This document shows positions 1 through 64,000 of a stretch of DNA of 64,000 nucleotides, piece by piece (the first letter of the stretch is position 1; every line of letters starts with the position of its first letter). The DNA lies in NCBI RefSeq assembly GCF_035084215.1, contig NC_090340.1, forward strand, positions 5,518,001 to 5,582,000, in the 5' to 3' direction. The stretch is from Heptranchias perlo (Eukaryota). Under the pieces are notes generated by a model, which saw nothing but the letters and a program-made list of their open reading frames with translations, was not told the DNA's origin and did no database searches. The position numbers and the translations under genes were made by a program.

Positions 1-1
1 T

Positions 2-2560
2 AAATCTTTTCTGCACTCTTTCTAGTTTAATAATATCCTTTCTATAATAGGGTGCCCAGAACTGTACACAGTACTCCAAGTGTGGCCTCAGCAATGCCCT
101 GTACAACTTCAACAAGACATCCCAACTCCTGCATTCAATGTTCTGACCAATGAAACCAAGCATGCTGAATGCCTTCTTCACCACCCTATCCACCTGTGAC
201 TCCACTTTCAAGGAGCGATGAATCTGTACTCCGAGATCTCTTTGTTCTATAACTCTCCCCAACGCCCTACCATTAACGGAGTAGGTCCTGGCCCGATTTG
301 ATCTACCAAAATGCATCACCTCACATTTATCTAAATTAAACTCCATCTGCCATTCATCGGCCCACTGGCCCAATTTATCAAGATCCCGTTGCAATCCTAG
401 ATAACCTTCTTCACTGTCCACAATGCCACCAATCTTGGTATCATCTGCAAACTTACTAACCATGCCTCCTAAATTCTCATCCAAATCATTAATATAAATA
501 ACAAATAACAGCGGACCCAGCACCGATCCCTGAGGCACACCGCTGGACACAGGCATCCAGTTTGAAAAACAACCCTCGACAACTACCCTCTGTCTTCTGT
601 CGTCAAGCCAATTTTGTATCCAATTGGCTACCTCACCTTGGATCCCATGAGATTTAACCTTATGTAACAACCTACCATGCGGTACCTTGTCAAATGCTTT
701 GCTGAAGTCCATGTAGACCACGTCTACTGCACAGCCCTCATCTATCTTCTTGGTTACCCCTTCAAAAAACTCAATCAAATTCGTGAGACATGATTTTCCT
801 CTCACAAAACCATGCTGACTGTTCCTAATTAGTCCCTGCCTCTCCAAATGCCTGTAGATTCTGTCCCTCAGAATACCCTCTAACAACTTACCCACTACAG
901 ATGTCAGGCTCACTGGTCTGTAGTTCCCAGGCTTTTCCCTGCCGCCCTTCTTAAACAAAGGCACAACATTTGCTACCCTCCAATCTTCAGGCACCTCACC
1001 TGTAGCGGTGGATGATTCAAATATCTCTGCGAGGGGACCCGCAATTTCCTCCCTAACCTCCCATAACGTCCTGGGATACATTTCATCAGGTCCCGGAGAT
1101 TTATCTACCTTGATGCGCGTTAAGACTTCCAGCACCTCCCTCTCTGTAATATGTACACTCCTCAAGACATCACTATTTATTTCCCCAAGTTCCCTAACAT
1201 CCATGCCTTTCTCAACCGTAAATACCGATGTGAAATATTCATTCAGGATCTCACCCATCTCTTGTGGTTCCGCACATAGATGACCTTGTTGATCCTTAAG
1301 AGGCCCTACTCTCTCCCTAGTTACCCTTTTGCACTTTATGTATTTGTAGAAGCTCTTTGGATTCACCTTTGCCTGATCTGCCAAAGCAATCTCATATCCC
1401 CTTTTTGCCCTCCTGATTTCTCTCTTAACTCTACTCCGGCAATCTCTATACTCTTCAAGGGATCCACTTGATCCCAGCTGCCTATGCATGTCATATGCCT
1501 CCTTCTTATTTTTGACTAGTGCCTCAATCTCCCGAGTCATCCAAGGTTCCCTACTTCTACCAGCCTTGCCCTTCACTTTATAAGGAATGTGCTTACCCTG
1601 AACCCTGGTTAACACACTTTTGAAAGCCTCCCACTTACCAGACGTCCCTTTGCCTGCCAACAGACTCTCCCAATCAACTTCTGAAAGTTCCTGTCTAATA
1701 CCATCAAAATTGGCCTTTCCCCAATTTAGAATTTTAACTTTTGGGCCAGACCTATCCTTCTCCATAGCTATCTTAAAACCAATGGAATTATGATCACTGG
1801 TCCCAAAGTGATCCCTCACTAACACTTCTGTCACCTGCCCTTCCTTATTTCCCAAGAGGAGGTCAAGTTTTGCCCCCTCTCTAGTCGGGCCATCCACATA
1901 CTGAATGAGAAATTCCTCCTGAATACACTCAACAAATTTCTCTCCATCCAAGCCCCTAATGCTATGGCTGTCCCAGTCAATGTTGGGAAAGTTAAAGTCC
2001 CCTACTATTACCACCCTATTTTTCTTGCAGCTGTCTGTAATCTCCTTACATAACTGCTCCTCAATTTCCCGTTGACTATTTGGGGGTCTGTAGTACAATC
2101 CTATCAAAGTGATCTCTCCCTTCTTATTTTTCAGTTCTACCCATATGGACTCAGTGGGCGAACCCTCGGATATATCCCCTCTCACTACTGCCGTGATGTT
2201 CTCCCTAATCAAGAACGCAACTCCCCCTCCTCTCTTACCTCCTGCTCTATCTTTCCTATAGCATCTGTACCCTGGAACATTGAGCTGCCAGTCCTGCCCC
2301 TCCCTTAGCCATGTTTCAGTAATAGCTATAACATCCCAGTCCCATGTACCCATCCATGCCCTGAGTTCATCTGCCTTGCCCATCAGACTTCTTGCATTGA
2401 AATAAATGCAGTTTAATCTAGACTTCCCTTGGTCTTTGCCCTGCTTTCTCAGACCATCTGTCCGGTCATGTTCTGTACACTCTCCCTTACTGCCTTTTGT
2501 TTCTGTCACCACTTTATTTCCCACTGACTTCCTGCATCGGTTCCCATCCCCCTGCCACAT
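2..2560 (-). CDS. CR1-type LINE ORF2 (APE endonuclease + reverse transcriptase), runs off the window edge
   Basis: Hand translation from ATG at 2560: MWQGDGNRC...RLNCIYFNARSL...DVIAITETWLR (APE motifs). KFADDT near 451 is in the same frame. No minus-strand ORF is listed in 1-2560, consistent with no stop before the window edge (not every codon was checked by hand). Confidence 0.85.
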   Translation of the reverse strand, partial: MWQGDGNRCRKSVGNKVVTETKGSKGECTEHDRTDGLRKQGKDQGKSRLNCIYFNARSLMGKADELRAWMGTWDWDVIAITETWLREGQDWQLNVPGYRCYRKDRAGGKRGGGVAFLIRENITAVVRGDISEGSPTESIWVELKNKKGEITLIGLYYRPPNSQREIEEQLCKEITDSCKKNRVVIVGDFNFPNIDWDSHSIRGLDGEKFVECIQEEFLIQYVDGPTREGAKLDLLLGNKEGQVTEVLVRDHFGTSDHNSIGFKIAMEKDRSGPKVKILNWGKANFDGIRQELSEVDWESLLAGKGTSGKWEAFKSVLTRVQGKHIPYKVKGKAGRSREPWMTREIEALVKNKKEAYDMHRQLGSSGSLEEYRDCRSRVKREIRRAKRGYEIALADQAKVNPKSFYKYIKCKRVTRERVGPLKDQQGHLCAEPQEMGEILNEYFTSVFTVEKGMDVRELGEINSDVLRSVHITEREVLEVLTRIKVDKSPGPDEMYPRTLWEVREEIAGPLAEIFESSTATGEVPEDWRVANVVPLFKKGGREKPGNYRPVSLTSVVGKLLEGILRDRIYRHLERQGLIRNSQHGFVRGKSCLTNLIEFFEGVTKKIDEGCAVDVVYMDFSKAFDKVPHGRLLHKVKSHGIQGEVANWIQNWLDDRRQRVVVEGCFSNWMPVSSGVPQGSVLGPLLFVIYINDLDENLGGMVSKFADDTKIGGIVDSEEGYLGLQRDLDKLGQWADEWQMEFNLDKCEVMHFGRSNRARTYSVNGRALGRVIEQRDLGVQIHRSLKVESQVDRVVKKAFSMLGFIGQNIECRSWDVLLKLYRALLRPHLEYCVQFWAPYYRKDIIKLERVQKRF

Positions 2561-3507
2561 TAGTTTAAACCCTCCCCAACAGCACTGGCAAACACTCCCC
2601 CGAGGACATTGGTTCCAGTCCTGCCCAGATGCAGACCGTCCAATTTGTACTGGTCCCACCTCCCCCAGAACCGGTTCCAATGGCCCAGGAATTTGAATCC
2701 CTCCAGCTTGCACCATCTCTCAAGCCACGTATTCATCTTAGCTATCCTGTCATTCCTACTCTGACTAACCCGTGGCACTGGTAGCAATCCTGAGATTACT
2801 ACCTTTGAGGTCCTACTCTTTAGTTTAACTCCTAACTCCCTAAATTCAGCTTGTAGGACCTCATCCTGTTTTTTACCTATATCGTTGGTGCCTATATGCA
2901 CCACGACAACTGGCTGTTCACCCTCCCCCTCCAGAATGTCCTGCAGCCGCTCCGAGACATCCTTGACCCTTGCACCAGGGAGGCAACATACCATCCTGGA
3001 GTCTCGGTTGCGTCCGCAGAAACGCCTGTCTATTCCCCTTACAATCGAGTCCCCTATCACTATAGCTCTGCCACTCTTTTTCCTGCCCTCCTGTGCAGCA
3101 GAGCCAGCCACGGTGCCATGAACCTGGCCACTGCCACCTTCCCCTGGTGAGCCATCTCCGCCAACAGTATCCAAAACGGTATACCTGTTTTGGAGGGAGA
3201 TGACCGCAGGGGACCCCTGCACTGCCTTCCTACTCTTCCTCTGTCTGTTGGTCACCCATTCACTATCTCCCTCAGTAATTTTTAACTGCGGTGTGACCAA
3301 CTCACTGAACGTGCTATCCACGACTTTCTCAGCATCGCGGATGCTCCAAAGTGTGTCCATCCGCAGCTCCAGAGCCGTCAAGCGGTCAAACAATAGCTGC
3401 AGCTGGACACACTTCCCGCAGGTGAAGGAATCAGGGATACAGGAAGGAGCCCTGAATTCCCACATCCCACAAGAGGAACATGACACGGCGCTGGGATCTC
3501 CTGCCAT
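2560..3507 (-). CDS. CR1-type LINE ORF1 (N-terminal Cys motif, coiled coil, SGNH/GDSL esterase domain)
   Basis: 315-aa ORF with CSSC...CGKC, VIGDSIVR, LPGARVKD, VHIGTND and DGLHL, the esterase blocks typical of CR1/L2 ORF1p. Confidence 0.93.
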   Translation of the reverse strand: MAGDPSAVSCSSCGMWEFRAPSCIPDSFTCGKCVQLQLLFDRLTALELRMDTLWSIRDAEKVVDSTFSELVTPQLKITEGDSEWVTNRQRKSRKAVQGSPAVISLQNRYTVLDTVGGDGSPGEGGSGQVHGTVAGSAAQEGRKKSGRAIVIGDSIVRGIDRRFCGRNRDSRMVCCLPGARVKDVSERLQDILEGEGEQPVVVVHIGTNDIGKKQDEVLQAEFRELGVKLKSRTSKVVISGLLPVPRVSQSRNDRIAKMNTWLERWCKLEGFKFLGHWNRFWGRWDQYKLDGLHLGRTGTNVLGGVFASAVGEGLN

Positions 3508-3825
3508 GACTTAACCCTTAAATTAGCTTAAGAACAACTACAATGTCAAGAGAAAAAAAAAGGAAAGAAAAACTACTTACCACTCCCTTTAAGGAGTTTA
3601 CTCCTTTAAATTGTTCTCAATTTAGAGAATGTTAACTACACTAGGGACCTTGATTCACTAAAAAATAAACGCTACTTCCTATAAGACCTGCAGACCTTCC
3701 CTTTCCTTTTACTTCAGTTACTGCAGATAAGGAGAAATACTCACCTGAACCTACTCACCAATCAGGTGCCTCCCCTGTGTCGCGTCCCGATCTGATTCCT
3801 GACGTCACTTCGAACTCGGTCGCAG

Positions 3826-4090
3826 CTCCGCTCGGCTCCTCTCAGCTGTTCTCAGCGCTCTGAAATCCCGCCTTTTATCGGACGCTCCCTCCGCTCGGCT
3901 CGGCTCCTCTCAGCTGTTCTCAGCGCTCTGAAATCCCGCCTTTTATCGGACGCTCCCTCCGCTCGGCTCGGCTCCTCTCAGCGCTCTGAAATCCCGCCTT
4001 TTATCGGACGCTCCCTCCGCTCGGCTCGGCTCCTCTCAGCTGTTCTCAGCGCTCTGAAATCCCGCCTTTTATCGGACGCTCCCTCCGCTC
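3826..4090 (-). repeat. Four tandem 68-bp CpG-rich monomers at the LINE 5' end
   Basis: tgaaatccc recurs at 3861, 3929, 3987 and 4055 (spacing 68, 58, 68); the third unit lacks ctgttctcag. Confidence 0.95.
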
Positions 4091-4609
4091 AACTAAAAAC
4101 AATACTTACAACAAAGTCTTGCGGGTTTAGTTGAGGGATTCAAACGCGTCACAATTCGAAGCTAGGCATATAGACTGATCAGACCTTATCGAATCCAAAA
4201 ACTCATTACAAACGCCAAATTTGATACATTTCTATAACTCCATCCACGTGAAAATCACCTCAATTGTACATTACGTAATAAAACTCCATATACGGAGCAT
4301 TTTAATGACCTAGTCCCGCATCAATAATTTACATTTTAATAAGTTATTTTACCGCAGACAAGTACAATTCTCCTACTTTGCTATATTATCGATAGTCTCA
4401 CTCTTGTTACATATAATTGCTATTCTACCAAGTGAAACTTTTAATTATAAGCATGTCTTTGATTCAATACCATTTCATATCGGTTTTCCTGCACTTTTAT
4501 CAACTGAAGAAAGTGCTCTGCAGGTTGCACTGGCATGTATTTTAATTAGTTTTACTGAAGTGACTAAACTGATGATTGCGCTAAGGTTAGCCCTGTCTAA
4601 ATAGCCAGA

Positions 4610-7600
4610 AGGGCACGTTAACATAGTGGTTATGTTACTGGACTAGTAATTCGGAAGCCAGGACTAATCAGTCTGGTCAGTCGATGAGTTCAAATCCCAC
4701 CACAGCAGCTGGGGAATTTAAATTCAAATAATTAGATACAATCTGGAATAAAAATCTAATATCAGTAATTGTGGCCATGAAACTATCGGATTGTCGTAAA
4801 AACCCATCTCGTTTACTAATGACCCTTTAGGAAAGGAAACCGTCCTTACCTCGGTCTGGTCTCTATGTGATTCCACACCCACAGCAATGATTCTTAGTCG
4901 TCCTCATAAATGGCCTAACAAGTAATTCAGTTGTACAATCTCGCCACAGAAAATCACCAGAAGAATTAAAACCAGATGGGCCACCCAGCATCGCACTAAG
5001 CATCGGACACGACAAAGGCAAACCAAGCCTAGTCGACACTGCAACGTCCTCCTTCACGAACATCTGAGGACTTGTGCCAAAATTGGAAGAGCTGTCCCAC
5101 AGACTAGTCAAGCAGTAGCTTGACAAAGTCATACTCACGGAATTATACCTTTCAGCCAATGTCCCAGACTCTTACATCACCATCCCTGGGTATGTCCTGT
5201 CCCAACAGCAGGACAGACCACACGTGGCCGGTACAGTGCTGCACAGTCAGGAGGGAGTGGCCCTGGGAGTCCTCAACATTGATGCTGGACCCCATGAAAT
5301 CTCATGGCAATAGGTCAAACATGGTCAAGGAAATCTCCTGCTGATTACCACTTACCGCCATCCCTTAGCTAAGGAATCAGTCCTCCTCCATGTTGAGAAG
5401 CACTGAGGGTAACAAGGGCACAGAATATATTCTGGTTAGGGGACTTCAATGTCCATCACGAAGAGTGGCTCCGTAGAACTACTACTGACCGAACTGGCAC
5501 GAGTCCTGAAGGATACAGCTGCGAGACTGGGCCTGCGGCAGTTGGTGAGTGAACCAACACGAGGGAAAAGCCTACTTGAGCTCCTCACCAATCTACCTGA
5601 CGCAGATGCATCTGTCCATGTCAGTATTGGTAAGAGTGACCACCACACAGTCCTCGTGGAGAGAAGTACCGTCTTGACACTGAGGACACCTTCCATCGTG
5701 TTGTGTGACACTACCACTGTATTAAATGGGATAGATTCAGACCAGAGGTAGAAGCTCAAAGCTGGGCATCCATGAGGCGCTGTGGCCTGCCAGCAGCCGC
5801 ATAATTGTATTCCAGCACAATATGTAACATCATGGTCTGGCATATTCCACACTCTACCATTACCAACAGGTCAGGGTATCAACCCTTGTTCAATGAGGAG
5901 TTGAAGAAGAGCATGCCAGGAGCAGCACCAGGCGTAACTAAAAGTGAGGTGCCAACCTGGTGAAGCTACAACACGGGACTACATGCATGCTTAGAAGCGG
6001 AAGCAACATGCTATAGACAGAGCTAAACGTTTCCATAACCAACGGATCAGATCAAAGCTCTGCAGTCCTGCCAAATCCAGTTGTGAATGGCGGTGGAAAA
6101 TTAAACAACTAACGGGAGGAGGAGGCTCTGTGAACATGACCATCCTCAATAATGGCAGAGTCCAGCAGGTGCGTGCAGAAGACAAGGCTGGATCGTTTTC
6201 AACAATCTTCAGTCAGAAGTGCCGAGTGGATGATCCATGACGGCCTCCTCCCGTTATCCCCATCATAACAGAAGCCACTCTTCAGCCAATTTCGATTCAT
6301 TCCACGTGATATCAAAGGACGGCTGAGTGCACTGGATACAACAAAGTCTGTGGGTCCCGATAACATCCAGGCTGTAGTGCTGAAGTCTTGTGCTCCAGAA
6401 TTAGCCGCGCTTCGAGCCAAACTGTTTCAGTACAGCTACAACACTGGCATGTACCAGACAATGTTGAAAATTGCCCAGATATATCTGTCCACAAAACGGA
6501 GGACAAATCATATCTGGGCAATGACCACCCCATCAGTCTACGCTCAATCATCAGCAAAGTGATGGAAGGTGTCGTCGACAGTGCTATCAAGTGGCATCAG
6601 TTTGCGTTCCGCCAGGACCACTCGGCTTCAGACCTCATTACTGCCTTGGTCCAAACATGGACAAAAGAGCTGAATTCCAGAGATGAGGTGAGAGTAACTG
6701 CCCTTGACATCAAGGCAACATTTGACCAAGTGTGGCCTAGTAAAATTGAAGTCAATGGGAATCAGGGGCGAAACTCTTCAGTGGCTGGTGTCATACCTAG
6801 CACAAAGGGAGATGGTAGTGGTTATTGGACACCAATCATCTCAGCCCCAGGATATTGCTGCACGGTTTGCTCAAGGCAGTGTCCTTGGTGCAACCGTCTT
6901 CTGCTGCTTCATCAATCACGTTCCCTTCATCATAAGGTCAGAAATGTGGATGGTCGCTGATGATAAGGAGAGATAAATTCGAGTACGATAGAAAGCTAGC
7001 TAGAAATATAAAAACAGATAGTAAGAGTTTCTACACGTATTCAAAAATGAAAAGAATATGTAAAGTGAACGTTGGTCCTCTAGAGAATGATTCTGGGGAA
7101 TTAATAATGGAGAATAAGGAAATGACGGTTGAATTGAAAGGATATTTTGTGTCCGTCTTCACTGTCGAGGTTACAAATAACATGCCAGAAATAATTGTGC
7201 ATCAAGAGTTGAAAGGGAGGGAGGAACTTAAAACATTTACAATCACCAGGGAAATGGTTTTGAAAAAAATATTACTACTAAAAGCTGACAAGTCCCCAGC
7301 TCCTGACGGACTTCATCTTAGGTTTCTTAAAAGAAGTGGCTGCAGAGACAATAGATGTTTTGGTATTAATTTTCCAACATTCTTTTGATTCTGGAAGGGT
7401 CCTTTTCGATTGGAAAATATCGAATGTAACGCCACTGTTCAAGAAAGGAGGGAGATGGATAGCCGGAAACTACAGGCCGTTTAGCTTGACTTCTGTCATA
7501 GGGGAAATGCTAGAATCTATTATTATCAGGTTATAAAGATCACTTAGAAAATGTCAATGCAATCAGGCATTGTGAAAGGGAAATCGTGTTTGACTAATTG

Positions 7601-9712
7601 ATTAGAGTTCTTTGAGGAAGTAACATGCAACGTGGAAAAGGGGGATCCTGTGGATGTGGTGTACTTGGATTTCCAAAGGCTTTTGACAAGGTGCCACATC
7701 AAAGGCTACTACACAAAATAAGCGCTCACGGTGCAGGGGGTAACATATTAGCACGGATAAAGGATTGGTTAGCTAACAGGAAACATAGAGTAGGCATAAA
7801 TGTGTCACTTTCAGGTTGGCAAAATGAAACGAATGGAGTGCCACAGGGATGAGTGCTTGGGCCTCAACGATTTACAATCTATGTCAATGACTTGGATGTA
7901 GGGACCGAATGAATGGTTGCTAAATTTGCAGATGACACAACGATAGATAGGAAAGTTAGTTGTGAAGAGGACATAAGGAATCTGCAAAGGGATATAGATA
8001 GGTTAAATGAGTGGGCAAAAAAATGGAAGATGGAATCTAATGTAGGAAAATGTGCACTTGTCCACTTTGGCAGGATGAATAGGAAAGCAGGATATTATTT
8101 AAATGGAGAGAGCATGCAGAACTCTGAGGTACAGAGGGATCTGCGTCTCCTAGTACAAGGATCACAAAAGTTAGTACGCAAGTAGAGCAAGTGATTAGGA
8201 AGGCAAGTGAAATGTTGTCATTTATTTCAAGGGGAAAAGTACATAAAACTAGAAATATTTTGCCACAGATATACAGGCCATTGGTGAGACCACATCTATA
8301 ATAATGTGTGCAGTTTTCGTCTCCTTATTTAAGAAAGGACATAATTACTTTGGAGGCGGTTCAGAGAAGGTTCACTCGAATGATGCCTGGGATGAGGGGG
8401 GTATCCTACAAGGAAAGGTTGGGCAGGTTGGGCCTGTATAAACTGGAGTATTGAAGAATGATAGTCGATCTTATTGAAACATATAAGATCCTGAGTGGAG
8501 GAGAAGGGGTAGATGCTGAGGGAATGTTTCCCCTTGTGGGAGAGACTAGAACGAGGGGCCACAGTCTAAAAATAATGGGTCTCCCATTTAAGACGGAGAT
8601 GAGGAGATTTTTTTTTCTCTCTCACAGGGTCGTGAATCTATGGAACTCCCTTGAACAGACAATGGTGGAGGCAGGGTCGTTGAATATGTTTAAGGCTGCG
8701 TTAGATAGATTCCTGATTAACAAGGGAGTCAACGTTTATCGTAGTGAGTCGGGAAAGTAGGGCTGAGTCACATTAAGATCAGCCATGAACTTATCAAATA
8801 TCAGAGCAGGTTCGAGTGGCCGAATGGCCGAATCCTGCTCTTAATTCGTACGTTCGTATGTTCGTACGTTCATTCCCGTTCGCAACCCCTCAGATGATGA
8901 AGCAGTCCATGCCCGCATGTAGCAAGACCTGGATAACATCCAGGCTTGGGCTGATAAGTGGCAAGTAACTTTCGCGCCAGGCAAGTGCCAGGCAATGACC
9001 ATCCCCAACAAGAGAGAGTCTAACCACCTTTACTTGACATTCAACGGCATTACCATCGCCGAATCCCACACCATCAACATCCTGGGGATCGCCATTGACC
9101 ACAAAATTAACTGGACCAATCACATAATATTGCAGCTACAAAGCCTATGTATTCTGCGGCGAGTGACTCACCTCCTGACTCCCCAAAGGCTTTCCACCCC
9201 ATCTGCAAGGCACAAGTCAGGAGTGTGGTGAATGTCTATCCACTTGCCTGGATGAGTGCAGCTCCAACAACATTCAAGAAGTTCGACACTATCCAGGACA
9301 AAGCAGCCCACTTGATTGGAACCCCAGTCACCACCCTAAACATTAACTATTTTAACCACCGGAGCACCTTGGCGACAGTGTTTGCCATCGACAGGATGCA
9401 CTGCAGCAACTCGCCAAGACTTCTTCGACAGCACATCTCAAACCCGCGACCTCAAGTGACAAGGGCAGGAAGCACATGGGAACAACAGCACCTGCACGTT
9501 CCCCTTCAAGTCACACACCATCCCGTTACTTCATCATCGCTGGGTCAATACCCTGGAACTCCCTACCTAACAGCACTGTGGGACAACCTTCACCATACGG
9601 ACTGCAGCGGTTCAAGAAGGCAGCTCACCACCACCTACTCAAGAGCAATTAGGGATGGGCAATAAATGCAGGCCATGCCAGCGACGCCCACATCCCATGA
9701 ACGAATAACAAA
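4610..9712 (+). mobile_element. Degenerate CR1-group LINE (family B: tRNA-like head + EN-RT, no ORF1), split by a nested CR1
   Basis: Head with B-box-like GAGTTCAAATCC (4686-4697). EN from about 5040 (GDFNVHH), RT fragments (VTALDIKATFD, VADD at 6953-6964). Resumes at about 8868 and ends in the family tail gggcaataaatg...cccacatcccatgaacgaat. Confidence 0.85.
6965..8868 (+). mobile_element. 5'-truncated CR1 (family A) nested in the family B LINE
   Basis: RT fragments (NYRPFSLTS, KFADDT) and an 8-mer tail (gttcgtat/gttcgtac). Host sequence is continuous across the insertion apart from a few lost bases. Confidence 0.88.
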
Positions 9713-10582
9713 ACTAGCCCTTTGGCAATTTCAATTAACTTGCATTTCCCTGCTTAACAGAAAAATATCAGATTTTTAAATTAATACAATATGAAAATAA
9801 ATCAGTAGAAATATGACATCAGCAGATTCCAGGACAGTCCGATTAAGTCTTTCCTTACTGCTGTGGACCTAAAATCGCTAGTTGGATGGGTGGATTTTTT
9901 TTTTCAGTCCAGACCGAAAGCACAGGATGCTTTGTTGGCTCCCACGTGGTGCGTAAGGGATATTTTGGAATGGCTCGAAATGATTATGGATTATAAGGAG
10001 AACAGACTGTAATCGTGGTCCATGAGTAAACCAAAGATCGAGGAAAGGAAAGTGAAGAATTATTGCAGGGTTTTGGAGATTAAGACGCATGCATCGCAGC
10101 AACACTTGTGCGATATTGTAAAACGAGTGATAGCGAGTCGACAGCCTGCTGTACTTGTCTCCCGATTTATATTTCCAACGGAATCAGAGTGGTAATCTTT
10201 ATATTACTTTCCCACTCAGATACTTGATTTGTGAAGGGAAAGGAGATAAGTGACCTCTACTCGTGGCTAAAAGCGGGGTATCAGGAAGAGGATTTACATT
10301 TTATGCGGCATTGCTACTAGTTCTGAAAAGTTGGGAGCTATTCCACAATGGGCTCCGCATGAACAGGAAGATTGCTAGTATACTTGCAACATTAAGTTAA
10401 TAGCGGGAAGTTAAGACTCGTTGAAACTAGGAAGGAAATGTGGAAGCGGATATGAAGGAATTCGGAAAGAGAAAGAGGAAACGACGGAAATAGATGCGCT
10501 CAGTTACAAATAACAATAATTTTGCAGAGCAATAAGCGAGTATGGGATGAAAATCGTATCAGTTATAAGCAACCGAAATGAC

Positions 10583-10995
10583 GGGTAGAGCAGCATAGTG
10601 GTCATGTTACTGGATTAGTACTCCAGAAGCCTGGACTAATAATCCGTGAGACATGAGTTCAAATCCCGCTGCAGCAGTTGGGGAATTTAAATTCAGTTAA
10701 TCAATCTGGAATAGAAAAGCTAATTTCCGTAATGTTGACCATGCAACTACCGGATTGTTGTTGAAAACCCGCCTCGTTCACTAATGTCCTTTAGTGAAGA
10801 AAACCTGCCGTCCTAACCTGGCCTATAATGGACTCCAGACCCACAGCAAGGTGATTGATTCTTCACTGCCCTCTGAAATGGTTTAGCAAGCCACTCAGTT
10901 TTCAAGAAGTTGGCTCACCACCAGCACCTCAAGGGCAATGAGGGATGAGCAATAAATGCTAGCCTTGCTAGTGACGCCCTCAAGATGAATAAAAC
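10583..10995 (+). mobile_element. tRNA-headed SINE-like element sharing both the 5' head and the 3' tail of family B
   Basis: AGCATAGTGG A-box-like and GAGTTCAAATCC B-box-like motifs; about 320 bp similar to 4610-4930, joined at about 10900 to the family B tail (ttcaagaag...ctcaagggcaat...caataaatgc). Confidence 0.85.
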
Positions 10996-11084
10996 AAACA
11001 ATGGAAATAAGGAAACAAAGTAATACAGCGATAGCTTGGACAGCAGAATAAAATGGCAATCAATAGCATTAAATGCAAAATCCT

Positions 11085-11410
11085 ATATCCTGGTCTCACA
11101 TCATTGCTGATCGGCATTGATTTCCAGTCCTCCATTATCTCAGCTTCAAAAACAAAATATCCTCGTAATCAAATCCCTTGATGGACTTGTCCCTCAATAT
11201 CTCCATGATCTCCTCCATCCCTATTTCTCTGTCCTCATGTGCAGATCCTCTGACTTTGCCCCACCATTCGTAGCCATGCCTTTCAGCCACCAGAAACAAC
11301 TCTGCATTTCACTCCTCACTAGCTCCGCCTCGCCCTTCTCTCCCATTAAGACCCTCTTTAAAGCCAATATCTTTGACCAAGCCTTTGATCGTTCCTCGTA
11401 ATAGAACCAT
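11085..11410 (+). mobile_element. L2 LINE 3' remnant
   Basis: Similar by eye to the L2 3' region at 28780-29150 (aaatcccttgatgg, gccttt/cagc, tctttgaccaagcctttg). Confidence 0.55.
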
Positions 11411-12174
11411 CTTCGGTGTTGATCTGGTTGAAAAAAGGGATATAATATGCATATTTCAATATGCACACGGTGGATAATAAACTGAGAATTAGAAGAAATT
11501 ATGTCACAGGACGACATATATATTTATGTCACTACCACAAGCATAGCTGCAAACCGGTCTGGAGTGGAAAAGAAGCATATTCAGTTATAACATTTGAGGA
11601 CAAACAGTATAAGTAAGAAAGATGGTGTAGTGGCTATACCGGCGGAGGATGGAATATATGATACAGAGAGCACTGATGTACACAGAAGTGAAGTATAATG
11701 TCAAGATGGTTAGAGATCAACGAGTAAACAGTGGAATATTATGTCAGTGTATTTCCACTAGAGACCCATAATGAAGGGAGAGAAACGGCAGAGGAATGTG
11801 GCAATTTTTAACTTTGCTGTCTGCGCAGTAACCTGGCGAAGTGGATCGTTTGCCCGTTGCAACATGTGTATTATTTACGCTGCTGGCTGTGATATTGAGA
11901 ATTACCCCGGAAATCTTTCAAGTCAGGGAGGTGACTAAGAATAACTACGTGATTGTTTCGGTGATTTGCTTTACCAGCTCAGATTAGAACCGGGAGGGAT
12001 TAAACGGAGAAAAATGAAAGGAATTCCGCAAAAACCCTTTCCGCATCTAGTCGTCAAGTATTTCTACAAAGGGAGAGACGTTACTAGATCGAGTGATGAG
12101 TGACAAAGTAGATTAGGGACCTGCGTTAAATTTTGGTGACCACCCCAGGGGTAGTATCCATGAAGCTGTTTGCT

Positions 12175-12535
12175 TCTTCGGCACTGTATCCTCTATTCAC
12201 AGGATGTGCTGCAGCAACTCGCCAAGGGTTCTCTCGCAGCATCTCCGAAACCCGTGACCCGCACAACCAAGAAGGGCAAGGGACGAAAGTGTACGGGAAC
12301 ACAATCATCTCCAACTTCCCCTCCAATTCACTCAACATTCCGATTTGGAACGTTCCTTTATCATTGCTCGTCCAAAATCCAGGAACTCCCCATCTAACGG
12401 CAATGCAGGGGCAGCTTCGGCACACGGACTGCAGCGGTTCAAGAACGCTCACCAGCAACTCTTCAAAGGCAACTAAGACTGGGCAATAAATTTCGGTATT
12501 GGCAGCGAGGCCTACATCTCAGGAATCAATGAAAA
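12175..12535 (+). mobile_element. Family B LINE 3' fragment
   Basis: cacaggatg..ctgcagcaactcgccaagg ... cggactgcagcggttcaag ... gggcaataaa matches the family B 3' end. Confidence 0.75.
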
Positions 12536-12731
12536 ATTATCAGGTTAAAGGTACAAATAGAAATGTAGAAAAAGGTTGTCGAAAAATATGGACACCAGAT
12601 TAAAAGAGTCAGATTTTAGAAAGATGAGGAGTGAACTAACTGAAGTGAACAGGAAAGAAACATTTACACAAAGGATTATCGATCAATAATGGGATATTTT
12701 GCCAAGGAGATTACACAGGTCTTTAAGTGTA

Positions 12732-15700
12732 ATGGACGGGCCGCTGAGACACATTGTCTGTACTTCCTGCACTAAGTGGGAACTTCAGGACGCTTCTTGT
12801 GTCCAGAAGGGCCACATGTGCAGGAAATGCTTCCAGCTGCTCAAGCTCATGCTGGGTGTTTCTGAGCTTGAGGGGCAGCTGGAGTCACTGCAGAGCATAA
12901 GGAGGCTGAAGATTTCCTGGATCGTATGTTCCAGGAGTGCTCAAGCAGAAGCCACAGAGAGTTCAGGATAGCAAGTGGGTGGCCATGCGAAAGGGCAGGA
13001 AGAGGTATGCAGTGCAGGAATCTTCTGGGTGTGTGCCACTTTCAAACCGGTTATCATCATTGAAAACCAGTGAGTGTGATGACACCTCGAAGGAGTGCAG
13101 TCCTGAGTGTGGCACCATGGGGCAAAGGTCTGCACGAGGGGCAGAGTGAAGTGTAGAAATGCAGTAGTCATAGGGGATTCGATAGTCAGGGGGACAGACA
13201 GGCGTTTCTGTGACCATCAACGTAAGTCCAGCATGGTGTGTTGCCTCCATCGTACTAGGGTAAAGGACATCGCGGAGAGAGTGCAGAACAGTCTGTGGAG
13301 GGAAGAGGAACAACCAGAAGTCGTGGTCCATGTGGGTACCAACGACATGATAAAGAAAAAGGATGAGGTCCTGTGATTAGAGTTTCAGGAACTAAGGTGG
13401 AGTTTAAAAAGCAGAACCTCAAACATAGCAATCTATGTATTACTCCCAGTGCCACACGCTAGTGAGTACAGAAATAGAAATGTTAGGCAGGTTCATGTGA
13501 GGCAAGAGACATGGTGCAAGGGGGAAGGCTTCAGACTCTTGGAGCATTGACACCTGTTCGGGAGCAAGTGGGACCTGCTCAAGACGGACGGATTGCACCT
13601 CAATAGAACTGGGACGCATGTATTCGCGGGGACGATCACTCGTGCCGTAGCGGGGAACTTAAACTAATTTGGCAGGGGGATGGGCACCAGGATGTAGCAT
13701 CAGAAAGGAGAAACAAGGTGCACAAAGGATTGGGAGTGACAAATAGGACAAGTGGAAGAAACGGTACACTATTAGGTGGGGTTAGATTAAGATAGAATAC
13801 GACAAGGTCTAAGATGGCTTTAGAGTGCATGTCTGTAAACGCACGAAGCGTGGTAAATAATGTTGGTGAGCTGCAGGCGCAAATAGCCACATGGGAATAT
13901 GATGCAGTGGCGATAACGGAGACCTAGCTCATAAAAGGGTAGAATTGGGTATTGAATATTCTTGGATACAAGGCGTTCAGGAAAGATACGGAAGGAAAAA
14001 AGGATGTGTTGGGTGGCATTGTTGATTAAGGAGAATATTACAGCGCTGAAGAGAGAGATGGTGCTTGACAGGTCATGGACAGAATTTATTTGGTTAGAGT
14101 TAAGAAACAATAGAGCTGTCATGACACTACTGGCTGTATTCTATAGGCCACCAATTAGTGGGAAGGATATGGAGGAGTAAATTTTCAAGGAAATTAAAGA
14201 AAAGTGCAAGAACTATAGAATAGTAATCATCGGCGACTTCAAATATTCTAATATAGAATGGGATTGTAATAAAGTAAAGGGTAAAGAGGGAGAGGAATTT
14301 CTGAAGTGTGTTCATGAGAACTTCCTTGATCAGTATGTTTCGGGACCAATGAGGAAGGAGGCATTGTTGAATCGGTTCTGGGGAATGAGGTGAGTCAAAT
14401 GGAGCAAGTGTCAGTGGGGAACATTTAGGGAAGAGTATTGGTAGTATCATAAGATTTAGAATAGTTATGGAAAAGGACAAGGAGCGATGTAGAGTAAAAA
14501 TACTTGATTGTAAACAGTAAATGGATAGTAAGAGTAGGGGTGGGCTCAATTAGGGACCAAAAAGGATATCTAGGCATGGAGGCCGAGGGCATAGTTGAGA
14601 ACGGTTTTGGCCTGGATAAATCGGAATCAAAGTTTGGCAGGCAAAACAGTAATCGAACAATGGGCAGCCTGTAAAGATGAGTTGGTTAGGGTTCAGTCTA
14701 GGTACATTCTCAAGAGAGGGAAAGGTAAAGTAGCCAAAACCAGAGCTCCCTGGATAACAAAAGAGATAGAGAGTAAGATGCAGCAGAAAAATGAGGCCTA
14801 CGACAGATATTAGGTTGAAAATACAAATGAGAACCAGACTGAATACAGAAAGTACAGAGGAGAAATGAAAAAGGTAATAAGAGGGGCAAAGAGAGAGTAT
14901 GAGAATAGGCTGGTGGCCAACATAGAAAAGAATCCAAAAGACTGCTATGGGCATGTAAACAGTAAACGGAAAGTAAGAGCAGGGGAGGGCCCAATTAGGG
15001 ACCAAAACGGATATCTAGGCATGGAGGCCGAGGGCATAGCTGAGGTACTAAATGAGTACTTTATATCTTTCTTTACCAAGGAAGAAGATGCTGCCAAAGT
15101 CACAGTAAAAGAGGAGATGGTTGAGATACTGGACGAGCTAAATTTTGATAAAAAGGAGGGACTAGAAAGGCTGGCTGTGCTTAAAATAGATAAGTCACCC
15201 GGTCCGGATGGGATGCATCCTTGTTTGCTGAGGGAAGTAAGGGTGGAAATTGCAGAGGTGATGGCTATAATCTTCCGATCCTCCTTAGATACGGGGGGTG
15301 GTGCTAAAGGACTGGAAAATTGCAAATGTAACATCCCTTGTTCAAAAAAGGGTAAAAGATAAATCCGGCAACTACAGGCCAGTCAGCTTAATCCCGGTGA
15401 TGGGGAAGCTTTTACAAACGATAATCTGGGACAAAATTAATATTCACATGAACAAGTGTAGATTAATAAAGGAAAGCAAGCAGGGGTTTGTAAAAGGCAA
15501 ATCGTGTTTAACTATCAAGATTGAGTTTTTTGCCGAGGTAACAGAGAGGGTTGATGAGGGCAATGCAGTTGAAGTTGTGTAAATGGACTTTGAAAAGGTG
15601 TTTGATAAAGTGCCACATAATAGGCATGTTAGCAAAATTGAAGCCCATGGAATTAAAGAGGCAGTTGCAGCAAGGGTACGAAATTGGCTAAGTAATAGGA

Positions 15701-16740
15701 AACACAGAGTAGCGGTGAATGGTTTTTTTTTAGATTGGCGAAAGAATACAGTGGTGTTCCCCAGAGGTCTGTAGTAGGATCGCTGCTTTTTTATATATAT
15801 GTTTAGGACGCAGACTTGGGCGTACAGGGCACAATTTCAAAACTGGCAGATGACACAAAACTTGGAAGTGTGGTAAACGGTGAGGAGGATAATAATAGAC
15901 TTCAATAGGATATAGGCAAGCTGGTGGAATTGGAGGACACGTGGCGGATGAAATTTAATGCAGAGAATTTCGAAGTGATACATTTTGGCAGGAAGTACGA
16001 AGAAAGGCAATATAAACTGAATGGTACAATTCTAAAGGGGGTGCAGGAACGAAGGGAACTGAGATTATGAATACAGAAATCTTTGAAAGTGGCTTGACAG
16101 GTTGAGAAAGCAGTTAAAAAAAGCATACGGGATCCTGGGATTTATAAATAGAGGCATAGAGTGCAAAAGCAAGGAAGATATGTTAAATCCTTGCAAACCA
16201 TGGGTTCGGCATTAACTGGAGTATTGTGTCCAATTCTGCGCACTGCACTTTAGGGAGGATTTGAAGGCCTTGAAGATGGTGCAGAATAGATTTGCGAGAA
16301 TGGTTCCAGAGATGAGGGACTTCAGTTACATTGATATACTGGAGAAGCTGGAGTTGCTCTTCTTAGAGCAGAGAAGGACGAGAGGAGATTGATAGAAGTG
16401 ACGGCTTCAGATGAAGTAAATAAAGAGAAACTGTTCCCATTGGTGGAAGGGTCGAAAGTCAGAGGGCACAGATTTAATGTGATTGGCAAAATAACTAAAG
16501 GCGACGTGAGGGAAATCTTTTTAATCAGTGACTGGTTATGATCTGGAATGAATTTCCTGAAAGGACAATGGTAGCTGATTCAATCGTGGCTTTCAAAAAG
16601 GAATTGAATAAATATTTGAAGGGAAAACATGATAGGACAACGGGGAAAGAGCGGCGGAATGGGACTAACTGGATTGCTCTTACAAAGAGCCAGCACGGGC
16701 TCAATGGCCGCCTTCTGTCCTCAACGATTCTATGATTCTA
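12732..16740 (+). mobile_element. Near full-length degenerate CR1 (family A-related)
   Basis: ORF1 remnants (CTSC..CRKC, VIGDSIVR, VHVGTND), junction at 13658-13684, EN and RT fragments with many stops, attctatgattcta tail. Confidence 0.9.
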
Positions 16741-17939
16741 GGTGGAGAATGAACATATCCCTCCAAAAGGCAGACTGCATCATTCCTCAGGACGCCATTG
16801 ACAATTAAAGAGATTAGAAACAAATCAAAAACGAAAAAAAGAGAGCATAGGAAGCTTCCAGACACGATAAGCTTAAAGAAAATGAGAAAAGATTCGAGAA
16901 AATAAGGAAAGGGGTTAGGAAATGGATAAGGAAAACAAGAGAGAAAATCAGCAAGAAATCTCAAAATGTGTGGAAGTAACAGTTGACTGCAATAGATCAG
17001 TAAATTGCAACTATATCAGTAAAAAGGTAATTGCTGCAGAAGAAGCGGGGCCTCTGAAAGGAGAGGACAGCGGGCTGGTTGTGGCTAAACAGTAATTGGT
17101 GTAGATACGTAAAAATGACTTCACATCAGCGTTTACAATAGAGAAGGATATGGAGATCATGCAAATCCTTGCTTGAGAGTAATTATAAATAAAAGGTCTG
17201 TTTAACTTCGTGAAGGTGTTGGATGGGGTCCATTCATATAAACTGTTTATATTCTATGAGGGTTCTAGATCTCGGGATCGTATATGTAGAATTAAATGTT
17301 AGAGATTTAGGACAGACAAGAGCAGAAACATCTTGATACAGAAGGTTGTGAAGCTGTAGAACGCTGTGCCAGAGTTACTGATTGAAGCCGATACCACGAT
17401 AACTTTTAAGAATTGGCTGAGAAGTGGTTCAAGGAGAACAGGACGAAGAGATTCTGGAACTAGGCAAGCGCATAGAATAATAAACATTCAAGTGAATGAT
17501 AAACAGCAACGTGGAATACTTCGGCCAAACAGCTGTTTTCTGCGCTGCAATTTCTATGTAATTCCATGACAGCAGATGAAGATTCACCCCGTTGATTTTA
17601 ACTTCGGACTCTCTCCTATTGTTTCATTTCTATTCTCCGTTCACTGCCAAGACATATCTATCCTAATCTTTGCCATGCCTATGTAATATGAATTTCCTTT
17701 CGCGTGCGCATTTTGGCTGGCGTTCCAGACCTGCGCCCACAACTTCGACCACCACCGCCCCTTCGCCACCGCTATGTGTCTTCTCTTCTTTTTACCGCTC
17801 TTAGGTCCTTGTCTCCTGTCGCCAAGCCTCCTTTGAGTTCTTCCCTCTCGAGTACTCTGCCCCGCTAATCCCCACCTCAACTCTTCACTACTCTTCAACA
17901 TTCCTACTCTCCTGCAGCTGTCCGAGGCTTGACTCCCGC

Positions 17940-19252
17940 TTGAGACAATAATCCGGAATAAAATTAATTGGTACTTGGAAACATATAAGCTAATAAATGA
18001 AAGCCAGCACGGATTTGTTAAAGACAAATCGTGTTTGACTAACATGAGTTAAATATTTGATGAAGTAAAGGAGAGGGTTGATGAGGGTAGTTTGGGTGAT
18101 GTTTTGAACACGGCTTTCCAAAAGGCATTTGATAAAATACTACATAATAAACTTGTTAGTAACATTGAAGCCATGGGAATAAAGGGATATTGGCTGCATG
18201 GATACAAAATTGGCTACGGGACAGACAGTAGAGAATAGCGGTGAACAGACGTTTTTCAGACTGGAGGGAAGTACATGGTGGTGTACCCTTGCTCTTTTTG
18301 ATATCTATTAAGACATGGACTTGAGTATAGAGGGTATAATTTCAAAGTTTGTAGATGAAACGAAACTCGGAAATGTAGTTAACAGTGAGGAGGATAGTAA
18401 CATAAATAGACAGACTGGTGAAATGGTTTGACACATAACAGATGAAATTTAACGCAGGAAAGTGTGAAGTGGTTCGTTTTGGATCGAACAATAAAGACAG
18501 GCAATATAAACTGAAGAGGACAAATTTAAAGTGGGTGCAAGAAGAGAAAGACGTGGGGGTGTACGTGCACAAATCTTTGAAGCAAGATGCTAAAAAGGCA
18601 TTCTGGATCGTTGGCTTTATAAATAGATGCATGGAGTACAAAAGCAAGGAAGATATGCTAAACCTTTATAAAACACTGATTAGAACTCAGCTGGAGTATT
18701 GTTGCCAATCCTGGGCCCCACACTTTAGGAAGGATGTCAAGGCCTTGTATAGGGTGCAGAGGATATTGACTAGAATGATACCAAGTATACGAGGCATCAG
18801 TTAAGTGGAGAGACTAGAGAATCTGGCATTGTTCTCCTTAGAGCCGAGACGGTTAAGGGGAGATTTAATAGAGATGTTCAAAATCATGAACAGTTTGGAT
18901 AGAGTAAATAAATAGAAACTTTCTTCAGTGGCAGAAGGTTTAATTACCAGAAGAAACAGGTTTACGGCAATTTGCAAAGGAACCAGAGGTGACATGGGGG
19001 AAAAGAACACTTATGTAGTGAATTGCTATGGTCTGGAATGTACTGCCTGAAAGGGTGGTGGAAGAAGATTCAATAGTACCGTTCAAAAGGGAATTGATTA
19101 AATACTTGAATGCGAAAAATTTGCATGGCTATTGGGAAAGGGCAGGGGAGTGTGACTATTTGGATAGGGCTTTCAAAGAGCCAGCACAGACAGGATGGGT
19201 GGAATAGCCTCCTGTTGTGCTGTATCATTCTTTGAATTTATGATTCTATGAT
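17940..19252 (+). mobile_element. 5'-truncated CR1
   Basis: MKFNAGKCEVVRFG...LEYCCQSWAPHFRKD and an (attctatg)-like tail. Confidence 0.88.
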
Positions 19253-21778
19253 AAACCTACAGCTTCCCTGTGAGCCTCATTCGGCATACTCCAAAAGGGC
19301 CAAAGAGGCATTCGTTGCTGCCTCCTTAGGAACACCAATGCCAACTGTCCCTTCCTACTTTCTCATCGACCTTCCCGCCCAGTATGTCAGCTTGGGGCTA
19401 ATTTTGCCAAACTCCTTCCTGTCCCATTCATCCCTCCCAGCGCTGACCCTGTTGACTCTGCCAGTAGATTAACAATCACTGCCCCTTGTCCGCATCACCC
19501 TCCATAATGTCAGCTCACTTTTGAGAAAAGGCCTTGCTTTGATGGATGACCTTATTGTGGAAAATTGCATTGACATCCTTCAGGCAGTGCATTCCAGATT
19601 GGAAACATGGCTCACGGGGGATAATACGTTCCCGCTTATAGAAGCCTCCCCTCCTGGTTATACCAATCCACTACCTGCCCCGCCCAAACCAACTTGGTTT
19701 TGCATTGAGGCCACCGAGTTTGGCCCGAATGCAAAATCTTAACTTGATCTGCCCATCTACTCCTCTGGTATCTTCTCCTCCTTTGAGAACCTCATCTTGT
19801 TCCAACTTTCTCGCCTGCATTTTAAAATCCTCGTTCTCTGTGGCCTTCCCAAGTACCAAGCCAAGTTTCTCACCGAAATATCCTCACTGCTTTCCATCTT
19901 TAGCATCTGCACCAAGCGACTGCTTATCCTCGGTCACTTTAGCCTCCATCTCAACTCATCAAGCCATTTCTCCTCTGAGTTTACTGCCCTCCTGCTTTCC
20001 CCTAATCTGTCCCTCCATATAAACTCGCCTACCCATATTAACGGTCACCACCTGGATCTTGCCAGCTCACCTGGCCTCTCGAATCCGATTGTTACAATCA
20101 CAGATAAGGCCACCTTTGATCACCTTCTGTTATCCCTCTCCATTCTCATCCCCATTCCTCCTTCCAATCCCAACTCCCACTATATTTCTGCGGTTACCGA
20201 CCTGCTCAATCACACATAGTATCATCGTGTTATAGACTGTACAGCACAGGAGGTGGCCATTTGACACTTCGAGTCTGTGCCGGCTCCTTGAAAGACATAT
20301 CCATTTAGTCCCATTCCCCTACTCTTTCCCCGTAGCATTGTAATTGTTTTCCTTCAATTATTCATCCAATTCCCGATCGAAAGTTTCTATTGCATTGGCT
20401 TCCACCACACATTCAGCCAATGCATTCTCGATCGTTACAGCTCAGAAAAATGTTTCCTTATGTCACCTCTGGCTCTTTTGCTGATCACCCTAAATCTGTG
20501 TCCTTTGGTTATCGACCTTTTGCCGCTGGAAGCAGTTTTTTTCTTTTTTACCCAATCATAACCGTTCTTGATTTTGAATACATCTATCAAATCTCCACTT
20601 ACCTTCTCTGCTCTAAGAAGTAAAACACCAGCTTCTCCAGTATCTCTGCATAACTGAAGTCCCTCATCCCTGGTATCATACTAGTAAAACTCTTCTGCAC
20701 CCTCTCTAAGGCATTGACATCCTTCTTAAAGTGTGGTGCCAAGAATTGAACGCAATACTCCAGCTCAGGCTTAACTAGTGTTTTATAAAGGTTTAGCATA
20801 ACTTCCTTGCTTTTGTACCTTATGCCTCTATTAAGAAAGCCCAGGGTCCCATATTTTTTTGAACAGCCTTCTCAACTTATCCTTCCACCTTCAAAGGTTT
20901 GTGTATATGCATCCCCTGTTTGTGCACAGCATTTAACATTGTCCTTTAATTTCATATTGCCTCTACTCATTCTTCCTACTAAAATGTATCACTTTACACT
21001 TCTCCGTGTTAAATTTAATCTGCCACCAGCCTGCCCATTTCACCAGTTTACCTATGTCCTCCTGATGTCCGTTACTATCCTCCACGTTGTTTATTCCATT
21101 TTCGGTTTGGTGTCATCTGCAACCTTTGAAAATATACCATCTATACACAAGTCCAGGTCATTAATATATATCAAAAAGAGTAGTGGTCCAAACACTGACC
21201 GCTGGGGAGTAACAATGTATACTCCCATCCAGTCTGAAAAACAACCGTTCAACACTACTCTCTGCTCTCTGAACCTGAGCCAATTTTGTATCCCCGCTGC
21301 CACAGTCCCGATAATCCCATGTGCTTTGATTTTGCTAACAAGTCTATTATGAGGAATTTTGTCAAATGCCTTTTCAAGGTACATATACACTCATCAATCA
21401 CACTGCGTTCATCAACAGTTTCTGTGAATTCATCAAACAACTCAATCAAGTTATTCATACACAATTTCCTTTAACAAATCAGTTCTGACTTTCATTTATT
21501 AGCCGATATTTTTCCAAGTGCCAATTAATTTTGTCCCGGATTATTGGCATTAAACGTTTACCCACGACCGACGTTAGGCTGACAGGCCGATAACTGACCT
21601 GTTTATCCCCCTCCCTTTTCTTGAACGGGTATGACATTTGCAATCCGCAAGTCCTCTGCTATCGTCCCCATATATAAGAAAGATTGGAAAATTGTGGCCA
21701 AAGCCTCCGCAATTTCCAATCTTAATTACGTCAGTAAGCTAAGATGCATCCCATCTCCACCAGGTGACTTTTCTACAT

Positions 21779-24324
21779 TTTTTATTAGTTCATGAGATGT
21801 GGGCGTCGCTGGCGTGGCCAGCATTTATTGCCCATCCCTACTTGCCCTTGAGAAGGTGGTGGTGAGCCGCCTTCTTGAACCGCTGCAGTCCGTGTGGTGA
21901 CGATTCTCCCACTGTGCTAGTAGGAAGGGAGTTCGACGATTTTGACCCAGAGACGATGAAGGAACGGCGATATATTTCCAAGTCGGGATGGTGTGTAACT
22001 TGGAGGGGAACGTGCAGGTGGTTTGTTCCCAGGTGCCTGCTGCTCTTGTCCTTCTAGATGGCAGAGGTCGCGGGTTTGGGAGGTGTTGTCGAAGAAGCCT
22101 TGGCGAGTTGCTGCAGTGCATCCTATGGATGGTACACACTGCAGCCACTGTACGCCGCTGGTGAAGGGAGTGAACGTTTAGGGTGGTGGATGGGGTGCCA
22201 ATCAAGCGGGCTGCTTTATCTTGGATGTTGTCGAGCTTCTTGAGTGTTGTTGGAGCTGCACTCATCCAAGCAAGTGGAGAGTATTCCATCACACTCCTGA
22301 CTTTTGCCTTGTAGATGGTGGAAAGGCTCTGGGGAGTCAGGAGGTGAGTCACTCGCCGCAGAATACCCAGCCTCTGACCTGCTATCGTAGCCACAGTATT
22401 TATATGGCTGGTCCAGTTAAGTTTTTGGTCAATGGTGACCCCCAGGATGTTGATTGTGGGGGATTTGGCGATGGTAATGCCGTTGAATGTCAAGGGGATG
22501 TAGTTAGACTCTCTCTTGTTGGAGATGGTCATTGGCTGGCACATATCTGGCGCAAATGTTACTTGCCACTTATGAGCCCAAGCCTGGATGTTGTCCAGGT
22601 CTTGCTGCATGCGGGCTCGGACTGCTTCATTATTTGAGGGGTTGCGAACGGAACTGAACACTGTGCAATCATCAGCAATCATCCCCATTTCTGGCCTTAT
22701 GATGGAGGGAAGGTCATTGATGAAGCAGCTGAAGATGGTTGGGCCTAGGACACTGCACTGAGGAACTCCTGCAGCAATGCCCAGGGGCTGAGATGATTGG
22801 CCTCCAACAACCACTACCATCTTCCTTTGTGCTAGGTATGACTCCAGCCACTGGAGAGTTTTGCCCCTAATTCCCATTGACTTCAATTTTTCTAGGGCTC
22901 CTTGGTGTCACACTCGGTCAAATGTTGCATTGATGTCAAGGGCAGTCACTCTCACCTCAACTCTGGAATTCAGCTCTTTTGTCCATGTTTGGACCAAGGC
23001 TGTAATGAGGTCTCGACCCGAGTGATCCTGGTGGAACCCAAACTGAGCATCAGTGAGCAGGTTATTGGTGAGTAAGTGCCGCTTGATAGCACTGTCGACG
23101 ACACCTTCCATCACTTTGCTGATGATTGAGAGTAGACTGACTGGGCGGTAATTGGCCGGAATGGATTTGTCCTGCTTTTTGTGGACAGGACATACCTGAG
23201 CAATTTTCCACATTGTCCGGAAGATGCCAGTGTTGTAGCTGTACTGGAACAGCTTGGCTAGAGGAGCAGCTAGTTCTGGACCACAAGTCTTCAGCACTAC
23301 AGCTGGGATGTTGTCGGGGACCATAGCCTTTGCTGTATCCAGTGCACTCAGCCGTTTCTTGATATCACGTGGAGTGAATCGAATTGGCTGAAGACTGGCT
23401 TCTGTGATGGTGGGGATTTCGGGAGGAGGCCGAGATGGATCATCCACTCGGCACTTCTGGCTGAAGATGGTCGCAAACGCTTCAGCCTTGTCTTTTGCAC
23501 TCACGTGCTGCACTCCGCCATCATTGAGGATGGGGATGTTTGCAGAGCCTCCTCCTCCTGTTATTTGTTTAATTTCCACCACCATTCGTGACTGGATGTG
23601 GCAGGACTGCAGAGTTTTGATCTGATCCTTTGGTTGTGGAATCGCTTCCCTCTGTCCATAGCATGTTGCTTCCGCTGTTTAGCATGCATGTAGTCCTGGG
23701 TTGTAGCTTCACCAGGTTGGCACCTCATTTTTCGGTATGCCTGGTGCTGCTCCTGGCATGCTCTTCTACATTTCTTATTATTCCAGGGTTGATTCCCTGG
23801 CTTGTTGGTAATGGTAGAGTGAGGAATATGCCGGGCCATGAGGTTACAGATTGTGCTGGAATACAATTCTGCTCCTGCTGATGGCCCACAGTGCCTCATG
23901 GATACCCAGTTTTGAGCTGCAAGATCTGTTCTGAATCTATCCCATTTAGCACGGTGGTAGTGCCACTCAACACGTTGGATGGTGTCCTCAGGTAGATTGG
24001 TGAGGACGAGGTCAAGTAAGTTTTTCCCTCGTGTTGGTTCACTCACCACCTGTCGCAGGCCCAGTCTGGCAGCTATGTCCTTCAGGACTCGGCCAGCTCG
24101 GTCAGTAGTGGTGCTACCGAGCCACTCTTGGTGATAGACATTGAAGTCCCCTACCCAGAGTACATTGTGTGCCCTTGCTACCCTCAGTGCTTCCTCCAAG
24201 TGGTGCTCAACATGGAGGAGGACTGATTCATCAGCTGAGTGAGGACGGTAAGTGGTAATCAGCAGGAGGTTTCCTTGCCCATGTTTGACCTGATGCCATG
24301 AGATATCATGGGGTCCAGGGTCAA
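21779..24324 (-). mobile_element. Family B LINE, 5'-truncated, relatively well preserved
   Basis: ORFs 23561-24343, 22908-23585 and 21825-22886 give EN (WVGDFNV) and RT (ALDINATFDRV, GVPQCSVLGP, IADDCT), broken by a few lesions. Confidence 0.92.
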
Positions 24325-26968
24325 GTACTTTGAATACAGACAATCTTTTAAGTACCGCCTCTTTATTTTTATCCTATCCAATTTCGCTTCTACCTCCTCC
24401 ATCACGGCTACAATGGCAGCATCCCTTTCTCTAGTGAAGACGGATGCAAAGTAGTCATTTCGTACTTCAGCCATCCTCTCTGCATCCTTAAAAGGAGTTC
24501 CTCCTTTCTCCCTAACCATTCCCACCCTTCCTTTGACTACCTTTTCACCATTTATATGTTTATAAAAGTCTTTTGGGTTCCCTTTTATGTTTGCCGCTGA
24601 TCTATTCTCATACGCTCGCGTTGTCCTTCTTTTTCACTTTTTTCAATCTCCTCTGTATTTTCTGTATTTAGTCTGCTTCTCTACTGCATTATGAACCTTA
24701 AATTGGTCATCAGCCTCATATTGCTGGTTCATTTTAATCTCTATATCTTTCGTCATCCAATGAGCTATAGCTTGGGATGCCCTTCCTTTCCCCCTCGTAT
24801 GATTGTTTGTGATTACTCTGTACCCGAAACAACACCTCCTTGAAGGCCTCCCATTGTTCAATTACTCTTTTGTCAGCCAATTTTTGATTGCAATCCACCT
24901 GGACAACATCCCCTTTAAAGTTACTGAAATTAGCTCTCCTCCAGTTTAATATTTTCACATTTGATTGTTCCTTGTCCTTTTTCCATAACTATTCAAAAAC
25001 TAATAATATTATGATCACTGTTCAACAAATGCTCCCCCACAGACATGTGCTCCACCTGCCCCACTTCATTCTCCAGAACTAGACCCAGCACTGTTTCCTT
25101 CCTCGTTGGGCTGGAAACACACAGTTCCAGAAAGTTATCTTTTACACATTTCAGGAATATTCCCCCTCTTTTCACTTCACACTCTTACTGTCCCGTCTAT
25201 ATTGGGACATACGAAGTCCCCAGTTATCACCACTCTATAGTTTTTACATCTTTCTGAAATGTGCCTGAATAATTGCTCCTCTATCTCCTTCCCACTATTT
25301 GATGGCCTGTAATATACCCAGTAGCATAATAGCTCCTCTATATTTCCTTAATTCTAACCAAATAGATTCTGTCTCTAACCACTCAACTACATCATCACCT
25401 TCCAGTGCTCTAATAGTTTATTTGATCGATACTGCCACCCCCACCTTTCTTTCCTTCCCTATATTTCTGAACACCTTGTAGCCAGGAATAATAAGTATCT
25501 AATTCTCCCCTTCTTTGAGCCAGGTTTTTGTTCTTGTCTCTTTATCATAGTTCCATTTGGTAATTTGAACCTGCAGCTTACCAAACTTACTCACCATGCT
25601 GTGTGCATTTACACACATGCACTCCAAGCTCATCTTAGGCTGCCTCGCATTTGCCCCCTATTTGATCCCTCCTATTTCTGAACTCTTCTTCGCTCTAGTG
25701 CTATTTGTCCCTCCCAGTCCTCTATTCACCTTGTTTCTCCTTTGTAATGTTTTACCCTGGTGCCTATCCCCCTGCCAAATTAGTTTAATTGCCCCCTCCC
25801 CAGAGCTCTATTTAACCTCCACGTAAAGACATTGGTCCCAGCTCTGTTGAGGTGCAACCCATCCTTCTTGAACAGATCACACTTGCCCCACACCTGGTCC
25901 CAATGCCCCAGGAATCTAAAGCCCTCCCTCCTGCACCATTTTTCCACCCACGAATTTACCTGTCTTATCCAACTATTCCCTTACTCACTAACACGTGGCA
26001 CTCTGATTCATCCAGATATTACCAACTTTGGAGTCCTGCTTGTATACCTCCAGAACTCCTCAAAATCTGTCTGCAGGAACTCATGCCTTTTCCTTCCTAT
26101 GTCTATCCTATATTCCCACATGGTCCACGACTTCTGTCTGTCATCCTTACACATTCAAAATTTTCTGCACCCGCTGAGCGATGTCCTTTACCCTGGTACC
26201 AGGGAGGCAATACACCATGCAAAATCACGTCGGCGGTTGCAGAAATGCTTGTCTATCCCCCTAACTATAAATCCCCTATAAAAAACTGCATTTCTTACCC
26301 CGCCTCACTGCGCAGCCGAGTCTCCCGCTGTGCAATGGATTTGCTCCTCGCTGCACTCGACCAAGTCGTCAACACTCTCATTGGTATTCATCATTGAGTA
26401 CCGGTTTTTAATTACCGCACTCCCAGGGGACTTCTGCACGGCTTGCCTGTTTGTCCTCGTCCGTCTGGTGTTCGTCCAATCTCCACCTGAACTCTCTGCA
26501 GCTGCGGGGTGAACACCTCATGAAACGTGCTATCCACGAAACACTCAGCTCCCACTATGCACTGTAGTTACGCCAGCCGCCCCTGAAGCTCAGATACTCT
26601 GAGCTCAAGCTCCAGCAGTTGTTGGCACTTCCTGCACATGTTTTAGTCCAGGACACACGAAGTGCACTGGAGACCCCACATGGCAAAGGATTTGCATGCA
26701 ATGCGCCCCAACTGTCCTGCTAACAGTTATTTGAAGTTTTTGTTCAGCTTTCGGACACTTTGCTGTTTGTCTGACACTAAAACACTAACCACTAAAAAAC
26801 ACTAACCAACTACTAAAGACACGAACCATTAAGAACAATAATCACTAAAAGTACCAACCAATAACTTAAATACTAATGACTTAACCTCGGCGCTCCTCTT
26901 TGTCCCGTGTCACTTCTTGACTTTTTCCTATTTTTATTAATCCGAGCGGCTCCCTTTATGCTCCGCAC

Positions 26969-27096
26969 AGCCGGCTTCTCCCGAGCTTTATGCTCTGCTG
27001 AGCCGCTTCTCCCGAGCTTTTTTATCGTCTCGGTCGCTTCTCTAAAGCTTTATACTCTGCTCAGCCGCTTCTCCCGAGCTTTATTCTCTGCTCAGC
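26969..27096 (-). repeat. About four degenerate ~31-bp monomers at the CR1 5' end
   Basis: agccgcttctcccgagctttat(g/a/t)ctctgct(g/c) repeated. Confidence 0.8.
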
Positions 27097-28334
27097 AGTT
27101 TCGGCTGAGATTTATGCCTTCACGTTGGATCCCCTTGTCCACCGCAAAAACCCACACTTGCTCCCACCATGGGCATTCCCCAAATTGCGGACACAATCCT
27201 CGCTCCCTTAAGTCCAAGGGACGCACACTTTAATCTTTACGATGGACAACTGGTTTAATCATTCATCACCAGATCTGGCTGGACCACATAAAGCACCTTC
27301 GTGTCCTGCTGTCTGCTATTAATACTGGGCACTACACCAGCATCATCCTGGAATGAATAGATAGCTCCTAGCGTATATTTTGCACTAACAATCGTCTACT
27401 TATACCCCTTCCCCCTGCTCGATCAACCCTCATCTCCAACAACCAGTGAGAGGAGCAAAATAGACTTCATTGTCTCTAAGATTGAGACCATCCATCCAAC
27501 TGTCTCCACCGCATGTCTCCCTTCCCCTAGCCGAACATGCCAAATTTGCCCGAAAGACACCCCCCGCCCCAACCCCTCGGCGCTGAATCTAGCCCTATAC
27601 TCTCATCTTTCTCCTGTTTCTCTCGTTTCTTCCATAATGCCCTCTCCAAGCTCATCTTGTCCATGAGACCTACCACTTGATCTCTCGAACTCCCACTAAA
27701 CTGCTGACCACCCAGCTTCCCTTTCTGGTCCCCATTTTGTTAACTGTTCCCTCTCTTGTGTTATTGTCTCCTTCCCTTTGAAATCTGAGGCCATCATCCC
27801 CTCTGCAAAAAATCCAATCGCAATCCCTAACTTGCAAACTACTGCCTCGTCTCCAATCACCCCCTACTCTCCATATTCCTTGCCAACTCAAAAATCCGTG
27901 CCCATCTTTCCCGCCACTTCATGTTTGAACACCTCCAATCAGGTTTCCGTCCCAGCCACAGCACTGTAACGGCACTTATCAAAGTCACTAAATACATCCT
28001 ATGTGAACGTAAGAGTGGTGCACTATCCTCCCTCACACTTCTGGATCTTTCTGCGACCTTTTACATGGTTGACCACACGACGCTCCTTCAATGCCTCTCC
28101 TCTGTCGTTCAGCTGAGTGGGACTGTTCTCACTGGCTCCATTCTCACCTATCCAGCCATAGTCAGGTGATCTCCTGGAATGGCTTCTCTTTCCACTCTAA
28201 CACGGTTACTTCTGGGGTCCCCTGAAGACCTATCCTTGGATCCCTCCTATTTCTCATCTACATCCTGACCCTCGGCGACATCATCAGAAAACACAACGAC
28301 AGATTTCACGTGTCCAATGACGACACAGAGCTTT

Positions 28335-28412
28335 ACCTTCTCAAGGGCAATTAGGGATGGACAATAAATGCTTGCCTTGCCAGCGACGTCACATCTCGTG
28401 AACGAACAAAAA
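28335..28412 (+). mobile_element. Very short family B 3' tail inserted in L2
   Basis: ccttctcaagggcaattagggatggacaataaatgcttgccttgccagcgacgtc...gaacgaac. Confidence 0.8.
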
Positions 28413-29439
28413 ATAAGCTCACCACCATTTATCTCGGTCCCTCCACTGCATTGATTTGTTACGCTGATTTTCAGATATCCAGTTTTGGATGAACAGAAAT
28501 TTCCTCCAATTAATTATTGAGAAGACCAAAGCCATTGTATTCGGCCTCGCCGCAAAATTCGTTCCCTAGCCATCAATTCGTACACCCTCTCTGGCTACTG
28601 TGAGGCTCAACCAGACTGCTCACTACTTCAGCATCATACTGGACACTGAGCTGAGCTTCTGGCGCAATATAGTCTAAGACCACCGACATCGACGTTTTTC
28701 ATTGCTCTCCTGGCTTGCCTCCCATCTTCAAACGTCTATAAACTTGAACTCAACCAAAAACTCTGCTGCCCATATTCTACCTCGCACCAAGTCCAGTTCA
28801 CCTATCACCTCTGTGCTGGCTATCCTACATTAGCTCCTGGTCAAGCAGTACTTCAAATTTAAAATCATCATCCTAGTTTTCAAATCCCACCATGGCCTCG
28901 TCCCTACCTATTCCTGTAACCCCCTACAGCCCTACGACCCTTTGAGAACTCTCTCTAATTCCTGCCTCCTGTGCATCCCCGATTTCCTTTGCCTCACCAT
29001 TGGCTGACGTGCCTTCAGTTTCCTAGGCCCCAAAGCTGTGTAATTCCCTCCACAACGCCCCACCCGACACTCTACCTCTCTATCCTCCTTTAAGACGCTC
29101 CTTAACACCTGTATTTTTTGAACAAGCTTTTGGTCATCTTTGCTAATAGCTCCTTATGTGGCTCGGTGTCAAATTTTGTCTGATAACGCTCCAGTGAAGT
29201 GTCTTGGGACGATTTAGTACATTAAAGGCGCTATATAATTGCAAGATGCTTTTGTTATTGCCTATACTGAGGAACACACTATTTATTCGTTCGTCTCGAT
29301 TTATTTCTTCCACATTTTACCCTACCCCGCCCCCCCCCCCCCCATCGCTTCTAGGAGGTATCCTTTAGCTTTATGATTCTTTATAAATGATATTAAACTG
29401 TCTTAAGTTTTATATCAAAACAGGATGGAGTGTTAATGT

Positions 29440-30150
29440 GAGAACATCGGAACAGGAGTAGAACATTAAACAATTCGAAGCTGCTCGCCATTCTATTCGT
29501 TTACGGCTGATTTGTAGCTCAACACCATTTAAACGCCTTTTCTCCATATTCAACACACTTGCCGAATAAAAATCCATCGATTTCAGTTTTCAAAATTTCA
29601 ATTCACTCAGCATCCATAGCAGTTTGGAGGATTGCAGTCCCAGGTAAATTTTGTACCTTACTTTGCGTATAAAAGTGCATCCTAATTTCATTCATAACTG
29701 GCCTCGATCTTAATTTATATTTTTTCCCCGTTGCTCTGGATTCTGCCACCAGAGGGAGCAGCTTCCCTGTATCTACCCTATTAAATATTTTATAAATAAC
29801 GCATTTTTGTTCAGCTCACCACGTAACGTTCTGAACTCAGGGGAATACAGCCAAGTTTAAGCAATCTCTCCTCAGATTTGAATCCTTTAAGACCCGTATT
29901 GTTCTGCTGACTGTGCACTTTAATCACCCAATATATCTTTAAGGAAGTGCGGTGCCCAAAATTGAATGCAGGTCTCCAGATGGGTTCCGACCTAGGCTTT
30001 ATAGAACGGAAGCATCACTTCTTCACTTTTGTAATCCAGCCCGTTTGAGAGATAGGACAACATTCCATTAGCCCTTTAGATTAATTTTTGATCATGTACA
30101 CCTGCTTTTACTGATTTGTGTACCCGTGCACCTAAATCCTTTGCCACAGT
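29440..30150 (-). mobile_element. Old CR1 3' fragment
   Basis: Reverse complement of the CR1 3' ORF2/UTR (gtgcggtgcccaaaattgaatgca, aacaggagtag). Confidence 0.65.
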
Positions 30151-31094
30151 TATTATTCCATTAAGTTATACGTTTGAAACCGATTAAGTAATACAATGAC
30201 AGTTTCACATTTTGATGTTTTATTCATCATGATTTCAGCATTCCCTGTTGAAAACGTTGTACTCAAGTTTCTGGAGTGGAGCTTGAACCTATGACCTTTT
30301 GAATCAATGGCAAGTGCGCTACCACTGAGTAATGCTGACACTATAAGTAGGATATTGCCATAATCTGCTGCAGATGGCCTGGAATGCCCACGTTCTTCAT
30401 TGTGGTTTTCAGCTTAATCAGGCATTCATGCAGCACTGCACAGATGTGTGTTGTGGACCATTACATGGATGCAGTCCTTGCACACTCTGAAATGACCATG
30501 AAATACTGATACTGAGTTACCATACTGTAGTCAGACACTGTGAAGTCCGAAGCTTGATGAACTCTTGAGTTGGACCTCTGGTCGGAAGATTGTGCCTTCT
30601 CCAATGCCAATGCCACTTCCACTTGCTCCTTCTCACTCTTGCTCAGTGATGATTCACCAAGCAACTGCAAGTCAATAACTGAGGCTCCCAAAGTAAATGT
30701 ATCCATGTTGGTGTTTGTCACTGCAGGAGTGAGTGCCGCAGGGTGCTGTGAGATGCACAATCCAGGGTGCATATTGGCTGCTGCCACTTCCTATTTCAAG
30801 TTTCCGTTCTGCATAGGTATTCGCTCGAGTCACTCCAGTTAGCTGCTTGAGTAGCTTACATTCAGCATTAAGGCTGTACTTGCCAATGTCCAACTACACG
30901 GTAGTGTATCCCAGGGGTATATAGCAGTACCTCCTTGTGATCTGAACTAGGTATGGTTTCTTTCTCATGTCCCCTCACAAGCGCTTTTCCAACCTTTCCG
31001 ACGGCAGGCTGAGAAACACTTGGTGTAAAGGGCCAAATGCAAATTGTTAAGCTGATTTATTCCATAGACGGCAAGTGAACATGCAGAGTGGTAC

Positions 31095-31545
31095 CAGAGA
31101 TGATAAACTTCAGTTTTGTGTGGGGGCTGGAGAGGCTGGAGTTGTTCTCCTTGGAGCAGAGAGGATTGGTGGGAGGTTTGGTGGAGGTGTTCACGGTTAT
31201 GAAGGGTTTGGTGGAGTAGATGGGGAGAGACTGTTTCCACTGACGCGACGGTCTGTGGCCAGAAGACAACAGATTTGGGATAATTGGCAAACGATCAAGG
31301 GGGTAAATGAGGAGATTTTTTTGTGCAGCATGTTGTTTTGGTTTGGAATGCGCTGCCTGATGAGTGGTGGAAGCAGGTTCAATAGTGACTTTCAAAACTG
31401 AATTGGAGATATACTTGAAAACGAAAGGTTTACAGGGCTATGGGGAGGGAGCAGTGGAGTGGGACTGATGTGGTGGCTCTTTCGGGGAGCCGGCATGGGC
31501 CGAATGGTCACCTTCTGTGGTGTATGATTCCATGATTCGATGAAT
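31095..31545 (+). mobile_element. CR1 3' fragment
   Basis: ggctggagttgttctccttggagcagag ... tatgattccatgattcgatga tail. Confidence 0.8.
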
Positions 31546-33315
31546 AACAGTTAAAGCAAATTCTAGTTAGTTAACTCAATCTCAATTCTCTGCTTGAAAA
31601 ATGGGGGGAAATGTTGTGCGCTTTGTCCCTTTTAAGCAGACCTTTCTTACTAGGCAACTTCTAACTGCAAAACCTAACCTCATGCATTTTTTCACCCGCT
31701 TCCAGCGAAGAGCTGTGTATCACAGTCCTTTGTTTCAATCCCAATTGCCTTGCCATGTGTGTGCCTTTCCCCTGTCTTCTCAGCCAGTGGGAGGCCTAAG
31801 GCACTGGCTTTCACCCCTTTAATGATTCATCAGGTATGTCTTTCAATAAATTCGACCAGTTCTTCTTTTCTCCCCCACCCCTCCCCCTCCCCCTCCAACC
31901 TCACCTTCCTGAGGTTGCATGTTTAAGGAAAACCTCTCCTGCTGCTCTCAATGAATGGGTCAGGGATGAGACAGTTGATCCTAACTTTATCACTTTGAAG
32001 TAGTCTGTGGGCTGTGACAGTTCAAAAATTTGTCTGTCTGGGTACATCTTCAGCAAAAGGCAAAGGATGGCACAAGCCATGTGCTTGGGGCGGGGGAGGG
32101 GGCATCCCCCACTTCATCGTTTGTCTCCGTGCCAAGTGTCCTCTCCTACTAAGGATTAAAGCCCTTAAATGGTATGACTGCCTCCAACCATCAAGCATCT
32201 AACCCTTGCCTTGAGCTTGGAGTAAGTTTCAAATTTCAAAATAAGCTGAAGGATAACAAGTGAATGCAAATAACTAAATAGGAAGGATCCATAACTCAAT
32301 TCTTGATTTACATTTCAGAAATGTCCAGACAGCTCTCTCAAAATTAAAGTCTAGAAGCAGTCGGTCACGTGTGTCAGGTTGATAAGTGACAGATGTCAAG
32401 TTGATAATAGAAGAGAGAACCATGCTGAATATAGGAAGTACAGAGGAGAAGTGAGAAAGGAAATAAGAGGGTCAAAGACAGAGTATGAGAATAGACTGGC
32501 CGCTAACATAGGGAATCCAAAAGTATTCTATAGGCATATACATAGTAAACGGGTAGTAAGAGGAGGGGTGTGGCTGATTAGGGACCAAAAAGCAGATCTA
32601 TGCAAGGAGGCGGAGGGCATGGCTGAGGTAATAATTGTGTACTTTGCCTGTGTCTTTACCAAGGAAGAATATGCTGCCAAAGTCACGTTGAAAGAGTAGG
32701 TAGTTGAGATACTGGATGAGCTAAAAATTGTTAAAGAGGTTCAAGAAAGGCTGGCTGTATTTCAAGTAGATAAGTCATCTAGTCTGGATGGGATGCACCC
32801 TACGTTGCTAAGGGAGGTATGAGTGAAAATTGCAGAGGTGCTGGCCATAATCTTCCAATCCTCCTTCGATAGGGGGTGGTGCCAGAGGACTGGAGAATTG
32901 TAAATGCTACACTCTTGTACAATAAAATGGTGATGGGTAAACCCAGCAACTGCGGACCAGTAAGTCTAACAATGGTGGTGGAGAATCTTTAAGAAACGAT
33001 AATCCGGGACAAAATTAATAGTCACTTGGACAAGTATGGATTGTTAAAGGAAAGCCAGCACGGATTTGTTAAAGGCAAATCTTGTTCAACTATATTGATT
33101 GAGTTTTATGATAAGGCAGCAGAGAGGATTGATGAGGGCAATGCGGTTAATGTGGTGTATATGGACTTTCAGAAGGCGATTGATAAAGTGCAACATGATA
33201 GGCTTGTCAGAAAAATTGAAGTCCATGCAATGCAATGAGACGTGGCAGCATGGATACGAAATTGGCTAAGTGACAGGAAACAGAGAGCAGTGGTCAACGG
33301 CTGTTCTTCGGAATG

Positions 33316-35052
33316 CAGAGCAATTAAACAAATAATTTGGTTCAGTCTTCACGAAGAGGACACAGATAACTTCCCGGAAACGCTAGGGAACCGAGGCACT
33401 AGTGAGAAGGAGGAATTAAAGGAAATTCGTTGAAGTAAAAAAAATAGTGCTGGAGAAATTAACGGGACTGAAAGCCATTTAATCCCTATAGCCTGATAAT
33501 CTGTATCCCTGAGCACTAAAAGAAGTGGCCATGGAAATAGTGGATGCATTAGCTGTCATCTTCCAGAATTCTATAGATTGTGGAACAGTTCCTGCAGATT
33601 GGAGGGTGGCAAGTGTAATCCCACTATTTAAAAAAGGAGGGAGAGAGAAAACAGGGAACTACAGACCGGTAAGCATAACATTGAGTGGTAGGGAAAATGC
33701 TAGAGTCTATTATAAAGGATGTGATAACAAGACACTTAGAAAATATCAACGGGATTAGACAAGGTCAACATGGATTTATGAAAGGGAAATCAAGTTTGAT
33801 AAACCTACTGGAGTTTTTTGAGGATGCAACTGATAAAATAGATAAGGGAGAACCAGTAGATGTGATTTATTTGGATTTTCAGAAGGCCTTTGATCAAGTC
33901 CCACATAAGAGATTAGTGTGAAAAATTAATGCACATGGGATAGGTGGTAATATACCGGCATAGATTGAACATTTGTTAACAGATAGGAAACAGAGAGTAG
34001 CAAAAAAATAGGTATTTTTCGGGGTGGCAGGCAGTGATCAGTGGGGTACCGCAGGGATCAATGCTTGAGCCCCAGCTATTCATAACATATATCACTGATT
34101 TGGTTGAGGGAACCAAATGTAATATTTCTAAGTTTGCTGATGATACAAAACTAGGTCGGATCGTGAATTGTGAGGAGGATGCAAAGAGTCTTCAAGACGA
34201 TTTAGACAAGTTGAGTGAGTGGGCAAATACATGGCAGATGCAGTATAATGTGGATAAATGTGAAATTATCCACTACGGAAGGAAAAAACAGAAAGGCAGA
34301 GTATTATTTAAATGGTGATAGATTGGGGAATGTTGATGTACAAAGGGACCTGGCTGTCCTTGTACACGAGTAACTGAAAGCAAACATGCAGATGCAGCAA
34401 ACAGTTAGGAAAGCAAATGCTATGTTGGCCTTCATTGCAAGAGGATTTGATTACAGGAGCAAGGATGTCTTTCTGCAGTTATACAGGGCCTTGGTGAGAC
34501 CACACCTGCAGTAGTGTGTGCAGTTTTCGTCCCCCTACCTAAGAAAGGATATACTTGCCTAAAAAGGGAGTGCAGCGAAGGTTCACCAGACTGATTCCTG
34601 GGATGGCAGGACTGTCGTATCAAGAGAGATTTGGTCGACCCGGCCTGTATTCACTCGAGTTTAGCAGAATGAGAGGGGAACTCATTGAAACATATAAAAT
34701 TCTAACAGGACTAGACAGACTGGATGCAGGGAGATTGTTTCCCATGGCTGGGGGGTCCAGAAAAAGGGGTTGCACTCTCAGGATACGGGGTAGGACATTT
34801 AGGACTGAGATGAAGAGGAATTTCTTCATTCAGAGGGTGGTGAACCTGTGGATTTCTCGACCACAGAAGACTGTGGAGGCCAAGTCATTGAAAATATTTA
34901 ATAAGGAGCTAGATAGATTTCTAAACACAAAAGGAATCAAGGGGTCTTGGGAGAGAGCGGGGATATAGTTTTGAGATAGAGGATCAGTCATGATCATATT
35001 GAATGATGGAGCAGGCTGTTGCTCCTATTTTCCAGGTTTCTATGTTCCTATG
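33316..35052 (+). mobile_element. Nested 5'-truncated CR1
   Basis: NYRPVSIT, YLDFQKAFD, GVPQGS, KFADDT; tail ttctatgttcctatg followed by resumption of the host. Confidence 0.85.
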
Positions 35053-35101
35053 GAGGAAGGTGTACAATGGTGTTCCCCAGGGGTCGGTACGAGGACCACT
35101 G

Positions 35102-35103
<2 letters not shown>

Positions 35104-35131
<28 letters not shown>
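35104..35131. repeat. (TA)14 microsatellite
   Basis: Direct read of tatata run. Confidence 0.9.
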
Positions 35132-35135
<4 letters not shown>

Positions 35136-36775
35136 TGTTGATGACATGGACTTGGGTGAACAGGGTACAATTTCAAAATTTGCAGATGATACAAAACTTG
35201 GAAGTATAGTAAACTGTATTAATATACTTCAAGACGACATAGACAGGCTGGTGGAATGGGCAGAACATGGCAGATAAAATTTAACGCAGAGAAGTGCGTT
35301 ATAATACATTGTGATACAGGAAGAATGAGGCGAGGCAATGTAAACTAAATGATGCAGTTCTAAAAGGTGTGCAGGAACAGAGAGGCCTGGGGGTATATGT
35401 GCACAAATCTTTGAAGGTGGCAGGCCGGATTGAGAAAGCAGTTAAAAAAGCACATGGTATCCTGGGTTTTATAAATAGTGTCATTGAGTACAAAAGGCAG
35501 GGTGTTATGTTGAACCTTTATAAAACACTGGTTCTGTCACAACTGGAGTATTGTGTCCAGTTCTGGGCACCAAACTTTAGGAAAGATGTGAAGGCCTTAG
35601 AGAGGGTGCAGAAGAGATTTAATAGAATGGTTTCAGTGATGAAAGATTTCAGTGATATGAATGTAGTGGAGAAGCTGGGGTTGTAATCCTTAGAGCAGAG
35701 AAGGTTGAAAGGAGATTTGATAGAAGTGTTCAAATCAGGAAGGGTTTAGATAAAATCAATAAAGAGGAATTGTTCCCATAGGCGGAAGGGCCGAGAACCA
35801 ATGGACACGGATTTAAGGTGATTGGCAAAAGTACCAAAGGCGACATGAGGAATAAAATTTTTAGGCAGTGGGTAGTTATCATTAAGAATGGATTGCCTGA
35901 AAGGCTGGTGGAAGCAAATGCAATCGTGGATTTCAAAGAGGAATTGGATAAATACTTGAAGGGAGAATTTTGTAGGGCTATGGGGAAAGAGTGGGGGAAT
36001 GGGACTAATTGGATTGTTCTTACAATGAGCCCGCACAGGGTCGATGGGCCGAATGGTTTCCTCCTATGGTATAACCATTCGCTGACTCGATGATTCTATA
36101 TCTGCATTCTGCTGCTGACGTTTGCGAAGAATTGCCTGAAAAAAGAGAATAATGCATGAGCATTATGCCCGCTTCCTCGCTCGAAAATCTAATTAAATAT
36201 TAATATTGTAAGGATTCATGTTGCAGGTTAAGAACTTTCTAAGTAGACCAGTGTACAAATATAATATTCTAGGATTAATTTCTGCGGAGGTGCCCCCGAT
36301 GATCCACAGTAACATTGGCGGAACAGCTGCACAAATTCCAGAAAACAATGTAAATTATTCTGTTTTTTCAACGTTTCCGAAACTCTTTCGTGGATGTCAA
36401 AGCGAAAAAGTGCCACACGCACCAAACCCTCCTACCCAAAAGGAATTCACCTTCAGTCAAATATGATCTGCTGTCTATGCTGCAAAAGGATATTGAAGCA
36501 TCGGACAAAGTGCAAAAAAAGTTTGACAACGTTGTTACTATAACTGAGCGGTTGCAATTTATCAGGGGAGTGTGAGCAGGCTACTGCTCTTTTTTTCCGG
36601 AGAGGTTTTTAAAATTATCAAAGGGTTCGATAGATTGGATGTAGAGAAACTGTTTCTACTTTAGATGAATCCAGGACAAGGCGGCATAAATATAAAACAG
36701 CCATAACAGATCAAATGACAATATTTGTGGAATTTCGTTATCCAAAAATTGGTGAGAATGTAAAACTCGCTGCCA

Positions 36776-38862
36776 CTAAGGTAGCCAAACTTAGTGGGAG
36801 GATAGAAGATTGGGAAGTCTTCAAAAGACAGCAAAAAGTAACGAAAGGATTGATTAAGAAAGGGAAGTTAGATTATGAAAAGAAATTAGCAAAATATATA
36901 TAAACAGATAGCAAGGGTTTCTATAGTTATATAAAAGGAAAAAGGGTGGCGAAGGCAAACGTAGGTCCCTGAGAGGATGAGACCGGGAAATTAATGGTGG
37001 GAAACATGGAGATGGCAAAAATGCTGAACAAATATTTTGTTTCAGTCTTTACGGTAGAGAACACTAAGAATATCCCAACACTGGACAAACAGGGGGCTCT
37101 ACGGGGGGAGGAGCTAAATACGATTAAAATCACTGAGGAGATGGTACTCAGTAAAATAATGGGACTCAAAGCGGATAAGTCCCCTGGACCTGATGGTTTA
37201 CATCCTAGGGTCTTGAGGGAAGTGGCAGTAGGGATTGTGGATGCTTTGGTGATAGTTTTGCAAAATTCCCTGGACTCAGGAGAGGTCCCGGCAGATTGGA
37301 AAACTGCTAATCTAACACCGTTATTTAAAAAGGGTAGTAGGCAGAAGGCTGGAAATTATAGGCCAGTTAGCCTAACATCTGTGGTGGGTAAAATTTTGGA
37401 GTCTATTATTAAGGAGACAGTAAAGGAACATTTAGATAAGCATAATTTAAAAGGACAAAGTCAGCATGGCTTTATGAAGGGGAAGTCATGTCTGACAAAT
37501 TTGTTTGAGTTCTTTGAGGATATAATGTACAGGGTGGAAAAAGGGGAACCAGTGGACGTAGTGTATTTAGACTTCCAGAAGGCATTCGACAAGGTGCCAC
37601 ATAAAAGATTATTACTTAAGATAAAAAATCACGGGATTGGGGGCAATATTCTGGCATGGGTGGAGGATTGGTTATCGAACAGGAGGCAGAGAGTTGGGAT
37701 AAATGGTTCATTCTCGGACTGGCAGCCAGTAAACAGTGGTGTTCCACAGGGGTCGGTGCTGGGTCCCCAACTCTTTACAATCTATATTAACGATTTGGAG
37801 GAGGGGACCGAGTGCAACATATCAAAATTTGCAGATGATACAAAGATGGGAGGGAAAGTAGAGAGTGAGGAGGACATAAAAAACCTGCAAGGGGATATAG
37901 ACAGGCTGGGTGAGTGGGCGGAGATTTGGCAGATGCAATATAATATTGGAAAATGTGAGGTTATGCACTTTGGCAGGAAAAATCAGAGAGCAAGTTATTT
38001 TCTTAATGGCGAGAGACTAGAAAGTACTGCAGTACAAAGGGATCTGGGGGTCCTAGTGCAAGAAAATCAAAAAGTTGGTATGCAGGTGCAGCAGGTGATC
38101 AAGAAAGCCAACGGAATGTTGGCTTTTATTGCTAGGGGGATAGAATATAAAAACAGGGAGGTATTGCTGCAGTTATATAAGGTATTGGTGAGACCGCACC
38201 TGGAATACTGCATACGGTTTTGGTGTCCACACTTAAGAAAAGACATACTTGCTCTCGAGGCAGTACAAAGAAGGTTCACTCGGTTAATCCCGGGGATGAG
38301 GGCGTGGACATATGAGGAGAGGTTGAGTAGATTGGGACTCTACTCATTGGAGTTCAGAAGAATGAGAGGCGATCTTATTGAAACATATAAGATTGTGAAG
38401 GGGCTTGTTCGGGTGGATGCAGTAAGGATGTTCCCAAAGATGGGTGAAACTAGAACAAGGGGGCATAATCTTAGAATAAGGTGCTGCTCTTTCAAAACTG
38501 AGATGAGGAGAAACTTCTTCACTCAGAGAGTGGTAGGTCTGTGGAATTTGCTGCCCCAGGAAGCTGTGGAAGCTACATCACTAGATAAATTTAAATCAGA
38601 AATATACAGTTTCCTAGAAGTAAAGGGAATTAGTGGTTATGGGGAGCGGGCAGGAAATTGGACATGAAGCTGAGTTCGGATCGGTCAATGCCCTGTGGGT
38701 GGCGGAGAGGGCCCAGGAGCTGAGTGTCCGGGTCCTGCTCCTACTTCGTGTGTTCTTTAGTTTTGTGGTTGGGATCAGATCAGCCATGATCTTATTGAAT
38801 GGCGGAGCAGGCTCGAGGGGCCGATTGGCCTACTCCTGCTCCTATTTCTTATGTTCTTATGT
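36776..38862 (+). mobile_element. Young 5'-truncated CR1 inserted in an older CR1 3' remnant (about 36470-39060)
   Basis: Uninterrupted 557-aa RT ORF, tcttatgttcttatgtt tail; host reads ctcgctgcca | catggagtg across the insertion. Confidence 0.92.
36994..38667 (+). CDS. CR1 ORF2 reverse transcriptase portion (no endonuclease; not a host gene)
   Basis: KSPGPDG, NYRPVSLTS, YLDFQKAFDKV, GVPQGSVLGP, KFADDT. Confidence 0.85.
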   Translation: MVGNMEMAKMLNKYFVSVFTVENTKNIPTLDKQGALRGEELNTIKITEEMVLSKIMGLKADKSPGPDGLHPRVLREVAVGIVDALVIVLQNSLDSGEVPADWKTANLTPLFKKGSRQKAGNYRPVSLTSVVGKILESIIKETVKEHLDKHNLKGQSQHGFMKGKSCLTNLFEFFEDIMYRVEKGEPVDVVYLDFQKAFDKVPHKRLLLKIKNHGIGGNILAWVEDWLSNRRQRVGINGSFSDWQPVNSGVPQGSVLGPQLFTIYINDLEEGTECNISKFADDTKMGGKVESEEDIKNLQGDIDRLGEWAEIWQMQYNIGKCEVMHFGRKNQRASYFLNGERLESTAVQRDLGVLVQENQKVGMQVQQVIKKANGMLAFIARGIEYKNREVLLQLYKVLVRPHLEYCIRFWCPHLRKDILALEAVQRRFTRLIPGMRAWTYEERLSRLGLYSLEFRRMRGDLIETYKIVKGLVRVDAVRMFPKMGETRTRGHNLRIRCCSFKTEMRRNFFTQRVVGLWNLLPQEAVEATSLDKFKSEIYSFLEVKGISGYGERAGNWT

Positions 38863-39497
38863 TCACATGGAGTGATTAAAGCGATTCGCATTGATGCATT
38901 TAAAGGGAAGCAAAATAATGCATGAGGGAGAAAGGAGTATAAGGGTATTTTGTTAGGCTGAGGTAAAGTAAGCAGGAAGAGGCTCATGTGGAGCATGAAC
39001 ACCGACATCGATCTGTTGGGACAAATTATGCTATACAATTCTATGCCATTCTATGATACATTTAAGGCATAGCTTACATGAGGGAGAAGAGAATAGAGAG
39101 ACATGGGGGTAGTATGGAAAGAGGTAATTCATGTGGGAGGAGGGGTGTGTGTATAAACATCGGCGCAGTCAAGTTCAGCCAAATGGCTTGTTTCTATGCT
39201 GTTTTTTAAATGTAATTTTATGTAATGAAGAATTAGAGTTGAATTTCCGCGGCGTGTTCCCGCTTCGCTGCCCAAACCTGTGGAGAAGAGACACGGAAAA
39301 CTAAAAAAATCGTCGCTGACCTTTGTTTATAATTATCGAATCAGGATTGAATTATTGATTTAATTAATTGTACTCATTAAATTGCAATTAAACTGCGTCC
39401 TGCATTTGTCTTTTTTTGGCGTTTGGATTAATTTCATTTATTGATTCATTGACCACGCGCAAGGAGATTTTGTTCACATTGTTCCGTTTTCTGCCAG

Positions 39498-39554
39498 AAG
39501 ATGGCACTACTACACTATGTAAACTGGAAAACAACAGCAGCAATATGAATGACG
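39498..39554 (+). CDS. Candidate 57-nt phase 1-1 cytoplasmic exon of an upstream gene
   Basis: ttccgttttctgccag | AA GAT GGC ... GAC G | gtaagt; reads xDGTTTLCKLENNSSNMND (the first residue depends on the upstream exon). Confidence 0.45.
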
Positions 39555-40459
39555 GTAAGTTGCAGGCGACAGAATTTCCGTGCAATTCTCCCAATTTCCC
39601 ACCAACGTCGGCGGACACACTGGAGAAGTGACGTTATGGTCCGTCGTTCCGGCAATCTTCATTGACGTTATGGCGGGATTTTGGGAGAATCGGCAGGGAA
39701 ATTACAGGCATTCGACTGATCGCTAATTACATCCATCCAACTATATTATTAAATTGGGCCTGATAGGTTTAAGGCTAGCCGTAATTTTTTATGTAACTGG
39801 CTTATTTTAATTTGCCTCGGGGTTATTTTGGACTACGTGGGAGATCCAGGTTGAAATTTGAGGTGCATTGGTGGAAAAAAAATTGAAGCTGCTGCAAGGG
39901 TGGAGGAACCCGGCCGATACAAACTGTCAGTGTGAAACCAGAAGGGGGACTCAGCGTGATGCTCGGCATGCCATTTTTCCAAAGTTCTTCACATGACAAC
40001 TTCGATTGTGTAGTTGGCGAAGATTAAAGCGGCTGTCCGCAATTGCACTTTAACCTCTGGAAATCTTATAGTTGGCATGATGCAAGCTGCCCTGAATAAA
40101 CCCTTCTACCACACTGAAAGCAAATGAGAATTATTTTGCCCATGAGGCAAACTCACATAATTTTGATAAGAACTGTTGGAAGGCATTAGCCACACATTGG
40201 GAACGAGCACAGAAACACTTATAGTCTACTTTTCCTGTTACTTGACACTGCGTTTACCATATTCAGTTACTTGTGTGAGAATAATGCACAGGATGAAAAT
40301 AATTTTGACACAAGGTTCATTCCAGCAAGATGAATCCAGACAAGGCAGATCCCCCCCTACCTGACAACTCAAGTACTCTTTTGCCTTAGTCAGTATATTT
40401 CCACGAAATCACACGTTTTTACTTAATTCATCTGCCAAATGATCATTCGTCTACTGCAG

Positions 40460-40506
40460 GTGGCCCTGGAGACGCTTTATACTCCATGGTGGACTACAAG
40501 TTTTGA
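40460..40506 (+). CDS. Candidate terminal coding exon with ITIM-like motif (GGPGDALYSMVDYKF*)
   Basis: attcgtctactgcag acceptor; phase 1 matches the 39554 donor; YxxV motif close to the stop. Confidence 0.45.
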
Positions 40507-41011
40507 ACTGGTCAAAGGCTTCTGCACAGATGTGACTGGCGAATGGACCCCAACCACTGTTCTAGTCAGCAGATTCCTGCGTCTCTGTTGCCAGTTTCGG
40601 TCGTACTAGACATGCTGCTCTCTGAAGAATATCAATGGACAAATCCTGCCAGACTGGTTTAATATTGCTGGTTTGCGACTAGTAGAGTGTTTGAATCAGT
40701 AGCTATGAACCTCTCGGCTGCTCACTGCGTTTGGTTTTGATTCCTGACTCTTAATCGAAACCCACGGAAAGGCCAAGAGAAGCATGTGTTGCAATCGTGG
40801 TAGCAGCAGGCAACCACTAAGAAGATTCGATTCATCACGCTGCATAAGCAAACTTTTCTGTGATGTATGAAATGCTTTCGAATGAGGAAGTGAACGTGCG
40901 AAGGTGTCAGGAAGCGAAAATAATCTGCATTCGTTCCTATTGGTCTGGAACTTGTCAAATCCCTTCTGTAATACCCACCATAAGTTTGGCCATGGGTTTG
41001 GCACCACGACA

Positions 41012-43882
41012 TCGACCCTGCAAAGTCCTCTTCACTAACATCTGCGGACTTGTGCCAAAATTGGAGACCCGTCCCTCACAGAATCATACCTTTCAGCCAA
41101 AGTCCCAGAATCTTCCATCACCTTCCCTGGGTATGTCCTAACCCACCGGCAGGACAGACCCACCAGAGGTGGCCGTACACTGATATACAATGAGGAGGGA
41201 GTGGACCTGGCAGTACTCAACATTGACTCCTGACCCCATGAAATCGCATGGCATCGGGTCAAACATGGGCAAGGAAATCTCCTGCGGATTCCAACCACCC
41301 TCATCCCTCAGATAATGACTCAGTTCTCCTCCATGTTGAGCACGACTTGGAGGACGCACTGAGGGTAGCAAGGTCACAGAATTTACTCTGGGTGGGGGAC
41401 TTCAATGTCCATCACCAAGGGTGGCTCTGCAGGACCACTACTGACCGAGCTGGCCGAGTCCTGAAGGATATACCTGCCAGACTGGGCCTGCGGCAGGTGG
41501 CGAGCTAACCAACACGAGGGAAAAACTTACTTGACCTCGTTCTCACCAATATACTTGTCGCAGATGCATCTGGCAATGACAGTATTGGTGGGAGTGACAA
41601 ACGCACAGTCCTCGTGGAGAAGAAGTCCGGTCTTCACACTGAGGACACCATCCGACGTGTTGTGTGGCACAACCACCGTGCCAAATGGGATAGATTCAGA
41701 ACAGATCTAGCAGCTCAAAATTGTGCATCCATGTGGGCCATCAGCAGCAGCATAATTGTTTTCTAGCAAAATCTGGAACCTCATCGCCCGGCATATTTCT
41801 CACTCTACCATTGATAACAAGTAAGGGGATCAAACCTGGTTCAACGAGCAGTGTAGAAGCGCATGCCAGGAGCAGCACCAGGCGTACCTAAAAATAAGGT
41901 GCCAACCTGGTGAAGCTACAACTCAGGACTACATGCATGCTAAACAGCGGAAGCAACATGCTATAGACAGAGCTAAGCGATGCCACAACCAACGGACCAG
42001 AACAAAGCTCTGCAGTCCTGCTACAACCAGTCGTGGATGGTGATGGACAATTAAACAACTAATGAGAGGAGGAGGCTCTGTAAACAACCCCATCCTCAAC
42101 GGTGGCAGAGTCCAGCACGTGAGTGCAAAATACAAGGCTGAAGGGTTTGCAACCATCTTCAGCCAAAAGTGCCGATTGGATGATCCATCTCGGGCGCCTC
42201 CCGATATCCCCACCATCACAGAAGCCAATTTTCAGCCAATACGATTCAGTCCACGTGATATCAAGAAACGGCTGAGTGCTCTGGACACAGCAAATTCTAT
42301 GGGCCCCGACAACATCACGGCTGTAGTGCTAAAGACTTGTGCTCCAGAACGAGCCACGCCTCGAGCCAAACTGTTCCATTACAGCTACAACACTGGCATC
42401 TACCCGACAATGTGCAAAATTGCCCAGGTATGTCCTGTCCACAAAAAGCAGGACAAATCCAATCCGAACAATTAGCACCCCCCACCACCACCACCACCAC
42501 GCCCCCCCACCCCAACTCCCCCCCCCCCGCCCCCATCCCCACATCAGTCTACTTTCAATTATCAGCGAAGTGATGGAAGTTGTCATTGACAGTGCTATCA
42601 AGCGGCACTTACTCATCAATAACCTGCTCACTGATGCTCAGTTTGGGTTCCGCAAGGGACACTGGGCTCCAGACCTCATTACAGCCTTGATCCAAACATG
42701 GACAAAAGAGCTGAATTCCAGAGGTGAGGTGAGAGTGGTTGCACTTAACATCAAGGCAGCATTTGACCGAGTAAAATTGAAGTCAATGGGAATCAGTGGG
42801 AATACTCTCCAGTAGCTGGAGTCATACCTAGCACAAAGGAAGATGGTAGTGGTTGTTGGAGGACAATCATCTCAGCCCCAGGACATTGTTGCAGGAGGTC
42901 CTCAGGGTAGTGTCCTCGGCCCAAACATCTTCAGCTGATTCACCAATGACCTTCCCTTCATCATAAGGTCAGAAATGGGGATGTTCTCTGATGATTGCAC
43001 AGCGTTCAGTTAGATTAGCAACCCCTCAAATAATGAAGCATTCCTTGCCCGCATGCAGCAAGACCTGGACAACTTCCAGGCTTGGGCTCATTAGTGGCAA
43101 GTAACATTCGCGCCAGACAAGTGCCAGGCAATGACCATCTCCAACAAGAGAGAGTCTAACCACCTCCCCCTGACAGTCAACGGCATTACCATCACCGAAT
43201 CTCCCAGCATCAACATCCTGGGGGTCACACTTGACCAGAAACTTAACTGGCCCCGCCACATAAATACTTTGGCTACAAGAGCAGGTCGGAGGCTGGGTAT
43301 TCTGCGGCGAGTGACTCATCTCCTGACTCCCTAAAGCCTTTCCACCATCTGCAAGGCATAAGTCAAGAATGTGATGGAATACTCTCCATTTGCCTGGGTG
43401 AGTGCAACTCAAACAACATTCAAGAAGCTCGACACCACCTCGACAAAGCAGCCCGCTTGATTGGCACCCCATCCACCAACCTAAGCATTCACTCGGATCA
43501 CCACTGGCGCACTGTGGCTGCAGTGTGTACCATCCACAGGATGCACTGCAGCAACTCGCCAAGGTTTCTTCGACAGCACCTCCCAAAACTACGACCTCTA
43601 CCACCTAGGACAAGGGCAGCAAGCACATGCAACTACATCAACTGCACGTTCCCCTCCAAGTCACAAACCATCCCGACTTGTAATTATATGGTCGTTCCTT
43701 AATCTTCGCTGGTTCAAAATCCTGGAATTCCCTCCCTAACAGCATTGTGGTAGAACATTCACCACAGGGAATGCAGCATTTAAAGATGGCTGCTCGCCGC
43801 CACCTTCTCAAGGGCAATTAGTGATAGGCAATAAATGCTGGCCACGCCAGCGACGCCGACATCCCATAAACGAATATATAAA
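41012..43882 (+). mobile_element. Family B LINE, whole EN-RT region, degenerate, head missing
   Basis: KVLFTNICGLVPKL, WVGDFNVHH, ALNIKAAFDRV and the family tail at 43805-43875. Confidence 0.9.
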
Positions 43883-44550
43883 AATTATTACATTTCCAAG
43901 TTTTGTCTCATCTATAAACTTTGAAATTATGCCACATATAACCATATCCAGATCATTAATAAATATCAAAAAGAGCAGTGGTCCTGGAAACACCACTATA
44001 TATTTCCCTCCTGCCTGACAAACAAAAGTTAAAGACTACCCTCTGCTTTCTGTCTGTTAATTTCATACCCATTCTGCCACTGCGTGTATAATCCCCATGG
44101 CTTGAATTTTGCTAACGCATCCATTATCTGGCAGTTCATCAAACACAGTTTGAAAGTCCATGTACACAATATGCACAGCACTATCTTCATCAATGCTCTT
44201 TGTTATTTCATCGAAGAACTCAACCAAGTTTGTCAGACACGATGTGCCTTTAACAAATACGCGTTGGTTGCCATTTATTTTCCGTCATTATTAAGCCGTG
44301 TTTTTCTAATTGACAATTAATTTTGTCCGGTATTATGGTCTCAAGATGTTTCCCCACCAGCGACATGAGGCGGTCTGGCCTGTCGTTACCTGTTTTATCT
44401 CGCGCCCATTTTTGAACAGGTTTGTAACATTTGCAATCCTCCAGTGCTCTGGATGCAGTCCTATTTCTAAGGAAGTGCTCCAAAAGCCCGCTTCATTCCC
44501 TATAACTAGATACAGCGCTGCTTCCTACTTCGTTCGTTGGGAATCATACT
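43883..44550 (-). mobile_element. CR1 RT fragment
   Basis: GPLLFLIFINDLD..ISKFIDETKL on the minus strand. Confidence 0.75.
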
Positions 44551-46092
44551 GATCAAGAACGTTCTCCTCTGCACTTTTGAGGGACTCCACCCTCTCCTTT
44601 GTTTTTGCCAGTGTATACTAGCATAATATAAGTCCCCATTATCACTACTCCATTATTGCTACATCTTTCTGAAATATGGTGAACGATTCACACGAGTGTC
44701 AGGCACCCACATATACAGGACAAAGTCAATAACCTGAACGTGTCCCACATATTGAGGCGTGGAGCCCATTGGTAACCAACTCATATGACGAGGCAATTGC
44801 GTGATTGCGATCCAAAGAGTACTTGTGACTTGATAACCTTGTTCCCTTACTGGAGCAGCATCCCCTCCCGCACCTCCACACTCATTCTGGAACATTTTGA
44901 ATGTGGACAATATACTTCCTTTGCATGACGGGAAGCTCTAAAAAGAATTGAAGTGTTGGCGCTGCTTTGTGGCAACCTCATCATTAATAGTAGCCTTTAG
45001 ATAGAAGAATGTTCATTACCTTGCTTCCGTTCATTATTTTGCGAAGTAGTTAATTCCCCTGTGGAAAATGCTTTTGCCACAAAATGCAGCTCCATGGACA
45101 TTTGTGTCAGAACTCAGAAACCGCAAGTTTTACCAAAAAAGGCAAACTGGCGAAGCAGTAATCGTTCAGTAGCCGCATCCAGGACATCCAGGTATTCTGC
45201 ATTATATGGCTTCGTGCCGCAGTAATCAATTGCCTTTGAGTTTTTGACACCACGTATTGCTCCCCGTTTATAAGGCCCGTTCAGCACGAAGTCAGTATAT
45301 TAAATATCAGTAGGAATTCCGCTGACATAGGCAAAGGAGTAAAAAATCCGCCACCGCTCTCAGTTAATGTATGGCGCGGAAAATAAAGATAGCTTTCTGT
45401 AACACCAATTCACAAATTATTAATTTATTTGTTTACTTCTTCATTTCCATATATTTCTCCAATTTCTAATTAAAGTGCTTAACAGTCTCCGTATGAGTAA
45501 TGACTCATGTTGAAGTATTCTACATTCTGATAAACCTCCGTATGGACACCCCCTCTTCGTTTCGTGATAATTCTTAGTCCATGCTCCTTGTTACCAAAGG
45601 AAGCAACGTGTCATTACCCTCCCTAACAGAAGCTTTCATAATTTTCAACAGCTCCCTTAATTCTTTATCAATCTTTTCTGTTCCACTGGAGAAAAGCTCA
45701 CCTGAATCGTTGTTCATGGCTCCAATTTCATATTCGGCAGAGCACACCAATGAATCTTCACTGTACCCTTTCAACGGCATCAAAACTCTTTCCAATAACA
45801 CAACGCTCCGAATCATAGAGTCAAGGAATGAAACAGCGCAGTAGGAGGACATTAAGTCCATCCTGTCTGAGTCGGCTCTTTGAAAGAGGTATCCATTTAG
45901 ACCTATTCCCCTGCCCTTTCCTCATTGTCCTGCAAGTTTATCCCCTGCAAGTATGTGTCCAATTCCCTTCTGAAAGTTTCTATTGAACCAGCTTCCACTA
46001 CACTTTTTGGCAGTGCATTCCAGATCCTAACAACTATGAAGGTTTTGCATAGCTTCCTTGTTTTTGTGCTCTATACCACTATTTGTTAAACA

Positions 46093-47392
46093 GATAAATC
46101 GCCCGGACCGGATGAAATATATCTCGGCCTGCTAAGAGATGCAAGGGAGAAACTAGTGGAGGCACTGACCATCATTTTGCAATCCTCCCTAGCTACAGGT
46201 GTGATGCCGGAGAATTGGAGGACTAATAAGATTGTAGCGTTGTTTAAAAATGGAGAAAGAGATGGACCGAGTAATTATAGGCCAGCCAGTTTAACCTCGC
46301 GGGTGGGCAAATTATTGGAATCGAATCTGTGGCACGGGTAAATCAAGGACAGTTAGCATGGATTTGTTAAGAGAATGTCGTGTCTGACTAACTTGATTCA
46401 ATTTTTTGAGCAGGGTTGAAGGACGGTCGCTGAGGGTAACGTCTTTGATGCAGTCTACATGGATTTTAGCAAGGCTTTTGGCAAGATCCCACATGGCAGA
46501 CTGATAAAAAAGTTAAAACCCATCAGGCTGTTTCCAATGGGGTCCTTAAAGTTTCAGTAATATGTCCCTTACTTTTTGTGGTACAAAATAATGATTTGGA
46601 CTTGAATGTGGGGGTGTGGGTGTGGGGGCGGGGGTGTGGGGGGTGCTTGATCAAGGAGTTTGAGATGTAGTGGAACAAAGGGACGTTGTAGTGCGTGTCC
46701 ACTGATCCCTGAAGGTAGCAGGACAGGTAGATAAGGTGGTTGAAAAGGTATCCGGGATATTTTCCTTTATTAGCGGAGGCATAGAATGTAAGAGCAACGA
46801 GGTTATGCTAGAACTGCATAAAATGTTGGTCAGGCAACAGCGTGAGAAGTGCACACAGTTCTGGCCACCACGTTATGTGAAAGATGTGATTGCACTAAAG
46901 AGTGTACAGAGGAGATTTACGAGGATGTTGCCAGGGCTGGAGAATTTTAGCTATGAGAAAGGATTGGATAGGCTGGGGTTGTTTTCTTTAGAACAAAGGA
47001 GGCTGAAAGGAGATTTAATCGAGGTATATAAAATTATGACGGGACTAGATAGAATGGACATGGAGGACCTATTTCCCTTAACAGAGGGGTCAGTGACCAG
47101 GGGGCGTAGAATTAAATTAATTGGTAGAAGGATATGGCTGGACCGGAGTTGATTTTTTTTCACCCAGAAGGAGGTGGGGGTCTGGAAATCACTGCCTGAA
47201 AGGGTGTTAGAATCAGAATCCCTCAACTCATTTAAAAAGTACTTGGATGTGCACTTGAAGTGCCGTAACCTGCAGGGCTACGGACCAAGTGCTGGAAAGT
47301 GGGATTAAGCTGGATAGATCTCTTTCGGCCGGCATGGACACGATGGGCTGAATGCCCTCCTTCTGTGACGTAACTTTCTATTATTCTATGAC
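46093..47392 (+). mobile_element. Internally deleted CR1 nested in an antisense CR1 remnant (45815-46090 and 47393-47545)
   Basis: NYRPASLTS, QRRFTRMLPGL, ttctattattctatgactctat tail. Confidence 0.8.
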
Positions 47393-48176
47393 TCTATTTA
47401 TAAAGCCAAGGATCCCGTACGCTTTTGTCGCAACCTTCTCAACTTGTACTGCTACCTTCAAACATTTGTGTACGCAGGTCTTGCTGTTCGCTCACCGGCT
47501 TTAAATAGTACCATTCAGTTGATGTTGCATCTTTTCATTCTTCAAATGTGACTCGAATGAAGCCTTGTGAAAATTCAACTTCGCTTCATTTTTTCATGTT
47601 TAATTTTCGAATGAATAAAGCCTAATTTCTATCTGCAGTTCTAACTTGTAAGTATTATTTGTGAGCATCTAACTGGATGTTCACTCAAATTTCCGATATG
47701 TGCTCCCGCTGCATCAAATTCTACCAAGAGACCACAAAGATAATCATTTACAGCAAATTGTTTTTGAAAGATATTCTGTTAAAATCATTCCACTCAACAA
47801 CCCTGACCTTGCGGTTTGGTATTTATATACGAATTGCAAGAACAAACACTCAATGGCTTTGTGACGCTACTGACCCAACGTGAACCACAGGAACCATCTG
47901 CACATCAACTTGTTGTGCAACACGTCCTATTCAGCCGAGCATAAAAGCAAATGGAAACATTCTAGAGCTGACCTCAGGTCAACAAGTGCCTCTTTTTCCA
48001 TTAGGATCTCCATACTTTTGTTAGTTCATAGATGATAGCACTTGTCAAGCCAAGCGTTGTAAATGTTCAGATTTCCACATTTTGCAAAATTTATCGGTAA
48101 ACTGCAGAATCGCTAACGCTCTTTACAGGTAACAACAAAATAAACCAGATCTTCTCTCAGATGGTGCATGTTAATG

Positions 48177-48209
48177 TAATACTAAACACACTAGCTGTGT
48201 TTAGTATTA
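48177..48209. promoter_or_regulatory. Perfect 14-bp inverted repeat with 5-nt loop
   Basis: taatactaaacaca-ctagc-tgtgtttagtatta; the repeat is directly visible, the regulatory role is inference. Confidence 0.4.
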
Positions 48210-49769
48210 GCGTCGGTTCGGTGACTGGTGTGCAGCAACAGAATGGAGCAATCGTCGATTCATTACTTCACAGGCCTTCTGTGACACTCATAATGACGGG
48301 GCTGATGAGGGTTTAACCCCTGGAGAAGTTTCAACAACGTTACAGGTGAGTTGGGCCGAAAATAGTGAAGAATTAAATGAAAGAAACGCTCAAGATCGTC
48401 TGTTCGGCGACAATAATGAGCCAAACGGACCATTTTTTCTAATAAATAGCAATAGTGTTTTAATTTAAATCTAAGTTCATTAACCCGATGCATGAGGCAA
48501 GTATTGTTTTGATTTGAATTTGTGATTTAAGTTATTTGTTGAATTAGCCTTGGGATCCTTCTACCTCCAGATACATTGAGAATGTTTTTATTTTACCTTC
48601 TTGTGATACGGCCTAAGTTGCTATGTATCATTGACAGGCAACTGTAAGTATGAATTTTGAATGAAATGGTGTCCAAATGTTTGCATTCACCTTGGGAACT
48701 AAAATAATAAGGGATAGAATTTCCGCGGGGCTTCCGCCGATATTCCCCCGAAGTCAAGGTGGGAAACGGAGGGACAAAAATGCGCTCCCATTTTCATGTT
48801 GGGATGACGGACTATGGGAGTAATTTCAATTTCTGGCAATCATGTACACAGATTAAATGTTTTCTTAAAATTCAGAGCACGGAGTATTAGACAAATGGGC
48901 AGAAGTGACTCAATTGAGATAAATTTAAAACTCAATTTTACTCCAATAGTTTATCAGACCCTACCAACATTTTACACCCAGACTAACGTCTTAGCTGACT
49001 GACTCTCCAGGTCCACGGCATCTCACGCTGATACTGCTTGTCTTCCGTGAACTCTCGAGTCAATTCGGAACCTGACTGACGAGTTATACTGCCACTTTAT
49101 AACTGAATCTGGTGTAACTACCGCCGTAGAGTTCATAACAAAACAACTAATATCCGTAGTTCATAAAATACCCTTAAATATATAAAAATGACCCGAAGAT
49201 AAATTTGAATTTATCCACAGTTATTCCAACTGCTATCTAATTACCTCCTCTCCCATATGGATTCGTGCTATCAAGACATGGAACTGTAACTCTATCCCTC
49301 AACCCATGGTAGGTCCTCGCCTCCAAAATGTGTTTGTTACACGAATCAGACGGATAGATGGACCTTGAGTACTGAGGAGATCCTCTTCAGGTCAACAACT
49401 AACTCATTAATCAGATGCTGTAGAATCAATTAGTTCTTGAAACACTGAACACACGCAATATTCATTCTTCCTGGTGGGTAAAGAAGTGATGATTCATGAA
49501 CTTGTGAGCTCATTTACAATTTTAATAAGCTCCACCCTTTTTTTATTAACACAGCCTCCTTGTTCCTGGTACCGTTTCTGCTCACAGCTAAACCCACAGA
49601 TCTTATCGTAAAAGACATGCATTTCTCCAATCCGCCATTAAAAAGTCATGTGACATTTGACGCCACAAATAAGTTTGAGATTATATTAGATACAAAGCCG
49701 CCCATTCCGCAAATCTTCCTCCATCCCGTTCTTATTCACAACGGATCTAGCGCAGTTTTATTGCCCAAT

Positions 49770-49824
49770 ATGTTTGTGAGTGCGTTACTTTGGAGCATGT
49801 GTTTCTTGAGCATATTGTATCCAG
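49770..49824 (+). CDS. SIRP-like V-C1 inhibitory receptor, coding exon 1 (signal peptide)
   Basis: ATG..MFVSALLWSMCFLSILYP G|gtagac; 55 nt, phase 1, joins in frame to the V exon. Confidence 0.75.
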
Positions 49825-50162
49825 GTAGACTTTTTTATTGTTATAAATTAACTGTCGCTGATCAAGAAACAGCACATAAAGTCGATCTTATAGTTGATGT
49901 GCAATTGGCTATTGTTTGTTGCTAGTTTAATTTGATTTAATTCTTATCACGTCATGTGTTCCTTGCCGCTGGGAGAAAACAGGATGAGAAAGTTGCTGTA
50001 ATTCATGATAATTCAATGAGGAAACACATCCAGGATCTGGAGAATAATTCTGATAGTTAGATATATTCAATTACAAATATATCTATGGACGGGACGCGCA
50101 ATGTTAATTTGATGGTGCAGATCATCTTTCCTATACATTAATTATATAACTTTTCTTGATAG

Positions 50163-50474
50163 TTGCTGTGGACAATTCTGGCAAGGTAACTCCTGGCATT
50201 GTACAAAAGAAGGCGCTTAGAGGTACAAAACTTATCTTGCAATGCCCTTTCCCCTTCGACCTCGATCATTCAAGCGTGACCGTTTACTGGTTGAGGCAGG
50301 ATAACGATGCCTTCCTGGAAGAAGATAACAGAAAACAGTTTCAAGTAAAGAAAGGCGGCGCCTATCTTCACCTCCTGAATGTGACTATCCTGGACTCCGG
50401 AATTTATCAGTGTGTAGTCAAAGATAAGGATCTAACGGTTGGAAAAGAAACTCGTGTACAAGTTGTTGTATATG
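50163..50474 (+). CDS. SIRP-like receptor exon 2, Ig V(J)-type domain
   Basis: ttttcttgatag | ... | gtaagt, 312 nt, phase 1-1. LILQC, VYWLRQ, AYLHLLNV, DSGIYQC, J-like VGKETRVQV. Confidence 0.95.
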
Positions 50475-50550
50475 GTAAGTGGCAGTGGAACTGGAAGCGT
50501 GACGGGTTCAGCTGCTGTCGAAACTCATCATCATTTTTCAATCCTCTCTG

Positions 50551-51845
50551 GATACAGGTTTGATGCCGGAGGATTGGAGGACTGCAAATATTTTCCATTG
50601 TTTAAAAAGGGAGCGAGGGATAGACCGAGTAATCACAGGACAGTTAGTCTAACCTCGGTGGTTGGCAAATTATTGGAATGAATTCTGCGGGACAGGATAA
50701 ACCGTCACTTAGGAAGGCGCGGAGTAATCAAGGACAGTCAGCATTGGTTTATTAAGGGAATGTCGGCGTCTGACTAAATTGATTGAATTTTTTGAGGAGG
50801 TAATAAGGAGGGTCGATGAAGGTAGTGCTTTTGTGTAGTCTATATGGATTTTAGCAAGCTTTTGACAAGTTCCCACATGGCAGTTTGGTCAATAAATTAA
50901 AAGCACATATGATCCAAAAGAGCATGGAAAGTTGGATCCAAAATTGGCTCACTGGCCGTAGGCAAATGGTAATGGTCGACAGGTGTTTTTGAGACTGGAA
51001 GGCTGTTTCCAGTGGGGTTTCGCAGCGCTCAGTTCTAGGTCCCTTGTTTTTTATGATGTATGTTTATGATTTGGACTTAAATGTAGGGTGCATGATTAGA
51101 AGGTTGCTGATGATACAAAAATTGGCCGTGTGGTTGATAGTGAGGAGGAAAGCTGTAGGCTGCATGAAGATACCAATGGACCAGTCAGGTTAGCAGAAAA
51201 GCGGCAAATTGAATTCAATCCGGAGAAGTGTGGGTTAATGCATTTAGGCCAGGCAAACAAGACAAGGGAGCATATTGGTTAGGCACAGCTTGAGTACTCT
51301 GTACAGTTCTGGTCACCACATTACAGGAAGGATGTAATTGCACTGGGAAGGGTACAGAGGAAATTGAGGATGATGTTGCCTGGACTGGAGAATTTTAGCT
51401 GTGAGGAAAGATTGGACAGGCTGGGGTTGTTTTCCTTGGAACAAAGGAGGCTGAGGGGTGATTTAATTGAGGTGTACAAAATAATGAGGAGCTCAGATGG
51501 GGTGGATAGGAAGGACCTATTTCCCTTAGCAGAGGGGTAAATAACCAGGGGATGTAGATTTAAAGTGATTGGTGCAAGGATTAGAGGGGAGCTGAGGAAT
51601 TTCTTTCTCACGCAAAGGGCGGTAGGGGTCTGGAAGTTACTGCCTGAAAGGGTGGTAGAGGCAGAAACCTTCAACTCATTTAAAAAGTACCTGGATATGC
51701 ACCTGAAATGCCGTGACTTACAAGGTTACGGACCAAGTGCTCGAAAGTGGGACGAGGCTGGGTGGATCATTTTCGTCCGGCGCATTCACGATGGGCCGAA
51801 TGGCCTCTTTAAGTGCCGTAAATGTTCTATGTTTGTATGATTCTA
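50551..51845 (+). mobile_element. Degenerate CR1 in the V-C1 intron
   Basis: RT remnants and ttctatgtttgtatgattcta tail; similar to 46093-47392. Confidence 0.85.
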
Positions 51846-52658
51846 CATTCATACTGCATTTAACAAGGAATTCAATAAAGAAATGCCCTGTCCATAAAAC
51901 AGTCCAGCTTTCTAATTGTTGATAACGACACCTGCTCAAAAATAAGGAAAATGTTCCAGTTCCAGAATCTCTGCAAAATGTGCCAACTGACCTATATCAT
52001 CACTTGTGATCTTATTTTATATTTATCAAAGAACGTGAATTCAAGGCTGGGAACTAACAAGCTTCTTTTCAATATTAGCACTGTCAGGATGAAATGTCCT
52101 GGGGTCACATGCAATTTTATACATGTTTAAAGAATCTATTTGGAAAGAAGAGGATAGAAAAGTAAATTCCCATTCCCATGATTTATACGACACGATTGCA
52201 TTTTCTCCAATCCAGATAAAATTCCTGAACCGCCATTCGGTGGAACTGGCGAGACGCATATGATAAAGCCGGTCCCGTAGTTCAGACCGAGGGTCGAACT
52301 CGATCCTTTCTGTTCAGAAGAAGACAATGTTCTCTATGTAACAACAGAACGCGAACTGTTTTAGTGCAACAGTTTAAGCGCAGCATGCCGATTGGAACAC
52401 ATTGATAAGTATGAAAAGAGACCCAATGTTGAAAATATTTTTGTGAAATATAACAGTGATACGTCAATGGTGTAGAAGAGGAAGTTCGGAAAATTATTTC
52501 TCTAAATACAATGAAGAAAGGTTTAGATTAGGCTTCAATCAGGATAAATAATGATTTTCGGGACAACTACGATGCCCGACACATCATAAAAACAAAGCGT
52601 GGATATCGTGTACAGGTCAGACATTTTGCTTTACCTCTTTTTGCTCTTTTCCGTTTAG

Positions 52659-52964
52659 CTGCCCCCGTTCCTCTTAAAATTGTCTCCACAACATCTGAAG
52701 GGGCTTCATCTGGTTTTCTGAGACTCCAGTGCAGAACGGCTGCTTTTTATCCGAAGGACTTCAACCTCACCTGGTTTAAAAACGGCACTGAAATTGTGAC
52801 AGGATTTAAAACTGAACAACTTGCAAAGACAGAGGGACTGTATGAAGTTATCAGCTCCTTAGAAGTAACACAACCAATCCAGCGCGGCACAGTTTACACC
52901 TGTCAAGTGTATCACCTTGCAATCTCGATTCCAGCAATTGCCAACTACACCGTTGCTAACGAAG
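52659..52964 (+). CDS. SIRP-like receptor exon 3, Ig C1-set domain
   Basis: Long pyrimidine tract + ttag | ... G | gtaaaa, 306 nt, phase 1-1. LQCRTAAFYPKDFNLTWFKNG ... GLYEV.S.L ... YTCQVYH (Ig/MHC [FY]xCx[VA]xH signature). Confidence 0.95.
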
Positions 52965-53960
52965 GTAAAATTACAGTACACGCAGTATTTTTAATCGATT
53001 TCTGAGTTCCTTCCCCCAGTAATCGAGTTCCGTCGAGTTTCCATTGCAGATAATGGATAAATACAAGAATATGTGGGAAGAGCTTACTACAGTTGTTTGC
53101 ATGCTATTCTATCACTTCAGAAGTCTGGTTTCACTCCAGCTCCCATTGAAGGTTCCTTTTTCTCTTGGGTGTATGGATGTGATGAGAATTAAGTTGGACG
53201 CAAGCAACTTAACCATGAGTGGACACCAGCCCTCAGCACAGTTTCCATAATTTATGTTAACTGGCATAATATTGCCAGTTCACGAAGAGAGGGCACGGTG
53301 AGAGTTGATGCCGGAAATCGAACCATGCGTCATGGGGATAGGACTTGTTAGTAATGGATGGAGTGGGGCAATTGAAGATTTTCACATCCCCGCAGCCAAG
53401 GAGCAATCTGAGGTCAGTCCCCGCATCATCCAAAGCATAGTGCGGCTCCCTCGACACTGCACCAAATGTGGAGTAAGAATTACTTTGGTCCCTCTTGTGG
53501 AAAGATAGATAAAACCTTCGTGAAGATTTGCTCCGAAAGGCAGTTCCAGCGAATTTGTGAATCCGCCCCATTGTATTTAAGAGTTCAAACTAAACACTGA
53601 TAAGGGAAAACACCCAAAACGAACGTAATATTTTCCAACATGTCGCGACCACATGAATTCTTATCCCAATGAGCATTACTTGCATCAATTAGTCAAGGAT
53701 CATTCAGTGTGGTTCGGTTCCCCTAATTTCGCATTGCTGCTAATTATCTAAATAACGCGGTACTTCAAAATCTTTGTTGCCGATTTCAAACAAATCAGCT
53801 GAATAGAGATTTAATGCGATGGGCTTGCTAAGACTGTATGTACTGTATTAATTTATTCTCATATGAGTATCTTTGTAAATGATATTTGTAATGTTTAAAC
53901 CTGTATTTATAATTTTTACATTCCACAGATACTAATTTTCATTTGGTATCAATCTCATAG

Positions 53961-54074
53961 ATTTTGCCTCTGCGATCGGTGTTATTCTGATCGCTGGATG
54001 TGCCGGGGGTGCAGTGCTAATTCTGCTATTGACCATTATGACTGTGAAGGGCCTTCAATTCATTACATCCAAAG
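53961..54074 (+). CDS. SIRP-like receptor exon 4, transmembrane
   Basis: aatctcatag | ... G | gtagga, 114 nt, phase 1-1: DFASAIGVILIAGCAGGAVLILLLTIMTVKGLQFITSK. Confidence 0.88.
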
Positions 54075-54581
54075 GTAGGAGCCATCCCAACCTTCGAGAG
54101 CATTAACTTTCTGACAGCGCATTATAACATAGGATTTAAATTAGAAATGAATGGTATTAATCAACTTTTCCACGCAGGTAGAGGCTGACAGGACTGATTA
54201 GAGTTAGCATCATTGGTAGCCACGCGACGCAGTGGTACAGCCATGGACTCATGTTAAAGTGTTTCTGAACGTACATCCCCAGATGTGTTTGATCATAACG
54301 TGACCTTAGCAGGCGGTAGCTGGAGTTTTCTATACCCTGTTGGGGTAGGTCTAGATCCAGTGCAGTGAATATCTTGGATGCAATGATGTTTGCACAACTT
54401 CATCACTAGCGACATAGTACAATCCAACGGGCGTCTTTAACATTCTGGAAATACATCGCGATACTTGACTTCCTATTAAAACCTGCCAACTATTCTAATT
54501 ACATTTGATTTCGTGATTCTGGTGATAAACCAAAATATTGCCCAATTCATGGCGATTCGTTTCAATTTTATTTCCTAACAG

Positions 54582-54625
54582 GCGCAAAGAGGATTTCAGT
54601 GAATACTGCTCGGCATGAAGGTCGG
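54582..54625 (+). CDS. SIRP-like receptor exon 5, juxtamembrane cytoplasmic
   Basis: ttttatttcctaacag | ... | gtaagt, 44 nt, phase 1 to 0: GAKRISVNTARHEGR. It supplies exactly the phase change the next exon needs. Confidence 0.85.
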
Positions 54626-55311
54626 GTAAGTTCACCTTATTTTTCTCTATATTTTGTTTCTCAAGTAAGCTAAAGGTCTCAGATTTTGCACTCAAATAGG
54701 GACACGTTAAGAATGCTTTTTCCCTGGATTTATTCTACATGTCTCGCCGTTCTGCTAAAAGCATCGACATATAGAATAATGAAAGAAGCGTTTAGAAACT
54801 CTCACATCAAGTTTAAGTGGACATATATAAAGTTCACTTTGAACTATCTTATTAAAAGTAGCCATAAAATTTTACAGGACAAACCTTAGCATTCGAGAGC
54901 ATTGCAGGACGTTGTTCGTTCCTTCATGTTAAGTATGTGATAGCGTTGAGAAGCAAACTCCCAACATTGATCCTTGTTCAATTGATAACATATCTCCGCA
55001 GTAGATTTGCAACTTCCTAAACAGTTAATTATTGTTACCTTATTCCAACCTCGCCTTTTTACACTCCTCACAATCAACCCATCCCGTCCTTTTTGCCCGA
55101 TGACATAACTTGGAATCTCCCATGTGACCGAATCCAAAGGGTATATGTGGTGCAACCAATCTGCGGTTACCTTTCACAAGCTACCAGCCTCAAACATCAA
55201 TATTTACACGCGGTTCTTGCCACAAATGGTGGCGTGAAATCTGGAAAACGGAGAGTTGGTGTTAGAACACACATTTTTTCGTTATTCATTCTCGGGATCA
55301 GTGTATCATTT

Positions 55312-56852
55312 TTTGTATTCGTTCATGGGATGTGGGCTTCACTGGCGAGGCCGGCATTTATTGCCCATCCCGAATTGCCCTTGAGAGCGTGGAGGTGAGC
55401 CGCCTTCTTGAACCGCTGCATTCCGTGTGGTGACGTTTCTCCCACAGTGCTGTTAGGAAGCGAGTTCCAGGATTTTGACCCAGCGACGATGAAGGAACGG
55501 CGATATATTTCCAAGTCGGGATGGTGTGTGACTTGGAGGGGAACATGCAGGTGGTGTTGTTCCCATGAGCATGCTGCTCTTGTCCTTCTAGGTGGTAGAG
55601 GTCGTCGGTTTGGGAGGTGCTGTCGAAGAAGCCTTGGCGAGTTGCTGCAGTGCATCCTGTGGATGGTACACACTGCAGCTACTGTGCGCCGGTGGTGAAG
55701 GGAGTGAATGTTTCGGGTGGTGGATTGGGTGCCAATCAAGCTTTGTCCTGGATGGTGTCGAGCTTCTTGAGTGTTGTTGGAGCAGCACTCATCCAGGCAA
55801 TTGGAGAGTATTCCATCACACTCCTGACTTGTGCCTTGTAGATGGATGAAAGGCTTTGGGGAGTCAGGAGATGAGTCACTTGCCACAGAATACCCAGCCT
55901 CTGACCTGCTCTTGTAGTCACAGCATTTATATGGCTGGTCCAGTTAAGTTTCTGGTCAATGATGACCCCCAGGATGTTGATGATGGAGAATTCGGCGATG
56001 GTAATGCCGTTGAATGTCAAGGGGAGGTGGTTAGACTCTTTTTTGTTGGAGATGGTCATTGTCTGGCACCTGTCTGGTGCGAATGTTGCTTGCCAATTGT
56101 GAGCCCAAGCCTGGATGTTGTCCAGGACTTGCTGCATGCGGGCTCGGACTGCTTCATTATCTGAGGGGTTGCGAATGGAACTGAACACTGTGCAATCATC
56201 AGCGAACATCTCCATTTCTGACCTTATGATGGAGGGAAGCTCATTGATGAAGCAGCTGAAGATGGTTGGGCCTAGGCCCCTTCCTTGAGGAACTCCTGCA
56301 GCAATGTTCTGGGGCTCAGATGATTGGCCTCCAACAACGACTACCATCTTCCTTTGTGACTTCAGCCACTGGAGAGTTTTCGCTCTGATTCCACTTGACT
56401 TCAATTTTACTCGGGCTCCTTGGTCCCACATTCGGTCAAATGCTGCCTTGATATCAAGGGCAGTCACTCTCACCTCACCTCTGGAATTGAGCTCTTTTGT
56501 CCATGTTTGGACCAAGGCTGTAATGAGGTCTGGAGCCGAGTGGTCCTGGCGGAACCCAAACTGAGCATCCGTGAGCAAGTTATTGGTGAGTAAGTGACGC
56601 TTGATAGCGCTGTCGGTGACACCTTCCATCACTTTTCTGATGATCGAGAGTAGACTGATGGTGCGGTAATTGGCCGGATTGGATTTATCCTGCTTTTTGT
56701 GAAGTGGACATACCTGGGCAATTTTACACATTGTCAGGCAGATGCCAGTGTTTTAACTGTACTGGAACAGCTCGGCTCGAGGCGCAGCTAATACTGGAGA
56801 ACAAGTCTTCAGCTCCACAGCCGGTATGTTGTCGGGTCCCATCGCCTTTGCA
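55312..56852 (-). mobile_element. Family B LINE, 5'-truncated, in the cytoplasmic intron
   Basis: 331-aa RT ORF 55736-56731 (ALDIKAAFDR, GVPQG, FADDCT) plus family tail. Confidence 0.92.
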
Positions 56853-57225
56853 AGGATTATTGCCCATCTGTAGTTGCCCTGAAAAGGTGCTGGTTGGCCT
56901 TTCTCTTGAACTGCTGACAGAGGTTTGATGCAATTATGTGACTTGCTACGCCAATTCAGAGGACAATTTAGAGTCAACCACTTTGGTGTGGGACTGGAGT
57001 CACAAATAGGTGAAACCGGGTAAGGACAGCAGGTTTCCTTCACTAAAGGAGATCATAGAATCAGTTGGATTTTTACGACAATCGAACAACTTCATGGTCA
57101 CTGTCACGGACACGAGCTTTTTTTATTTCCAAATATTTTAAACTGAATTCAAATTTTCAAACTACCATTTGAACTCACCTGCTCAGACATTTAGCCCAGG
57201 CCCATGGATCGGATGACTAATGTTG
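56853..57225 (-). mobile_element. Older copy of the family B-related SINE
   Basis: Reverse complement shows gagttcaaat, gaccatgaag, attgtcgtaaaaatcc, cctttagtgaaggaaacctgc and the tail gatgggcaataa. Confidence 0.75.
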
Positions 57226-58469
57226 AAAAAAATATCTCTGCAATTAAGTGTGCAGCCCCATGTTAGGAGTAATTTGAAATTGATTTCTTCCTTTCTTAGA
57301 AATATTGGGTCACATGAGATATTTCCTCTGCTCAGGGCCATTCGTCTCTCTCCTAAGCCGACATTATGGCCCCTACGGCCTGCAAAGCAATATCTAATGA
57401 TAATGTCACCAAGGGGGTATAACAATAAGACCCGTCCTTTGTGTGCATTGTATACTGTAATCCGACACATGCCCACATGTGCTTTCCTCCTAGCTTCCGC
57501 ATAATAACGATTCTGCTGAGTCCAGGTCAATTAAATTGCAACTAGCTATTTCATTTGATGTGATATATATGAATCTAAAGATTGCGTTTATCATAACGAG
57601 ATGGACCAATTTTCTATCACCAATACTATATTATGAAACGTTTAACCATTTTATTGGCCGACTGCCTTGAATTTCCTTTCCTGGATGTTAGAACCGAAAA
57701 TGTATCCATTCCCATTCCCATTCTGCGGATGTTGTTCCGCTCAAATTTATTATCACTCTCTTTAGAATGTGCCTGAATATAAATTGGGAATAAATTAGCG
57801 GAAACAATTGGAGCCCAATGAAAGCACCGAACTGACACCGTATAGTCTTTCTATAAGTATGAAAGTTAAGGTTTCAACTCATTCAACAATCAAAAGCACT
57901 CAGTTTTATGTAACGCGCGTTGGGGCGTCCCGTTGTTGTGTAAGGCGCTATGTAAATGCAATTATTTCCTATTACTATATTAAGGAATATGAGGCATCGT
58001 GTTTAAGAACCTGAAATCTTTAAAGTGACCTATATTTATGCCGTAAATCGCATGAAATGAAATATAAAACATGATATCGGTCTCAGTCAGCATACATAAA
58101 ATAAAACGCTCATAAAACTGCAATAAAACACCAGAAAAAAATGATTTGCGTATAAGGCCCTGTTACGTATGATTTGGGGCCATTATTAAGGTGGGAGTTG
58201 CGTTCAGTGGGAGGTATCGATTGACATCCGTAAACGGTCGAAGAGATTTCGGCGTATTTTAGTTAGATACATAATTCACGTATGCCCAATTTCTGCGATC
58301 TTCTAAGCATATAATTAATTTGCGCGTCATTGTTTACGTGTGGCTCTTGGTATCAAGTTCAGAGGAAATTCAAGCCGTCGACTGTAACTTCGACAGAGAC
58401 CTGGAAAAGATTATGTAAAATGTGTGTGCACGCATCTTCCTCACAAATTACGCCACTTCTAGCTCTACG

Positions 58470-58880
58470 TTCATTTAGCACACTTATCTAGAGTCAGCAG
58501 GTCATGGATTGAAGCATCATTGCAGGAGCTGATCCTATAACGTAGGTTGATGTTCACGTGCAGTGCTCAGATGAGACGAGAAACCAAGGCTCCCTACACT
58601 TTATCAGGTACATGTGGAATATCCCATAATAAGATTTGAAGAACATTAGCCAAGATGTCCTGATGTCCTGGCCCAACACTGATACTTCACCCAACAGCAG
58701 CGACACAGATTGACTGGTCATTTATTTCATTGGTATTTGCGCGAATATGCTGTGCAAAAATTGAATACCACATTTCCCTATATAAAAACAATATCTATGT
58801 TATAGAAATAATTTATTTGCAATGAAACGCTTCGGAAGATCCAGAGTACCTCGACGCCTCCATGCAAATATATTTTCTTA
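58470..58880 (+). mobile_element. Degraded Deu-domain SINE (SacSINE1/AmnSINE1-like)
   Basis: cagatgagacg..aaaccaaggc, tttgaagaa, tgtcctggcc, cagattgactggtcatt, tgctgtgcaaaaattg resemble the DeuSINE core (recognised from memory, not searched). Confidence 0.6.
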
Positions 58881-59642
58881 TTCCTCTGCCCCTCCAAACT
58901 TCGCTTATCGAGGATTAGCTTGTAGAGGTGACATTTAAAACGATCACGTTCCCCTTGTGTTGCGGGCCATATTTATTTAACTGATTATCACTGTCAGAAT
59001 GTATTTAATTGTTTCTTTACTATAATTGATTGATTAATGTTTCCATTTAGCAATCACATAGGAGGGTCTCCATTTATTTTCCAGTTGCTGCATCCTGCAC
59101 GCTAGACTAAGGACGAGCCGATTGATTTATGTGCCTCAATTTATTTATTGTTTTATCCTGAAGAAGGCGACCTGAGATCCATTAGTTGTATTAATATTTA
59201 CAAAGTAATTTCACACCAAATTGAAGCTTGGCTTATTAATTATAGAACATACCGCATTCTGAATTTAGAACACTGTAGTAATGAAGGAGAATGTCATATA
59301 TCCGAATAAACATGTTCCATTATTTCGCACTGACGCGAAACAGTTTATATTCCAGGAGAGCGAATAGTTGCATAGGTTCTCATCTAACTTTCAAAATGTT
59401 ACAAATTAATGTTTATTACGTTCTGAGCAGTTTAGCATTTTCTAATTAAGGGATATCTCCATAATGTTCCCTGGTGAGCTGTACATTGGAGAGAGAAATA
59501 GTAAACGATGTTAAGAGTCTACAGAGCTAATAGTGACGCAAATGCGACCAAGTTGCCTCAATTATCTATTATATGCAAAGGCTTCTTAATTTTGAAACTT
59601 CAGAAAAAGCAACCTAATGAATGGTAAACATTGATTTTCTAG

Positions 59643-59753
59643 AAAGAACCAGGGACAGCTGAGGACAAGCTGATGTACGCGGCTCTGGATGTAATTGCCT
59701 CCAAAAAAACCGCAAGACCTAAACAACAGGAAGAGAGTACAGTGTATGCAAAG
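59643..59753 (+). CDS. SIRP-like receptor exon 6, ITIM exon A
   Basis: ttgattttctag | ... AAG | gtacag, 111 nt, phase 0-0: KEPGTAEDKLMYAALDVIASKKTARPKQQEESTVYAK. Confidence 0.88.
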
Positions 59754-59897
59754 GTACAGCTGAGTCCTCATGTGCAAACAATAATCATGTAAATCAGAAT
59801 AGCGTTGGTTTGGGTTGATACTGACAATTAATTTGAAGTAATTTTCAGGTTTTTTTGTAGAAAAATGAAAACATTGTTCTCAATGTTTGTTTTACAG

Positions 59898-60026
59898 ACC
59901 AAACAGAGCGGTGCTGATAGCAAACTGACCTACGCTACTCTGAATTTGACTGCTTCCAAGAAAATATCGAAATCTAAACATAACGACACAAGTCTAGTAT
60001 ACGCAGCAGTGAAGACCAGCAGATAA
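59898..60026 (+). CDS. SIRP-like receptor exon 7, ITIM exon B and stop
   Basis: tgtttgttttacag | TKQSGADSKLTYATLNLTASKKISKSKHNDTSLVYAAVKTSR*. Confidence 0.9.
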   Translation, partial: TKQSGADSKLTYATLNLTASKKISKSKHNDTSLVYAAVKTSR

Positions 60027-61461
60027 CTTCGGCAAACATGGATACTTTGAAAGGTTTCGAGCGATATTTCAGTCACAGATGCGTTTACGTTGCATATCCA
60101 TTATATCCAGCTACTGCCCTATATCTAGTCTTCCATTCTTTTCCCACGTCCTGGAACATGTTTTGCCTCCCATCATTCTTGAGTTAACACTCGCCATTCC
60201 TGCGTCGAACTCACGCACTGTGTGTCATTGAATCTCTGAAGTGACTTCTTTGCAACCGTCAACATTGTTCCCATTCCCTTTGAACTCTCCATCATGTTTG
60301 AAATCATGAAACACTAAGTTATTCTCCAATCTATTTGTCTACAGTCAGATTCCATAGTAACTTTCTCACGATTCTCATGTACTGTTAACAAGGGCATTAA
60401 TTTAACTCCATTTCTGTAGTTCCTTTTTTCTTGTATTCGTGTTTTTCTCCTTGGGATGGATCTGACTGCATCAGCTGTTCACGACTTATTTGTTTGTTTA
60501 ATGCCTTTATTTTCTTAATGTTTCATTCTACTATTATCCCAGCTATATTTCCTCTCTTAGTTTATCGTTCCCCTCCCACCCATTCCCTTCACATCAGGTT
60601 AAATTAAAATGTTTCATTTTTCATTTTCGTATTCAGAATAAGAACCAAGTCCCATGTGTTAATCTGCCTGTTCTCTGCACAGTTGCGGACTGGCTCCTGT
60701 CTTTCCTGCTTTTTGATTGACTTGATTTCAGAGTCAGCCGGTTTTTTTTACCATTATTCTTATGATAGCACTTCTAATACATTCTCGCCATCTACCCACA
60801 ACATCATGTAGCATTGAGCCCAGTGTTCCATCCACAACTCGTCAACTTAATCACTGACATGCGATCACATTGCAATATGATTCAACGGGACAGGATCAGT
60901 TTTCAGGTGCACACTTGATACCCAGCTTGTTTTTCGATTGAGTATATTGCTCCAAAGACTGTTGATCCCATTTCCAAAATTCAGTTCCCGATGAATCAGC
61001 AGTTTCTGCATGTAAGGACAGCAGAACAATATTTGTTCTTGCTTTGCTTGAGACGCCCAACCGCTCCAGCTTTCGCCTCAGTACAATTCATGATCTGGAA
61101 AACCTCAGCTTATAGGTAGACTGAGAACTAAGCTAAGCACCGCCCCTCACATCCATTTTGCTATCATTTTGTTCCGTGCATACCCTCAACATCTTCCTCT
61201 TCCGTTCACCACCCTCTCCTTGAACTCCTGCACGAGTGCACTCCTCTACTGGTATCTCTCACACAGCTTACTCTTACTCTGACGCATGCATATCTCATAT
61301 TCCAGCTCAGCTTCACTAACTATCTCCACTCTCCATAAATCTTAACTCGTTCAGAACATTGGAATTCGTACGCTCACCCACAGAATGTTCGTATTCCCGA
61401 AATTCTATCCGTTCCAAGCTGCAGTGGCTCCCTGGCAGCCAAAGTCCTCGTCCTCGCCTGT

Positions 61462-62370
61462 ACATAAGAACATAAGGAATAGGAGCAGGAGTAGGCCACA
61501 TGGCCCCTCGAGCTTGCCCCGCAATTCAATCAGATCGTGGCTGATCTTTGAGCTGAAGTCCACTTACCTGCCCGATCCCCATACACCTTGACTCCCCTAT
61601 AGTACAGATATCTGTATATCTCAGCCTTGAATATATTCAACGACTCATCATCCATAGCCTTCTGGGGTAGCGAACTCCAAAGATTCACAAAGCTCTGAGG
61701 AAAGAAATTCCTCCTCATCTCAGTCTTAAATGGCCCACCCCTTATCCTGAGACTATGCCCCCTAGTTCTAGACTCTTCAGCCATGGGAAATAACTTCTCA
61801 GATTCTACCTTGTCCAGCCTCCTCATAATCTTCTTTGTTTCAATGATGTCATCTCTCATTCTTTGAAATTCCAGAGAGTAGAGGCCCATTCTACTCAAAC
61901 TAGCCTCATAGGAGAACCCTCTCATCCCAGGAATTAATGTAGTGGACGTTTGATGCATCACCTCTAAGGTAAGTATATCCTTCCTTTGATAAGGAGACCA
62001 ACACTGTACACTGTACTCCAGGTGAGGTATCACCAAAGCCCTGTACAATTGTACCAAGACTTCCTTACTTTTGTACTCCAAACTCCTTGCAATAAAGGGC
62101 AACGTTCCATTTGCTTTTCTAATTGCTTGCTATACCTGCTTGCTAAATTTTTTGTCTCTTGCACAAGGACACCCAAGTCTCTCTGAACACCAACAGTTGA
62201 TAGTTTCGCACCATTTAAAAATATTCTGTTCTTCTATTCTTCCTACCAAAGTGATTAACCTCACGTTTCCCCACATTATAGTCCATCTGCCACCTTCTTG
62301 CCCATTCACCTAAACTGTCTATATCCATTTGCAGACTCTTTGTGTCCTCCTCACAGCTTACTTTCTCACC
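61462..62370 (-). mobile_element. 5'-truncated CR1 inserted in an L2 remnant (about 60800-62710)
   Basis: ORF 61530-62102 (LEYSVQCWSPY), tail acataagaacataagg; L2-like 3' sequence on both sides. Confidence 0.85.
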
Positions 62371-64000
62371 TGCAAAACCTTCCCTGGTCACGCCCGCTCG
62401 ACTTTCGTAATCTCCTCCATCCATACATCCCACAAGCAACCGCGGCTTCTCTGACATCACGTTGCACCTTATTACCTCCTCCTCTGATCCACCATGGGGC
62501 GTAGCAGTTTTCGCCATTGTGTGAGTTGACTTCTCTGAATCTACCTGGCTTACTTATTCCTTCTTAAGACTTAAAGTATACCCTAAAACCGTTTCATTCG
62601 CCTGTACCTTTGCCCATCCTCAAACTTGTGTTATTTTTTTCATTCCACTAAATCACCATTTCTTTACTCCCATTCAATAAGACGTTCTTAGCGTCCTGCA
62701 TAAAGGCAAGTTTTTGTTTATACAATGTTCGCTGCCATTATACTTGAGTAATGTTCCTGCATGATTTAGTTTTGGACTTTTGATGAATTACACTTTCAAA
62801 TATCGCAATTTCTAACGTTTCGCAGCATGAACAACGCTTTATCTTCTGTCACCTATTTGGTCGGTGAGCACCAAGCCACAAAAATATAGAAATGTGAAAT
62901 TTATGCATAACGAAAATGGAAAGTTATTCTTGAGAGAAGTGGAAACGAAATTTAGGGACCTGAAATAATTTGGTTGACATTTGGAGTAAACATGCTAAAA
63001 TATGTTCAAGCAATTTCTTATGTGGAAAGAACTGGTCTCTGAATAATACGGGTTTCAATTTAAATGTGATTTAAATGACGAAATCACGAGTATTGTTGAG
63101 TGAAACGCATTTTATTTGGTGTGCACACAAATGTTCAGAAAAACACACCAATCCGATCGACGAACGTTCTCTAATGTTATACTTGAAACTTATTTGAAGA
63201 TATGGTTGGACATTCGTGGCAGTAGCACAAAAGCAATCAATTGAGATAAATACCTTCTTAATGCAAGTTAATTTTTAACATTCAGAATGAACAAAATACG
63301 GATATGGATGTTCACTTAGGACGAAACCATTCTACTGTCTCCATCTTACTCCGGCCTACGTTGATCCACGTTGTGGCTTGAATTTCCACTGCTCCATTTC
63401 ATGAAGGGAAGTGAAGCGAACTTGCCCGCCGCCCTTCCGCTGAGCGCTGACAGCTAAGCTCTATAAAATTTGGCGGTCTTCCTTACTAAAACAACCACTG
63501 TATGGGCGAAAAGGGTTGGGCCAGATAATTGGGGGTTAATACAGGAGTTAAAGAACCGCTGCAGCTTAAAAGGGAATTTTTAGCATTTGTTGCATTGGCC
63601 AGGAGCTGAGAGTTCTGGCAAATGAACGTGATAGTCAAATTTCGGTGAACCAAAATGGGTATACTACTGGAAGCCATGACAGCAAGAATGGCAATGCTGT
63701 TTTCATATAAGAAAATTGACCGATGTAGTCACAGTGTGGGTATAGTGGAGGAAGTTGGCTAAAATTGTTAGTGCATCCCTTCATGATCAGCAGGGAACAA
63801 GTGATTGTGTCCAGAATGAGGAAAGCAAATGCCGCAAAATCCGAGTGAATTCATATATATAAATCAAAGATATATCTACATTGATCTTCTCTATCACTCT
63901 CTTTCAAATATAAGTTAACAATTCGCTAAACGCCGGGATATACCACTTCTAGCACTTTTGCATTCTGATCAAGAAAGGGCCAGAAATCGCTCCCGAAATT

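What the first reader, a model, noticed from the sequence alone, without database searches (positions are those of the whole stretch)
49770..60026. Hidden non-rearranging V(J)-C1-TM inhibitory receptor with a SIRP-alpha-like four-tyrosine tail
Seen: seven exons with GT-AG ends and matching phases (55+312+306+114+44+111+129 = 1071 nt, 356 aa + stop) giving leader, V, C1, uncharged TM and a tail with LMYAAL, TVYAKT, LTYATL and LVYAAV (Tyr spacing 23/14/23). Established: C1-set domains are largely limited to Ig, TCR, MHC, tapasin, SIRP and a few B7-type proteins; SIRP-alpha has V-C1-C1 and two pairs of tyrosine motifs (ITYADL, TEYASI, LTYADL, SEYASV) that recruit SHP-1/2. Inference: a probable shark receptor with a TCR/Ig-light-chain-like V-C1 ectodomain, fully germline-joined (no RSS seen beside the V), wired to an inhibitory tail. 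It has one C1 rather than two, so it may be a distinct or basal SIRP-related lineage relevant to antigen-receptor origins.
Basis: partly seen in the sequence, partly recalled or inferred. Interest (0 to 1): 0.9.

Follow-up and report, generated by a model that had tools for sequence, protein, structure and literature searches.

The report
Shark inhibitory V-C1 paired-receptor gene
This is a real, intact seven-exon shark gene for a non-rearranging inhibitory cell-surface receptor, one member of a large shark, ray and chimaera family that public genome annotation labels "SIRP-alpha-like" but that I found described in no paper.

Summary
Exon 2 is a compact V/I-type Ig domain and exon 3 a classical C1-set domain. 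The membrane span is uncharged. The tail carries four tyrosines spaced 23/14/23.

The gene is not a one-off. It belongs to a multigene family found across cartilaginous fishes. NCBI's automatic names for members include "SIRP-alpha-like", "SIRP-beta-1-like", "B7-H6-like", "TCR-beta-like" and "MHC class II beta-like". Every exon has a conserved counterpart in annotated proteins of other sharks.

The family is paired. Long-tailed inhibitory members, like this gene, coexist with short-tailed members that carry an Arg in the membrane span. One such activating protein is about 80% identical to this gene across the ectodomain.

Kinship with SIRP is unresolved. The tail and overall layout run in parallel with SIRP-alpha, but there is one C1 domain, not two. 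The C1 domains form their own clade, and the V domain is no closer to SIRP V than to other V domains.

No RNA evidence could be obtained, and no paper on the family was found. Another agent of this scan already reported the same family elsewhere in this genome (s1-882560).

The parts
49770..49824 (+). Exon 1: start codon and most of the signal peptide (split leader, phase-1 donor)
   Evidence: A hydrophobic leader whose MF.S..LW...FL.I.YP pattern is also seen in Heptranchias P0177 and P0157. Donor CAG|gtagac.
50163..50474 (+). Exon 2: end of the leader plus a compact V/I-type Ig domain. It has Cys27, Trp42, Cys83, one NVT sequon and a degenerate J-like G strand (G-K-E-T-R-V-Q-V).
   Evidence: Pfam V-set 4e-9, I-set 8e-7. 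AlphaFold model pLDDT 88.8 with strands A' B C (C') D E F G and no C''. 79% identical to P0177 and 61% to P0014 without gaps.
52659..52964 (+). Exon 3: C1-set Ig domain with the FYPKD..LTWFKNG and YTCQVYH signatures and three N-glycosylation sequons
   Evidence: Pfam C1-set 1.2e-13. 81% identical to P0157 and 80% to P0177. The family clade has 100/99 support.
53961..54074 (+). Exon 4: short stalk, an uncharged membrane span with a conserved Cys at its outer edge, and a basic stop-transfer end
   Evidence: 76% identical to the membrane span of Heterodontus P0153. The Cys is conserved in inhibitory members.
54582..54625 (+). Exon 5: 44-nt juxtamembrane cytoplasmic exon that shifts the phase from 1 to 0
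   Evidence: A counterpart is present in P0014, P0153 and P0154.
59643..59753 (+). Exon 6: first two-tyrosine unit, an ITIM (LMYAAL) followed 23 residues later by TVYAK|T
   Evidence: 69% identical to two repeated units in P0153.
59898..60026 (+). Exon 7: second two-tyrosine unit (ITIMs LTYATL and LVYAAV) and the TAA stop. It is a tandem duplicate of exon 6.
   Evidence: The exon 6/7 peptides are 47% identical (E 1e-6). The DNA aligns without gaps, 67 of 111 positions identical. 53% identical to the end of Stegostoma P0154.
50535..51870 (.). Retrotransposon fragment inside intron 2; not part of the product
   Evidence: This is the only part of 49700-54700 covered by contigs of runs X1-X3, and the coverage is very deep.
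55736..56731 (-). Antisense LINE reverse-transcriptase ORF inside the 5-kb intron 5; not part of the product
   Evidence: Pfam RVT_1 1.9e-29.
60603..60608 (+). First polyadenylation-signal-like hexamer (ATTAAA) after the stop codon
   Evidence: Pattern scan. Its use is not shown.

Best explanation
The locus encodes an inhibitory member of a multigene family of non-rearranging, paired (inhibitory/activating) V-C1 IgSF receptors found across cartilaginous fishes. The product is a type I membrane glycoprotein with five parts. A split leader comes first. A compact V/I-type domain is the probable ligand-binding head. One C1-set domain serves as a stalk. The membrane span is uncharged. The tail of about 100 residues is built from two duplicated exons, each carrying two tyrosines 23 residues apart. 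Three of the four tyrosines are canonical ITIMs. The fourth is an ITSM-like TxYxxT. The proposed mechanism follows. Ligand engagement next to an activating receptor lets Src-family kinases phosphorylate the tyrosines. The paired phosphotyrosines then dock the tandem SH2 domains of SHP-1/SHP-2-type phosphatases, which damp activation, as in SIRP-alpha. Sister genes with about 80% identical ectodomains, an Arg in the membrane span and almost no tail would signal the opposite way through an ITAM adaptor. Shown here: the gene structure, the domains, the motifs, the family and its two forms. Inferred: membrane topology, phosphorylation, phosphatase and adaptor recruitment, the ligand, and the expressing cell type.
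For: The gene is intact with consensus splice sites, and its junction codons match orthologues. The domains are identified by Pfam. An all-against-all HMMER search with the C1 exon gave about 80 single-C1 proteins at 41-68% identity and more than 67 bits per domain, against at most 41 bits for anything else; all those named are cartilaginous fishes. All exons are conserved in other sharks. The family alignment and a tail census show two forms: long-tailed members with ITIMs and an uncharged span, and short-tailed members with Arg in the span. The tail aligns collinearly with the four tyrosines of rodent SIRP-alpha. There is no RSS. The scan's notes place many similar genes on the same chromosome.
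Against: There is no expression evidence. No RNA run holding the C1 exon was listed, and the three runs laid cover only the intronic transposon. The second Gly of the J-like motif is Glu in this gene, and the second tyrosine motif is neither a canonical ITIM nor a canonical ITSM. No ligand, phosphatase or adaptor binding has been tested. The orthologous proteins used as support are automatic gene models.
Confidence: 0.72

Rival explanations
1. It is a true SIRP-family gene: a basal or co-orthologous SIRP-alpha lineage that kept, or reverted to, one C1 domain. The Arg-bearing relatives would then be SIRP-beta equivalents.
For: NCBI auto-names many members SIRP-alpha-, SIRP-beta-1- or SIRP-gamma-like. 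In the word-limited searches, rodent SIRP-alpha was the only or the best (E 6e-27) hit outside cartilaginous fishes. V, C1, membrane span and all four tail tyrosines align collinearly. The careful C1 tree puts the family with the SIRP-type clan against the Ig-type clan at 94/98 support. SIRP-alpha 2wng ranks 4th in the PDB for the closest homologue. The skate member P0007 shows that V-C1-C1 arises readily by exon duplication.
Against: There is one C1, not two. The split in the C1 tree is an unrooted three-way junction: holding the SIRP-type clan apart from the family costs only 1.4 lnL (AU p 0.395), and the quick tree grouped the family with the Ig side. Per-domain scores to mammalian SIRP-alpha D2 (24.5 bits) equal those to IgG CH3 (25.3 bits). 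The family V profile scores SIRP-alpha V at only 17.7 bits, below NITR (45) and IgNAR V (24). ITIM pairs at about 23-residue spacing also occur in unrelated receptors (general knowledge).
Confidence: 0.2
2. It is a B7-family, B7-H6-like molecule: a V-C1 cell-surface ligand rather than an inhibitory receptor.
For: The predicted ectodomain of the 80%-identical homologue P0177 superposes best on human B7-H6 (VIA Z 15.2, rmsd 2.0-2.3 A over about 180 residues, 26% identity). Butyrophilins and ICOS-L come next. NCBI names P0177, P0162 and P0152 'NCR3 ligand 1-like'. PD-L1 V is among the best hits for the V exon.
Against: The VIA Z values are tied with antibody light chains within 1 unit. By sequence, B7-H6 falls below SIRP-alpha, B7-H3 and Ig chains. 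Pfam prefers the classical C1-set (51.7 bits) to the butyrophilin and CD80 C-domain models (22.8 and 16.4 bits). The family consensus carries a J-like GxGTxLxV G strand and has paired ITIM and Arg-span forms, which are receptor hallmarks rather than B7 hallmarks. The inter-domain geometry is a prediction. The 2012 paper on shark B7H6/NKp30 could not be read.
Confidence: 0.08
3. It is a recently inactivated or never-expressed family member: an open frame kept by chance in a birth-and-death gene cluster.
For: No transcript evidence was found. The J-like motif is degenerate (Gly to Glu). The gene is embedded in transposon-rich DNA with 2-5 kb introns holding LINE fragments. Related models show decay, such as P0157 lacking a V cysteine and P0014 having lost the first tail tyrosine.
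Against: All seven exons are open over 1071 nt with consensus splice sites and conserved Cys/Trp cores. All four tyrosines are kept. The V model folds with high confidence.
Confidence: 0.1

Closest known systems
SIRP-alpha / SIRP-beta (signal-regulatory proteins, PTPNS1/SHPS-1)
   Same: A non-rearranging N-terminal V-type domain is followed by classical C1-set domain(s). The inhibitory form has an uncharged membrane span. The tail has four tyrosines in two pairs (23/14/23 here, 24/17/24 in rodent SIRP-alpha) that align collinearly. There are sister genes with a basic residue in the span and a short tail.
   Different: This gene has one C1 domain, not two. Its V domain is compact, lacks C'', and shows no specific similarity to SIRP V. 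Its C1 domains form a separate clade. It belongs to a large tandem multigene family. The ligand is unknown and nothing points to CD47.
Teleost novel immune-type receptors (NITRs)
   Same: Both are large clustered families of non-rearranging receptors with J-like motifs. Most members are inhibitory with ITIMs and a minority are activating with a charged membrane span. The family's V profile finds the second (I-type) domain of grass carp NITR13 as its best hit outside the family (45 bits).
   Different: NITRs have V or V+I domains and no C1-set domain. They are known only from bony fishes. The comparison set was small and selected by other criteria.
B7-H6 / butyrophilin / B7 family
   Same: All share a V-C1-TM layout. 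The predicted rod-like ectodomain superposes best on B7-H6 (Z 15.2, rmsd about 2 A, 26% identity).
   Different: B7 molecules are ligands without paired ITIM tails or activating partners with a charged span. The sequence scores are lower than for SIRP-alpha or Ig chains. The family keeps a J-like G strand.
UrIg / UrIg2 (non-rearranging shark antigen-receptor-like genes; PMC12227049)
   Same: Both are cartilaginous-fish genes with a single-exon V(J) domain, a split leader and C1 domains. UrIg2 is among the best PDB matches (94.8 bits with the family profile).
   Different: [quoted passage not shown] In the C1 tree the shark multi-C1 proteins sit on the Ig-type side, apart from this family.

Membership tests
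SIRP family | Ectodomain of one V-set plus two C1-set domains | tested here: not met
   There is one V/I-type exon and one C1 exon. tblastn of both against the whole window finds no further Ig exon.
SIRP family | SIRP-alpha-type tail: four tyrosines in two ITIM/ITSM-like pairs | tested here: met
   LMYAAL, TVYAK|T, LTYATL and LVYAAV at 23/14/23 spacing. They are collinear with ITYADL, TEYASI, LTYADL and SEYASV (24/17/24) of P0166.
SIRP family | C1 domains cluster with SIRP D2/D3 in phylogeny | tested here: inconclusive
   In an 88-domain tree the family is its own clade (100/99). The split of family plus SIRP-type side against the Ig-type side has 94/98 support, but the junction is an unrooted three-way one (AU p 0.395). 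No TCR, MHC, IgL or B7 sequences were available.
SIRP family | V domain related to SIRP D1 / binds CD47 | tested here: not met
   BLASTP of the V exon against SIRP-alpha V gives 21.9 bits over 17 residues. The family V HMM gives 17.7 bits. SIRP structures are absent from the top 50 fold matches. CD47 binding cannot be tested here.
SIRP family | Conserved synteny with the SIRPA locus | not tested
The window holds no other cellular gene.
Paired inhibitory/activating IgSF receptor families (functional class) | Near-identical ectodomains joined either to an ITIM tail with a neutral membrane span, or to a short tail with a basic residue in the span | tested here: met
   The window gene is the ITIM form. 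Heptranchias P0177 (V 79%, C1 80%) and P0157 (C1 81%) have Arg in the span and tails of about 9 residues.
Rearranging antigen receptors (Ig/TCR) | V segment flanked by an RSS, with a separate J segment | tested here: not met
   There is no heptamer near the V exon and no RSS in the window. The V and the J-like strand lie in one exon that ends at a splice donor.
VJ-type non-rearranging V domains | G strand with a GxGTxLxV (J-like) motif | tested here: inconclusive
   The family consensus is NGTGxxLxV and P0177 has G-K-G-T-F-V-Q-V. The window gene has G-K-E-T-R-V-Q-V, with the second Gly lost.
C1-set Ig domains | Match to the Pfam C1-set model, with the FYP..W..NG and YxCxVxH signatures | tested here: met
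   PF07654 scores 51.7 bits against a cut-off of 21. The domain aligns to Ig CH3, IgM, UrIg2 and MHC alpha-3.
B7 family (B7-H6-like) | V-C ectodomain specifically related to B7 members | tested here: inconclusive
   The best rigid-body fold match is B7-H6 (Z 15.2, 26% identity), but it is tied with others. By sequence B7-H6 scores 67 bits with the family profile, against 83 for SIRP-alpha and 76 for a lambda chain, and it is absent from the top 60 for P0177.
NITR family | V (plus or minus an I domain) ectodomain without a C1 domain; bony fishes | tested here: not met
   A C1-set domain is present. Only the compact V resembles the NITR I-type domain.
UrIg/UrIg2 | A single-exon VJ domain followed by several C1-type domains (nurse shark UrIg2: VJ plus nine) | tested here: not met
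   This gene has a single C1 domain. The architecture of UrIg2 is taken from PMC12227049.

The most novel reading that the evidence does not exclude
The family may be an ancient, independent V(J)-C1 lineage that sits at the junction between SIRP-type and Ig-type C1 domains. On that reading it is a surviving non-rearranging cousin of the antigen-receptor precursor, wired to ITIM/ITSM pairs. It could also be the cartilaginous-fish stock to which both the SIRPs (tail, C1) and the bony-fish NITRs (compact J-bearing domain, paired logic) trace back.
Probability: 0.15. Interest if true: 0.8.

Novelty: new variant of a known kind. Interest (0 to 1): 0.45.

Why it matters
Paired inhibitory/activating IgSF families such as KIR, LILR, SIRP, CHIR and NITR are central to innate recognition. 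I found none described for cartilaginous fishes in the literature I could search.

This family joins a J-bearing, germline-joined V-type domain to a classical C1 domain, which is the antigen-receptor layout, and to a SIRP-alpha-style tail. It therefore bears on two questions: how old the SIRP/SHP inhibitory module is, and which non-rearranging V-C1 genes existed beside the precursor that the RAG transposon invaded.

For this one gene the yield is more modest. It is a well-supported annotation of an intact inhibitory member. The family appears in public annotation only under a mix of automatic names.

Tried and rejected
- **RNA evidence.** The single run search with the C1 exon listed no RNA holder. 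Laying the three offered runs on 49700-54700 covered only the intron-2 transposon. This says nothing either way about expression.
- **Search with the V region of P0177.** It scored only 13 candidates, all within the family.
- **ESM Atlas.** It did not accept the window's V exon. For P0177 it gave only generic V/I-set clusters.
- **Alternative activating exon.** I looked for an Arg-bearing membrane-span exon in the window and found none.
- **Literature.** Seven full-text searches found no paper on a shark SIRP-like or V-C1 ITIM family. Four likely relevant papers are not held (PMC6761025, PMC10530332, PMC3709836, PMC4594805), so prior description cannot be excluded.
- **UrIg/UrIg2 membership.** Rejected because of domain number.
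- **Chance ORFs.** Rejected on the Pfam E-values and on cross-species conservation.
- **The quick C1 tree.** It seemed to place the family with Ig heavy-chain domains. The careful tree and the AU test showed that this placement is not resolved.
Full report
**Observation**

I read 49500-60300 and translated each proposed exon on its own. The seven exons are 49770-49824, 50163-50474, 52659-52964, 53961-54074, 54582-54625, 59643-59753 and 59898-60026. They sum to 1071 nt and end in TAA. Every intron begins with GT and ends with AG behind a pyrimidine-rich tract. The phases are 1,1,1,1,0,0.

The split codons at the first four junctions read Val, Ala, Asp and Gly. Database proteins of other sharks have exactly these residues at the corresponding places.

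Pfam assigns exon 2 to V-set (4e-9; I-set 8e-7) and exon 3 to C1-set (1.2e-13, 51.7 bits against a cut-off of 21). Exon 4 holds an uncharged hydrophobic span.

Exons 6 and 7 each carry two tyrosines 23 residues apart, and 14 residues separate the two pairs. The two exons are tandem duplicates: 47% identical as peptides (E 1e-6), with a gap-free DNA alignment at 67 of 111 positions.

No RSS heptamer lies near the V exon, and no heptamer-spacer-nonamer occurs anywhere in the window. tblastn of all exons finds no second copy in the window. The rest of the window is retrotransposon sequence.

Every search with window sequence was exon by exon. Full-length comparisons used database proteins of other species.

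**What it belongs to**

I ran an exhaustive HMMER search of 1.84 billion representative proteins with the C1 exon. Re-scored per domain, it shows a sharp break. About 80 proteins with a single C1 domain score 67-170 bits (41-81% identity). Nothing else exceeds 41 bits.

All members whose source I looked up are cartilaginous fishes: sharks, rays and the chimaera Callorhinchus. NCBI's automatic names for them are inconsistent. They include 'tyrosine-protein phosphatase non-receptor type substrate 1-like' (SIRP-alpha-like), 'SIRP beta-1-like', 'SIRP gamma-like', 'NCR3 ligand 1-like' (B7-H6-like), 'TCR beta chain-like', 'H-2 class II beta-like' and 'uncharacterized'. That spread is what one expects when there is no true named orthologue.

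Each window exon has a conserved counterpart:

| Window exon | Closest counterpart | Identity |
|---|---|---|
| V | Heptranchias perlo P0177 | 79% |
| V | Heterodontus P0014 (357 aa, same seven-part layout) | 61%, no gaps |
| C1 | P0157 | 81% |
| C1 | P0177 | 80% |
| Membrane-span exon | Heterodontus P0153 | 76% |
| Exon 6 | P0153 | 69% |
| Exon 7 | C-terminus of Stegostoma P0154 | 53% |

This cross-species conservation of every exon and junction is the best available support for the splice model, because no transcript data could be had. The window's own protein did not appear among the hits of the protein searches I ran.

**A paired family**

The alignment of 16 members and a census of 59 members with a detectable membrane span show two forms.

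- One form, to which the window gene belongs, has a neutral span with a conserved Cys at its outer edge. Its tail is roughly 80-200 residues long and most such tails carry one or more ITIMs (up to four counted in P0153). Heterodontus P0153 repeats the two-exon unit.
- The other form has an Arg in the span, at about the position of that Cys, and a tail of only 9-50 residues.

The two proteins closest to the window's ectodomain, P0177 and P0157, are of the Arg type. This is the classical signature of paired inhibitory/activating receptors. No alternative Arg-bearing exon exists in the window.

The scan's own notes list many similar genes on the same chromosome. They lie from 87 kb to 2.3 Mb upstream and from 21.7 kb to 13.4 Mb downstream of the window. 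Another agent has already described the family on other DNA of this genome (s1-882560).

**The V domain**

An AlphaFold model of the exon-2 product, built with a 47-sequence family alignment, has pLDDT 88.8. It shows strands A', B, C, a short C', D, E, F and G, but no C''.

Its best Foldseek matches are neuregulin Ig, CRTAM V, PD-L1 V, TREM-1 and titin or NCAM I-set domains. Ig/TCR and SIRP V domains are not among them.

The family consensus has a J-like NGTGxxLxV G strand. In the window gene the second glycine is glutamate, so 'V(J)' is a family trait that is degenerate here.

A family V profile finds the membrane-proximal I-type domain of grass carp NITR13 as its best hit outside the family (45 bits). 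That is above coelacanth SIRP-like V (26), IgNAR V (24) and rodent SIRP-alpha V (17.7). The protein set compared was small and had been chosen by other criteria.

**Relation to SIRP**

In favour:
- Rodent SIRP-alpha was the only hit or the best hit (E 6e-27) outside cartilaginous fishes in the word-limited searches.
- Lungfish, coelacanth and lizard 'SIRP-like' proteins are among the nearest outside C1 domains.
- A family member aligns collinearly with SIRP-alpha through V, C1, the membrane span and all four tail tyrosines.
- Tyrosine spacing is 23/14/23 here and 24/17/24 in SIRP-alpha.
- SIRP-alpha ranks 4th in the PDB for P0177.

Against:
- There is one C1 domain, not two.
- The per-domain score to SIRP-alpha D2 (24.5 bits) equals that to IgG CH3 (25.3 bits).
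- With the family profile, UrIg2 (94.8 bits), SIRP-alpha (83.4, three domains), lambda light chains (65-76), B7-H3 (68) and B7-H6 (67) are all about equally distant.

A maximum-likelihood tree of 88 C1 domains gives three clans:
- the family itself (100/99 support);
- a SIRP-type clan, holding SIRP-alpha D2/D3, sarcopterygian SIRP-like proteins and several unnamed multi-C1 proteins;
- an Ig-type clan, holding IgNAR, IgH and shark multi-C1 proteins.

The careful tree joins the family to the SIRP-type side at 94/98. However, keeping the SIRP-type clan separate costs only 1.4 log-likelihood units (AU p 0.395), and the quick tree had drawn the family on the Ig side. Without a root, and without TCR, IgL, MHC or B7 sequences, the sister group is undetermined.

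I therefore do not file the gene as a SIRP. It works like SIRP-alpha, but membership is unproven, and one defining feature (V-C1-C1) is not met.

**Relation to B7-H6**

The two-domain model of P0177 has pLDDT 87.3 and pTM 0.71. It superposes best on human B7-H6, with VIA Z 15.2, rmsd 2.0-2.3 A over about 180 residues and 26% identity. Butyrophilins and ICOS-L follow. Antibody light chains reach the same Z only at about 9 A rmsd, because of a different elbow angle.

This is a lead, not a test, for three reasons. The Z values are tied. The inter-domain geometry is predicted. By sequence, B7-H6 ranks below SIRP-alpha. The 2012 paper on B7H6 and NKp30 evolution was not available to me.

**Mechanism**

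The most likely reading is an inhibitory receptor. Its compact V-type head binds an unknown ligand. Its paired tyrosines, once phosphorylated, recruit tandem-SH2 phosphatases of the SHP-1/2 type. Arg-bearing sister genes with near-identical heads presumably signal through an ITAM adaptor.

Only the anatomy and the family pattern are shown here. The signalling steps are inferred from established ITIM biology and from the parallel with SIRP-alpha.

**Limits**

- No RNA run holding the C1 exon was listed. The three runs laid held only the intronic transposon.
- Seven literature searches found no description of the family. Four subscription-journal papers that might mention it are not held.

**Verdict**

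This is a real, intact inhibitory member of an uncharacterised but publicly annotated paired V-C1 receptor family of cartilaginous fishes. It is a new variant of a known kind. Its interest is moderate for this single gene and higher for the family as a whole.

Noticed in passing
window 59754-59792: Reading through the exon-6 donor gives TVYAKV, then 12 more codons and a stop. Intron retention would therefore create a canonical ITSM (TxYxxV) and drop exon 7. Chimaera members have TVYAKI or TVYTQV at this place in the spliced form.
   Followed up: partly
P0007 (Amblyraja radiata, 493 aa): This skate member has V-C1-C1 with two nearly identical C1 copies. A SIRP-like three-domain layout has thus arisen inside this family by recent exon duplication.
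   Followed up: partly
P0153 (Heterodontus francisci, 444 aa): The tail repeats the two-exon, four-tyrosine unit, giving 10 tyrosines in the tail. The number of ITIM units varies by exon duplication among members.
   Followed up: partly
window 53990-54000 (exon 4) and alignment A1: A conserved Cys at the outer edge of the membrane span in inhibitory members lies where activating members have Arg. It may be a site of disulfide pairing or palmitoylation.
   Followed up: no
window 50433-50456 (exon 2): The second glycine of the J-like GxGTxLxV motif is glutamate in this gene (G-K-E-T-R-V-Q-V). The 79%-identical Heptranchias protein keeps G-K-G-T-F-V-Q-V.
   Followed up: partly
P0157 (Heptranchias perlo): The second canonical V-domain cysteine is replaced by tyrosine in this activating-type model. 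It may be a decaying copy or a variant fold.
   Followed up: no
window 55736-56731 (-) and 50535-51870: A LINE reverse-transcriptase ORF lies antisense in intron 5. A highly repeated transposon fragment in intron 2 was the only part of the gene region covered by the public runs.
   Followed up: yes
window 2560-3507 (-), 21825-24343 (-), 36994-38667 (+): These are further retrotransposon ORFs: a GDSL-esterase/OSK-type ORF typical of CR1-like elements, an endonuclease with reverse transcriptase, and a 557-aa reverse-transcriptase ORF. No other cellular gene was seen in the window.
   Followed up: partly
P0184 (grass carp NITR13), residues 138-239: The I-type second domain of a teleost NITR is the best match outside the family to this family's compact V profile (45 bits). 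This hints at a link between NITRs and the shark family.
   Followed up: partly
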